A DNA stretch of 64,000 bases, from the NCBI GenBank assembly GCA_051294905.1, contig CM119372.1, forward strand, positions 7,070,001 to 7,134,000, given 5' to 3'. Source of the stretch: Botryllus schlosseri. Its lineage: Eukaryota. Shown one piece after another: positions 1-64,000 of this stretch. Positions within the stretch are counted from its first letter, which is position 1; the number at the start of each line of letters is the position of its first letter. A program made the position numbers and the translations under genes. The notes below the pieces were generated by a model. That model did no database searches. It was not told the DNA's origin and saw only the letters and a list, made by a program, of their open reading frames with translations.

Positions 1-262
1 AAAACGGCAATTTATGGAATAACAAGTAAAGAGTTCAAGTTTTCAAATTTAAGATCACCGAACACCTCCGCTGTACCAACATTTATCAAGAGCTTTCAGG
101 TGGAATTGAAGAGTTCAAGAAGTCATCATAGGCCTATCTGTCGTTGTATTGGTTGTTTCCATATTGTCTAGTCGGGATTCAGAGAACAAGTTTTCCACAA
201 TTTAGCCATCCCATTTAGCGTAAAACGACTCGAAGCGGTTCGGTTCAGAAGAGAGTTCTTAC

Positions 263-1898
263 TAGAGAGCAGTCTCCGAGCGTGGCGTGGATGTAGAATT
301 TATCGCACGCTGTCAAATGTGGGACTCTGAACGACAGGCAAACCCCGCCCTCGGAGCTGGCGGCCGTCGTGGACAGGTATCGACTGGAATCCTTTATGTA
401 GCAGCCGTTGGAGATCAGATCCAGCGCCGAAGGCAGGGTTGAGTCAGCTGAGCAAGATAGAAAGAGTCGGAGGGGGCGAATAGCTGATAACTGAATAGGA
501 ATTGTCGTTACGTTTCCAATATATCAAGCATAGTTTCAGTTCTTTTTTTCATCGTACTATATATATTAGACCAGGGGTGGCCAACCTTCTCGACCAAAGG
601 GAAAGTTTGGGAATTTGTTCGTATTGCTTCTGCGATTGTAATTATCACATCAGCCGGCGAAAATGATGTTTGTATCATGGCAGCAGAATCTTTCGAAAAT
701 TGCTCAATTAGTGGAGTAGACGGCCATTTTCTGTTTGTCACAAAGCATATATCTTGCAGTTTTTACAAAGTTAGACTAGAATTAAGACTAACAGTTTTTT
801 TTCACAAATAGATTAGAAGTAAGAATTACTGAATTTGCGAAAACTTTGACATCGAATCAAATTCAGTTCATATCAAATTATAGTTCATTCTCATTAGCAA
901 GATTTGACAATATTTGACAAATCAATCAAAATTAGATTGCTAGCAATCCGCTCTGAATAACTAGAACGAGAATAATGTAGTTCCGTCATAACTTGCCTCA
1001 AGTGCATCTTTTCGTTGACCGTATACAATGCCCCGTCGTTGAAAGAGAACTGGTCAGGACAGGCGTCAGGGCAGTAAGAGCCAGACTTACAGGCGTCTAA
1101 TAAACCGAACCCTCTCCTCACTCCACGCCCTGTCACTGTGGGCGCTGTATCGGTCCTGACAATGTGGAACGGGTGTACCATCAGATAATACAACGTATTT
1201 GGATTCGATAAAAAAGGGAGTTTGCGATTCGCTCCGGATTTGGATCGAATATGGATTCATGATTATTGTAAGGCAGATTTCTACTTGGACTTGAAATTCT
1301 ATTCATTTCCAATAATCCTGCGACTTTCCAAATTTCATCCATTACAGCAGTGGTTCTCAAACTCATTTTAGACACGCCCCCCTCATGATAGTAAAAAATT
1401 TCGCGCCCCCTTATCGACATATCATGAAATGCTACCAGATTGCTAGCAACCACAGCGGATAGTTTGATGGCATGGAAGGTTATGACTGTTGAGAATTCTC
1501 AAATATGAAATTCGGACTATACACAGAGCAATAACTATGAATTGGAGGTAAAGCGCGATTATTTTTAGTTGACCGCAGTTCGCACCCCTTCAGTTTGAGA
1601 ACCACTGCGTTACAGGAGTTTGATTAGTATATTGATGTTGAAATGAGCGCTAGTATTTTCGGCCGACAATCGTCAGGGTTTATCCAGTATAGACTCACGC
1701 TGGCAAGAGGGAAGTCACAAGTCACTATCCTGTACTGCCTCTGATACTCGCATACCGGAATCGCTATTTGCGCGGATCCAACCATCTTGTTCAACCATAT
1801 TCGTCCAGACACCAGCGTGCTGCCAGCGCTTTGACTCACAACTACGCCACATTTCGTGAAAGGCAAGGGAACCAGAAATTTATGATGGGTGCCGTTGT
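263..1898 (-). pseudogene. ZP-domain exons (11-13) of the inverted EGF-ZP paralog, disabled; the copy continues beyond the window start
   Basis: Exons 1699-1898, 997-1155 and 263-490 mirror 46018-46222, 46764-46941 and 47514-47741. Lesions are a 7-bp duplication (AAGTCAC x2, 1712-1725), a 12-bp deletion, and a 19-bp deletion at the end of exon 12. Confidence 0.85.
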
Positions 1899-3834
1899 CT
1901 AAAGCAAGGGTATATAAATTTCCAGCTTTTCCAATTAGAATAGAATTAGAGCTGAGAACTACTAAGTTTTTTCCTTCTAAATTACACAGTAGAATTAGAG
2001 TTGCTTAGGAGTACAACATCATAACACATTTGAATAAAATATTCATATTTATTCCCGAAGCTTTTCGGCTCACCCTCGTCGGGGGATATTGTCAGCATTA
2101 TTGCGAGAATTCAAATAACTATGTTGAACAACAAAATACATCGCTAATTATGACGTCACACATAAAATATACAAAGTTTGAAATACAAGAGAACTGTATC
2201 GTTGGCATGGAGATAGCGAAGCAAAACAAGTTAATGCGCCATTTTCAAATGATGCACAAATTCCTTCTGTCGGCATAGACCAGACATGGGGTAATCGCGA
2301 TTAGTAATCGTAATCGATTACGAAGATTACAGCATTTGAGTATTCGTAATCGCAATCGATTACATTCGAAAAAAATCCAAAGTAATCGTAATGGTAATCG
2401 ACTACTTCACATATCTAATCGATTTCTTAGTGAAAGAACGATTACTTTCTATTGGTACAATGAATATGACATAACCGAACATCCGTGAACAAGGAGGAGA
2501 TATTATACCAGGTTATTGATAGCGCAAACGGTTGATTTTCAAACGCCACTGCTCATTATTACGTCAGAAGTATTAGCTTTGCTCGTAATTGCGTAAGAAG
2601 TAACCCCACAGTAAATAGATATTCGATGTACATGGTATAGTTTGGTTGCAAGAACACCAACCGTGGTGTATATCAGATGTTATCAATACACTCCAGACGC
2701 CACTACCTCCCAGCAGGATAATAATCACCACGTTTTCTAGTTTCAAATAGTAACTTATGCATTGATGTTTGGTTATGCTTAGTTAAACACAGTTTGACCG
2801 TTGCTGCCTGGCGAGCAGTACGCCTATGTAGTACGTACGTACTTACACCGGACAAAGATTTCAAATTTTGTACTCGTCAAATAAAACATTACGGTTTCCA
2901 CAACGAAGCTTAAAAAATCAACAGCAGCTGATATATAGCATAATCGAGCCGTTCTTCGCCGTTACTCGCAATGGCAGCTTGCATCATCGGTATCAAGTTG
3001 AAGTCAGAAGTTCAATTTCACTTCATCTTATTCTCATATGAATCAACTTGGAACGGGCGCCAATCGTTATTTCACAATTCTTCACTCAACATTTGGACCT
3101 GTCGCCATAGCCAACCACTTATATATAATGTTAGCGTGGGTTGTGGCTAGAATCACAACCAAAGCAGCAATTCGTGCCCCACTCCAAACGTTTGCCTTGG
3201 GCCCAAATAGGAGAGGTCAGTTTTCAAGTTTAAGACTGAATTTCATCAATAATATAGGTAATCGCATTATATTACCATAGTGTCCTACAATGGTGAGGAC
3301 ACAAGCAATCTCACGGCTCACTGCCATTGATCTACATCACACTTTCCATTTGCTAAAGACAATTTGACGGATATTTTCGACTGGCTTGCCGAGCGCGAAA
3401 TTTGATAAAGTGGGAATCAATCGAAACCTACCACGGTGCTGAATGCGAAAATATAATTTTTTTTCAGATCGTGGCTCTGAAACCCCCTAAAATCAGCCTC
3501 GAATGTTGCATTGTAACGGAGTTTGGTATGGTGACGCAACTATACCGTCTGGGAGCAGGTGAACGCAGCGCAAACCACAAGCGTATTGGCCCCTGTTGCG
3601 CAACCGATTGAGCAATAGCATTCTTACTCTCACTCTAGTGCGCACTTGCTCTGAGCTGTTCAGACCAAAGAATATAGAAGGACAAGAAGTGCGAGGTCAT
3701 TGTGTCGTCATTTCATTGTTACGTAGGACGTCCTCCATTTTGGTCTCAGAAGCTGCTGCCGTCTGCCTATAATTTGCCTATAGACGCGCTCGCCGGTTCT
3801 ATTGAAATTGACATTTTGGGTGATTTCGAGCTTT

Positions 3835-4690
3835 ATTTATAAAGTCCGGGTATCAGTGATTAATTTATACTCTTAACTTATCATTACTAAGAAACTGAAA
3901 CGAACGCTAGCCCATGAATATATTAAAATAATTAGGAAATGTTCATGGTACAAAACTTGATGATTGTGGTTTCATATCGCAACACCCATTGCAATAGTAC
4001 ATTTAGTCTTAAAGTTATGGCAAATGCATAATATTGCAATAGATGTTGTGATAAAAAGTAATGCAATATAGTTCAAACTACAATTATATACATACACATA
4101 ATGCCGAGTATAATGACAGCCACAACAAGAACAAACAAACAGTAAGATTAGCCTAAAGGAACAATAAATATGATAATTTACTATATGATATTTGGAGATC
4201 CATAGAATAGAAATAGCATTCCAATAATTTGCGAAAAGTCCGAGTATCAGGGTTTAATTTATAATCTATTATAACTAAGAAACTGAAACGAACCCAGCTA
4301 TAACCCGAGATTACTTGCAAAAATTAATGACTGTTCGTGGTACAGAACTTGAAGATTGGTTTCATCACAACACCCATTGCAATAATACGTTTACCCTTCA
4401 AGTTATGGTAAATGTATGTTATTGCAATAGATGTGATCAAAAAACAATTCAATACAATATAAATAACAATTATATGTCACAAATATAATGTCGAATAGCA
4501 ATTGCAACAACACTAACAAAGAAACAGTAACACTATAAAGCGACAATAAATATGACAATACGAATAATACAACAATTAAAATGCAATAATCGCAAGCACG
4601 CGAACAAAGGAACAGTATGAATAAAGGAGCAATAAATATGAAAGTACTAGCCTATATATATGATAGATTGAGAAATCCATAGTATAGAAA
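3835..4690. repeat. Diverged tandem duplication of about 400 bp in the P-element 3' region
   Basis: Shared blocks AAAGTCCG.GTATCAG, CTAAGAAACTGAAACGAAC, CAACACCCATTGCAATA and ATCCATAG.ATAGAAATAGCA recur at about 400-480 bp spacing. Confidence 0.7.
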
Positions 4691-4809
4691 TAGCAGTCGA
4701 AAAAGTAGCGAAACGTATATCAGTAGTATTGGCCGGAAAATCAGTTCCTAAATACTAGAAAAACAGTAACTTATAAGGCAAGAACTTAGCAGTGTTCGAG
4801 GTATTTGTC

Positions 4810-7800
4810 TCACTTAATATTTGAACGTGTGGCCAATTTCCCTGCATGACTTTGTGCATTCGATTTCCTCGATACATTTCTTGCATAAGCATGCAGTCTT
4901 AATTTAATGTATCGGAGCGCCATTCTGGAAAAGGCGACATTAGCGTGGCACGGGGGGAAATCATTTGGTATCGAAAGTTTTTCAAAAATAAACAGGTCAG
5001 GTGAATTTTCGAACCGTGCCAAATCTATATTACTGCGAAAAATTGTTTCTATAATCCGGAAAAAACGGAGCATTGACGGAGTCGGGTGGGTTAAGTATTC
5101 ATCCTCGTTCGCAATTGACAAATTTCCACCCTTAGTGTAGGACCGTATTACTGTTAAATTTGAAGAACTGTGAGATGAACGGAGAACTGGTTCCTGTACA
5201 GAAAAATGCGAGCGACAACTCTCGCACTCTGAATGCTTGATTTCCTTAGCGATCACCCAGCCGCAAACGTAATAGTGCGCATTTGCTTCTCCTTCGTCCA
5301 GGCAAGCGTCGGCAAGTAACTTCAAATTTTCTTCCACTTCGTGTCTCTCCTCCCGTTCTTGATTTTTGTGGTTGTCCACCGCCGATTTCAAAAAATCTAT
5401 CAAATTCGCTGAATCATCCTGCTCACAATTCTCCCCTGTGCTGCTTCCCATGTACTGCGATACGCAAATGAGTTTTAAGGCGTTACGGAATTGTATCGCT
5501 TTCGGGTGTGATTGGCCACGGCTTCTTATCTGCAAGATATATAGACTACAATGTCAAGCACATTTCTGTTACTTCAGCGCAGAATCGATAATACCACATA
5601 TTAGCCTACCTGCGCAAAAAGATTCTCTACGGCATCTTGCGTGAGGCGGCCAGTGAGAAGGTATTTTAGTTCACCTCCGATTACCAGCGTCTGATGGAGA
5701 TAGAGGACGCTTTGGGAGGACATCAATATCCCAGTCTGGACAGGCTTCCATCCTGGCTTCGAAAATACGAGGTCCGCAGTCATTTTGATAGCCTTCGATT
5801 TTAATTACGATAAGTGGATAATTGTGATGAGCCATTGCAAAATATCAAATTACCATTTCGATTGATTGTATTTTTGCATCGGAGGTGGCAAATAAACCTT
5901 CTACTGGCCTTCTAGCATTCATCAAATCGAACCAATTATTGTAAAATTCGCAGAAAAAGGCAGTTGTCTCTGCATCCTTGTTAACAGCACCGCAGGCGTG
6001 CATTGCTCGTAGAGCAGACGCGGTGCTGTGACTGAGTACCTGGAATAAATTTGATATGGTATATCCAAAGCCAACAGATGCATAGGCCTAGGACTACATG
6101 GAATGCAATATCATGACGAATATTGATATCTCACTTGAGCAGCAGTGCAAACTCTCATCTTCTCAAGTTTTGTCGGGTGAACGTGTTTTTGAGTAAGTTT
6201 TGGTGCCATTTTCAGTTCCTTACCCTCCTGGTAGTTGACTAATTCCTTTACGTAAGATGAAGAAACCTAAATTTCGGAGATGATTGTGATGGCTTAAAAA
6301 TATTAATATTAGTCCTACCATACCGTTGCGGAAGTTAATGGGATATCCGGTATTGCCAATGCATATTCAGGCAAGTAAATCTCATTGGATAAAAATGAGG
6401 TCCGTTAATTTTTTATAAGATGAGGGACATCAGCCACGAAACATAGCTTCGCACCATCAAGATGCGGATGGTCAACCAACGACGATACTTGATTTCTAGT
6501 TGGTTAAAACGTTCGCAGTTAGTTGAACTGACAAAGGTGATCTATACTAATCGTCACCAAACCTTCCTGTTTTGATTTTGGCAGATCGCCACATTGCTTG
6601 ATTGGATGGCCCCATATCGCTCACGACAGCAGCGACGAACATTCCTCGTCGACCCAACTCTTTGATCAATGTTTTTGTCACTTCCCACAATTGATCGCCA
6701 GATACCGAATTTCCCGTGAAATAATAAGCTGTTAAATTCAATATGAATTTTCCCTAAGATGTGTATTCTTTATAATACGAGTATACTGTCATATATATAT
6801 ATATATATATATATAAATACTATACCTATTACTTGCTTCCACTTTGTGGCAAGTCCCTTCAGCATGAAGCACAGAGCGTGTGATGCGAATTCTTGTCGTT
6901 CGCCTGACCTGAACTCGGGGCTGACGTACCCGACAAATGATTTTAATCCGGGGTCGAATTCCGCGCTCTGGGACAGCTGCATTTCATCTAGAGCTAAAAT
7001 GCAGTTCCTGTCCCAGTCATGCAGGCTGCCTAGTTTTTTGGCAATCCAATCCAAGACTATGTACTGGATTCCAGCAGCAAACTTCAGTGATACCACCCGT
7101 TCACAGAGCGTACGATAAGAGGGAAGAGGATAGGAGGATTTTCTCAAGTATTCATATCTGAAGATCATTATTATACTGTTGGAGCTAAAAGACTTAAATA
7201 AATCCTGTAGTTATCTACCCGTGTTTTCCTGATGAAAACCTGATTTTCAATGCTGACATAATTGTGTCATCGCTCCATTTGCATCCAGAGGCCTGCCCTT
7301 CTCTTTTCAAAACTTGAATCTGATCCTCGTTAAGAAACCTTCCTATCACCTTCTCCACCCGTTCCATCTTATCGGAGCTTACATTCAACTACCAAAATGA
7401 TCAGGAATTAGGTGCAATAACGCTATATAATCACATTTGGATATCTTGCATGGTTCTCTGTATTTGAAACGTAAAAAAGGCTAATGAATTTCACAAGGAT
7501 TTCGCATTACCTGCGATTTAAGCCGCGCAATTTCTTCATCTTTCTCCTGACACTGGCCTTGGAGCTGCAATTTGTAAGTAGCGATTTTATATCGCAGTGG
7601 GTGATATGAGCTGTTACTGTGTCTGCACTGAAAGTTATGGAGCCATCGGCAATATTTAATCTTACCAGTTCCAGCTCCTGCCTCAACAGGGTACACTCAT
7701 CACAAGAAGCCTCTTCGATGATAGTCTAAATGAAGAGATTATTTGTGCAGACGAATGTTGCTTATTGCCAAAACATGTGAAAAAGCAATGTTGATCTACC

Positions 7801-8277
7801 AGTGATTCTCCGGTGATTTGTTCTTCACCAGACATATCGACGCCATCATTGCAATCCATTTCTGTGACAGTTGAATTTTATAGGCCCGGAAAATTTTCAT
7901 CTAACTACTCAATATAATCTCGTACCTTCAGCTGACATTGACCTTTCAAGAATTCGCCGAGTACCTTCCAATTTACGGGGCGGATTCGGTACATCAAATA
8001 ATGTGGGGACTGCGTTCTGCTTCAATTTTACGCGACCGTCAATGCGCTTTCTTTCGAACTCATCGGCTTCGAAGTGTTTCTAGAGTTTATTGCGTTGACA
8101 AAAAGCTATTGAATTTAAATTTCAATTGCAACAGACTTCGCAAAGTCTAGAACTCTGTGTTGGCGTCCATTTATCTCGCCTACAGTTTATTTTCCATCTC
8201 CGCCTCCTCTCTTCATTCGCTGGAAAACGGTATACGGCTTTGCGAGATGTGCAATTCGGAGCAGCACAGGAAGGCAT
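4810..8277 (-). pseudogene. Intron-containing THAP-domain P-element transposase (THAP9-like), probably inactivated by a nonsense codon
   Basis: THAP zinc finger MPSCAAPNC...FP...W...RLCE.HF...AVPTLF. Catalytic motifs CILALDEM, VVSDMGPSNQ, FVADVPHLIK, RLTQDAVENLF, plus YYVCGWV and RYIKLRLH. An in-frame TAA at 6405-6407 sits in ...PHLIKN*RTSFL. Confidence 0.88.
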
Positions 8278-9810
8278 TTTGATGTGGTAATCCGGGTAGA
8301 TCTGAAATAAAAACGAACAGCAGACTACAAAAATACACAAATTCACCTTGGTTTTGATGTCCAATATCCCAGTCGACGAGCGTAATCCCATAAATATCAC
8401 TGCCAATATCACCGAAAAGTAACTGCCGCACTAGCAGGTTCAGGCTGTTTGTTGTGGTCTTCTGAGACCAAAATGGAGGGCGTCCTACGTAACAATGAAA
8501 TGACGACACAATGACCTCGCACTTCTTGTCCTTCTATATTCTTTGGTTCAGACGGCATGGTTGCGTCACAATACCAAACTCCGTTACGATGCAACATTAG
8601 AGGTTGATTTTTGGCGGTTCCAGAGCCCCGAGCAGAATAAAATTTATATTTTCGCAATGCTCGGCAAGCCGGTCAAAAATTACCGTCAATAGTTGCCTTT
8701 GACCAAATGGAAAGTGTGACGTAAAATAATTTCACTGAGCCCTGAGATCTGCTAGTGTCCACACCATATAGGATACGTTGTATGTATTGTTAAATCGTGA
8801 GTTCCGGTCTGTTATATAATCTAAAGATATTGCAGTCGCCAAAACGTAGCAGACTAAATGAAAAACTTTCGTCAGACGCACATACAAATTGCCATGCCTC
8901 TATTTCTCTGCAGGTACCCCGGGTGGCATTTACATTGTGAGCTCATATTGGAAGGACCGGACTGTTAGTCCCGCCCGCCCAGCGCGGCTATTGACAATGG
9001 ACAAATACCATAAGTTTCGGCCAAGGTCATTCTTTAATAGCACACGCCGTGGAGTCGCATGTTGGCTAAACTGCATATGTCTTTTGTGTGTCGTGGCGCG
9101 GTAATGACTGGCACCGAATAGCGTATTCATAAAAATTATGCATGTTTTATTCTTGAGGAGAGTTCTGCATTTCCAAATTAAGCTATCTAGAGACGATTAA
9201 ATCGCGAAGCTCAATGAAAATTTTCAAGCTAATTAAATATCTTGGAAAATTTATGTCGATTTACGAAATATTTCCGAGTCCCCTTCGAACTCGCTACCCA
9301 CCCTATGGGGTGCGGCAGTTACGACGGATATGGCAAGAATGCAAATCGTTAAGTGTGATAAATCGTCCCCTATAAAGTTGGGCGAGTAGTTCATTATGAC
9401 GCAACAGGCAAATGACGCATCATTTATAAAGACAGTTGTTATCTCATTACGCCATTTCATCGCAATCCTTGAATTGTCTTTCAATATATCCTCTAATATC
9501 AGTTCTCAGAAGCAAAATAAATGTAATCATGAGTAATCGTGATTACTTTTCCGATGTAATCGTAATCGATTACTTCCTGATTCTGCTATAATCGTAATCG
9601 CGTGATTCAGAAGTAATCGTAATCGCAATCATAGGCGCCGACTTACGAGGTTACGAGGTGGCGCAGCCACCCCGTGACCATATTTACGAGGTGGCGGCCA
9701 CCTCGTACAAAATGCTCAAACGCCCAAGTGATTTGTGACCAGTAATTAGTAATCAGGCGAATCGATGCGACCTCGTTAGAGACGTCTTCGATTTCGATAC
9801 GCGCGTGTGC

Positions 9811-10803
9811 CGGCGCGTAGCCACGGGTTATCGGGGGTCGAACTTCCCTACTTGAAACGCGAAACCCCGTCATTTTGAAATGATCATTCTAACTCTTGCA
9901 ATTGCAACAGTTGCAATTCAATAATTGTGTAATCAGTGTTCCGCGCGGCGGGTTTGCGACAAACGTGTTGTCAATTAGCGCGAAGAATCTGTGATTATCT
10001 CCCGCTGAGATGGTCGCGAATTTAGGTCATTCATTCCCGTGCGCGGGGCAATCGTCGCTAGCCTGATTTATCGCGTCTCGATCAAGCCTGGTTCCGCAGG
10101 CTTCAACAATCGCATCTGCAATGGGCCAAGCTCTCTCTATATCATCGCTTAACTGTGCTATCGAATCTGCATTGGCGGCTTCGGCCTGGTGTGCATGATA
10201 TCAGCGCTGACCTACACAATAGCATCTGCAATAGGCCTGGAGTGAAATATATCAATGCTGGCCTATGGCCTAACTATCGCGTCTCGGGCCTAGCATGCTT
10301 TGATTCCTGTCTCTCGCTGGTTTCGAGACAATGCGGTCGAATTTACGCTAATTAGTTATTGTTTTATGTCATATTGTTTGAAAAGCGACACCGCGAAACT
10401 GAATAACATCAAATCGCTGTAAACAGACTTTTAACGTGCGAAATTGATTCCCGCTAATATTTGAACGTAATGACCAGAAGATGTGTATCATGTCTCGAGT
10501 TCTGAAATACGACGAAGGTTTGAAATCGGTGCAATCAAGCTCGGACATTTTGATTTGCGAAAACTGTCGCCGAGACTGCGTAATACTCGCACGTATTTAA
10601 TTGTTCACCAGAGATCAGTGACTCGCTAATTGACAGCACTCCCGGACTCTGGCAAGCTTATCATACGCCTAAAATCGTCGATACGAAGAGATTATATGAT
10701 CGCCATTTACGCATGTACTTGACCCCTAATTGAATTGATGCTATATTGGTAAATTTGAAAAAAATCCGAATCCCCCTAATTTTTGCGACTGGCTACGCGC
10801 CTA
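9811..10803. mobile_element. hAT-like MITE, same family as 41484-42628
   Basis: TIR GGCGCGTAGCC/GGCTACGCGCC, 8-bp TSD GCGTGTGC, and internal homology to 41484-42628. Confidence 0.8.
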
Positions 10804-13800
10804 GCGTGTGCTGAGAAGCACCATCCTAGATCTCCTCTGCCGACCAAGCGCCCAAATATACGTTCTGCTTTTCTGAAATCTAAATTATGTGCAGTGCACC
10901 CATATTCGTTAACAAAACCATTCATGAGCTAGCTAGCTTCGTGATAGGTAATCGTAGCTCGAAATTGGAGGGTGTGTTGGTGTGTGCCTACAAATTGGAA
11001 TTAATTTCTTCGCAGATTCGCTTTGCCCGTGACATTAAACGGGAGATGTAGCAATACAGCTTAAACACCGATATAATGAGAAAACAATTGTCGCGACGAA
11101 AGCCACTCAATACAGTTTCACACTCAAAACCGATTCGTGGCGATACTGATTAGATGACACGCTTTCTTATTTGCCATCATCCATATTTCTTGTTATCTAC
11201 TTGATACATTCGTACTCCGAAATTGTAGCCAGACATGGGGTGATTACTTTATGAATGTAATCGATTGCGATTACGATTACTTCCGAATGACGCGATTACG
11301 ATTACGATTACAGCAAAATCAGGAAGTAGTCGATTACGATTACGATTACATTGGAAAAGTAATCACGATTACTCACGATTACATTTATTTTGCATTTTAG
11401 AAGTTATATCGGAAGACAATATGTGGATTGCGCTGAAAAGGCCTAATGAGAAAACAAACTTCCTATAAAAAGATGCGTCATTTGCTTGTTACGTCATAAT
11501 GTATCCATTGCCCATTTTTATATAGGACGATTTGTCGCGCCAGGTCCATGACTTCCGCACCCCAAATTTACCAATAGGGTGGGGAGCGAGCTTGAGAGGG
11601 ACTCAAGAGCATTTCATAAACCAACATAACTTATAGATTATTCTCGAGAGATTCAATCAACTTGAAAATTCTCTCTAAATAAGCTTGATTTTGGAATGCA
11701 TACGTCTCCCCCTCAACAAAAAAAGCATACATAATTTATAGTAGGCTTGTATTTAAAACAAATGGTTGTTTAAAACACATTGTTTAAAACTGTTTTAAAC
11801 AAAGGATTTAAAAAAAAAACTATGTTGTGTTTTTTTAAGTTTTAAAATTATACCATAATTGTGTAAGTAAATAATGCTTACCACAATTACCACCCGATTT
11901 AGCCGAACATGTTTTAAACAGGGGCCTTGTTGTAAACATGCTCGTTTCAAATTTATTTTTGTTTTAAATGCAACCCTAATTTATAGCAATTGGCATTTAG
12001 GTTCCAGTCAATACCGTGCCACGACACACGAAAAGACATGCAATTTCGACCAACACGTGACTTCACGAAGTGTGCTACTAAAGAAAAACCTTTGCCGAAA
12101 CTTGGGGTATGTGTCCATTGTCAATAGCCGCGCTGGGTAGGACTAATGGTCCGGTCCTTCCATTCCGAGCCCACAATGCAAATGTCACCCGGACACCCAC
12201 AGAGCATTAAAGACATGACAATTTGTGTGCGCGTCTCGCGAAAGTTTTTCTTTTAGTCTGCTACATAAGGGATAAAACAATGTCTTTTGATTATATAACA
12301 GACCGGAAGTCACGAATTAACAACATGCACTAAAGTAATTATAAAAAGATAACAGACGTTATAATTATGAATTACGTGAGTAGTATATAGGATCGGTCTG
12401 GGGGTGGCAGGGGTTCTTATGGGCCCGCTCGCACATCGCCGTGAAAACTCGTGTTGGCATATCGCGCTTTTAGACCCCCCCTTCCGCTCGCACATCGCCA
12501 TTGGTTCTTATGGGTGCGCTCGCATGTCGCACTTTCGGGTATAGGCATCTCTCGCACATCGCCGTGAAAACTCGTGTTGGCATATCGCGCTTTTAGACCC
12601 CCCTTCCGCTCGCACATCGCCATTGGTTCTTATGGGTGCGGTCGTGACTCGCCATTTTTGCTATAGGCTGCGGTCGTGATTCGCCGTGAAAACTCGTGGT
12701 CGTGACTCGCCTTTTTTGCTATAGGCTGTGGTGGTGATTCGCCATGTATTCTTACGGGATCTGTGATGATTCGCCATGTGTTCTTATGGGTGCGGTCGTG
12801 ATTCGCACTTTCAGACATCTCTCGCGTGGTGTTGAATAGTCACCAACAATAACCGCACAAACGGAAACGTGGCTTGCAAGAGGATTAAGCAGTGCGACCT
12901 ATATTTCGAATGACCTGCGCGCTGAATTGTTTCACAGCCAACCGCGGTGGTCGTGACTCACCTTTTTTACTATAGGTGGTGACGGTGATTCGCCTGTCGT
13001 GTATTCTTACGGGGTCTGTGGTGACTCGCCATGTGTTCTTATGGGTGCGGTCGCATGCGGCTATTGCGTCTTATTGTGGTGGTGGTGAGCGGCTATTGAT
13101 GCTAACACGAAACCCGGGGTGGCGAGCGGCACTTATTTCTTATGGCGGCGGGTCTTATTTCTTATGGGTGCGGTCGTGATTCGTACTTTCGGTAAAGACT
13201 GCGGGCGGCATGTCGTACTTTCAGCAAAAAAGGTGTGAAATAGTTTGCCAAGTCTAGGAATCACTTGCAAGGTAATATTTTGGTATTTAGTTTACCACAG
13301 AGCCGGCGTAGACGGCGATTCGAATATCAACAATAACAACGCTCACGAATTAACACTTCAAATAGCTGTGAAATAGTTTGCAAAACCCCGCGATCGCTGA
13401 CAAGATAATGTCTCGGTCATAACCATCTTTCACGACTTGGTGTCATAACCATACCGATCGCTCACGCGGTGAAATTTTAGTAATCAGTTTGTCACAGAAC
13501 TTGATTTCGCTGGTAAGATTTAACAAGTAACGAATAACAGACCGCGGTAACTTGAATAGCGACAAATTGTCACTTATTTCCGCTCTAACCCTAATCCTTT
13601 GTGAAGAGAACGCTTATTCAAAAGGTTGTGATATAATTTTAAAATCCAACGACCACTCACCGGATAATGCTTCAGACATATAGCAATCTCTCATACCCGC
13701 TCACAAGGTAATATTTCGGTAATAAGTTCGTCACAGAGCCGTCGCAGACGGTGATTCGAAAACCAACAATTTGTCACTCGCCCGCGATCGCTATATGTTT

Positions 13801-14280
13801 CACGCCTCCAGAATAGTGGCTGACTTTAGTTGCGTGATAAGATCCATGAAAATATTCAATCAATGTGTTAGTTTATCAACTTGAAATGAAACTCACTACA
13901 CAAATCAAGTCGATTCGTATCTGAATGTTTTAAATCGGTACAACTCTAATCCTTTGACAAATCTTTAACGCGTTTTTGTTGAATCGAACGTAACCCGAAT
14001 ATTACTGACGCCGACTTTCAGCCGCATCGAATTATTCGCACATTCCGCGCCACTGTTTTCACACTTATAGAATCAATACCAACTATAACTCTACAAGAAT
14101 CAAGAATCACAAGTACGTGCATTACACAGTTATTGTCTTTATCAACTTGAAATCAAACACTTAACAAAAACACACAACTAATCATTTGGCAACTCTAGCA
14201 ATACCAAAAAATTCCAGTATTGTTGATTGAAAATCCTTGAGTCATTATTATCAAAAATGTTATAGTACCGCATCGGGATC

Positions 14281-14397
14281 CATTCGCGGGATGTACTAAA
14301 GGTAAATCCAAATAATCCACATTCGCGGGATGTACTAAAGGTAAATCCAAATAATCCACATTCGCGGGATGTACTAAAGGTAAATCCAAATAATCCA
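14281..14397. repeat. 39-bp tandem repeat x3 (mirror copy at about 23499-23615)
   Basis: Unit CATTCGCGGGATGTACTAAAGGTAAATCCAAATAATCCA. Confidence 0.9.
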
Positions 14398-17300
14398 GAA
14401 TGAAATATTTGGACTTTGACATAGTGTGAATTGAAATAGGATTGACAAACACGACTACCAACTTTGATCCAGCCACATTTCAAGATCATACTTTGAAACA
14501 AGTAATGTAACATTACAACTCTATTCACGATCCCGCTTTCCATTTGTCAAAGAGATATTTTAACATCTTACCATACTCAAAAGAATTATTCACAACATTA
14601 ACAATTGTTCAAAATCTAGTTTTCACCTACTTGATTATATCACTGCAACTCATAAATTTGAATTAATTCATCCTGGTTGTATTCGTATGCTCGGTCTTTT
14701 TTATTCAATTGTAAAGGTTGTTACTATTCTGAAGACAAAGTATTTACAAATCGGTGCATATACGATTTGACTTGGACATACTATATTTCGAGTATACGAG
14801 ATTTGAATGTCTGAACAATAACTGAGAAATAATTTATCACAATTAAATCCGTAATATTACAGCGTAAAAGATATTGGAATGTCAGCAACTCTGTAAGGTC
14901 ATAGTTACTACCACTAATTTACCCGACCAACTCGTCATGATCATTCCTGAAATCAACACAAACGTGACCACTGACTTGAGTTAACCACAAAACAGCATCA
15001 AGTTTTAAATCCACTTGTAGCTTACGGCTTATTTGAATGCGGGTTATGTTTTGTTGTAATTGAGTGTACAGAAATAGTATTACGTCTCGACATATCACCA
15101 TGTCGGAATTTGTGACAGAGAATTGAAACATATGCACTTTACAGAGTGTGAAAATATCACTTTGAGTATCGAGTACCGTTCGAAGCTAGCGATCAATTCT
15201 TAATCATTTCAGTAGCTCCCCATTGTGTGTGCTAAATGTAAAATATCGCGAGGTTATACACTCTAAGACTTTGATCATTACAAAAGTAAATTGTGATATG
15301 TTTGTTAGATGCATCCAATTCAACTAGAAGTGTCTAGTGCCCAACACTCGTAATATCAAAAAAGTACTTGCTACACTGTTATTTGCTACGTGTTATGCAT
15401 TGTTGTTTATTTGTAGTATTGAATGAAATTGTTCTTGAACCCTCAAATAATAATCCCCGACATGAAACCAAGCCGCTGAAAGTCGTTACCATCACGAAGA
15501 TAGAATGTGTACGATGTTTGTCAAATGTGTCCTACCTGACCAACAGAAAACAATTTTCACTAGCTTGGTAATGAAACCGAAGTCTCCATTCGATATTTTG
15601 TTTGTGTCAAATACTTTGCAATGAACACATTTGGGTGGTTGAGCTTTACATCATCAGACTGTCATCTGTACATCAAGAATACATCCGACTTGTAACCGGA
15701 TCGTTTACCTAACCGAGTTGTATGCACAGTTTGATATTTTTGTCATTTAGTGATTGCTGAACATACCACTTCGAAATACTGCGTTGATCTTAATTTCCAT
15801 CATCGTGATAAGTGAAGTACATTTGTTTTGAATTCATAACAATAGGCTTTTCTACGACATGGTAAATTATTGACAAGTTCTGCTTAGAAGATTGGTTGCA
15901 TATCACGAAAAATAATATACCACACATATTATTACTGTTACTCCATTCATCGGCATTTTTTCCGTTGTCGATTTTCAAACGAGTAAAATTTATTACTTGA
16001 GTTGCTCTGCTTACTATATTTAAATGTAAACTCGCCCGTCTTTCAACAACAAACAATGTTAAAAAAGTATGCAATCAAACACAACAAGTTTTACGATACT
16101 AATTATTATCCCACATAACCCATTTCTTACCGAAGACATATGAAATATATTCATGTTACACGAAAATATTCGCTCATGCTACAAACCTGTACAATGATTG
16201 GGGGGTGCTTTCAAACTGTTTCGATACCTCAAGAACTTTATTGTCTGAACGGTTGTTCATGTATCGTAATAATCAAGTAGTTCAACATAGAACTAGTATT
16301 AACAGAAACATCAGAGTTGTTTACACAAAAGTTTGTATGCGTGCAGTATGCGAATACCATGTGTAAGTCCAGCACAATTGTGGTATCCATCCGGGTTTAG
16401 TTAACACAATTTACGACACCGAGGTCACCTCATCTTTCGTAAGACAACAAACCAACCAAGGTTTCAGGATATGTCCGTGTCATAGCAATAAATCAGCTAC
16501 TACAACAACAGAGTACATATGTTTTCTAGTTACGGCGCTTACGTCTTACACACAAATCAATCCACTTTGCTAACAAAAAGTGCTGGGTCATCAAGTGATT
16601 ACCCTAACAACAAAACAGCTAAACGTACTATCATACAAAATGGCCGTTATAGTCACCAACGGTACATCGTACAAGTAACAAGTCTCGAGAATCCAGTTAT
16701 TGAAAAAACATGAAAGTGTTTCTACACCAAGTCGTTATGTTGACGAAAGCGTATATTGTAATATCATGATCGATTTGCATTCGTTGGTCACAAAATGTCA
16801 CTACTCTAAATAATTATTTTTCACTCAAACACAAACGCATACTTGTCGCCAATCGTTTTCATCAAGCACGAGTTCAAGAAACCTGCTACGACATGAATTG
16901 TTATTTTTTTATGTTGTGTAAATAGGTAATAATGAATTTTAGTAACACTATATCAACATCATCTAGTTGCGCGAATAGATTTACACGTGGTCTTGTGGTT
17001 TTAATCGAAGTACACAGCGCGGTCTAACGCGGAGTCATCTCTATTGTACAGCAACTCGGAAATCGAAATGCATGCATTAACATTTAAACAGCGATCGCGT
17101 TTCGTGACGCGAAAAATATGTTCACCACCGCGATACTCTGCACAGGGCGTGCAAATCCTTTTCACACTCGTAATAGTATACCAACGGCTACCGGCGACAA
17201 CGTTTAACAATACCAACGACACTAAACATACGATACCTACCCAAGTAAAATTTCCATTTTCACCTGGAGGTCAGCCGTTACCTGACTAAAAATACCATTG

Positions 17301-19789
17301 TCCTTTGGAGATTTATCGTTTACCCAGTGTAACAATCCCCTTTTCACTTGGAAATATATTTTTGACCTGGATAACAAACCCCTTTTCACTTGGAAATCTA
17401 TTTTTGCCCTGGATAACAAACCCCTTTTCACTTGGAAATCTATTTTTGCCCTGGATAACAAACCTTTTCCACTTGGAAATATATTTTTTCTCTTGGTAAC
17501 AAACCTTTTTCACTTGGAAATATATTTTTTCTCTGGTTAACAAACCTTTTTCACTTGGAAATATATTTTTTCTCTGGGCAACAAACCTTTTTCCCCGGGT
17601 AACAAACCTTTTTCCCTGAGCAACAAGCCCTTTTCACTTGGTGGGTCGTCGTTTACCTGAGTAAAAATATCATTTTCCTTTGGAGATCTGGCGTTTACCC
17701 AGTGTAACAATACATTTTCTCTTGGTCATCTAGCTTTTCCTAGAGTAACTAATCATTTCTCCTGGGTAACAAACCCTTTTCGTCTGGAAAACTATCATTT
17801 ACCCGAGTACCAATACCGTTTTCACTTGGAAATCTATCTTTTCCCTGGGTAACAATATCATTTTCGTTTTGAAAACTGACAACCACACCGGCCAATTTGA
17901 TATTTTTGGATATTGTTACAACGGATAGTGACAAAATATACACCAACAACGACTCCGATACATTTGTCTAATCAAATATTCACTTGCTCTGATGCATCCC
18001 ATCAAAATCATTGGTTACTCACATACAATAACAATGTGCTGTTGTACATCGACATGTATGTTTTCGGAATTGGCGAATAAAGGGGTTTCCGATATGTCTG
18101 TGATGTCCGGGTTCGTGCTTTGGATTTTCCAGAATCAAAATGTCTGAATAAAACACCCCCCTTGACTTTGGTAACTGGTTGATACACGGATAATGGTGTT
18201 CGGAAAACGGATGAATTTATGTTCCCCATCGCGCTAATAACTCTGGGTTACTTGTGAGTTTCCTCAGGTCTGTTTACTATATTGTGTCTTTACTGGTCAA
18301 TACATGTCGCTCCAGTCAGCTGCAACTGGCATAATGTATTTGGTGATTACCATCGTTATCAATCTTTCACGTGATGAATATGTCGGATGTCGCTACTCCC
18401 ACATAACGACTCCAGCTAAACATCGTGAGCAGTGACTCCGGATTGAAATCGTAAACAGGGACTCTGTGTGTGTGTGTGTGAATCTCGAGTTCGATTACGA
18501 TTAGAGAATGTAATCCAGGGTGTGTCTCTGCGAGCTGAAGGCGGATTTCGTGTTAATCACACCGCAAGAGGGTGCTATCTCGTAACTCGACAGGTCAACA
18601 TAAATCGCGGTTGGAAACTTTTGGTCTAGTTGATCCAGCTACGTATTGAAACGTTGTACCCACACAGCCCATTGAGAAAACGTTGTCGTTACCTGACCAT
18701 ATCCACGAGTAAATATGGGACTACGCGTAACTGTCCATAGATTCCTCTGGCCCCACACCGTGGTTTTACGACACAGACAAGATGCAGCGGTGGAAATATT
18801 AAAAATGAAAAACGATACCTTGGTGACATTTGATTTGGATTTTACACCTGACGAACCATACACTCGATTGGTACATTGGGATGACAACTCTATCGTCGAG
18901 GTCAAGGGAAAAGAAATGTACAGATTTGTTGGTGTTGTGGATATTCAGCGAAAATCAGGGTATATGGTTGTGTATGGTTCGCATATTTGACTGAGAATAT
19001 ATCGGTATACATAATGCACTGTCCATTGTATCATGTCGTGTGTCATCTATGCCCACATTGAATGTACAGAGTCGTCGCATGATGAGACTTGAGAACATGA
19101 ATTTGTTTTCCATGATGTTTGTACACCGACACATTGTATGTACACCTCGTTTACGCGAATACTTGTGAACAATCGTGACGTTACTTGTATGTGATGGTGT
19201 ATGCATTGGTATTTTTCATGGAGACAAAACACGGCCTGTAACATGTTTACTTGAATATTGGTCGTTGGTTCATGAGTGAATATCCGGATCAGGCCCACAC
19301 ACTTTCTCATATTAGTGATCCGGTTGCAGCTGACTGGAGCGACATGTATTGACCAGTAAAGACACAATATAGTAAACAGACCTGAGGAAACTCACAAGTA
19401 ACCCAGAGTTATTAGCGCGATGGGGAACATAAATTCATCCGTTTTCCGAACACCATTATCCGTGTATCAACCAGTTACCAAAGTCAAGGGGGGTGTTTTA
19501 TTCAGACATTTTGATTCTGGAAAATCCAAAGCACGAACCCGGACATCACAGACATATCGGAAACCCCTTTATTCGCCAATTCCGAAAACATACATGTCGA
19601 TGTACAACAGCACATTGTTATTGTATGTGAGTAACCAATGATTTTGATGGGATGCATCAGAGCAAGTGAATATTTGATTAGACAAATGTATCGGAGTCGT
19701 TGTTGGTGTATATTTTGTCACTATCCGTTGTAACAATATCCAAAAATATCAAATTGGCCGGTGTGGTTGTCAGTTTTCAAAACGAAAAT

Positions 19790-20660
19790 GATATTGTTAC
19801 CCAGGGAAAAGATAGATTTCCAAGTGAAAACGGTATTGGTACTCGGGTAAATGATAGTTTTCCAGACGAAAAGGGTTTGTTACCCAGGAGAAATGATTAG
19901 TTACTCTAGGAAAAGCTAGATGACCAAGAGAAAATGTATTGTTACACTGGGTAAACGCCAGATCTCCAAAGGAAAATGATATTTTTACTCAGGTAAACGA
20001 CGACCCACCAAGTGAAAAGGGCTTGTTGCTCAGGGAAAAAGGTTTGTTACCCGGGGAAAAAGGTTTGTTGCCCAGAGAAAAAATATATTTCCAAGTGTAA
20101 AAGGTTTGTTAACCAGAGATAAAAATATATTTCCAAGTGAAAAAGGTTTGTTACCCAGAGAAAAAATATATTTCCAAGTGAAAAAGGTTTGTTAACCAGA
20201 GAAAAAATATATTTCCAAGTGAAAAAGGTTTGTTAACCAGAGAAAAAATATATTTCCAAGTGAAAAAGGTTTGTTAACCAGAGAAAAAATATATTTCCAA
20301 GTGAAAAAGGTTTGTTAACCAGAGAAAAAATATATTTCCAAGTGAAAAAGGTTTGTTACCAAGAGAAAAAATATATTTCCAAGTGAAAAAGGTTTGTTAC
20401 CAAGAGAAAAAATATATTTCCAAGTGGAAAAGGTTTGTTATCCAGGGCAAAAATAGATTTCCAAGTGAAAAGGGGTTTGTTATCCAGGGCAAAAATAGAT
20501 TTCCAAGTGAAAAGGGGTTTGTTATCCAGGTCAAAAATATATTTCCAAGTGAAAAGGGGATTGTTACACTGGGTAAACGATAAATCTCCAAAGGACAATG
20601 GTATTTTTAGTCAGGTAACGGCTGACCTCCAGGTGAAAATGGAAATTTTACTTGGGTAGG
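19790..20660. repeat. Minisatellite of about 41 bp in the right arm (shorter mirror array at about 17240-17860)
   Basis: Unit approximately CCAGAGAAAAAATATATTTCCAAGTGAAAAAGGTTTGTTAA. The right arm is 247 bp (about 6 units) longer than the left. Confidence 0.9.
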
Positions 20661-23600
20661 TATCGTATGTTTAGTGTCGTTGGTATTGTTAAACGTTGTC
20701 GCCGGTAGCCGTTGGTATACTATTACGAGTGTGAAAAGGATTTGCACGCCCTGTGCAGAGTATCGCGGTGGTGAACATATTTTTCGCGTCACGAAACGCG
20801 ATCGCTGTTTAAATGTTAATGCATGCATTTCGATTTCCGAGTTGCTGTACAATAGAGATGACTCCGCGTTAGACCGCGCTGTGTACTTCGATTAAAACCA
20901 CAACACCACGTGTAAATCTATTCGCGCAACTAGATGATGTTGATATAGTGTTACTAAAATTAATTATTACCTATTTACACAACATAAAAAAATAACAATT
21001 CATGTCGTAGCAGGTTTCTTGAACTCGTGCTTGATGAAAACGATTGGCGACAAGTATGCGTTTGTGTTTGAGTGAAAAATAATTATTTAGAGTAGTGACA
21101 TTTTGTGACCAACGAATGCAAATCGATCATGATATTACAATATACGCTTTCGTCAACATAACGACTTGGTGTAGAAACACTTTCATGTTTTTTCAATAAC
21201 TGGATTCTCGAGACTTGTTACTTGTACGATGTACCGTTGGTGACTATAACGGCCATTTTGTATGATAGTACGTTTAGCTGTTTTGTTGTTAGGGTAATCA
21301 CTTGATGACCCAGCACTTTTTGTTAGCAAAGTGGATTGATTTGTGTGTAAGACGTAAGCGCCGTAACTAGAAAACATATGTACTCTGTTGTTGTAGTAGC
21401 TGATTTATTGCTATGACACGGACATATCCTGAAACCTTGGTTGGTTTGTTGTCTTACGAAAGATGAGGTGACCTCGGTGTCGTAAATTGTGTTAACTAAA
21501 CCCGGATGGATACCACAATTGTGCTGGACTTACACATGGTATTCGCATACTGCACGCATACAAACTTTTGTGTAAACAACTCTGATGTTTCTGTTAATAC
21601 TAGTTCTATGTTGAACTACTTGATTATTACGATACATGAACAACCGTTCTGACAATAAAGTTCTTGAGGTATCGAAACAGTTTGAAAGCACCCCCCAATC
21701 ATTGTACAGGTTTGTAGCATGAGCGAATATTTTCGTGTAACATGAATATATTTCATATGTCTTCGGTAAGAAATGGGTTATGTGGGATAATAATTAGTAT
21801 CGTAAAACTTGTTGTGTTTGATTGCATACTTTTTTAACATTGTTTCTTGTTGAAAGACGGGCGAGTTTACATTTAAATATAGTAAGCAGAGCAACTCAAG
21901 TAATAAATTTTACTCGTTTGAAAATCGACAACGGAAAAAATGCCGATGAATGGAGTAACAGTAATAATATGTGTGGTATATTATTTTTCGTGATATGCAA
22001 CCAATCTTCTAAGCAGAACTTGTCAATAATTTACCATGTCGTAGAAAAGCCTATTGTTATGAATTCAAAACAAATGTACTTCACTTATCACGATGATGGA
22101 AATTAAGATCAACGCAGTATTTCGAAGTGGTATGTTCAGCAATCACTAAATGACAAAAATATCAAACTGTGCATACAACTCGGTTAGGTAAACGATCCGG
22201 TTACAAGTCGGATGTATTCTTGATGTACAGATGACAGTCTGATGATGTAAAGCTCAACCACCCAAATGTGTTCATTGCAAAGTATTTGACACAAACAAAA
22301 TATCGAATGGAGACTTCGGTTTCATTACCAAGCTAGTGAAAATTGTTTTCTGTTGGTCAGGTAGGACACATTTGACAAACATCGTACACATTCTATCTTC
22401 GTGATGGTAACGACTTTCAGCGGCTTGGTTTCATGTCGGGGATTATTATTTGAGGGTTCAAGAACAATTTCATTCAATACTACAAATAAACAACAATGCA
22501 TAACACGTAGCAAATAACAGTGTAGCAAGTACTTTTTTGATATTACGAGTGTTGGGCACTAGACACTTCTAGTTGAATTGGATGCATCTAACAAACATAT
22601 CACAATTTACTTTTGTAATGATCAAAGTCTTAGAGTGTATAACCTCGCGATATTTTACATTTAGCACACACAATGGGGAGCTACTGAAATGATTAAGAAT
22701 TGATCGCTAGCTTCGAACGGTACTCGATACTCAAAGTGATATTTTCACACTCTGTAAAGTGCATATGTTTCAATTCTCTGTCACAAATTCCGACATGGTG
22801 ATATGTCGAGACGTAATACTATTTCTGTACACTCAATTACAACAAAACATAACCCGCATTCAAATAAGCCGTAAGCTACAAGTGGATTTAAAACTTGATG
22901 CTGTTTTGTGGTTAACTCAAGTCAGTGGTCACGTTTGTGTTGATTTCAGGAATGATCATGACGAGTTGGTCGGGTAAATTAGTGGTAGTAACTATGACCT
23001 TACAGAGTTGCTGACATTCCAATATCTTTTACGCTGTAATATTACGGATTTAATTGTGATAAATTATTTCTCAGTTATTGTTCAGACATTCAAATCTCGT
23101 ATACTCGAAATATAGTATGTCCAAGTCAAATCGTATATGCACCGATTTGTAAATACTTTGTCTTCAGAATAGTAACAACCTTTACAATTGAATAAAAAAG
23201 ACCGAGCATACGAATACAACCAGGATGAATTAATTCAAATTTATGAGTTGCAGTGATATAATCAAGTAGGTGAAAACTAGATTTTGAACAATTGTTAATG
23301 TTGTGAATAATTCTTTTGAGTATGGTAAGATGTTAAAATATCTCTTTGACAAATGGAAAGCGGGATCGTGAATAGAGTTGTAATGTTACATTACTTGTTT
23401 CAAAGTATGATCTTGAAATGTGGCTGGATCAAAGTTGGTAGTCGTGTTTGTCAATCCTATTTCAATTCACACTATGTCAAAGTCCAAATATTTCATTCTG
23501 GATTATTTGGATTTACCTTTAGTACATCCCGCGAATGTGGATTATTTGGATTTACCTTTAGTACATCCCGCGAATGTGGATTATTTGGATTTACCTTTAG

Positions 23601-26192
23601 TACATCCCGCGAATGGATCCCGATGCGGTACTATAACATTTTTGATAATAATGACTCAAGGATTTTCAATCAACAATACTGGAATTTTTTGGTAATGCCA
23701 GAGTTGCCAAATGATTAGTTGTGTGTTTTTGTTAAGTGTTTGATTTCAAGTTGATAAAGACAATAACTGTGTAATGCACGTACTTGTGATTCTTGATTCT
23801 TGTAGAGTTATAGTTGGTATTGATTCTATAAGTGTGAAAACAGTGGCGCGGAATGTGCGAATAATTCGATGCGGCTGAAAGTCGGCGTCAGTAATATTCG
23901 GGTTACGTTCGATTCAACAAAAACGCGTTAAAGATTTGTCAAAGGATTAGAGTTGTACCGATTTAAAACATTCAGATACGAATCGACTTGATTTGTGTAG
24001 TGAGTTTCATTTCAAGTTGATAAACTAACACATTGATTGAATATTTTCATGGATCTTATCACGCAACTAAAGTCAGCCACTATTCTGGAGGCGTGAAACA
24101 TATAGCGATCGCGGGCGAGTGACAAATTGTTGGTTTTCGAATCACCGTCTGCGACGGCTCTGTGACAAACTTATTACCGAAATATTACCTTGTGAGCGGG
24201 TATGAGAGATTGCTATATGTCTGAAGCATTATCCGGTGAGTGGTCGTTGGATTTTAAAATTATATCACAACCTTTTGAATAAGCGTTCTCTTCACAAAGG
24301 ATTAGGGTTAGAGCGGAAATAAGTGACAATTTGTCGCTATTCAAGTTACCGCGGTCTGTTATTCGTTACTTGTTAAATCTTACCAGCGAAATCAAGTTCT
24401 GTGACAAACTGATTACTAAAATTTCACCGCATGAGCGATCGGTATGGTTATGACACCAAGTCGTGAAAGATGGTTATGACCGAGACATTATCTTGTCAGC
24501 GATCGCGGGGTTTTGCAAACTATTTCACAGCTATTTGAAGTGTTAATTCGTGAGCGTTGTTATTGTTGATATTCGAATCGCCGTCTACGCCGGCTCTGTG
24601 GTAAACTAAATACCAAAATATTACCTTGCAAGTGATTCCTAGACTTGGCAAACTATTTCACACCTTTTTTGCTGAAAGTACGACATGCCGCCCGCAGTCT
24701 TTACCGAAAGTACGAATCACGACCGCACCCATAAGAAATAAGACCCGCCGCCATAAGAAATAAGTGCCGCTCGCCACCCCGGGTTTCGTGTTAGCATCAA
24801 TAGCCGCTCACCACCACCACAATAAGACGCAATAGCCGCATGCGACCGCACCCATAAGAACACATGGCGAGTCACCACAGACCCCGTAAGAATACACGAC
24901 AGGCGAATCACCGTCACCACCTATAGTAAAAAAGGTGAGTCACGACCACCGCGGTTGGCTGTGAAACAATTCAGCGCGCAGGTCATTCGAAATATAGGTC
25001 GCACTGCTTAATCCTCTTGCAAGCCACGTTTCCGTTTGTGCGGTTATTGTTGGTGACTATTCAACACCACGCGAGAGATGTCTGAAAGTGCGAATCACGA
25101 CCGCACCCATAAGAACACATGGCGAATCATCACAGATCCCGTAAGAATACATGGCGAATCACCACCACAGCCTATAGCAAAAAAGGCGAGTCACGACCAC
25201 GAGTTTTCACGGCGAATCACGACCGCAGCCTATAGCAAAAATGGCGAGTCACGACCGCACCCATAAGAACCAATGGCGATGTGCGAGCGGAAGGGGGGTC
25301 TAAAAGCGCGATATGCCAACACGAGTTTTCACGGCGATGTGCGAGAGATGCCTATACCCGAAAGTGCGACATGCGAGCGCACCCATAAGAACCAATGGCG
25401 ATGTGCGAGCGGAAGGGGGGGTCTAAAAGCGCGATATGCCAACACGAGTTTTCACGGCGATGTGCGAGCGGGCCCATAAGAACCCCTGCCACCCCCAGAC
25501 CGATCCTATATACTACTTACGTGCCTCAACTCTACAGGTAAATCTGACCATCGGGGGCAGAGAGAGAGAGGATTAAAAATTAATAATAATGTAATGCGAT
25601 TACCAATATTATTGACGAAATTCAGTCTTCAACTTGAAATTATCACCCTATGGGGCCAAAGACCAACGTTTGGACTGGGGGACGAACAGCTGTTTTGGTC
25701 CTGATTCTAGCTACAACCCACGCTAACATGATATATAAGCCCATGGCTATAGGCGCTGGTCCCAATGTTGAGTAAAGAATTATGAAATAACGATTGACGC
25801 ATGTTTCAAGCAGAGTCATATGAGCAGAACATAAAATTCTGCCTACAACTTAGGCCTAATACAGATAATATACTGCAAGCTGCCGCTACGAGAAATGGGA
25901 AAAACGGCCCGGTTATGATATATATCAGCAGCTGTTGATTTTTATTGCTTCGTTGTGGAAACCTAAATGTTTTATCTGTTGAGTACTAAATTTCAAATCT
26001 CTGTCCAGTGTAGGACTACGTACGTACTACATAGGCCTACTGCTCGCCAAGCAGCAACGGTCAAACTGCGTTTGCATAACCAAACATCAATACACAAGTT
26101 ACTAGGCAAAGTGGTGATTAACTATCCTGCTGCGGGGTACTGGCGGGTGGAACGTGTTGATAACCTGATATACAGCACGGCGGGCGTTATTA

Positions 26193-27163
26193 CGGTTGCC
26201 GGTGAACCAAGCCTTACAAACTCAGCCCTCGGTGAACTCGGCCCTCGGGAAATTTTGTATTCACGGATTGAGTAAGCGGGGGAGATAACGCGACGCTCAC
26301 ATACTCTACTTGTTTGTTTTGTGGTATTCATGGTGTTTCTCGAATACTATGGACCTCGGTGAATTCCGCCCCCGAACAATTTTGAATTAAAGCTGGGAGC
26401 TGGGATATTAGGGTTGGCGGAGGTAGGATATTAGGGTTGGTGGAGGTGGGATATTAGGGTTGGTGGAGGTGGGATATTAGGGTTGCCGGAGGTGGGATAT
26501 TAGGGTTGCCGGAGGTGGGATATTAGGGTTGCCGGAGGTGGGATATTAGGGTTGCCGGAGGTAGGATATTAGGGTTGCCGGAGGTAGGATATTAGGGTTG
26601 CCGGAGGTGGGATATTAGGGTTGCCGGAGGTGGGATATTAGGGTTGGGGGAGGAGAGATATTACGGTTGGTGGAGGTGGAATATTAGGGTTGCCGGAGGT
26701 GGGATATTAGGGTTGCCGGAGGTGGGATATTAGGGTTGCCGGGGTGGGATATTAGGGTTGGGGGAGGGGAGATATTAGGGTTGCTGGTGAATACAAAATT
26801 TCCCGAGGGCGGAATTCACCAAGGGCCGGGTTCACCGAGGTCAGAGTTCACCTAGGGCCGAGTTTGTAAGGCTGAGTTCAACGAGGTCTGATCGATATGT
26901 GAACGTCGCGTTCTTTCCCGCGCTGGGCGCTTGCGCAATCCGTGACCTGATCACGCCGTGACTGCGTGATCTACGCATGCCCTGACCTTACAAGATCGAC
27001 AAATCAGTTGATAATAACATTATTAGTTTAATAATTCATAATAGTACTTGTTAATACACTCAACTACAAAAGTTCCCGAGGGCCGAGTTCACCGAGGTCC
27101 GAGTTCACCGAGGGCCGAGTTTGTAAGGCAGGGTTCACCGAGGGCTGGGTTCACTAGTAATCG
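26193..27163. mobile_element. Unclassified non-autonomous DNA transposon with CGG/CGA-type ends and an internal TTAGGG-containing minisatellite
   Basis: Imperfect TIR CGGTTGCCGGTGAACC / GGTTCACTAGTAATCG; probable 6-bp TSD TTATTA/TTCTTA; absent from the homologous site in copy A (about 2655); repeated GAGTTCACCGAGG motifs. Confidence 0.7.
26400..26790 (+). repeat. 23-bp G-rich minisatellite, about 17 units
   Basis: Unit GGGATATTAGGGTTGCCGGAGGT with variants. Confidence 0.9.
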
Positions 27164-28598
27164 TTCTTACAATCACACGAATGTACGTGACGTACATCGA
27201 ATATCTATTTACTGTGGATACTTCTTACGCGATGACTAGCAAAGCTAATAGGCTACTTCTGACGTAATAATGAGCAATGGCATTTAAAAATCAGACGTTT
27301 GAACCTGGTATAATACATCTTCCTTGTTCACGAATGTTCAGTGTATGTCATAGTCCTTGTACAAATAAAAAGTAATCGTTCTTTCACAAAGAAATCGATT
27401 AGATATGGGAAGTAGTCGATTACGATTACGATTATTTCGGATTTTTCTCGAATGTAATCGATTGCGATTACGATTACTTGAAAATGCTGTAATCGTCGTA
27501 ATCGATTACGATTACTAAACGCGATTACCCCATGTCTGATTGTAGCGCAAAGTAATTTTTCAGTCTTTCTTTCATTATTAACGTGATGCATCACAAGATT
27601 ATGGGTGGCACAAATTCTGATTTTATTCGATTCGTTTGAACAGGGAACCTTCTACATTCCGATAAACTTGATGATTGCTGGATGTACTCGTATCGAGAAC
27701 AACATTATCCGAGTTCAGCCAAAATATCCGATATATGTAATACGCATATCGCGAGAATAATGTAATTTGAATATTTTCACCGCAATCTCAAACCATGACG
27801 CCAGACTATCACCACTTCTATCTTATTACATCTCATGCCTTCATGTATATATATTGAATAAAAATGCGCACCTATACAACCCCACCCCCACCCCCCACCC
27901 AAATGCCCCAAACACCCCTTCCAGCCACCATACAGAGAGCCCAAGACCACTCCGCCCCATAACCCAACCAACAGTTGAATCTAAACCTGAACCACCTCAA
28001 AGCTTAGAAAATCCCGAACAGAAAAACCCGGACCACGCCCTCTCCACTTGCTAAGTGAAAGAATGAGCGTCATCCTTTCAAAAATAGCACATCCACCCAT
28101 ACCCCACAAGACAACCCCCATCCCAAGATACGTATATCATTTATTGTAATATTGCACTTCTATACTTATGAAAATAAACCACTAAACCAGAACAACATTA
28201 TCGAATATTAAACTATCAGGCATAAGATAGACAGTGGATTTCTATTGGTAAGATCGCGGCATGCGTCCTAAAGTGGAATTAATTCTAGCCCAAGGGTGGC
28301 CAACCCGCGGCCGTAGAACGAAATTTGTGCGGCCGTCAACACGTAATTCAATTAGTATGCGTTGGCGGCCGTCGACATGCCGATTGAATTTACGAATTGA
28401 CCGATTCACTCCCGAAATGCTTCGCGAACTTGAATCGGGAAATGCACCAATGTTATAATCATCAAACAATTGCCGAGTTGGTGAACGCGAAGCAAGAAAC
28501 CGTAAGAGACAATTATTGATTGGCTGCGCAATTTCGCGTTTGTAATCATCATTATTGTCTACTTGAAGTTTCGAGTATTTGCGTGTACGTTCCCTTAC

Positions 28599-31317
28599 AT
28601 GTTGATCACTTGGCATTCGCCGCCGTTCTCGCAGGGAAGTGTTTCATTGCATAGGGTCATGTCAATTTCGCACAGGTCGCCGTCGAAGTTTGGCGGGCAA
28701 ACGCATCTGAACCTGGAAAGCAGTGTTGGACAAATCAAACATTTTCAAGTCTTTCCAAGTTGGCATTAGGGTTTTGAGTCATAACTACAATTTTCTTTCC
28801 AAACTTTGTTAGAATTACGATTAGGATTACTGCTACAGTGTTAACGAATTTAGATTAGAATTAGAGTTCCTGTTTTCCAAATTAGATTTGAATTAGAATT
28901 ACTGAATTAGCACCGACTTCGAATCGAAATTGAATTGAATTCAGAATTGCAAAGAAATAGGGCCAAGATCAAGATCACTTTATATCAAATCCTAGTTAAT
29001 TCGAATAAGCGCGAGAATGGCAAATGTCTGTACACCAATCCTGGTTCGTTTCGCACTATACAGTTCTCCCTGTATCATTTGATTGGACTTGAAATTAGAG
29101 CTTACAACCAGAACTGGACAACTTTTATAAATTAGATTCACAATGAAATTATACCTTAGTTTTTGATTAGAACAAATTCAGAATTATAATTAAGTTTTTT
29201 ATTCAGATTAAATTAGAATTAGAATTACTAATTCCCGAAAACTTGGGCATTAAATGAGTTGTTGTTCGTATCAAATCAGAGTCCTTTCTCATCAGCATGA
29301 GAATGGTTAGTGTCTGTCCGGCAAGCTTTGGCTCGTATCGCACTATACAGATATCCTGTAACATGTACAGGTAAATCAGATACTGGATTAGAACTAAAAT
29401 CGAACGAGCGATTGTCACTTACCCGCGATTGATCGTTATCAACACAAGTGCCGCCGTTGTGACATGGTTTCGACTTCTTGTCGCAAATCCTCCTCGCCAG
29501 ACACATATCATAACCCCTGAAAGAAAATTACCTAAATCGGTAGTGTTCAGGTATCACACCTGCAAGGAGAGAAAATCAATGGGGCTGTTCATCAACTTTT
29601 TTTCCAAATTTTACAGGCTACTAGATGAAATTGTAAGGCCGCCTTCAAAACCATGCACATCAATTTTGGATCACTTTCAACCGATTGAAACATTTATGAT
29701 AGAGAAAAAAGTTTTGACTTGTTAAATATAACAACATTTTATCCAATTTCACAAGCTACCCCAAGCGAAGTTATTGCAGCACCAAATTTCGGATTTGAAA
29801 AAATTGTATTTACGGTGGTGAATATTGCGATTATTCATTATATTACTACCCACCGTAAACACTACTTTTACCAACTAAAACTTTTTTACTGCAACAACTT
29901 GGCTTCCACTGGTTGGAATTGAGCCAAATTTTACATACACCGGTTTTGTAGACAATCTAACAATTCCTTGGAATAACCAGTAAAATTTGAAAAAAAAATC
30001 ATGTTCATTTTCATTCAATAAATGAAACTATTTTTTTATAGTAATCTTGCTAGAGGCTGGAATTGAGCCAGAATTGATATGCACCGTTTTTTCAGGCAAC
30101 CTAACAATTTTATGAGCAGCCAGTAAAATCTTGAAAAATATTTTTCGAACAGCTTTAATAATCAGCCAACTTACATGATCGAAAGACATTCCTCGAAATC
30201 GCTGCAGCTAACGGAGCAAGGTCGTACCATATGTCGTTGCGACAAATTTTCAATGGACGATACGTTGACGGACACATCGATATCCCGGACTGTTCCACGA
30301 TCCCATACAACACTGGATTCCTTGCATTTGCACACTGCTAACTTGGCACTGAAAAGACCAGTCACTGAAGCTGTATGGATCAGTTGTTCTCAGCCTCTCA
30401 AACTAGCTACCCATATTCTGGATCAATCTCCTCGTGGCAAAATTCGTCAATCTCGCACAGTTCGTCTCGGTATGAGACTGACTGGAACGTTTCTGCAACA
30501 TCCGAAAGTGATTTGGCTTCACCAACAACGGTTACGTTACCGTATTGTGATGCAGGAACACGTGCGATGCAAGCTGTAAAGAGCAGACACCGAGCTGTAA
30601 CGAGCGGACTGGACAACTAGAAAAACTTCAAGCCTTTCCAGATTGGAATTAGAATCCTAGCTAAAGACTTTACAAATTGTAGTATAATTATCTTTACTGA
30701 ATTCGCAAAAAGTTCAGATCAGAATCAATGAATTAGAGCATAGAAACATTTCACAAATGAAGACTAGAACAAGAATTAGAGCAACGAAACATTTCATAAA
30801 TTAGATCAAAAATGAATTACCGCCATTTCGCCTTAATTATTCTAATCGAACTAGATAATTCTAGATCGGTCTAGTTGTCCAAGGCTCCTTCCAGGAAATC
30901 CAAGAGACTAGCTCATGCAACCTCTAGAAGTCTAGATTTACCGGGAACACGGGTTGAGAACTACTGGCCTAGACGATGTCAATAAGAACCTGTACTGCAC
31001 AGTATATGCTGGATTACCTGATGCAGAGTAATGCGGGATAACATAAGGGTAAGCGCTAAAATGCAAGTTATTGGTTACTGAATAAATGAATGAATACTTA
31101 TAAACGTTCCTTGCGAAGTAAGCGCAACAGAGCACGAACAACAGCAACGATCTGAAATAAGCACACGCTTGTCGTTAAGACTGACAAGCATATCAGCATC
31201 AGTATATTAATAATTCCATCATTTTAAAACACCACAAGGTTGCGATACAATGAAAACGCTGGAAGACATCATTCATTAGCGTACAGATTTGGGAGACATT
31301 CACCTTACGGCGATCAT
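28599..31317 (-). pseudogene. 5' half (exons 1-6) of the inverted paralog of the EGF-ZP gene, disabled
   Basis: Reverse-complement match to exons and introns of 32036-36564. The exon-2 donor is mutated GT>AT (about 31101), there is a 1-bp insertion in exon 5 (about 29436), and Cys residues are lost (SCR>SYR, AGCD>VVWD). Confidence 0.85.
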
Positions 31318-32035
31318 TCCAACTTAGTCCTCCGTACCAAACAAACGTACTGCGTAACGCAAGAAATCAATGCGGAATGGCGTCTCTGGTCTATCGAAGT
31401 GGACTTACTTTGCGAAGACTAACGGTAATGATTACTTGCGATTACATTGTGCGGTTCCAAGACGATTCTGTAATCTTGAAGTCAGGATTACGCTCTGTTA
31501 TTATGGATGTGGTACTCGTTAACGTTTGTTTTGTACCGTTACTACCGTATCTTGCCCGTCTACTAGTTGTTTGTTTTTGTTATTATTACGTCATACAGAC
31601 AAAATAGTTCTTAGATTTCGAATTTGATTCACCCTATCGCTGACGTTTGCTATTGATGAGAGTCAGTCGAAAGGCTTTTAGCGAATAAATTAACAATATG
31701 AAGTTATTGTTTCGCGATATTAATTTTACATACCACACCAATATCTTTTTGTCATAACAATGGCAAAACAGTTTGCATCCTCACATCGTCCTCTCAATAC
31801 TGAGCAGTTAGCTGAAAGCAGCACCCGCATACAAATCCCATCCCATCCATGACAACAGAGCGTAATCCTGACTTCAAGATTACAGAATCGTCTTGGAACC
31901 GCATAGTGTAATCGCAAGTAATCATTACCGTTAGTCTTCGCAAAGTAAATCCACTTCGATAGACCAGAGACGCCATTCCGCATTGATTTCTTGTGTTGCG
32001 CAGTACGTTTGTTTGGTACGGAGGACTAAGTTGGA

Positions 32036-35000
32036 ATGATCGCCGTAAGGTGAATGTCTCCCAAATCTGTACGCTAATGAATGATGTCTTCCAGCGTTTT
32101 CATTGTATCGCAACCTTGTGGTGTTTTAAAATGATGGAATTATTAATATACTGATGCTGATAGGCGTGTCAGTCTTAACGACAAGCGTGTGTTTATTTCA
32201 GATCGTTGCTGTTGTTCGTGCTCTGTTGCGCTTACTTCACAAGGAACGTTTGTAAGTATTTATTCAGTAACCAATAACTTGCATTTTAGCACTTGCCCTT
32301 ATGTTATCTCGTATAACTCCGCATCAGGCAATCCAGCATATACTGTGCAGTTCAGGTTTTTATTGACGTCGTCTACGTCTAGGCCAGTAGTTCTCAACCA
32401 GTGTTCCCGGTAAATCCGGAGGTTGCATGAGCTAGTCTCTTGGATTTCCTGGAAGGAGCCTTGGACAACTAGACCGATCTAGAATTATCTAGTCCGATTA
32501 GAATAATTAGGGCGAAATGGCGGTAATTCATTTTTGATCTAATTTATGAAATGTTTCGTTGCTCTAATTCTTGTTCTAGTCTTCATTTGTGAAATGTTTC
32601 TATGCTCTAATCTAATTCATTGATTCTGATCTGAACTTTTTGCGAATTCAGTAAATATAATTATACTCTAATTTGTAAAATCTTTAGCTATGATTCTAAT
32701 TCCAATCTGGGGAGGCTTGAAGTTTTTCTAGTTGTCCAGTCCGCTCGTTACAGCTCGCTGTCCGAGCGAGATAGTGTAATGGTTATGCGTCCGGCTTTTC
32801 GAGCGGTAGTTCGTGGGTTCGATCCCCGGCCAGGTCATACCAAAGACTCGAAAATTGGTATAATTATACTCCTAATTTGTAAAATCATTAGCTATGATTG
32901 TAATTCCAATCTGGGAAGGCTTGAAGTTTTTCTAGTTGTCCAGTCCGCTCGTTACAGCTCGCTGTCCGAGCGAGATAGTGTAATGGTTATGCGTCCGGCT
33001 TCTCGAGCCGTGGTAGCCGAGGTAGGTCGTGGGTTCGATCCCCGGCCGGGTCATACCAAAGACTCGAAAATTGGTATCCGCAGCTATCCTGCTAGGCGCT
33101 CAGCAATCACGGATAGCATGGAGGAGAAAAAAAAACGGGGGCGCAGACTAGATGACCTCATGGGGCCGTATCGCAACTCCGTCGTCAAAACATCTCGATG
33201 GTGCAGGCGAAAAAGAATATCATATCTCTCTCTCTCTCTGTCTGCTATTTACAGCTTGCATCGCACGTGTTCCTGCATCACAATACGGTAACGTAACCGT
33301 TGTTGGTGAAGCCAAATCACTTTCGGATGTTGCAGAAACGTTCCAGTCGGTCTCATGCCGAGACGAGCTGTGCGAGATTGACGAATTTTGCCACGAGGAG
33401 ATTGATCCAGAATCTGGGTAGCTAGTTTGAGAGGCTGAGAACAACTGATCCATACAGCTTCAGGGACTGGTCTTTTCAGTGCCAAGTTAGCGGTGTGCAA
33501 ATGCAAGGAATCCAGTGCTGGGTGTGATCGTGGAACAGTCAGGGATATTGATGTGTCCGTCAACGTATCGTCCATTGAAAATTTGTCGCAACGACAGATG
33601 GTACGACCTTGCTCCATTAGCTGCAGCGACTTCGAGGAATGTCTTTCGATCATGTAAGTTGGCTGATTACTAAAGCTGTTCGAAATTTTTTTTTCAAGAT
33701 TTTACTGGCTGCTCATAAAATGGTTAGGTTGCCTGAGAAAACGGTGCATATAAATTCTGGCTCAATTCCAGCCTCTAACAAGATTGCTATAAAAGAATAT
33801 AGTTTCATTTATTGAATGAAAATGAACATGATATTTTTCAAATTTTACTGGTTATTCCAAGGGATTGTTAAGATTGTCTACAAAAACGGTGTGTGTAAAA
33901 TTTGGCTCAATTCCAACCAGTGGAAGCCAAGTTGTGGCAGTAAAAAAATTTTAACTGGTAAAAGTAGTGTTTACGGTGGGTAGTGGTATAATGAATAATC
34001 GCAATATTCGCCACCGTAAATACAATTTTTTCAAATCCGAAATTTGGTGCTGCAATAACTTCGCTTGGGGTAGCTTGTAAAATTGGATAAAATGTTGTTA
34101 TATTTAACAAGTCAAAACTTTTTTCTCTATCATAAATGTTTCAATCGGTTGAAATTGATCCAAAATTGATGTGCATGGTTTTCTAGGCGGCCTTACAATT
34201 TCATCTAGTAGCCTGTAAAATTTGGAAAAAAAAGTTGATGAACAGCCCCATTGATTTTCTCTCCTTGTACGTGTGATACCTGAACACTACCGATTTAGTT
34301 GATTTTCTTTCAGGGGTTATGATATGTGTTTGGCGAGGAGGATTTGCGACAAGGAGTCGAAACCATGTCACAACGGCGGCACTTGTGTTGATACGATCAA
34401 TCGCGGGTAAGTGACAATCGCTGGTTCGATTTTAGTTCTAATCCAGTATCTGATTTACCTGTACATGTTGCAGGATATCTGTATAGTGCGGTACGAGCCA
34501 AGCTTGCCGGACAGACACCAACCATTCTCATGCTGATGAGAATGGACTCTGATTCGATAGAACAACAACTCATTCAATGCCCAAGTTTTCGGGAATTCGT
34601 AATTATAATTATAATCTAATCTGAGTAAAAAACTTGGCTATAATTCTGAATTTATTCTAATCAAAAACTAAGGTATAATTTCATTGTGAATCTAATTTGG
34701 AAAAGTTGTCTAGTTCTGGTTGTAAGCTCTAATTTCAAGTCCAACCAAATGATACAGTGAGAACTGTATAGTGCAAAACGAACCAGGATTGGTGTACAGA
34801 CGTTTGCCATTCTCGCGCTTATTGGAATTAACCATGATTTGATATAAAGGTATCTTGATCTTGGCCCTATTTCTTTGCAATTCTGAATTCAATTCAATCT
34901 CGATTCGAATTCGTTGCTAATTCAGAAATTCTAATCTAATTGAAAACAATTGCAGCTACAATCGGAACTGAAGGTGATCTGTATAGCAGTTTTGGGATCA

Positions 35001-38000
35001 AGTCACTGCCTTCGAGTCATTGCATATTTGACTCGACTCAAGTCAAGTTAATCTCTTTTCGAGAGTGACTCAAGTCAAGTCAAGTCACTTGACTCGACTC
35101 AAGTCAAGTTAATCTCTTTTCAAGAGTGACTCAAGTCAAGTCAAGTCACTCGATTTTTGGAGGTGACTCGAGTCAAGTCAAGTCACAATTGAAGTCGGGT
35201 TGCCTTTTCGAAGTATGGGGCATGATAACGTTATTGCATTTTGCTAGCTGTCTGAAATACAGATTAAGTGGTCATTCATTTTGAACTGATGAACGAATAT
35301 AGAGTTGAATATAAACGCAATAAGGAGCTGTATCGCTCACATATACCAATACGTAGAACTGCTAAACCACAGTTTATAGTTACCAGCCAAATTAGAGAAT
35401 AGATACGAATTGATAGATGCAATTCACATTACCAATTTACCAATCGATATTATACAATTCGAGCCTGCGCCAATGGTTTAGGACTGTAAAACTATATTCG
35501 AATTCAATTTCAATAAAACAAGAGCTTTGGTTAAGGAAAAACAGATTAATTACTTTATTATACTAGGTTACGACAACGTAAGCAGTAAGCTTCGATCACT
35601 TCATTTGCGGTCAATTTATTTTTGAGGGAACAATGGAGACTCAGTAAAACGCATGATCATTAAATGATTAGTCGCTTTCACGGTTACACCAGCGTTTCGG
35701 AACTATCCGAACATATGCAAGATTCAGTGATTTTTATCGGCACTGGTTACTTGATGACTTGAAATTGACTCGTGAATTTTGCTCCGAATCACGAGTCAAT
35801 CTATATTTCTGATACGTCGAGTCAAGTCAAGTCATTTTAGCAAAGTGACTCGAGTCGAGTCAAGTCACTCAAAAAAAGGTAACTCGAGTCTGACTTGAGT
35901 CAAGTCATCCCAACACTGCTGTATAGTGCTAAACGAGCCAAGCTTGGTGTGCATACATTTGTTATTCCTTATTCCCGTGCTTATGAGCATGAACTATGGT
36001 TTGATATCAACTGAACTTGATTGTTTTATTTCTTTATAGAGTTTGTATCGAAATCGATTTCCAAGTTGTTGCGAATTCAAAAGTTCTAATTGTAATCTAA
36101 TTCGGAAGAAAACCAGTAGAATTCGAAATCAAATTCTAAACCCATTTTTCAAAACACCGTAGCTGTAGTTCGGATACGAATTCTAAGCTGATTCGGAAAA
36201 ATCGTAGCTAAAATTTTAATTCTTGTGTACTAATTTGGTCAAAACTTGTTAGCTGTAATTTTGATTCTAATTCAAATCTAATTTGGAAAACACTAACTTT
36301 AATTCTAATCTAAATTCGGAAACACTCTAGCAGTAATCCTAATTGTAATTCTAACATAGTTTGGAGAGAAAATTGTAGTTATGACCCAAAACCTTAATAC
36401 CAATATGGAAAGACTTGAAAATGTTTGATTTGTTCAACACTGCTTTCCAGGTCCAGATGCGTTTGCCCGCCAAACTTCAATGGCGACCTATGCGAAATTA
36501 ACATGACCGTATGCAATGAGATGCTTCCCTGCAAGAACGGCGGCGAATGCCAAGTTATCAACATGTAAGGGAACGTATACGCGAATACTCAAAACGACTT
36601 AGGATAGTTGACAATCTAGAAATTTAATGGGTTAGCCAGTAAAGTTTAACGTGAAATTGAATTTTTTAATATATGCGATAAGATATTTTCAAACTAAGGT
36701 GCAATCATTTTCCCCATTGGCCAAATGGGAAGCAGAATATACGTTGACGACCGAGTCAAAAATTTGGAATATTTTCTCCGTATTAATTTTGTCTCCAAGT
36801 TGGAAGCAGTTAATTGAATTGCTGCTAAATAGATGTACGGCGTACGCGCAATGAAAAAGTGAGTGGTAATTGTCAAAAAATAATATTTATTATTATGAAG
36901 ACTTTTATTATTTCGAAGCGAATTTTGCAGCTGAATTTATTGTCTTGAAAATCCGCGTCTTCGATTTGATATGAACGGCGACAGTTTTTGGTGTGAGTTT
37001 TTGATGAACATGTCACGCCCAGCCTAGTCATTCTATATTGCATCTCATCTTGAAGTTATTTAGTGGTTATATTACAGGATAAAATGGATTTCGTGGTGTG
37101 GTTTCAATTCCTTCATTGGGACAGATCAGGAGAAACATTCAAGAATTTCTATTTCAAACGACTGTTTACTAATTTGCTGATACTGACAACTCCAAATCCC
37201 AAATGCTTTGCAAACATTTCGAGGTCACCCTGCTTGAACTTGTTATCTCCAACATTTCATTTTTCCACAATCCCTAGTAAAATATCGGCATGCTATTGGC
37301 AATTTCACAATTGAAACGAGTTTGCAAAGTTTGATATTCCATATCAGACCGCAATTTTGATGTGAGCCGTTATGTTTTAACAATGATGAAGCGAAAGTGT
37401 CTCCTGCTTTCTGTAATTAAAGAAATGCAAATTAGGTCATTTATTTTACAAATTTATAGGTTTCGCGGACCCCCGGTTGAGAACCACTGTCCTATACGAT
37501 ATTCCTTAGTAAAACATGTTTCTGGCATTATTAAATTAGTCTATTGCCTCGGAGCGTGGTTTGAAAATGTAATTTTAGGCTTTTCAAACCGCCAGCACTA
37601 TGTTTTTCAAGCTCCTTTATTGAAATTCCCATGAACTGTGACGTCACATTGATCCATCAACAATTCATAATAGTTGGCTGTTAGCAACAATCATCTTCTC
37701 AGTCTCAGCTAGTCAGTATTGGCTACAGCAGGGCCGGCCAACCCGTGGCCCGCGGGCTAAATGTGGCCCGCGAGATAATTTACAAAATTAGTAATGTTAT
37801 CAAAAATCGATTGCCCAGATTGTGAACTTGCAAGGCCTACCAAAATTTTCATTAGTCTGGCCGCAACACTTCGGATTTGATGACTAACATATCAGTTCCG
37901 TCGCGTTGGCAGATCCATGGGCCAGTTGCATTTTGGTAGATCTTCGTACATTACAATGAAGCAGTATATTCTGCGGTAGATTTATCTGAAGTAAAAATTT

Positions 38001-41000
38001 TCTTCATGCTTCCCGATGTCATTCGATTTCTTTCTTTTAATATATTGTTACATCCCCCCCCTGAAGATGAGAGAACGTCTAATGTACCAGATCGAATGTA
38101 ACTATATTCGAAGTTGCGAGAGAAAGTGTCATGTTCAACATGCGACCTTACGTTTGCGCTCGCAGAAAGAACGTCGAATATGAAAAAAATTTTGCGCCTG
38201 GCGCGGCTAGTGGCTCGCGCGCTGGTTTGTCAATTGCATTTGGCCCTTTGACCAAAAAGGTTGGCCACCTCTGGGCTGCAGCAAGCAATCTTAAATTCCT
38301 TTTCGCTTTGTTCTGATCGTGGGTCTAGTGAGTATATTCTCATAATTGATGTCTACATCACAAATGTAATCTCTATGCTGGCTGATTTGTTCTGTGGCTG
38401 GCTTGTTCTGTGGGTCTGTATATCAGTTGAAACAAGCTGAGCACAAAATATAAATAGGACTTGTTAATTTTACTTTAGCATGAAGATCTGGGACAAAGAT
38501 AAAAACTGCATGGCATTTCATGTCATCTGCGATGAAATATGGATGCATGGCTAAGGATAGATCGGCATTCAATGTCATTTGCTATTAAAGAAGCTAAATG
38601 GAAATTCGGAACCTTATAGATGACTGTCATTTCTGTATGGGTGACATTCCAAGGTTAGAAATAACTAAAAATGACTTAACATTGCATATCCTTCTATGTC
38701 ATCTACTCTTAAGCACCTGTTCCGTATTGTAGTAAGTTTTCACTGCCCAAACAAACTATCGGTCAAAAAAGCTCAAAGAATCGACAGGGCTTGAAGATAA
38801 TAAAAATGAGTCCAATGACGACTTCAACATCTCCCATATAGATATAAATCCAAAACCACACATTCATAACCAACACGAACTTGATGATTTAGTCGGGACT
38901 CATTGAATCAAATGCGGAAATTCTGACTCCAAGGTTGAAAGTAGGGAACGATGTCCATCGTCGAGAAAAAGGCATGAACGATTTTCACTTATTCCGTAAT
39001 ACCAGGTGATTTCTCAGTCTATAGACCCAAATCATGCAAGGCGCTACCGAGGCGATATTTGTGCATATTCCTTCGTTTTGTGAGTGGATTTGTATGTCCA
39101 ATAAGGAATTACGCGTATTATTACTATGCGTATTATTACATGTGAATTTTGAGTGTAATGTGAAATCACAAAAAGTGACATTTTTCAAAGACATGATACA
39201 TGAAAATTTTTACTCGAATAAAATTTTGTGTAAAAATTTTCATGTATCAATTATGGTGTTCTTTTTGGTCCATAATAAGATTTCTCATTTCGCAGACGCA
39301 AGTCACGCAAACAGAACCACTTCTGACGATTTTTCAAGTGTTGCTTTGTTACTTGATGCTTGTTCATATTAACCTTTTCATAAGCGATTTTTTACCTCCA
39401 ATAATGAATTATTGTGATTAATGAGGAGCAATGATAACTAAAATTGAAAATTAGAGAAATTGACATTACTTGTAAATTTGGGACACTTCAGTCAAAATTT
39501 TGCTACTTTGGTATTTGGTTTGGAATACTAAAACACAAACATGAAAAGCTAAAACTTATTGCAAAATTTTGTTACATGGTGTTATTCGCGTTCAGTGGAA
39601 CCTGTGTTGTGGTAAAGGGTATTATGATATCAACAAACTTTTCTGAAACATCGTTATTAGCACATCGATTTGTAAAACTGAATTAACATTTCCAAAATAT
39701 TCTTGATTGGAAATTAATCCATTTGTCACGATCGCAACAATGTGTCACAGAACGGTATAATGTACTCGCCAACTAATATTTTACAAATCAATCGTTTTCA
39801 ATAACCAAGACTGAAGATACAATAACAATTTCGGTATTGATACATTCAACAACCGGTACAACACTTTATTGTTGGGATCTGCGACAAGGAATTGGAACAC
39901 ATACACACGCACATAACGGTTTTGTTTATTTGAATCCTGAAAATTACCGGCTATGATAATGTTTTCTGTGGGACTAACACATTGCGTGCAATGTCATACA
40001 CCTCATTTACGCGAAAACTTGGTATGGGTGACACTGAACAATCGTGAAGTACTTGATGTGTGGATGGTGTATGCATTGATATTTTTTTCATGGAAACGAA
40101 AAACACGGGTTGTAACATATTTATTTGAATATTGGTTGTTGGTTTATCGATTCAGAGTGAATATCCTGATCCGGTCACATCTTTCTCATGGTCATCCGAT
40201 TTCAAACTGAATGAGGTGATGTGATATGCATTTAACAATAACGATTAACACAATAAAGTAAACATACATATGCGTGAGTAAGAAAACTCGCAAACATACA
40301 ACCCGGAATTGTTAGCATGATGGGAAGAACGAATTCATCCATTTTCAGAAGATCGTCACCGTTACCAATGTACCAACCAGTTACCAAAGTCGTAATCGCG
40401 GCATATGAAAAAACAGGCTTCAGCGAACGAATGTCCGCTGCAGTTAATACAGCCTATATGATTTTAGTCCACGGATTAATATTCCAAACCAACATCCAGC
40501 TTAACATCTAGCCGTTGAAATTGAGCCAAATTTGCTGTGCAGCGGTTTTTTAGAGACGACTTAAATTTAGCTAATAAGCCTCGAAAATTTGGAAAAAGTT
40601 ACTTCTCCAATAACCCTAATATATACCCACTTGTTTTGCAGGAAGTCAATATGTAACTGTAGTGAAGGGTTCACCCAGCCGATATGCGAGAAGAAAGACA
40701 GAAAAGACTATTGCAAATTGAAACCGTGTAAGGCCGGGACCTGTCATAACGGCACCAGGTGGCGAAAAATTTGACAGCTGTATCTTTTCCGTTGGTGTGC
40801 ATTGCACAAAATTGTTGATCGTGCAGCTGCTGCGAACTTTAGCTGCTAGAAAATTCTACTTGTCCAATTAGACTAATTATGAGAGAACTGCCTGTAATGT
40901 AATTCTAATCTAGTTTGTGAAATTTTTCTATGCTCATCCTAATTCTACTTTCTGTTTTCCTGTACATGCTACAGAAGAACTGTACAGTGCGAAACGAGCC

Positions 41001-44000
41001 AAGCCAGATTTGATAGTGATATGAAACTACAATCCCACCGTCGTATTTGGGGAAAATGTTTTTTCTCGCGATTTTATCGAATATCCAGTAAAATTTGAAG
41101 AGGTTCCTATAGCTACAAAACTTTAATATAAAGTTGAATAATATATATTCATATTGAAATGAACCCGAATATTTTCGACCAACACTCGTCAGGGGTAATC
41201 GTCAACAACTAGTAGAGAATTGGAAAGTTATTTTTGAACGACCCTGTTAAACGTGTGTCATTGCAGTATACATTCAATAATTTACAGCTGGGAGACTCTT
41301 TACTGCGAATGCCCCCCAGAGTGGACGGGTAAGTTCTGCGGATTCGTATTCAATTCTTGTGCGAACGCCACATGCCACGAAGGTCAAATATGCATCCCAA
41401 GACTGACGTGAGTGAACTCATTTCTATATTCGAATATCATCAGAGCTAAAACGGCAAGGGGGAACATTCTCAGTGAAAAGAGTCAGGCGCGTAGCCAGGA
41501 GGGGTTTCGGGGGTCGAAACCCCCTCCTTTAGAAACGCGAAACCCCATCCTTTTACGCGAAACCTTGCTCTTTTTAAATGACCGCTCTGACGCTAATACT
41601 CGGTTGCAATTCAATAAGTCGAAAGGCGCGGCCAATTAACGAAAGGCGTGTTGCTAATTAGCGATATTCGTCCGTGCGCATTGCACCGCACAATGTAACG
41701 CGACACGATCTCCCGCTGAGATGATTGGCAAAATCAGGTCATTCATTGTCGCGCGTTCGGCAATCATTGCTAGCCTGATTTACCGCGTCTCCGACAAGCC
41801 TAATTCCACTGGCTTGAATAATCACATCTGCAATAGGCCCTGTGCGCACGAAATCGTCACTGCATGGCCTTCACAATCACATCTCCATTGGCTTGGTGTG
41901 CACGATATCTTCGCTGGCCTACACAATCGCATCTGCAATAGGCCTAGTACTAAAGATATCGCTAGCCTAACTACCGCGTCTTGGGCCTACCATGCTTTGG
42001 TTCTTATTTCTCAATGGCTTAGATAAAATGCCATTAAGTATAAGCTGATTAGCGATTGTGATTAAAGAGTGACATCTCGTAACTGAATGACATCGAATGT
42101 CCGCAATCATGTTCGACGCGTGAGTACATGCGTAATTGATTTCCACTAGTCTTCAGTTATAGTCCAGTAGGCTTGAGAAATAAGAGGTAAGGTTTGAACC
42201 ACCTGAAATCGGCGTCATTATAGCACATATTCCATAAAAACTCGTACATTTTTACTTGCGCAAATCGTCGCTGAGGCTACGTAAGACGCATTGATGAGCG
42301 GGCGTATTTAATTGTTGGACGCTTTGATAAGCGCGCAAATTTAGTTGTTAAGCGCGTTGATAAGCGTTCGTATTCAAATGTTCGACGCGTGCGTATTTCA
42401 TTGTTCACGACAGATCAGGGAGTCGCTAATTAACAGCACTTCCGGACTCGTCGACAAGCTTATCATACGCCTATAATCGCCAACACGGGGATGTTGTATA
42501 ATCGTTATTTACGCATCGCATGTACTTAACCCTAACCAATCGATACTACGTCACTAAATTCGGAAAAAATCGAACCCCACCCCTTTTATTTCAAACCCCC
42601 CCTTATTTTTCGGCTGGCTACGCGCCTGAAAAGAGTATATGTATAGTTGCACACCTGTGTACCATCCGTGATATACGGTGCTTGCATGCAAAACTGTGAT
42701 ATACTTCTGAGTTAGGCTTTGTCTTACCGCCTTAATGGTGCAAATACACTCTTTTAACTAATCACCTGTGTTTTCTGAATTTCAAAGGCCAGGTTGACTA
42801 AAAAGGTCAACTCCAACCGATTATACGTGGATTAACGAGTCTTGTCGGAAAATGACCCTTTTTTGGTCAACCGATCAATATTAGCAGTAAAATTGCCAAA
42901 TTTCCCATATTAATGAATGCTGTTCAAAAGTAACTTTTTCCAGATTCCAGTGATTACAAATTGAATTTTCGGGTTACCCAAAAAACGCTGCATATCAAAT
43001 TTAATTCAATTGTAACAAGTATAGGCCACCGCAGAGTAAAATAAAATTTTTCATTATGAAAAATTTTTAGAAACAATTTCGAATTTTTCTGTCGACCCGA
43101 TCAAATTGTTGAGTTGTCTGCTAAAAGGATGCAAAACAAATTTGACTCGATTCCAACTCGTAGAAGCGGAGTTATTCGAGTTTTCATTAATAATTCTGGG
43201 ATTACACACCGTCAATCCAAAACTTTGAACTGCAATTACTTTCACTTCTACAGGTTGTTTTGCATCGTTTTTGAAGACAACTAACAATTGATGAGGTTGA
43301 AAGAAAAATTTGCATTTTATTTCGAATTTTTCATGATAAATTGAAAATTTTATTTGGTTCTGCGGCGGCTTTTATTTGTTAAAATTGTGCCAAATTTGGT
43401 GTGCAGCGTTTTTCAGGGTAGCCTGACAAATTAATCGGTGAATCACTGGAATCTGGGAAAAATATATTTTTGAACAGCCCTTGCTACTTAATCTCGGATC
43501 CCTGAATATGGTAACCCTATGCTATACGAGACTTTGATAAGTGATATAAACTGTGTCGAGTCGATACAGAAACTACCTCTGGTTATATACTTACCTCTTT
43601 TGGTATTAGCTACCATTTCAGCGCCAATGATAGTACATACGACTGCGTTTCCGCCAAGACTCCTTGCCAGCCAAATCCGTGTAAAGGAGACTGCCAATGC
43701 AAGGCTTCCTGTAAACACGAAAACGGTTATGTCTGCCTCGGAACCAGTGGACTGTTGGGAAGGAATTGTGACATACGTAAGTTAGATGGCTCGGTGTGTG
43801 TACCAAATAAGAAATCGTCCTCCCGACTTAATTCTATATGTGGTCGGGTAAGAGTTCGCGTGTAATAGTCGCGTGCAGCAGATTTGTACAAACAGCCAAT
43901 CTAAATAGTGGACGGTCTACGGACTAGTTCATTTTCAATAAGTACTGGATTTTAAAATACTAGTAGTACTATCTCCAGTGCCTATTTAAGCAGAATATTT

Positions 44001-47000
44001 GCCGAACAACTCGAAAACACGTCTCGTAGAGTCTAGTATTACCGCATATCGCCCGTAACGACGGTAGCTGTTTGTGAAAGGTGTGGGAAGTCCAAATATA
44101 TGCAGCTTTTAATGCTATCTCAGACAATAATGCCAGTTCTACATCCCATTAAGGATAATTCGAAAGTTTTCGACAGCACCCGTTTCATTGCACTTTGTGG
44201 CAATGTTGTGGATTGATCACATCACGTCTTAACACAGATGTCACTTCCACTAACGCGTGTATAGCTCTGCACTACACGCCTCGTGTGCTTCGATACGATC
44301 AATCGATGTTCCGACATTTCCCAAGTGGAAAATAGTGTTGAAACTATAATTATAGTTGACAAATTAACTCTTCGTGCCAAAGAGTATAATTTCAATGCTT
44401 GAGACCAGTGGCGGGATCTGATTCTTTCAAATCATTAGAATTGATCTTCGGTTCAGATGACAGTACTCGAATCATAGTGCACTAGCCTAGTAGCCTAACA
44501 TGTTTCAGCTGCACCCGAGGCAATATGCGGAGCAGATGTGATAAAAGTCAACGTGGATTCTCGGCTGGTGGATGAATACAGCTCAGGAAATTCCGATTTT
44601 TTGATGTTCATGGCTCGTTCTCATTCTATGTCCTCGTCATATATCTGCCTGGCCTTAGGTAAGTGCCCAGGACGCTAAGGTGCGCAAGTACAACATGGGT
44701 AGTTTGCCATTGTCCAACCAGACTTGAAAACTAGATAATTCTAGCTGTCTAATTCAGTGGTTCTTAACCTTGCCTCCAGCACCCCCAAGGGTCGCTGGTG
44801 ATTTTGAAGGGGGGGGGTAAACGCTCATGGGGCGATATGGGGGGGGGCGCTGAAGAAAAGCAGTAGATGATGTGGTAGTTGGACATATCCTTAATGAGTA
44901 TTCAGAGCGAATTAACATTCCACAAAACATGTCAAATCCCGAAAGTTTTGGTCGCGCTACGCGACGATGTTTGCTACATATGTTTTCTTGAATGAAGTGG
45001 GTTATTATAATTCATGTAAAGCGAATTGCGCGTACTTTTAGATCGCCAATTTCCCGTTAGAACACTGCCGTCATGCTTGCCAGGGTTGCCAGAGCAGATA
45101 TAGGCATCACATTCTCAGTTGACTTACTAATCTTGAATCGTGTGCATACTTAGTTAATACGTTAATGTGTTTTAATACCTTTTGACTTTATAGCGGACAA
45201 AAGGTAACAAAATAACAACATGTAACGAATTAATTGTACCAACAGGCACGCCCGAATATGTTCAATTATTATTAATTACGTGGGCTGAGAGGATAAAAAG
45301 TTTATAAGCGACACATATATGCAATTACCACCTATTCATTCATGCATTCTAGAAATTTTGGCGCCCAAGGCGACCAGGTCACACATTCTTTCCTGACCAT
45401 CCAGATCACGCGACGGGGTTCTCGGGGCAGTCGTTTTTTAGGGGCTGACGAAGGGCTGTTACGCCCTCCCTCTTACCCATTGTCTTTATTACAGTCCTTA
45501 CAATATGAGGTGGGGGCGCTGGAGCACGATGATTTTTTAAAGGGGCGCTGGAGGAGAAAAGGTTGAGAACCACTGGTCTAATTAGATTATTTGAAGCGAA
45601 ATACCGGTAATTGTAATTTGTGAAATAATTTTATGGTCTAAATTTCAATTCTGAAATAATTTCTCATTTTCAAAAAAATCTATACAGAACTGTACCTGCA
45701 CAGTGCGAAGCGAGCCATGCTTGCTGAACAAGCGTACATTCATTGCCGTTCTCGTACTTGTGAGAAGGAGCTCTAATTTGATATGAGCTCAACTTGATTT
45801 TGTTGCTTCTTTCTAATCCGTAATTAAATTAGAAAATTGAATTTTTGCGAATTCAGTAATTGTAGTTCTACTATGCAAAAAACTGTGTCTCTAATTCTAA
45901 TTCTAATTGCATATGTAATTCTAATTCTGAGCTACTTTGAAAATAACTTAAGAAATAACTCTATTTCTAATTCTATTCTAATTGGAAAATCTGAAAATTT
46001 AAATACCCTTGCTTTAGACAACGGCACCCATCATAAATTTCTGATTCCCTTGCCTTTCACGAAATGTGGCGTGGTTGTGAGTCGAAGCGCTGGCAGCACG
46101 CTGATGTCTGGACGAATATGGTTGAACAAGATGGTTGGATCCGTGCAAATGGCGATTCCGGTCACGCACTTTGTATGCGAGTATCAGAGGCAGTACAGGA
46201 TAGTGACTTCCCTCTTGCCAGCGTGAGTATATACTGGATGAACCCTGACGAGTGTCGGCCGAAAATCAAACGTATATTGAAGTTCTGTACCTTCAAGAAG
46301 CTCCTCAACTCCTATAATGCAATGGTTCTCAAAGTGGGGGCGCGAAGCTGCGGTCAACTGAAAAAAAACCGCGCTTTACCTCCTATTCATAATTATTGCT
46401 CTGTGTATAGTCCGATTTTCATATTTTAGAACTATCTCGTCAACAGTCATAACAGTCATCAAACTATCCATTGGGATTGCTAGCAATCTGGTTGCATTTT
46501 GTGATATGACGATAAGGGGGGCGCGAAATTTTTCACTCATAAAGGGGGCCGTGTCTAAAAAGAGTTCACTGAGAACCACTGCTGATTTTGAAAGTCGCAT
46601 GAAAAATGGCAGTGAATATGATTTCATGTCCAAGTCCAAATCTGCCTTCAAAATAATCATGAATCCATATTCGATCCAAATCCGGAGTAAATCGTACACT
46701 CCCTTTTTTATCAAATCCACATATATGGTATTATCTGATGGTACACCCGTTCCACATTCTCAGGACCGATACAGTGGTCACAGTGACACGGCATGGAGTG
46801 AGGAGAGGGTTCGGTTTGATAGACGCCTGTAAGTCTGTCTCTTACTGCCCTGGCGCGTGTCCTGACCAGTTCTCTCTCAACGGCGGGGCATTGTATACGG
46901 TCAACGAAATGATGCACTTGAGAATCATGCCACGCACGCAGGCAAGTTATGACAGAACTACTTTATTCTAGCTGTAGTTATTCAGAGCGGAATGCTAGCA

Positions 47001-49156
47001 ATCTAATTTAATTAATTTGTCGACTATTTCTTCGCTTTGATTCTCATCTAATTACTGGTTTTCCAGGAAATGCTACAGGAGAACTAAGCAGTGCGTAAAG
47101 AGCCAAGCTTGGTGTACAGACCTTTGCCATTGTCTAGCTTATAACAATGAAATATGGTGTCCAACTTTTCGTAAATTCAGTAATTGTTACTTCTAGTCTG
47201 TGGAAAAAAACTGCTAGTCTTAATTCTAGTCTGACTTTGTAAAAACTGTTAGATATATGCTTTGTGACAAACATAAAACGACCATCAACTCCATTGATTC
47301 AGCAATTTTTGAAAAATTCTGCTGCCATGATACTAACAGTACTTCCACCGGTTGATGTGACAATTACAATCACAGAAGCGATACGAACAAACTCCAAAAT
47401 GTCCCTTTGGCCGAGAAGGTTGGCCACCCCTGGTCTAATATATATAGTGCTATGAAAAAAAAAACTGAAAATATAATTGAGATATTGGAAATATAGCGAC
47501 AATTTCTATTCAGGGATCAGCTATTCGCCTCTTCCGACTCTTTCTATCTTGCTCAACTGACTCAACCCTGCCTTCGTCGCTGGATCTGATCTCCAACGGC
47601 TGCTACAAGAATGCTTCCAGTCGATACCTGTCCACGACAGCCGCCAGCTCCGGGGGTGGGGTTTGCCTGTCGTTAAGAGTTCCACATTTGACAGCGTGCG
47701 ATAAATTCTACATCCACGCCACGCTGGAAGTCTGCTTTCTAGTAAGTACTCTCTTCTGAACCGAACCGCTTCGAGTTGTTTCAGGCTAAATGTAGTAAAT
47801 GTACGCTAGTCTGAATCTCAACTAGACAATATTGAAACAACCGATACAACTACAGATTGGCCTATAATGACTTCTTGAACTCTTCGATTCCACCTGAAAG
47901 CTCTTGATAAATGTTGGTACAGCGGAGGTGCTCAGTGATCATAAATCTTAAATTTGAAAACTGGAACTCTTGACTTGTTATTCCATAAATTGCCGTTTTT
48001 CGTAATCTGGAAACTTGAATATTGAATCCTAAACTTCAAACTCTGAGCTTGATATTCCGTAAATCTCAGATTTTTTGACCGATAAAACTGAAATCTCAAA
48101 TGTTAAAACTATATTCCATAACTCTGCGGTTTTAGAAATCTGAACACTCTGAATCTGGAAACTCCACAAGCTTTTGATGTTCTGTAAATCTGTTCTGTAT
48201 CTGAAAAATAACTTTGGTTTGATATTCCGCAAATCTGCTGTTTTCGAAATCTCAAAACGGTGAAATCTGCAATCTTATAACTTCATAGCTTGATATTCCG
48301 TAAATCTGTGTGGTTTCTGGAAATATGAAAACGCAAGTCTAAAGTTGGTAAGCTTGATATTCCGTAAATCCGCAGTTTTTTTGAGATTTGAACACTATTG
48401 GTTTGATATTCCATAAATCTTCGATGTACGATCACGGCAAACCACCTTCTGCATGTATTTCGCATTTTCCAATTTGATAAGGAACCTCGGTTTTCAGAAC
48501 TGCGATATCCCATACCGTCGTTGCGGGGTAAGAAAGAAGCGTAGCAGCGTAGACTCCATTTCCGGCCACGTGTTCGGCCCCATATATGTCCTGAATGTTA
48601 GAGAGGGGGTTCTAAAAAATATATCAAATTCTGATGAAGATGAAACCTCGGAACTGGTGGATTCTCCCGTGCTGCAAGGTCTGTATGAATAAATGCAAGA
48701 CCCGGTGTCTCCAACAGGGTTAGTCAAAGTAGCGATTGTGTTGGGTAGAAATGGTGTAGAAGCAACGTACATTTTACCCAAATTCAGTAATTCTAATCCT
48801 AATCTGATTTGGAATAAACCTGCATAGATATAATTATAATCTAATTTGAAAAAAACTGGAGCTATAATTCTAATTCTATTGTAACTTGGAGATAAATGTA
48901 TATTGTATAGCTATAATTCAAAAAAGTGTAAAATCTTCTAGTTGTTCGGGACCATATGCTGCTGCTGAAGCTGGTTATAAGTGTCAGATTTCCTATCATG
49001 CTGGCAAGATGTGTGCAATAAATTCTTTTTTTAGAAGATTCCAGACGGCTTGCAACCTCCATCTTCATAATCTTCATATTTGTTGTGGTAATCGTCGCTA
49101 CCTCGCTAACCGGCTGCCCATCTCATTCACGACGTTGTTTCAATGTGTTTAAATGA
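32036..49156 (+). CDS. Multi-exon EGF-repeat + zona pellucida (ZP) domain transmembrane protein, resembling ascidian vitelline-coat precursors (about 687 aa)
   Basis: Manual exons: 32036-32049, 32202-32251, 33255-33417, 33480-33653, 34314-34406, 36451-36564, 40642-40758, 41288-41407, 43622-43776, 44509-44658, 46018-46222, 46764-46941, 47514-47741, 48498-48678, 49035-49156. All intron phases are compatible, total 2064 nt, no stop seen. Signal peptide MIAVRSLLLFVLCCAYFTRNVSC; EGF motifs (PCHNGGTCV...CVCPPNFNGDLCE, PCKNGGEC, CECPPEWTGKFC); ZP-N (AICGADVIKVNV...TKCG...VCEY); ZP-C (LISNGC, FYIHATLEVC); furin site RKKR; hydrophobic patch GPIYVL; TM SIFIIFIFVVVIVATSL. Extra exons in the long introns cannot be excluded. 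Confidence 0.85.
32758..33240 (+). mobile_element. tRNA-derived SINE (Meta-domain-like body) with a tandemly duplicated head, in intron 2 of the EGF-ZP gene
   Basis: A-box TAGTGTAATGG, B-box GGTTCGATCCC, then GGTCATACCAAAGACT...CCTGCTAGGCGCTCAGCA, and a (TC)n tail. A unit of about 200 bp (intron plus SINE head) is duplicated at 32658-33077. It is absent from the inverted copy (about 30590). Confidence 0.8.
34987..35918. mobile_element. hAT-like MITE with GACTCAAGTC subterminal repeats
   Basis: Ends CAGTTTTGGGAT / ATCCCAACACTG; 8-bp TSD CTGTATAG. Confidence 0.85.
37729..38273. mobile_element. hAT-like MITE
   Basis: Ends CAGGGCCGGCCAACC / GGTTGGCCACCTCTG; TSD GGCTACAG/GGCTGCAG; a related fragment lies at about 59860-60053. 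Confidence 0.75.
38340..38960 (+). pseudogene. Decayed Chapaev3-like transposase N-terminal remnant
   Basis: Frameshifted motifs YFSMKIWDKDK, DDCHFCMGDI, IAYPS, PHIHNQHELDDLV and AEILTPRLK recall the Chapaev3 motifs YFG..GDQDK, DDCYFC and QSELNDLVRDL...SRLK. Recognised from memory only. Confidence 0.55.
39990..40395 (+). repeat. Diverged fragment homologous to the centre of the palindromic element (about 19140-19485)
   Basis: Colinear blocks TACACCTC.TTTACGCGAA, GATGGTGTATGCATTG, TTGAATATTGGT.GTTGGTT and CAACCAGTTACCAAAGTC. Confidence 0.75.
41484..42628. mobile_element. hAT-like MITE
   Basis: TIR CAGGCGCGTAGCCAG; perfect 8-bp TSD AAAAGAGT. Confidence 0.88.
44755..45575. mobile_element. hAT (Charlie-like) MITE
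   Basis: TIR CAGTGGTTCTTAACC / GGTTGAGAACCACTG; 8-bp TSD GTCTAATT. Confidence 0.88.
47975..48420. repeat. Degenerate tandem repeat of about 60 bp in intron 13
   Basis: Recurring GCTTGATATTCCGTAAATCTG...GAAATCTGAA motif. Confidence 0.65.
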
Positions 49157-49961
49157 CTCTCGGAGTATCCGATTTTGTTTTCGTTTCATGACTTACTTGT
49201 GTCCATTATTTGTGTTCTATACTTTTAATATAACGGATTGATTCGTTAAAGATATATCATCATCGTCATCGGTTTATTAGCAATTTTATCAGTTCAATAC
49301 ACCACAAAGAAATGCGACACAATGAAAAGACAGGAAGATGTCGAAGCGACTAGGAGTTGTCTATGGAATCAGACACCCACCTTGGCCTAGGCCAGGGGTG
49401 GGCAAACTACGGCCCGCAACACCGTTCTGTGCGGCCCGCGAGAGTCTAACAAAACTTTTTTTAAATATTGATAAAATGCGTACCAAAAATCGAATTATTG
49501 TAGTGACTTGATTAAACTTTTTTTTAGTATATTTCACTACGATAATTCTAAAACTGGGGTGCGCCCCTCCCCTTTGGGGCGTGAAAGCATCTGAAGGAGG
49601 CGCGAAGCTGAGCTCCACTTGAAAAAAAATCCCGCTCGGCACGATTCTCATTCACTTCATCATTGTTGCTCTGTATTAAGTGTCAATTTCATATTAAAAA
49701 TCTCTCGTCCACAGTCGTGACCTTCCCTGTGCCATCAAACTATCAGTTAGGTTTGCTAGCACCCTGGTTGTGTTTTGTATATGACGATAAGGGGGCGCGA
49801 AATCTTTCCCCATCATAAGGGGCGGGGTGTCTTAAAAAGTTTGAGAACCGCTGTTCCAAGGTATATACTTCCTTACTATATGTTGTAGAGAACGTAGCGT
49901 TGTCGGATAACCTGTAGCGGTGGCGAACGCCTGGCCCTGCGTTAGTCCTTGATCTGACAGC

Positions 49962-50500
49962 TCATCATCATCATTGGTTTATTAGCAATTTTATCAGTTC
50001 AATACACCACAAAAATGCGATACAATGAAAAGACAGGAAGATGTCGAAGCGACAAGGAGTAGTCTATGGAATCTGACACCCACCTTGGCCTAGGCGATGT
50101 AAAGAGGAGGTATGCACACTGAATGAAAGTAAAGAAGATAGTATAGAAAAAGAAGCGACAAGAAATAGGGCGGCATGTCATGGGAAGCGAGATCGATAGG
50201 TCAGTCGTGGTCCGGTAATCTGGAGGATGGACTGTATTTATTTAGTAGTAATTGCTTGTATTTCGACTTGAATGTGGACATGCTCGTCGACTGTCGGATG
50301 GCCGGCGGGATACTGTTCCACACATCAGGTCCGGCATATTTGATAGAGCGATGATCTTTTCGGTCGATCATATGATATTTGGACGACGTGGACGCGCGTG
50401 TGTTGTACTTGTGCGCTTTTGATTCCGAGGTAAAGAAGTCATTGAAGTATTCGGGGCAACGACCGCAGCTCAACGATGCATGCGACGACAATTGCCTCAG
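49962..50500 (-). mobile_element. 3' end of a CR1/L2-group LINE (ORF2 C-terminus, 3'UTR and (ATG)n tail)
   Basis: ORF 50201-50491 PEYFNDFF...HKYNTR...SIKYAGPDVWNSIPPAIRQSTSMSTFKSKYKQLLL is a typical ORF2 tail. AATAAA plus a TGA-repeat tail follow. Shorter relatives occur at about 49256-49390 and 59385-59465. Confidence 0.8.
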
Positions 50501-50594
50501 ATAGATGTATTGGTCGAATGAATATGAACAGTAGTATAGCGTATGAGTCCCATGTGGGATATCTGAATGTGCGCGTATATATATGGCGCGATAC

Positions 50595-50996
50595 CAGAGA
50601 TGAGCGGATTTGAAATTTCTATGTCCTAATCAAATCCGAACCTGCAAATCCTAATCCATAACGTTTTCATATTCAAGTCCATGTCCAATCCTAATCCGAT
50701 TCTAACTGGAAATTCAGAAAAATGCTAATTTATGCAAGGGAGGAATTGCAAAATTTTCTTTCACTGCCAACAATTCCCTTGATTCAAGATAACTTAGTAA
50801 CCATAAGTAGATTAATAACTGATCTGAATAAAGTTTGTTGCCATTCGCCACACGACATATCGATCTCCCAGAAAATAGGTAAATCCAATCCTAATCCGTT
50901 CAGAAAAAAATCTTTAATCCTAATCCAATCCAAATCCGCCAAAATTTCACAAATCCTGTTTTTTAAAATCCTAATTCTAATCCATGCTCATCTCTG
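50595..50996. mobile_element. hAT-like MITE with AATCC subterminal repeats
   Basis: TIR CAGAGATGAGC; 8-bp TSD CGCGATAC. Confidence 0.85.
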
Positions 50997-52570
50997 CGCG
51001 ATACACGAAGAAGAACGTGGTCACGTGATATACAGCGTGGTACAATGTGATATAATGGCATGTTATATATTACAGGGTGTATGAACCGCGAGAGGGCGCA
51101 GGGCGTTCTACAATGTTCAATTTCTGGCGCGACGGCCAGATCTCTAAGCCCACGTAGTTTGAAAGGTTTCAACTACTTAACATAACAGAAATCCTAAACG
51201 AGATTGACATAATTCGGATCACGAGTTGGATTTCACATTGACCACTCCAGTTTTAATTATTTCAGTGATGTGCTTATCAGAGTTGGATCATTTGTAATTG
51301 AGCTGAATGTCATTATTACATTTTTCAATGTAATTGTAATTGAAGCATTTTTATTTTGTGTAATTATAATTTGACAAAAATTTTGCTCAATTACAATTTC
51401 AATTACATTAAAGGTCAACTGCATCTTCATAGACAACTTTGCGGAATCATGTTCAGAATTTTTTTTCATACCGAAATTGCCGACTTTCCGTATTTCAAAC
51501 TAATCGGAAATTGCCGTAATTTGGACCAAAAGTCCCAATATTGGTATGTTTGCAGAAAAAGCGGAATGTTCATTGTGACGTCATGTAGTTGACATCTCTT
51601 CTGGCCGCTGAAGATGTATGCTATAGGGTTGGCGGTCTTGCAGTAGCAGGGCGCTTATTTTAGTTAGTTATGGCGGAGGTTTCGCTTGTAATGGATTCAC
51701 CAGGCGAGTCCGAGTACTCAGATGTCGAATGCAAGTATGCTTTTTCCTCTCACTTACGAAAGTAATGTTGAAACGAGGACACGTTTCAAGTGTTGATGTG
51801 CTCGATCCCATATCAGTGGAACTGCTTGCTGCTCCGAAAACGAGGGGTCGTTTGAGTATGATTATTGATGACTAACCTAAGGATGTTAGTGATATATAGT
51901 ATGATCAGCCTAGCTTGTTCAGCTTAAGCCGCTTGTCTAGACCAAATGAAATACACCGGTATGTGTAATTTGGTGGAGAACCTCCTTCCAGTTATTAATC
52001 TTGGTATTATCAATTACAGTTGAGAGGATGGAGGTTGCCAACTTATGCAAACTATCAGGGGAGAGTTGAAGTGCTGTAAACAGGTCCCTCGAGCAACGAC
52101 TGAATTATTAGTGCATCACAGCATTATCAGGATTTCAATCAGTAGTATGTATTGGAGATTGTCTCGCTATACTTATCAACAGGAATATTGTCATATAATT
52201 ATAACATCCAGTTTGATGCATGAGCGAATGAGTCTCATTCACATGAAATGTTGAGTCGGGTGCCAAATAATTACCCGTCAGTAACACAACAATTACGCTT
52301 TTCAGGAAGCTGAGAAAAACTGTACACGGAAATTTTCTTTGCTGGCCACTGGGATTCTGCAACAAAAGCCAACGAAAAATCCTGTCTGCGCATCCGATCA
52401 AACCAGTACTTTCAAAGGATTTCAATTTTACAATGCTTCGTGAAGGAATAGTTGTATTGAAAATAATAAATGCAACATAACCAATCCATCAACAGTACTT
52501 GTCACGGTGGATTTTTGTCCGTATCAATGGTTGGTTACGCTCGAGTCACCTCGCCGCACGCGAGAAGAAC

Positions 52571-53567
52571 CAAAGTCACTCAACATTTACTTCGTTTCCA
52601 TGCTCGGCCGATGGGCCTCTTTTCGAGAGACTCGGCCGACGAACGAGAGAATTTTGTTGCGCATGCACAGATTGCACACCCACGTCGGCCGACTCGTCGG
52701 CCGACGAATGAAAGCTTCGGCTCAGCCCTTCGGCCATACTTGCGCTGTGTCCTCGACTAGCGAATTGGTATTCGCTACTTACAATACGCTTTTCGTATAA
52801 AATTAACTATGGCTGCACTCCGGACGGATCTTGGACGCGTTGAAAAACCCGGAATTTAATTATGATTGCAATGGAATAAAGTAGTACTGGTACTGCTACG
52901 AATTACCCGTAGGCTACCGAAATCTTCGCGGTCTGATCACGTACGCTGCTGCCACAATTCGAGGGTTTGTGTTCTGGTGCATGGGTACAACACAAACTGT
53001 ACATTTTGACCACAAACTAGGTGATCTTATTCACATTCCCCTTGTAAGCAAATCATCAACAGGACACTGGAAGTTCATGTCTGGATCATGACGACGAAAC
53101 AGTAGTACCGGTAGACTACTGGACAAGTTATTATTCTGCGCTCGAAATTATTGGACCCCGATATCCCATAGAATATCTATATCCCCCACATACTAAGATA
53201 TGCCACCAATTTTCATCTTTTATCCATTTTATTTTATCTTCTGTTCATCATGACCATTTTAGATATTGGATGGATTTAGGCCTACGTGTTCAAGGTCAAA
53301 GCGTGTTGTTTGATTGAATGACCGCTACAAGTCATCTCGGCTCATTCCTCCCGAGTCATTTTATCGCAATCCTGTGATTATTATGAAATTATTACTGAGT
53401 AAGCAAGCCAAAAACTTTATCGCGAACGCTTCGCCCACCTAGTTCGGCCAAGTCACGGTCGGATTACGCCTGGTCATGGAAACACGGCCGACATGTACAA
53501 CGCATGCGTCATGGCCTTTCGGCCGACCGTCGGCCGAGCATGGAAACGAAGTATATGAGTGACTTTG
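52571..53567. mobile_element. P-element-like MITE inserted in the 5' LTR
   Basis: TIR CAAAGTCACTCA...TACTTCGTTTCCATGCTCGGCCGA; 8-bp TSD AGAAGAAC/AGAACAAC; the empty site is preserved in the 3' LTR. Confidence 0.8.
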
Positions 53568-54244
53568 AGAACAACCTGGATCACAAATCATTCTCTCCGA
53601 AAGCGGTCGTGCGGTAAACAGGGCTTCCACGCCGCTCTGAATCTGACTCTAATTAATGTAATTTCTCATTTAGAGTATATGCCAGCGTATTTTTTAACGG
53701 TATGATATAGTCTGGGTTGTTTGATCGACATTCTACAATACACACAAGAGAAAACTTACTGTGTCCGGACTTATTAGCCAGTTAATTATACTCAGTCAGT
53801 CATTACTCGCAGCGATTGCTCCAGTCCAACTCGCCGTCGAGTTGTAACAGTTCTGTGAAGGACTGAATGTGTCAATAACAAGGACATAAGTTAAAAAATA
53901 CGAGAGCTGACTGACATCGATATGTATCGAACACTGCAAGCCGCCGGTCGACAGGTTTTGAGCAAGCAGCATATCGACGAAGCCCTTCGGAATTCCAGCG
54001 CCGCTTACCATAGAGCCGAGCGCGCTTTCTCACACGCCATACAATATGCATCACTACTACACGTCACTAAATGTAAAGACGAATTCCACAAAGTTTGCGG
54101 TCAACTCACCGACGAGTTGGACCGATTGTACGAAAAAGCGGAAAAAGACCTCTACCTTCGTGACAGTATCCAAGAAATACATTTACTGATATTAACTGTC
54201 AGCGTCATGCAAATCGCGCTTACCGAGCCTACCGAGAAGAAAAC

Positions 54245-56601
54245 ATGAACTCATCTTCAAATGTCGCCCTTGACTGCATTAAACCTCGAACTTTCAATAA
54301 ATCACTGAGTATTCATTCCATCACGCCGTCCGGAACGTCAGCAACAGTCCGAAACGCTAGGCTGACACTCGAAAGGATTAAACTGAGACAAGAACAGAGA
54401 AGAGCCGAATCTGCCCTGAGACAAGAAGAGAGAAGAGCCGAATCTGCTCTGAGACAAGAAGAGAGAAGAGCTAGAATTGAATCAATCGATGCCGAATTTG
54501 AATACAAACGGGAGCTCCTCGAAGCTACCTCGAACTTGGAACTCGCAGAACAAGAAGCCTTCTTGAAACGCTCTGTCGGATCACAAAAACCGAACACTCT
54601 AATTGACAAAAACACTACCGTGAGTACTGAACCCTTACCTTCGCCCACTACTCAAGCAATGACTTTCACTACCTTGTGCACGCCTGCATCTGTACCAGTC
54701 AACAGTACTGGGCAGAGGCTCGTTCCTAAGCCGGCAAAAACCCAACCGTTACCGACCACTCGTCAGCTAACCTCATCAGCAATACCATGTCATTCCCAGT
54801 CTATCTATTCGCATAGTTTCACTGCCGGTTCGAGGCCGGTCATTCCCGCATATTCTCAAAGCACTCAGCAGTGCCAGAGTGGCCTTAGATCTAGTGATAT
54901 ACCTTCTCGTTCTCGCGGTCAGTCCGCTGATATTTGTTACGTGCCAAATGCGCACAATGATATACCTTCTCGTGCTCGCGGTCAATCCGCCGATATTCGT
55001 TACGTGCCAAATGCGCACAATGATATACCTTCTCGTGCTCGCGGTCAATCCGCCGATATTCGTTACGTGCCAAATGCGCACAAGGATATACCTTCTCGTG
55101 CTCGCGGTCAATCCGCCGATATTCGTTCGTGCCAAATGCGCACAATGATATACCTTCTCGTGCTCGCGGTCAATCCGCCGATATTCGTTACGTGCCAAAT
55201 GCGCACAATGATATACCTTCTCGTTCTCGCGGTCAATCCGCCGATATTCGTAGTGTGCCAACCGGGCACAACGATGTCATTCCTCGTTCTCGCGGTCAAT
55301 CCGCCGATATTCGTAGTGTGCCAACCGGGCACAACGATGTCATTCCTCGTTCTCGCGGTCAATCCGCTGATATTCGTAAAGTGCCGAACGCGTGCACTGA
55401 TCTTATTCCTCGTTCTCGCGGTCAATCCGCCGATATTCGTAATGTGCCAACCAGGCACAACGATCTCGCTTCTCGCTCTCGCGATAAACTCGCAAATCAT
55501 CGTCGTACAGACAATTTCAATGCTGATCTCGTGCCCTTAGCGCACAACAAATACAGTTCTCATGCTCGCGATAAAGTCGCTCCTACCTTTAGTTTTATCT
55601 ACGAACCTGAGTGCGTCCTTGAGCCCGTAAATGTAAATTCTAACGATAAGCACTCCGCTCGAACCGAACCCACATCTTATCCTCGCAAGCTTTTCGAAAG
55701 CCTCCCGCCTGCGTCTGACACACCACACAGTGGTGTCGGTCAGAGGCCCGTTAATGGGCCGGCGCCCGCACCGATAAATTATCCAAACCCTAAACCTAGT
55801 CCATGCGACTCCCCTAATCATGATACTGCTGTAACCATCAAACTCTTCGGGGATGTAACCATGAAATTCTTCGGGGCTGTTCCCAGAGCTCAATTCCGAA
55901 CAGTCATTCCAAGTAGTACCAATGTCCCTACTGGGCCTGTCATATCTGCAAACAACGATGTCCCTCCGCAGGGACGGAGAGACCTGATACCTGTTACTGT
56001 AAGTGACAGTTCGACTTACTGTGCCCCTGGTTATGGCAAACTCGACATTTCTGGAAACTCTGATACCGACACACAAGCTGAACTCGATGATTCCGAAGAC
56101 TGTGACGCCAACACGCAACCTCTGTCCAACGTAGAAGACGCTGCGCCTCCGCACACAACAAACATGCGCCACGAAGTGTTTCCGCTCAAGAAAACGGAGA
56201 CCGTCAAACCGCCCTACAACAAAGAAGCTGCCAAGATGTCACTCAAAAACCAACGCACTACATTTGCGGAAGAACCCGAGTTCTTTCGAAAGTACAAAGA
56301 GAAAATCAACGAGTACCTACCTCGGCGGTACGCTCAAGTCGTTCCGCCTGACTTGCCCTCTTCGTCTGAACGACCTTCCAAACCTATCCATTTCCATACC
56401 CAACAACGAAAGATGCCAAGCAGACGCAAACTGCAACTTGCCCCAGCCGTATCCGGCAACAAACTTGCTACAGAGGTTGGAGAAGATTTCAACTACGTTA
56501 TCGACTCCGCTCGCTTCTGTACCGACAGCACCGCAATGCTCCGCAGCATTCAAACGACCTCCGCTCGATTCAACGCCTTCGTCCGTCAACGACCGCCTTG
56601 A
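54245..56601 (+). pseudogene. Gag-like coiled-coil/repeat protein fused to Bel/Pao pol remnants, split by a 1-bp deletion
   Basis: ORFs 54245-55540 and 55129-56601 join if the base missing at about 55127 (CGTTCGTG versus CGTTACGTG) is restored. Remnants PYNKEAA...KYKEKINEYL..RYAQVVP and KLQLAPAV...FCTDSTAML...FNAFVRQR. No YVDD or integrase. Confidence 0.75.
54895..55480 (+). repeat. 63-bp (21-codon) coding tandem repeat, about 9 units
   Basis: Peptide unit DIPSRARGQSADIRYVPNAHN and variants. Confidence 0.9.
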
Positions 56602-59600
56602 ACCAGAATCGCTCCGCGCGCGCGTTACCCGACTTGTTTTATTTTTATTGTCATATGTTTCTTTTCTGTCCCGACTTGAATCGTTCTCAGTTTCCTTGAG
56701 AAGCATAAAAAAAAACCATAATTTTACCGCACATGTCACTCGCTTTGATAATACGTCACTATCCTGCTACTGCAAGTTCTGTCCCTAATTTTAAGAAAAA
56801 ATTCTGGATCATGAGACCAGACTTCCACTCGTAAACTTACTGTTTTGTACACAACTGGTACTCGTCGTGGCATCCGAAATAGTGTTGCCTTGAATTAAAT
56901 AACTTTTGCCTACTCATATTGCACGTTTTCTGTACATTGCCTTCGCTTACTGACGCTGTATCAGCTTTCTATACATTGCATTTGCCTTGCATATTCATGC
57001 CCCGATTGTCTTCATAATCCAAAAAAACCACCATTCCTTCATTTTTTCTGTGGCTCACCGATAACTGCCTATTTGCAATTACGCTTCGCCACGGGGGCGG
57101 CTTATGTCACGGTGGATTTTTGTCCGTATCAATGGTTGGTTACGCTCGAGTCACCTCGCCGCACGCAAGAAGAACCTGGATCACAAATCATTCTCTCCGA
57201 AAGCGGTCGTGCCGTAAACAGGGCTTCCACGCCGCTCTGAATCTGACTCTAATTAATGTAATTTCTCATTTAGAGTATATGCCAGCATATTTTTTAACGG
57301 TATGATATAGTCTGGGTTGTTTGATCGACATTCTACAATACACACAAGAGGAAACTTACTGTGTCCGGACTTATTAGCCAGTTAATTATACTCAGTCAGT
57401 CATTACTTGCAGCGATTGCTCCAGTCCAACTCGCCGTCGAGTTGTAACAGTTCTGTGAAAGACTGAATGTGTCAATAACAAGGACAGTACTACTGTGTCA
57501 GGGAGAGAAATATAGAGTTTTGTAATTTTGACGATGCCGTTAGTCGAATGAGGATGAATCGTCACAATAGACTTGGTCGACTCGGCCGTTTCTGGTCTTG
57601 CTTTAATGAATGCGTCAACTTCATCATTGCAGGAATCTAGAGCAGGAGTAAAAATATCACTGAGTTTTATAACAAAGTCGAATCGAAGGCAGTAGACCTA
57701 TACCAAATGCTGTTCGGAAGTATCATAAAAATGAAGGATTGCCAACTGCATCCTACCTAACTTTACGACTATTATGATGATAGTGATAAGTTTTCATCTT
57801 TTACTGAGCGGTCAATATTGATAGGTTCAGTCACAGATATCTGACACTCCTCATTCAATAACTAAAGTAACTAACATGATTACATGACCGCACATGTACC
57901 GTACACAAAAAGAAGTGTATTTTCAAAAGTAATAGCAACTCTTCCATTAATAGGAGGTCAGCGATATATAACCATTATACGTCATGAAGTCAGCAGGTTA
58001 TGAACTCCCTTTATAGTAACTAATGCATTTATAGATCTTTTTTTCTTAATTGATTTTCAAGTGTTTTTATTTCAGACTACGTACACTTCTACTTACAAGT
58101 TTTTCAAGGCATACACATTTCAGTTATTTGCACATGCACGTGAGTGTAAACAATAATAATACTTCGATGACTACCATACCACAGTCAATACTACTATAAG
58201 CGGTTAGTTACACTCTTACAAAACTATAGCTGACACAGTACATTTTCACTTACGGATTTTGGACACTTTGTATAGCTTTAGAAGTGCGTTCCTCTGACAT
58301 TACCACAATTTCACTGGTGCGTGGAAATAAAGTATGAACGGCACTACTGCAGTCCGTCGGCAAGAGTTGCCCGTGTTCAGTAGTCAGTTTTCTTGCGTGT
58401 TGCGTATCTCGGATACTTCATTGAAGCAAGATACTTGTTAGTGATTCGCATTAGAAAATGACTCTGTCTTGGTTGTCTATAAGTCATATACCATAGGCGT
58501 CCGGTCGCCTGTCGGTATATGGATGGGTTTTGGCAGCGATGTCAATGCATTGTAGGTACGGCATATTGCGTATTGGACCAACCATACGCGACATAACATC
58601 TGACTCTATGAATTATCTCCTTCACAGCTTTCATGATCCCACTCAAAGACCCAAATCCACAGCAAATCTAAGCAATAACCCCACCTAACAGCCAACAGAA
58701 ATAACAAGGACTTTTGTTGTGTCAACTACCTGACGTCATTTCACGGCTGGGTGATTTCGTTTCCGTTTTCCGGAATTTCGATTTGTAATTCAAATTACTT
58801 GAAAACTATCAGGTAATTTCAATTTTCATTATTTTATTTATATTCCTAACCACATAATGTACGAAAAAAGGTGAAGTCATTTTGAAGATGCAGTTGACCT
58901 TATTGCTCTTGAGACCTGACAAGCACAACGTAAAATAATAGGGTCCATCAAACCACTAGGTGTCGCCAAACTTGAGGTGGTAACCGCCGTTGTTACGTAC
59001 GCGGTTGCCGTTATCAGAAACCTGTAGGTTACTTTCTCGATTGTGTAAGGGTATTTTATATGGAAATAATGACTACAACATATTCTACGGGGACCGTGAG
59101 CTCGCTATAAAATGAACTAAAGCTTCGGAAAGCTTCTACGGAAGGAAATAAGGCCGATTTGATAACTAGGTGAGAATGTGAAATTGTCAACTAAATGTCG
59201 GCTACTCGCAGCTCAGCACCAGAAGTTACGTCTTGAATGATGACTCATATGTATAAAAAAAACTTCATTAAATTACAATTGCCATACCAGATTGCAAAAT
59301 ACTTAGTAACGGCTCCTCGACTCAAGGTTTAGTAGAGTAGATTCTTCTACTTTTCATTCATGGTGCATGCGAACTGTGCATCCCTCTTTGCATCGCCTAG
59401 GCGCATGTGGGTGTCTGATTTCGAGGACTACCGTTCTCTAAGTCGCTTCGACACCTTGCTATCTTTTTATTACTATATTGCGGGCCTGCTGTATATCGCT
59501 GGGCTAAGTTTGCGAGGACTGGGCTATTCGGCGCATGGACATATCGATATCGAAAGCTGTGACCAACATGCGTCAATCATTTCGCGCCTAGGTTTAACGG

Positions 59601-62600
59601 TGGACGGTCTTACTGCGAGCGCAAACGCAAGGTCGCATATGATGAACGACACTGTGTCTCGTAATCGCGAATATAGTTAGTCTCAATCTGATACATTAGG
59701 TGTTCTTCCATTTGCACAAAAGGGCAGCAATATTAAAAACAAGAAATCGAGTGACAACATATTGCGCTAAGCTTGTAGAAAATTTTTACCTTTGATAAAT
59801 CTATCGCAAATTATTCTGCTTTATTGTAGTGTACGAAGATGTACCAATATGTGAATGGCTGACGGATCTGTCAGTGCGTTGGAACTGATATTTTAGTCAT
59901 CACATCTCAAGTATTGCGGCCAGACTAATCAAATTTTTGGTTGGTCTTGCAAGCTCAAAATCTGTGCAATCCATTTTTGATGATATAGAAATTTCGGAAA
60001 TTACCTCGCGGGCCACTCAAAACCTTCTCGCGGGCCACGGGTTGGCCGGCCCTGGTCTATACGAATAAGCCTGCATGTCTCTGAATGACTACCTCGGGTA
60101 TAAAAATAGCTCGATCATTTCTCAATGTATAAAAACACTTGGTGATTCGTGATCCACCACGCCTGGTATCTAGGGAGCACTATGCTTTATATAGATTACA
60201 GACATATAGGAAAAAATCATGCTTTATCTAGATTACACCCGTAGCAGGGAAAATTATGCTCTGTCAGCGCCTACATTAGCGGGATTCAGGGTGTCTGGGA
60301 CGTTTTTGCAGGTCCCCCGTCGCGACGATCCTTTGTCAAGTTGAGATTCCCAAGTCATTCAGCGTGTTGTTTCCTAATCATATCCGCATATACCCCAAAC
60401 TATTTGTTTCACTCGGTCGTTTATGACCCCCAATTAGCAGACAAAATGGACCGTCCACAGCGCTAGACAGTTAAATTACGCCGCAGAGCTGTGAAATGCT
60501 ATGCGATAAGTTCACCCGCAGTGCAAAGAGGCTTTCGGTATACCCTTCCGACGACTTATTTTAGCATCGGTTTTACCCTCACAATACGCGGGAATAACGA
60601 GGCTTTACGTACCAACCGTATCGTTTAAAACTTCGAATTGTCGCCCTGAGCTGACATAGCATCCGAGCCATTTTTTACGAGAGTGATGGTGGTACAGAAA
60701 ATATACTTTGCACAGTATTCGGTACTAGATGGGAATGATCGACAAGACCGTGAAGGTCATCTAGTCTGATCACACAGTGTAAAGAGGCTTTCGGTATACC
60801 CTCCCGAAACGTATAGTTACGGGGCATGGACGGGCGCCCGGGAGACATACCTTATTAGTAATTTGACCGTACGACTTATTTTAGCATCGGGTGATTTTAA
60901 TACCCTTTTGAAGATGTCGTGTTTTATTTGACGAAGTCAGAGGTTTGTTTCACACGGTGTGATTACGAGTGATAAATTGTAAACATAATAGCACACAGCA
61001 GCTGACGGGTCGCGGTGCGGGACAATAAAGACGGTTACCGTGCGAGACGTACAAGCCACCATAACTACACAGAGGTCGTCAGCAATGCCGCTACTTTTTT
61101 CCGGGTACTCGATTCTGTCTACTCGCACTGCACCAAGTTATCAATGTGGCTAGCCTTCTTTAGGAAGCCACTTACTTTTACTAGTTTATAAAAGTTTAGC
61201 GACCCCCTCCGTATCATGCGACGATAGCTGGAGCTGTTAGGCTTGACTAGATTTGACCACGATTCGGGCACGCATTTTCATCGGCTCGATGTGGAACTGT
61301 CTTAAAGGTTTTACCCTCACAATACGCGGGAATAACGAGGCTTTACGTACCAACCGTATCGTTTAAAACTTCGAATTGTCGCCCTGAGCTGACATAGCAT
61401 CCGAGCCATTTTTTTTCAACCCCCCCCGCGCGTATAAGTCTGCAAGTAGCGGATGAACCGTGTCCGATCACAGTTGACCCGGCAAAAACCTGTTTAAACG
61501 GTGACTGTCAGGATCAGTAGACGCTGATTCGCCTACACTACAGTATTTCAGACATGGTACCATTCGAGTAAATGGGTATTTCTGTAGTATATGGCTGATA
61601 TTAATTGTCAATATGTTCTGTTGGGGATGTGGGCAGGCGAATTTAGCTTTCCATAACGAGTGTCATCAGAACATATTCAGGTTTATTCCCATGCAGATCC
61701 ATTCTTGTATCGATTTGTTGAGGAAATAACGATTTCAAGGATGCAACTCTATCCGATGTACTCGATTAGGATTTGTCCATCTGTGCTATATGAGTCGTTG
61801 TGTTTCAGACTACCTCCGCTTCAACCGTTTTAGCTACTTACTTTTCGGGTGTTGGGATTTTGAAATGTGTAAAGTAGTTTGTAAATGGATTTACCACACT
61901 CTTACGACATTATTAATCAGACACCAAAATCCTGCTCGTCTCGCTAGACAGTGGGGGGTCGATCATACATAAAAACACTTGATAACCAGGCGGTATGTTC
62001 GCCACTTTGACCGAATGTAGCACTTTTGACCTATCCGGTCTCCATTCAGATGCGACCACGTGGACCTGGTGAAATGACTGTATAATTAATGATTGATTAG
62101 GTCAATAATATTGATAATTGCGTGTATATTGCTATAAATTTTGTATCCTCTCAGTCCGACTTCCCATGTGCGGTATGTAATCAAAAGATATTGAACTCGC
62201 CTATACACAGACTACTAAACTAAAAGAAGCGCACGATTCAAAATTGGTATTTCTTCACTGTTGAATAATAATTCGGGATGGGATGTCAGTTGCCCTGTGG
62301 GGTCCAGATTACCACGACATAATTATTCGGTGCCAGCACTTTAGACACCCATACAAATACATTTATATCGAAGTTTACGGTCAACATAAGGGCAATCCTT
62401 TTCGACCCATGTTTTCTCGCTGACGATCTTTTTGGCACTCTTCTATGAGGCCCATGTTGGCCCAAACTTCATATGTCTTCTTACCTCTTGGCGTGGTAAT
62501 GGCCAACGCTTAGATTCCCACTCTCATAAATGATGCGTATTTTTTGAGAAGGAAGGGTGCCTAATAATCAAAACATTTATCTACATGAAATCGTGTACAG

Positions 62601-62649
62601 TGCGAGCAAAATTAAAAAGTTGCAGAAATTGATATATACGTATATATTC

Positions 62650-62850
62650 TTCATTATGATTGCGTATTGCAGTTCAAGCATGTGCAGTAATGATTACGTC
62701 ATTATGATTGCGTATAGTTGATTACTCTAGTTATTACGAGAGCGGCTTTGCTTGGTTTCAGTAACGCTGAGATATGATTACGTCATTATTGCGTAAGTTG
62801 ATCGCCTTATTTGTTATTGTAGTTGAACCGAGTGCAAGGCAATATATAAC
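62650..62850 (+). promoter_or_regulatory. Putative promoter with repeated bZIP (CRE/ATF-C/EBP-like) sites and a TATA box
   Basis: ATGATTACGTCATTA at 62690 and 62774, ATTGCGTA three times, and TATATAA at 62843-62849, just upstream of the death-domain ORF. Confidence 0.5.
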
Positions 62851-62897
62851 GTGTAATATTTATTACATGATTATTCGCTGTACACTATAGATCGAAT

Positions 62898-63179
62898 ATG
62901 TCCAAGATTACTGCTAGTGATATATACGTCATAATGGATCGGATTGACCCGATGAACTGGTATAGGTTTGCACGTGAAAAACTTGAGCTATCTGACAATG
63001 AAATTGCCGAATGCCAATACATGGATTGCTATACCTTAACTGAGCAACGATATCAAATGATACAGTTATGGATTCGTAAAAATGGTCGTTACGCTACGAT
63101 GAACAAACTTAAAGAATTAGTTTACAGTTGTCTGTATCAGATACCTTCGAATAGCAATTCAACTGTTCTGTTGGGTTGA
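62898..63179 (+). CDS. Small death-domain protein (93 aa)
   Basis: Death-domain consensus W..FAR..L.LSDNEI...L.EQRYQMIQLW..KNG..AT...L; ATG start; AATAAA at 63422-63427. Confidence 0.75.
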   Translation: MSKITASDIYVIMDRIDPMNWYRFAREKLELSDNEIAECQYMDCYTLTEQRYQMIQLWIRKNGRYATMNKLKELVYSCLYQIPSNSNSTVLLG

Positions 63180-63569
63180 GAGGCATAACGTACTAAGAGG
63201 AAAATAATATTGTGTAGACTGGAGAATAATGAAGATGCTCTCAGAAGACTTCAATATCGGTTTATACGCAATCATATGCTCATGTATGCGAAGCTGGTAT
63301 TGCTTTTACATCGCAAATCAAAAAAAAAGATTCTGATATCAAGAAAGTATGCCAAGATCTGAAAGAAGCTCTACACCTTGTTCTGGACGATTAGTTAATG
63401 TGCTTGCCCGTTATTACTTCAAATAAACTGAACATGTGTATTTAATTGTGTAAAATGTGTTATAAAGGTCAGTCTACGGAAGTGAATAGACAAGTCTGGA
63501 CCTGTCTATATTACAGCATATTAGAGATAGATTGTGCAATAACCTCAAAATACGGAGAGTACTGAACCT

Positions 63570-63835
63570 TTGAGAAATGACCCAGCTATCCCATACCACG
63601 GACGGTCGGCGAGTTGGCAAAACAAGGTTTATCTCGGTGACCTACACAGAACACAGTGCTTCAGCTGCTCCAGTGTTCTCCGCAATTGGAGGTCTACAGA
63701 CGATGTATCTGAAATACACTTGACGTATCTCCCCGGATTGTTGTTTTCCTTGAGGGCTGTATTACTGGTTAGTATTTTTATGGATGATTGACAACCGCTA
63801 GCTGTCGCTATTGTATCATCTACATATGTGTTATA
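63570..63835 (-). mobile_element. Possible Penelope-like reverse transcriptase fragment
   Basis: LYNTYVDDTI motif in ORF 63629-63850; short and degenerate. Confidence 0.4.
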
Positions 63836-64000
63836 CAAGGGGGCGGGCAACTCCTTCGGTCGGCGGGCCGGAGAAAATTAAGTACTTGGCATGCCGAATT
63901 GCTGAATCGATACATTATTCGCCCATTGATCCCCATATACGAGGGATAAATCGTATTTAATCAATGTATTTTAACGACCGCAATGTCACTGCAAAGCCAT

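Follow-up and report, generated by a model that had tools for sequence, protein, structure and literature searches.

Maverick-ended palindromes of about 13 kb form an abundant family with a conserved loop reading frame and are probable parasites of resident Mavericks

To our knowledge, neither the replication nor the movement of Mavericks/Polintons has ever been shown directly. Elements and chromosomal regions dominated by inverted repeats are known from several other systems. The foldback elements, exemplified by FB and Galileo of Drosophila and TU of sea urchins, carry terminal inverted repeats of great length that contain tandem repeats, and most of their copies are non-coding; their target-site duplications measure 9 bp in the case of FB and 7 bp in the case of Galileo. 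The palindromes of primate Y chromosomes undergo arm-to-arm gene conversion and have arms that are >99.8% identical. Among viruses, the incomplete genomes of adenovirus and a symmetric Ad12 recombinant are examples of snap-back or copy-back structures, and the terminal repeats of adenovirus are re-symmetrised by panhandle pairing. AAV snapback genomes are a further example named as snap-back in the accessible portion of a published account (PMC8235507). Vertebrate Mavericks, as described in the available extract of PMC8097293, possess 5'-(AGT)2//(ACT)2-3' ends and are flanked by perfect 6-bp duplications. A search of the full-text literature, whose scope lies outside Repbase and Dfam, recovered no description of palindromic elements with Maverick ends.

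The window, the stretch of 64,000 nucleotides that was analysed, contains such an element (12379-25517), which begins with the letters AGTAGTATATAGG and ends with the letters CCTATATACTACT, and whose parts are collected in Table 1. The original prediction for this locus, a near-palindrome with AGTAGT...ACTACT termini and an exact 6-bp target-site duplication, TACGTG, was borne out, with minor revisions of its dimensions: the arms are of 5951 and 6198 bp in place of 5948 and 6195 bp, and the unique spacer, though present as described, measures 990 rather than 996 bp. Alignment of the left arm with the reverse-complemented right arm using MAFFT yielded exactly 10 substitutions (0.168%), in agreement with the approximately ten counted earlier, and one 247-bp gap, which corresponds to six units of the 41-bp minisatellite. 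The private differences and this difference in length indicate that the two arms were resolved separately in the assembly, and an inverted repeat of 6 kb at 99.8% identity, together with the near-silent control of the terminal 21-mer search given below, excludes chance as the source of the palindrome. The 32-bp subterminal motif has the core TTCTTATGGGTGCGG, of which each arm holds 4 exact copies. No Maverick core gene was detected among the frames of the window copy, the longest stop-to-stop frame being of 122 aa; this upholds the earlier statement that no ORF exceeds 121 aa in all but the last residue, but that statement had overlooked the conserved 91-codon ORF of the spacer.

Table 1. Coordinates of the palindromic element of the window and of its parts
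Feature	Position	Strand	Remarks
Left target-site duplication copy	12373-12378	none	TACGTG
Left arm	12379-18329	+	5951 bp; opens with AGTAGT
Left-arm subterminal repeat zone	12428-13190	+	122/123-bp direct repeats and ~9 copies of the 32-bp motif
Arm block with best conservation	12620-14320	+	element positions ~240-1941
39-bp unit, three exact tandem copies	14281-14397	+	mirrored at 23499-23615
41/42-bp minisatellite	17254-17877	+	close to inner end of left arm; mirror at 19772-20600 with six units more
Unique central spacer (loop)	18330-19319	+	990 bp; homologous to spacers of other copies
Conserved 91-codon ORF plus stop (protein P0001)	18715-18990 (codons 18715-18987)	+	inside spacer
Right arm	19320-25517	-	6198 bp; ends with ACTACT; reverse complement of left arm
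Subterminal repeat zone, mirror copy in right arm	24706-25468		
Right target-site duplication copy	25518-25523	none	TACGTG

Twelve full-length copies were examined, and every one is a palindrome of one design; 11 of these are bounded by perfect 6-bp duplications adjoining AGTAGT...ACTACT ends, with every duplication differing in sequence, so that the palindromic relatives at other target sites envisaged by the original prediction do exist. Spacers of different copies are homologous and can be aligned over their full length, their borders with the arms coinciding (e.g. C12a with C6, and C13 with C1a), which makes the arm/spacer junction common to the copies. This implies that the palindromic architecture is inherited through transposition, and the common ancestor of the family already had both the design and the arm/loop junction. 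Hence the earlier claim that the window copy arose by a template switch of its own is not supported; relatives with terminal inverted repeats of ~6 kb, which the original prediction had named as evidence against itself, were indeed found, but they are themselves non-autonomous. The arm block with the best conservation shows 92-97% identity in 7 of the 9 other copies compared, and lower values in C1a (88%) and C8a (83-87%, in pieces).

A 23-mer from the spacer ORF gave 423 and 362 matches on the two strands (785 in total) in the 495-Mb assembly against 1 and 0 for its control, and a terminal 21-mer gave 290 forward and 285 reverse matches (575) against 0 and 1 for a control consisting of the pattern read backwards. 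The element is thus multicopy, the circumstance under which the original prediction had foreseen a class of giant foldback parasites of Polintons. Among the first 100 places listed for the terminal 21-mer there are 42 +/- pairs; their span has a median of 13.57 kb and lies at 12-16 kb in 33 of the 42, while some pairs span 15-28 kb. The family accordingly comprises ~800 copies of a unit of ~13.5 kb, made up of two arms of ~6-7 kb and a loop of ~0.9 kb, and arithmetic with ~800 palindromes of 13 kb gives an estimated load of ~10.6 Mb, or ~2% of the assembly. Compared between copies, the terminal regions show 81-94% identity. Other loci reach ~99.5% identity to the window copy, and the comparison suggests that the window copy is a recent insertion and that the family was recently active. 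No frame of at least 200 aa occurs in the 13 copies read of the ~800 (the longest being of 196 aa); these include the four longest copies (14.7-17.8 kb), in which the additional length is due to an insert of 1.3 kb, a nested LTR element or an extended spacer. A copy of 7.0 kb (C4S), the one example of a 'half' element that was read, was considered as a replicative monomer and rejected: it retains a single arm with 113 bp of the spacer, has a terminal repeat of 359 bp and no ORF, is flanked by hexamers matching at 4 of 6 positions only, and is an internal-deletion derivative. Spacer orientation was likewise discarded as a test for flip-flop inversion, since the genomic orientation of a palindrome is defined by its spacer alone and the strand of a spacer match is consequently uninformative.

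The 91-codon ORF is the sole part of the spacer that can be aligned between subfamilies. Of the 11 copies that contain it, 9 keep it open over its full length, and 149 of its best 150 matches in the genome are without a stop. Its dN/dS lies between 0.22 and 0.42 in all 20 between-subfamily pairs, drawn from two subfamilies, and at the level of sequence it is shown to be under purifying selection. The encoded protein is predicted to assume an all-beta fold with 8 strands, for which small heat-shock/CS domains were the top matches in three libraries, all of them weak (Foldseek E 0.014 in PDB and 0.0084 in BFVD; VIA Z 5.2). Pfam contained no significant match, alpha-crystallin/CS included (only TriTu at E 0.11), an Atlas search gave no usable match, and tblastn found no match between the protein and the Maverick piece described below. 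A word search of 5.8 billion proteins recovered 4 unnamed relatives of 90-91 aa; a HMMER profile search of 1.84 billion representatives returned one of these four and a WD40-repeat protein, which we take as a repeat artefact. In one raw RNA run, of which ~6% was read, 76 reads were placed on the element, 74 of them only partly, and the read depth of 0.7-0.9 over the loop ORF, in one mate direction only, is too thin to call it expressed or silent. Coverage of the arms is even in the contig runs that are possibly RNA, and these runs could be DNA.

A profile of the Pox_A32-type ATPase (PF04665) had 13 matches in the genome, with 11 loci showing an open frame of 274 aa. At one locus a rve+Chromo integrase and an A32-type ATPase are accompanied by an ORF of at least 750 aa, the homologues of which include one with PF03175; based on this homologue and on motifs read by eye the ORF appears to be polymerase-like. 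Pfam offers nothing for this ORF apart from RAP at E 0.04, no sequence in PDB matches it, three other Maverick ORFs are likewise unmatched in Pfam, and the PF03175 profile had no match in the genome, its control search being equally silent. Judging from this gene content, autonomous Mavericks are present in the same genome as the palindrome family. The sequence compared covers a part of one of them, namely 7.5 kb of its interior, and this gave no blastn hit to 5 family members at a word size of 7. The best match of the resident Maverick ORFs to 6 family copies in tblastn had an E of 0.039, which, with the lack of any frame of the size of pPolB or integrase in the window copy, upholds the absence of core genes noted in the original prediction. 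Among the termini listed, no family terminus lies beside any of the 11 ATPase loci.

The family thus resembles Mavericks/Polintons in its (AGT)2...(ACT)2 ends, 6-bp target-site duplications and terminal inverted repeats. It differs from them in that the copies read are devoid of polymerase, integrase (rve), ATPase, protease and capsid genes, in that its inverted repeats of ~6-7 kb occupy >90% of the element whereas those of Mavericks are of hundreds of bp, in that its sole conserved ORF encodes an orphan 91-aa protein, and in the lack of sequence similarity to the 7.5 kb compared from the interior of one Maverick. We consider it probable that the window element is a recent insertion of an abundant (~800 copies), protein-coding but non-autonomous family of Maverick parasites, whose integration would be performed in trans by the integrase of resident Mavericks/Polintons. 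The two identical ends could then serve as two origins for the protein-primed polymerase of the Maverick, and the single strand displaced in the process would fold on itself into a 6-kb hairpin, in which mismatch repair may re-symmetrise the arms in every replication cycle; packaging may be what holds the total size close to that of a Maverick genome. Such hairpin replication is proposed by analogy, and an ancestral copy-back origin of the first palindrome is possible. Only tentatively do we extend this proposal to the reading that the elements are virus satellites living as transposons, which would have hairpin genomes copied by the Maverick polymerase from two identical ends, would rewrite one arm from the other in each cycle, would be packaged as their dimeric size mimics the Maverick genome, and would use the 91-aa protein as their own helper-hijacking factor. 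If this were true, an architecture like that of defective-interfering genomes would have become a long-lived, protein-coding and speciating lineage of parasites that makes up ~2% of an animal-type genome.

Evolution of the two arms is concerted within a copy. Arm-to-arm divergence stays between 0.015 and 0.64% in 11 of the 12 copies, each left arm is sister to the right arm of its own copy in all 10 copies compared, and in an 85-nt test, which distinguished 8 haplotypes overall, 42 of 45 arm pairs carry one haplotype each. The 3 discordant pairs have single variants that are absent from the other listed arms of the same background, and two variants of the window copy are found in no other listed arm, whatever its background. 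This pattern is not specific to hairpin replication, because chromosomal arm-to-arm gene conversion would yield the same. That such conversion, comparable to that in Y-chromosome palindromes, is alone responsible for the likeness of the arms, with the elements being moved by an integrase through plain double-stranded cut-and-paste and with neither element replication nor a hairpin, we regard as unlikely. The inverted repeat of C3L continues for at least 1.6 kb into the flanking host repeats, an overshoot which shows that arm-templated events do occur in the chromosome, and the arms of C5a are 99.98% alike with the nearest other copy at 97%, as conversion would have it; against this, though without being decisive, inherited arm asymmetry was seen in 0 of the 45 pairs, a nested LTR element present in only one arm of C6 has been neither copied across nor removed, and the divergence of the arms ranges as if growing with age. 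Y-chromosome palindromes, which also have arms of >99.8% identity around a unique spacer, are immobile, whereas members of the family have target-site duplications and are dispersed over hundreds of loci. In C13 the arms are 14% apart and yet the duplication is perfect, implying that arm identity is not required for insertion.

It appears quite improbable to us that the palindromes constitute a foldback-type cut-and-paste family unrelated to Mavericks, with unsampled masters encoding a transposase between long arms as in FB-NOF and Galileo, and with AGTAGT ends and 6-bp duplications that arose by convergence or through another integrase-like enzyme. The subterminal repeats and minisatellites of the arms do resemble foldback elements, in which, as in the family, the terminal inverted repeats are very long and most copies non-coding, and the lack of similarity to the resident Maverick over the 7.5 kb compared would be expected; only 13 of ~800 copies were read and some terminal pairs span 15-28 kb, but none of the 13, the longest four included, has a frame of at least 200 aa, and the extra length of those four is accounted for by the insertions and the longer spacer given above. 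Unlike foldback elements, the family has AGT-repeat ends, duplications of 6 bp (11 of 12 copies) rather than the 9 bp of FB or the 7 bp of Galileo, several-fold longer arms composed largely of unique sequence, and a loop gene that is conserved and is not a transposase. The combination of (AGT)2/(ACT)2 ends with 6-bp duplications is the Maverick signature in the extract of PMC8097293 available.

That each palindrome, or the window copy in particular, is a fresh copy-back defective genome of an autonomous Polinton, generated by a template switch and then integrated, is very hard to credit. Snap-back defective genomes are an established class in the accessible text of PMC13506859, and the family shares with them a whole-length palindrome bearing two identical copies of one genome end; we infer that it shares their helper dependence as well. 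However, a recurrent origin is contradicted by the arm/spacer junction and spacer common to all copies, the subfamilies diverged and yet stayed palindromic, the loop has a conserved gene of its own, and the 7.5 kb of Maverick interior shows no similarity. In contrast to snap-back genomes, which are remade in each infection, the family is a heritable, integrated lineage with subfamilies and a selected gene. Although chimeric long reads can yield palindromes, a foldback assembly artefact merits practically no credence in view of the unique flanks and direct duplication on both sides of the window copy and 10 others, and of the hundreds of loci sharing one design.

As Maverick parasites, the palindromes would provide a natural minimal substrate, in which only a palindromic body with one small gene lies between the ends, and which is available in hundreds of copies. 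They also flag the cis sequences that matter, namely the ends, the 32-bp subterminal motifs and the conserved 1.7-kb block, and the copy-specific, near-perfect identity of their 6-kb arms is a readable signal for hairpin replication versus chromosomal gene conversion. Further, ~800 palindromes of 13 kb represent a large load of potential sites for cruciforms, hairpin RNA and rearrangements. C3L is one such palindrome-linked rearrangement.

The palindrome in the window is one member of a genuine family of giant palindromes that has been active recently, is multicopy and non-autonomous, has Maverick ends and carries a selected gene in its loop; a search of the full-text literature, with Repbase and Dfam outside its scope, found no description of such elements. 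The palindromic structure predicted for the window copy was confirmed by a repeat finder, direct reading and arm alignment, and on re-measurement its original dimensions proved correct to within a few bases. Between the left arm and the reverse complement of the right arm there are exactly 10 substitutions (0.168%) and a single 247-bp gap, which corresponds to six units of a 41-bp minisatellite. The longest stop-to-stop frame in this copy is 122 aa.

Features of the window copy, of two other family copies and of a Maverick segment in the same genome
Feature	Location	Strand	Details
Element	window 12379-25517		start AGTAGTATATAGG..., end ...CCTATATACTACT; repeat finder and direct reading
Target-site duplication	window 12373-12378 and 25518-25523		TACGTG, flanking the element on both sides; direct reading
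Left arm	window 12379-18329		5951 bp; repeat finder and direct reading
Unique spacer	window 18330-19319		990 bp; repeat finder and direct reading
91-codon ORF	window 18715-18987 plus stop		in the spacer; tblastn across copies
Right arm	window 19320-25517		6198 bp; repeat finder and direct reading
Copy C3L	G000:C3:23932853-23953278 (L054, L051, L052, L055)		inverted repeat overruns the AGTAGT/ACTACT ends
Copy C13	G000:C13:15784700-15799500 (L041/L042)		perfect duplication AGCGTT; arms 14% apart, the exception among 12
Maverick segment	G000:C2:14484500-14492000 (L057 and L056)	minus	three recognisable genes
Polymerase-like ORF	G000:C2:14484500-14492000	minus	at least 750 aa; homologues 1300-1950 aa, PF03175 in 1/13
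Pox_A32-type ATPase	G000:C2:14484500-14492000	minus	274 aa; PF04665, E 1.4e-9
rve+Chromo integrase	G000:C2:14484500-14492000	minus	350 aa

The terminal 722 bp of the element have many matches in the assembly holding the window (495.5 Mb, 219 contigs), which occur in +/- pairs 11-17.5 kb apart. We read the window copy, ten of these paired loci, one 17-kb locus and one 7-kb locus (C4S, a 7.0-kb internal-deletion derivative). Self-comparison revealed palindromes in all 12 full-length copies, including that of the window; their arms, not counting nested inserts, measure 6.0-7.5 kb. Eleven of these show AGTAGT...ACTACT ends and a perfect 6-bp direct duplication, each different in sequence (TACGTG, TATATG, CACGAG, GACGAG, TCTGTT, CGTGTG, AGTAGC, AGCGTT, CTCGTG, AATGTG and TACGTC). 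They are thus independent insertions, which excludes an assembly artefact. Furthermore, one variant of the terminal 21-mer (at most 2 mismatches) occurs 290 times in forward and 285 times in reverse orientation (control 0 and 1). The first 100 listed places comprise 42 +/- pairs, with a median span of 13.57 kb (33 at 12-16 kb, four at 6.9-8.7 kb), and 16 unpaired ends. A 23-base motif of the loop ORF yields 423+362 = 785 matches (control 1 and 0), and this figure is our estimate of the copy number of the family.

The spacers are 778-990 bp long in nine of the 12 copies and 336, 1158 and 1939 bp in the other three. They are homologous and define two subfamilies: A, comprising the window copy, C12a, C5a and C6 (mutual spacer identity 93-95%), and B, comprising C13, C1a, C2b, C3L, C5b, C8a and C9a; C11, which has the 336-bp spacer, shows short matches only and was placed in neither. 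Members of one subfamily have spacers that align over their full length, and the arm/loop borders are therefore identical. The original prediction had invoked a one-off copy-back, in which a polymerase switches template; a fresh switch in each copy would not yield such common borders, and this reading is therefore rejected. The palindrome is passed on by inheritance and not made anew in each copy, although copy-back may have occurred once, as a single ancestral event.

The two arms of a copy undergo concerted evolution. They diverge from each other by 0.015-0.64% in 11 of the 12 copies, and between copies the terminal 722 bp are only 81-94% identical. The exception, C13, differs between its arms in the middle modules and resembles a cross between two variants more than an ancient copy in decay. 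A conserved 1.6-kb block was used for a maximum-likelihood tree, from which C3L and C8a (no hit reaching 900 bp) and C4S (a single arm) were omitted; in this tree the left and right arms are sisters in all ten copies, with copy-specific stems of 0.004-0.057 changes per column versus tips of 0-0.013. As a haplotype test, the genome was searched with an unchanged 85-base stretch spanning two of the ten arm differences of the window copy, giving 143 matches, of which the 100 listed comprise 45 +/- pairs and 10 unpaired rows. Among the matches listed, the G at 16934 is confined to the window left arm and the change at 16992 to its right arm. Both arms carry an identical string in 42 of the 45 listed pairs, across 8 haplotypes; the other three pairs show single-variant differences, none of which recurs in another listed arm of the same background (for the pair on C10 the position concerned is past the 80 nt printed). 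Among the matches listed, no two copies had a haplotype-defining variant restricted to one of their arms. Mutations thus spread to both arms before a lineage multiplies or as it does so, a step that may take place in the chromosome or at replication. C3L shows that copying from an arm is possible within a chromosome: its inverted repeat extends at least 1.6 kb (99.8% identity) past the element into flanking DNA of other repeats. This copy lacks a direct duplication, its flanking hexamers AACCTA and TAGGTT being reverse complements, and resembles an inverted duplication made in the chromosome with the arms as template.

As to activity, the window copy has relatives of about 99.5% identity at other loci, e.g. 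on C1, C2 and C10 (identities from bit scores), and among the matches listed its 85-nt background haplotype is common to at least 20 pairs. The arms of C5a are 99.98% alike, with the nearest other copy at 97%. In C6 (G000:C6) one arm, but not the other, contains a nested 4.65-kb LTR-like element (L037 3060-7711), whose 337-bp direct terminal repeats are 99.4% identical.

Only one stretch of the spacer, of about 245 bp, can be aligned between subfamilies A and B (about 76% identity); it coincides with the 91-codon ORF, and we regard this loop gene as real. By tblastn it is present in 11 of 13 sequences, being absent from C11, with its shortened spacer, and from C4S. Nine of the 11 have an open frame over all 91 codons, one of the others having an in-frame stop and one being truncated. 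The proteins of A and B are 58-64% identical, and dN/dS is 0.22-0.42 in 20/20 A-versus-B pairs (dS 0.69-1.16; Nei-Gojobori). A first genome-wide look gave 1203 candidates, the best 150 of which are all full length and at least 92% identical, 149 without a stop; as these are the best-scoring ones, the sample is biased towards intact copies. Outside this genome the relatives are four unnamed proteins of 90-91 aa (67-99% identity), and a full profile search found nothing credible beyond them. The AlphaFold model (pLDDT 79.6) has eight strands, and its best matches in three fold libraries are alpha-crystallin/CS-type sandwiches, all below significance.

The passage on vertebrate Mavericks in PMC8097293 gives 5'-(AGT)2//(ACT)2-3' ends and perfect 6-bp duplications, exactly the end motif and duplications of the palindromic family. 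Mavericks are present in the same genome: PF04665 (Pox_A32) has 13 matches, 11 with a 274-aa open frame, and one segment encodes, in addition to the three tabulated genes, two small ORFs and four ORFs of 131-274 aa on the minus strand. DxxSLY, KxxxNSxxG and DTDS-type motifs were read by eye in its polymerase-like ORF. Since the PF03175 profile had no match in the genome (its control search being equally silent) and 7.5 kb of one Maverick, not reaching its ends, have nothing in common with the family, we infer from the ends and duplications alone that Mavericks may mobilise it in trans. The earlier suggestion that the elements are parasites of Polintons is plausible.

Elsewhere in the window, a 146-aa frame (6773-7210, minus strand) matches the RNase H N-terminal domain of P-element/THAP9-type transposases (PF21787, E 3.3e-17) and is probably a transposon relic. 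Downstream of the element, at a distance of 800 bp, is an array of about 20 units of a 23-bp tandem repeat (26327-26811). Overlapping long frames of 458, 525 and 217 aa (plus) and 166-233 aa (minus) occupy 54164-56788, where the GC content of the window is highest and the GC skew strongly negative; the three plus frames had no match in Pfam. The sole other trace of the family within the window is a 158-bp fragment (40035-40189) that matches the far end of the spacer at 82% identity, and further copies lie just outside, at C2:7060451 (about 10 kb upstream) and C2:7142223-7143484 (about 8 kb downstream).

Follow-up and report, generated by a model that had tools for sequence, protein, structure and literature searches.

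How the long palindrome in this DNA came to enclose a single-copy centre was the question raised by positions 18327-19322 of the window, that is, of the whole analysed stretch of 64,000 nucleotides from Botryllus schlosseri (GCA_051294905.1, contig CM119372.1, 7,070,001-7,134,000, forward strand). This 996-nt spacer was found to be the loop of a 13,139-bp insertion, a mirror-image mobile element of about 13 kb. The symmetry extended to 12379 on the left and to 25517 on the right, and the flanks outside these limits were unrelated to each other. The element starts with AGTAGT and finishes with ACTACT, i.e., (AGT)2/(ACT)2, and a perfect 6-bp target-site duplication (TSD), TACGTG, is present at both flanks. 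According to the accessible part of a vertebrate survey, 5'-(AGT)2//(ACT)2-3' ends and a perfect 6-bp TSD are the hallmarks of Mavericks (Polintons), and the inverted repeats of these elements span 46-1,447 bp (PMC8097293). Both hallmarks were found at this locus; inverted repeats were also present, at 5.9-6.2 kb and thus far outside the range reported in that part of the survey. The coordinates of all features are collected in the table.

The arms accounted for 92% of the element. Subterminal 122/32-nt repeats, a 39-nt repeat in three copies and a 41-nt array were recognized in the left arm. The two arms differed by 9 substitutions over 5948 nt and by one indel (identity 99.85%, divergence 0.15%). 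This indel of 247 nt was the sole length difference and lay in the 41-nt array, of which the left arm contained 7.5 copies (17330-17641) and the right arm 12.1 copies (20056-20555); the right arm is longer because its array has more copies. The longest stop-to-stop frame across 12300-20000 was 122 aa, and no Pfam family was detected at the cut-off in the 13 element frames scanned (65 were listed). The arms appear to be non-coding. Among the core Maverick genes, neither PolB nor integrase was detected, nor were ATPase, protease or capsid proteins. Because this test for core genes was negative, it may be concluded that the element is not an autonomous Maverick; it is a Maverick-ended element without detectable core genes. 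The intact TSD, the 0.15% arm divergence and the many contigs carrying related sequence are those of a multi-copy, recently mobile non-autonomous derivative.

The surrounding window consists of repeat-rich, gene-poor DNA of animal-like appearance, and several other repeats were observed in it. A 23-nt tandem array of 17 copies (26396-26784) lies approximately 0.9 kb to the right of the element. An older palindrome occupies 28568-36595; its core arms (28892-31509 and 31844-34935) are 91-95% complementary and enclose a 334-nt spacer, its mirrored 134-aa ORFs (30175-30579 and 33249-33653) matched no Pfam family, and neither a Maverick end motif nor a TSD was found at the ends tried. An inverted repeat pair, 1-1950 and 45966-47999, is 84-87% identical, has its members 44 kb apart and runs off the left end of the window. 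A broken transposase remnant on the minus strand (4810-7168), which is presumably P-element-like, matched PF21787 (TNP-like RNase H N-terminal) at 6770-7168 with an E value of 2.5e-17 and has a 241-aa frame downstream of this match. Finally, a 63-nt array of 9.4 copies (54895-55483) is located within long, mutually overlapping ORFs of 431 and 490 aa, neither of which matched a Pfam family, and is flanked by 319-nt direct repeats (53568-53886 and 57168-57486) that are 98% identical and 3.6 kb apart; together, the array and these repeats are possibly a small LTR-like element.

The edges of the loop were then defined by pairing of the arms. No mismatch was found from 18326/19323 outward to 17552/20097, and the first failure occurred at 18327/19322, which bears out the abrupt stop of arm identity described in the first-pass annotation. 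Of the few near-complementary bases that it reported past this stop, the next two positions do pair; over the first 20 positions, 7 paired, which is near the approximately 5 expected by chance. The (GT)n tract placed at about 18465-18480 was recovered as (TG)8. Degenerate GT tracts of at least 15/18 occur only twice in the window when both strands are considered, namely, in the spacer and at 39896 on the minus strand. Searches with DNA patterns returned 11 loci, each of which matched the pattern alone, and an Rfam search gave a single chance-level match. Self-inverted similarity within the spacer was insignificant, its score being reached by 291 and 205 of 300 shuffles and by 297-483 of 500, and it ranked only 118-476 among approximately 1058 loci; comparison of the left spacer end with the right one likewise revealed no significant direct inverted similarity. 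The spacer is unique in the sense of uniqueness within the window, and contigs from two independent studies covered it at very high summed depth.

A relative of the right part of the loop is located near 40 kb. Its positions 39997-40391 aligned with 19141-19485 at 71% identity (E 1.8e-51), and the local alignment reached 19097/39953. The homolog that the first-pass annotation had described as crossing the boundary between spacer and right arm (19322/19323) was thereby confirmed, and for 19097-19322 this older relative supported an unbroken run from the right spacer into the right arm. The aligned identity was 114/128 over 19190-19322, 71/85 over 19097-19190 and 126/163 over the adjacent arm. 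The non-coding segment 19190-19322 is thus better conserved than the adjoining arm, which suggests that it may contain a cis-acting site. On the right side of the loop, the homology faded at approximately 19097. In run X1, 25 contigs shared letters specific to this relative (40196-40213) as a loose end; the relative is therefore a piece of a sister subfamily with many copies. Within the window, it had no inverted partner and no remnant of the 91-aa ORF of the loop, and it could not be extended beyond its GT tract, into the ORF or deeper into the arm. It does not count as a demonstrated non-palindromic ancestor.

Followed inward along the minus strand, the 40-kb relative continues past 39953 to the degenerate GT tract at 39896, and homology over this extension is probable. 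Both GT tracts have the same arm-to-centre orientation and are preceded by similar motifs. When the left spacer (18327-18480, GT tract included) was compared with the window, the tile 39881-40200 (minus strand) ranked first of 3148 tiles in all four scoring schemes. When wider regions were compared at first, the score of the match was reached by 21 of 300 shuffles. For narrower regions, which were picked after a first look, the score was reached by 0-3 of 500 shuffles in five schemes with the GT tract and by 4-209 of 500 without it, in which case the match ranked 2nd to 108th of approximately 393 loci. Over 39885-39953, the left spacer side agreed with the relative at 42/61 positions versus 32/65 for the right spacer side. 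Judged from these comparisons, homology of the left spacer segment to the 40-kb relative, after a gap of approximately 140-155 nt between the left arm and the matching left spacer, is likely. If this homology is real, the left side consists of the arm, the gap and the old continuation of the arm itself, and 18326-18330 is a deletion scar. The left edge is probably such a scar, near 18329/18330, and not the place of the first fold-back; a break at 18329/18330 plus one substitution at 18327 would be compatible with the three bases that follow the boundary. An older turn point is probable near 19046-19097. The first-pass annotation had proposed that 18326 was a new template-switch joint, possibly primed by microhomology, and had regarded colinearity of non-palindromic relatives across 18326 as evidence to the contrary. 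Such colinearity was nearly reached, since the left spacer matches the relative after the gap. A deletion is thus favoured over the joint because the left spacer likely matches the inward continuation of the arm, and the run-on pairing of 7/20 gives priming no support.

Other copies of this sequence were studied in sequencing runs. Parts of 17900-19322 were present in 20 of the 24 listed runs, from 7 studies, and contigs of 4 of the 24 were aligned to 18297-19770 (1,474 nt) at 85% likeness. In X1, 17,794 contigs matched this region in four identity bands, which indicates that the family is large and contains diverged subfamilies. At six arm sites (19326, 19405, 19411, 19486, 19515 and 19740), a letter other than that of the window made up at least 90% of the depth in both X1 and X2. 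At all six sites, which came from 40 of 200 difference rows, the minority allele of the window was mirrored in the left arm, and one of the mirrored pairs, 18323/19326, lies 4 nt from the loop boundary. The arms diverged from each other approximately ten times less than from the majority sequence of the family (at least 6 differences in 448 nt). The X1 depth without the majority letter at these sites was 1,365-10,610, versus 9-72 for the single X1 contigs listed. This suggests that the minority alleles are probably subfamily markers older than the insertion, with third alleles as a possible contribution to the depth. The simplest reading of the mirrored alleles is copying between the arms that extended as far as the loop edge, as expected of mutual templating in a panhandle, the proposed mechanism.

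The copies may not all share one layout. The median depth over 18547-19046, 19047-19296 and the arm was in the ratio 1 : 2.5 : 4.1 in X1 and 1 : 3.8 : 4.1 in X2, compared with 1 : 1 : 2 for a single fixed layout, the summed contig depth not being a copy number. In both runs the depth stepped up at 19047; the step was opposite in X6 (ratio 0.3), in which at least two contigs begin at 19046. One listed X1 contig joins 18411 to 19087, with the ORF removed. The depth step and the contig ends fit copies that have 19047-19322 in both arms or that are devoid of the ORF core. The depth was low at the left boundary. None of the contigs listed (24 of 19,301 pieces, with 24 of 460 loose ends) bridged this boundary or spanned the full 18297-19770, and no full sister copy was seen among the contigs compared.

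The protein-like 91-aa ORF pointed out in the first-pass annotation has an ATG start and real homologues. Its length alone is unremarkable, because an ATG ORF of at least 91 aa arose in 142 of 2000 versions of the spacer with shuffled bases. Four clusters of relatives (7 sequences) were found on contigs of 0.9-2.0 kb. The diverged relatives are 68-75% identical in pairwise comparison and, save for one residue, retain the start, stop and length; in one relative, the start is extended by 7 residues. In the alignment, which contains one single-residue gap, 49 of 91 columns were invariant, compared with approximately 46 expected without rate differences (an estimate from pairwise identities), and 28 of 58 distinct substitutions were conservative versus 36% expected (p 0.037). 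Together, these comparisons provide moderate evidence that the ORF is under constraint; the evidence is only moderate because gene calling prefers intact frames, which biases the intactness seen among the relatives. The second ORF named in that annotation (19047-19367) had no homologue (0 of 1 candidates scored) and was frame-shifted relative to the 40-kb relative. A minus-strand ORF at 19047-19391 was rejected as a gene since it belonged to no Pfam family and contained frame-shifting indels relative to the same sequence.

No known family was found for the 91-aa protein in Pfam (best E 0.11), PHROGs (best E 0.076) or PDB sequences (best E 1), and no match was found in the ESM Atlas or phage records. 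It was not part of any of 2715 longer candidate proteins and was absent from 74 IMG/VR records and 223 metagenome contigs. A match to P0008 (E 1e-5) was rejected, as it was a repeat protein aligning over 22 residues. Structure prediction, which had been suggested in the first pass, yielded two beta-rich AlphaFold models with pLDDT values of only 36 and 48; fold searches with them returned nothing at E ≤0.001 and, at such pLDDT values, carry no weight. With low confidence, the protein is predicted to be beta-rich.

The RNA signal was weak. In X24, the one run certain to be RNA, approximately 3% of which was read, 175 of 22.2 million records matched, and 100 of these were less than 95% alike. 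The RNA depth over the 91-aa ORF was 0-4 reads, with reads on both strands. The main RNA pile in this run lies in the arm at 19480-19740 (mirror 17909-18170); it was 30-40 reads deep, on one strand, and consisted mostly of diverged relatives. A loose end before 19492 hints at an outward transcript starting near 19480. The sequence opening this loose end is presumably the handle of a template-switch oligo; the chemistry of the run is not recorded. No RNA run was listed among the holders of 17900-19322, and X6 is only guessed to be RNA.

Table. Features of the palindromic element and its 40-kb relative (window coordinates)
Feature	Position	Strand	Remarks
TSD, left copy	12373..12378	.	TACGTG
Left arm	12379..18326	+	5948 nt; starts AGTAGT
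Present left edge of arm identity	18327..18330	.	putative deletion breakpoint near 18329/18330
Left spacer segment	18340..18482	+	probable homolog of 40041-39895 (minus); moderate evidence
(TG)8 tract	18465..18480	+	other degenerate GT tract in window: 39896 (minus)
91-aa ATG ORF	18715..18990	+	no known family; full-length relatives 99, 75, 73, 68%
Candidate older turn point	19046..19097	.	homology fade, depth step, contig starts
Right spacer segment	19097..19322	+	continuous with arm in 40-kb relative (alignment)
Right arm	19323..25517	-	6195 nt; finishes ACTACT
TSD, right copy	25518..25523	.	TACGTG
40-kb relative	39895..40391	+	solitary fragment of diverged sister subfamily; firm homology 39953-40391

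Taken together, these data are best accounted for if the element is a non-autonomous Maverick/Polinton derivative of panhandle shape, with the spacer as its loop, that arose by fold-back, later underwent a deletion on the left and has had its arms re-copied by a helper; the probability of this reading is estimated at approximately 0.6, and among the possible origins fold-back is favoured. In the ancestor, the order would have been the arm, the 19322..19097 segment, the GT-tract segment and the ORF. This ancestor would have folded back just downstream of the ORF, at about 19046-19097, and the left copy would later have lost approximately 150 nt next to 18329, halting the copying of the arms and producing the sharp edge seen today. 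A helper Maverick would supply the protein-primed polymerase and the integrase, both acting on the ends of the element. The displaced single strand would fold into a 6-kb stem and a 1-kb loop, and one arm would be re-copied from the other, which would keep the arms identical up to the first large mismatch. The loop would be the sole single-copy part, encoding a small, putatively beta-rich protein that is probably expressed and most likely acts on the propagation of the element itself or on the helper. The ends of the spacer, once paired in this model, have no significant inverted similarity, which may point to an older or a more mosaic history. Adenovirus repairs its terminal repeats via a panhandle, and Kapitonov and Jurka (2006) are reportedly cited for the panhandle model. 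In the accessible text of a study of casposons, the folded single strand was restated, again as a model (PMC4046053).

Several other histories were weighed against this one. If the spacer and right arm preserve the unbroken ancestral sequence and the template switch, primed by microhomology, originally took place at 18326, then the sharpness of the boundary and the 40-kb relative crossing its right counterpart are expected, as is the weakness of the left homology once the GT tract is excluded; moreover, the depth of the first bin (18297-18346) is below that of its neighbour by more than at the other end, and some copies may differ there. This history is nevertheless considered unlikely, since no microhomology above chance was present, the inward continuation of the 40-kb relative was the best tile in the window with GT tracts co-locating, and the relative was not colinear rightward into the ORF side. 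The arrangement must also be old, because the left spacer is present to at least 18335 in diverged relatives too. The arms of Y-chromosome palindromes are kept identical by gene conversion, and conversion between the arms after integration, with the boundary as the edge of a conversion tract, would require no panhandle replication by a helper. It also predicts mirrored alleles and 99.85% arm identity, and approximately 1% divergence from the family majority fits with an intact TSD. However, the alleles of the window appear to be common to many copies, as judged from the residual depth, the arms differ in the length of a tandem array, which conversion would tend to remove, and exact Maverick ends with a fresh 6-bp TSD require an integrase acting on a molecule that was already palindromic; conversion is therefore held to be improbable. 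An assembly artefact from fold-back reads, which near-identical arms and the lack of a listed contig spanning 18297-19770 might suggest, is very improbable, as the symmetry stops precisely where the Maverick end motifs and the 6-bp TSD lie, the flanks are unrelated, the arms differ by 9 substitutions and in array length, and the sequence recurs across most of the listed runs.

The role of the loop is a separate matter, which fits either history. The ORF might be passive cargo, either left over from an accessory gene of a Maverick or acquired from the host, in a spacer that only stabilises the long palindrome. The ORF lacks any family, structure or fold match, its RNA signal is weak, the contig joining 18411 to 19087 does without it, and the depth of its region is approximately one quarter of that of the arms, all of which would suit cargo. 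This is possible, if doubtful, given that four lineages approximately 30% apart have retained the start, stop and length of the ORF. The adjacent non-coding DNA, unlike the ORF, differs from its relative by many indels, there is a modest excess of conservative changes, and in X6 (guessed RNA) the depth of the ORF region is approximately three times that of the neighbouring segment, opposite to what X1 and X2 show. A bolder proposal goes beyond the preferred panhandle derivative and is offered tentatively, as rather unlikely: the element, with its genome of hairpin and loop, could be a genuine satellite of an animal polintovirus, in which case the arms would serve both as a self-correcting origin recognised by the helper and as stuffer bringing the genome near helper size, and the small, beta-rich loop protein would redirect or dampen the helper, as in phage satellites. 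If so, the moving inner edge (older at 19046-19097, later at 18326) would record successive subfamilies under panhandle replication.

The loop anatomy, the loop gene and the revised reading of the junctions are new here. That Mavericks replicate through a folded single strand is so far a model, and an abundant family with arms copied up to a sharp loop edge would be a natural record of it. Many copies can be scored for mirrored alleles and for shifts of the inner boundary, and the conserved 91-aa loop protein is an easy target for expression and structural work. A literature search that lay outside most subscription journals, supplements and Repbase, whose tables could hold such elements, found no report of giant palindromic non-autonomous Mavericks.

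Among known systems, the Foldback-type transposon FB of Drosophila has long arms around a central loop, tandem arrays inside the arms that vary in copy number, 9-11-bp TSDs and Mutator-type ends. The present element likewise has arms with tandem arrays around a loop; unlike FB, it has Maverick ends and a 6-bp TSD. With autonomous Mavericks, as described in the accessible part of the vertebrate survey, it shares the (AGT)2//(ACT)2 ends, the 6-bp TSD and a length (13.1 kb) within their range of 12.7-24.6 kb, whereas its inverted repeats of 5.9-6.2 kb, the 92% arm content and the lack of detected core genes set it apart (PMC8097293). In the accessible text on the anole Polinton, the terminal inverted repeats (TIRs) are 584 bp long and no non-autonomous copies are described (PMC3014272), and remnants of Polinton TIRs are reported from C. 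elegans in the available portion of another study (10.1101/2024.01.15.575659). Butterfly Polintons, according to the accessible part of their description, have gene-containing TIRs of approximately 2 kb and polB-less derivatives whose mobility was inferred (10.1101/2025.02.07.637071). They resemble the present element in their enlarged inverted repeats and in mobility inferred despite loss of the polymerase, but they retain core genes, with hexon and protease in the TIRs (10.1101/2025.02.07.637071); here, the arms are three times longer and apparently non-coding, and the single supported gene lies in the loop. Transpovirons, in the available part of their description, are likewise linear, with terminal inverted repeats, without structural genes and dependent on a virus; they differ in their length of about 7 kb, in having a helicase gene, in being carried by giant viruses and in that most of their sequence is not palindromic (PMC5499653). 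Copy-back (panhandle) defective viral genomes, as outlined in partial accounts, likewise carry one end copied on both sides of a unique loop, and the predicted dependence on a helper and arm-to-arm templating are also alike. Unlike them, the present element is integrated with a TSD, inherited, divided into diverged subfamilies and equipped with a conserved gene. By this analogy, the element would work like the copy-back defective genome of a Maverick.
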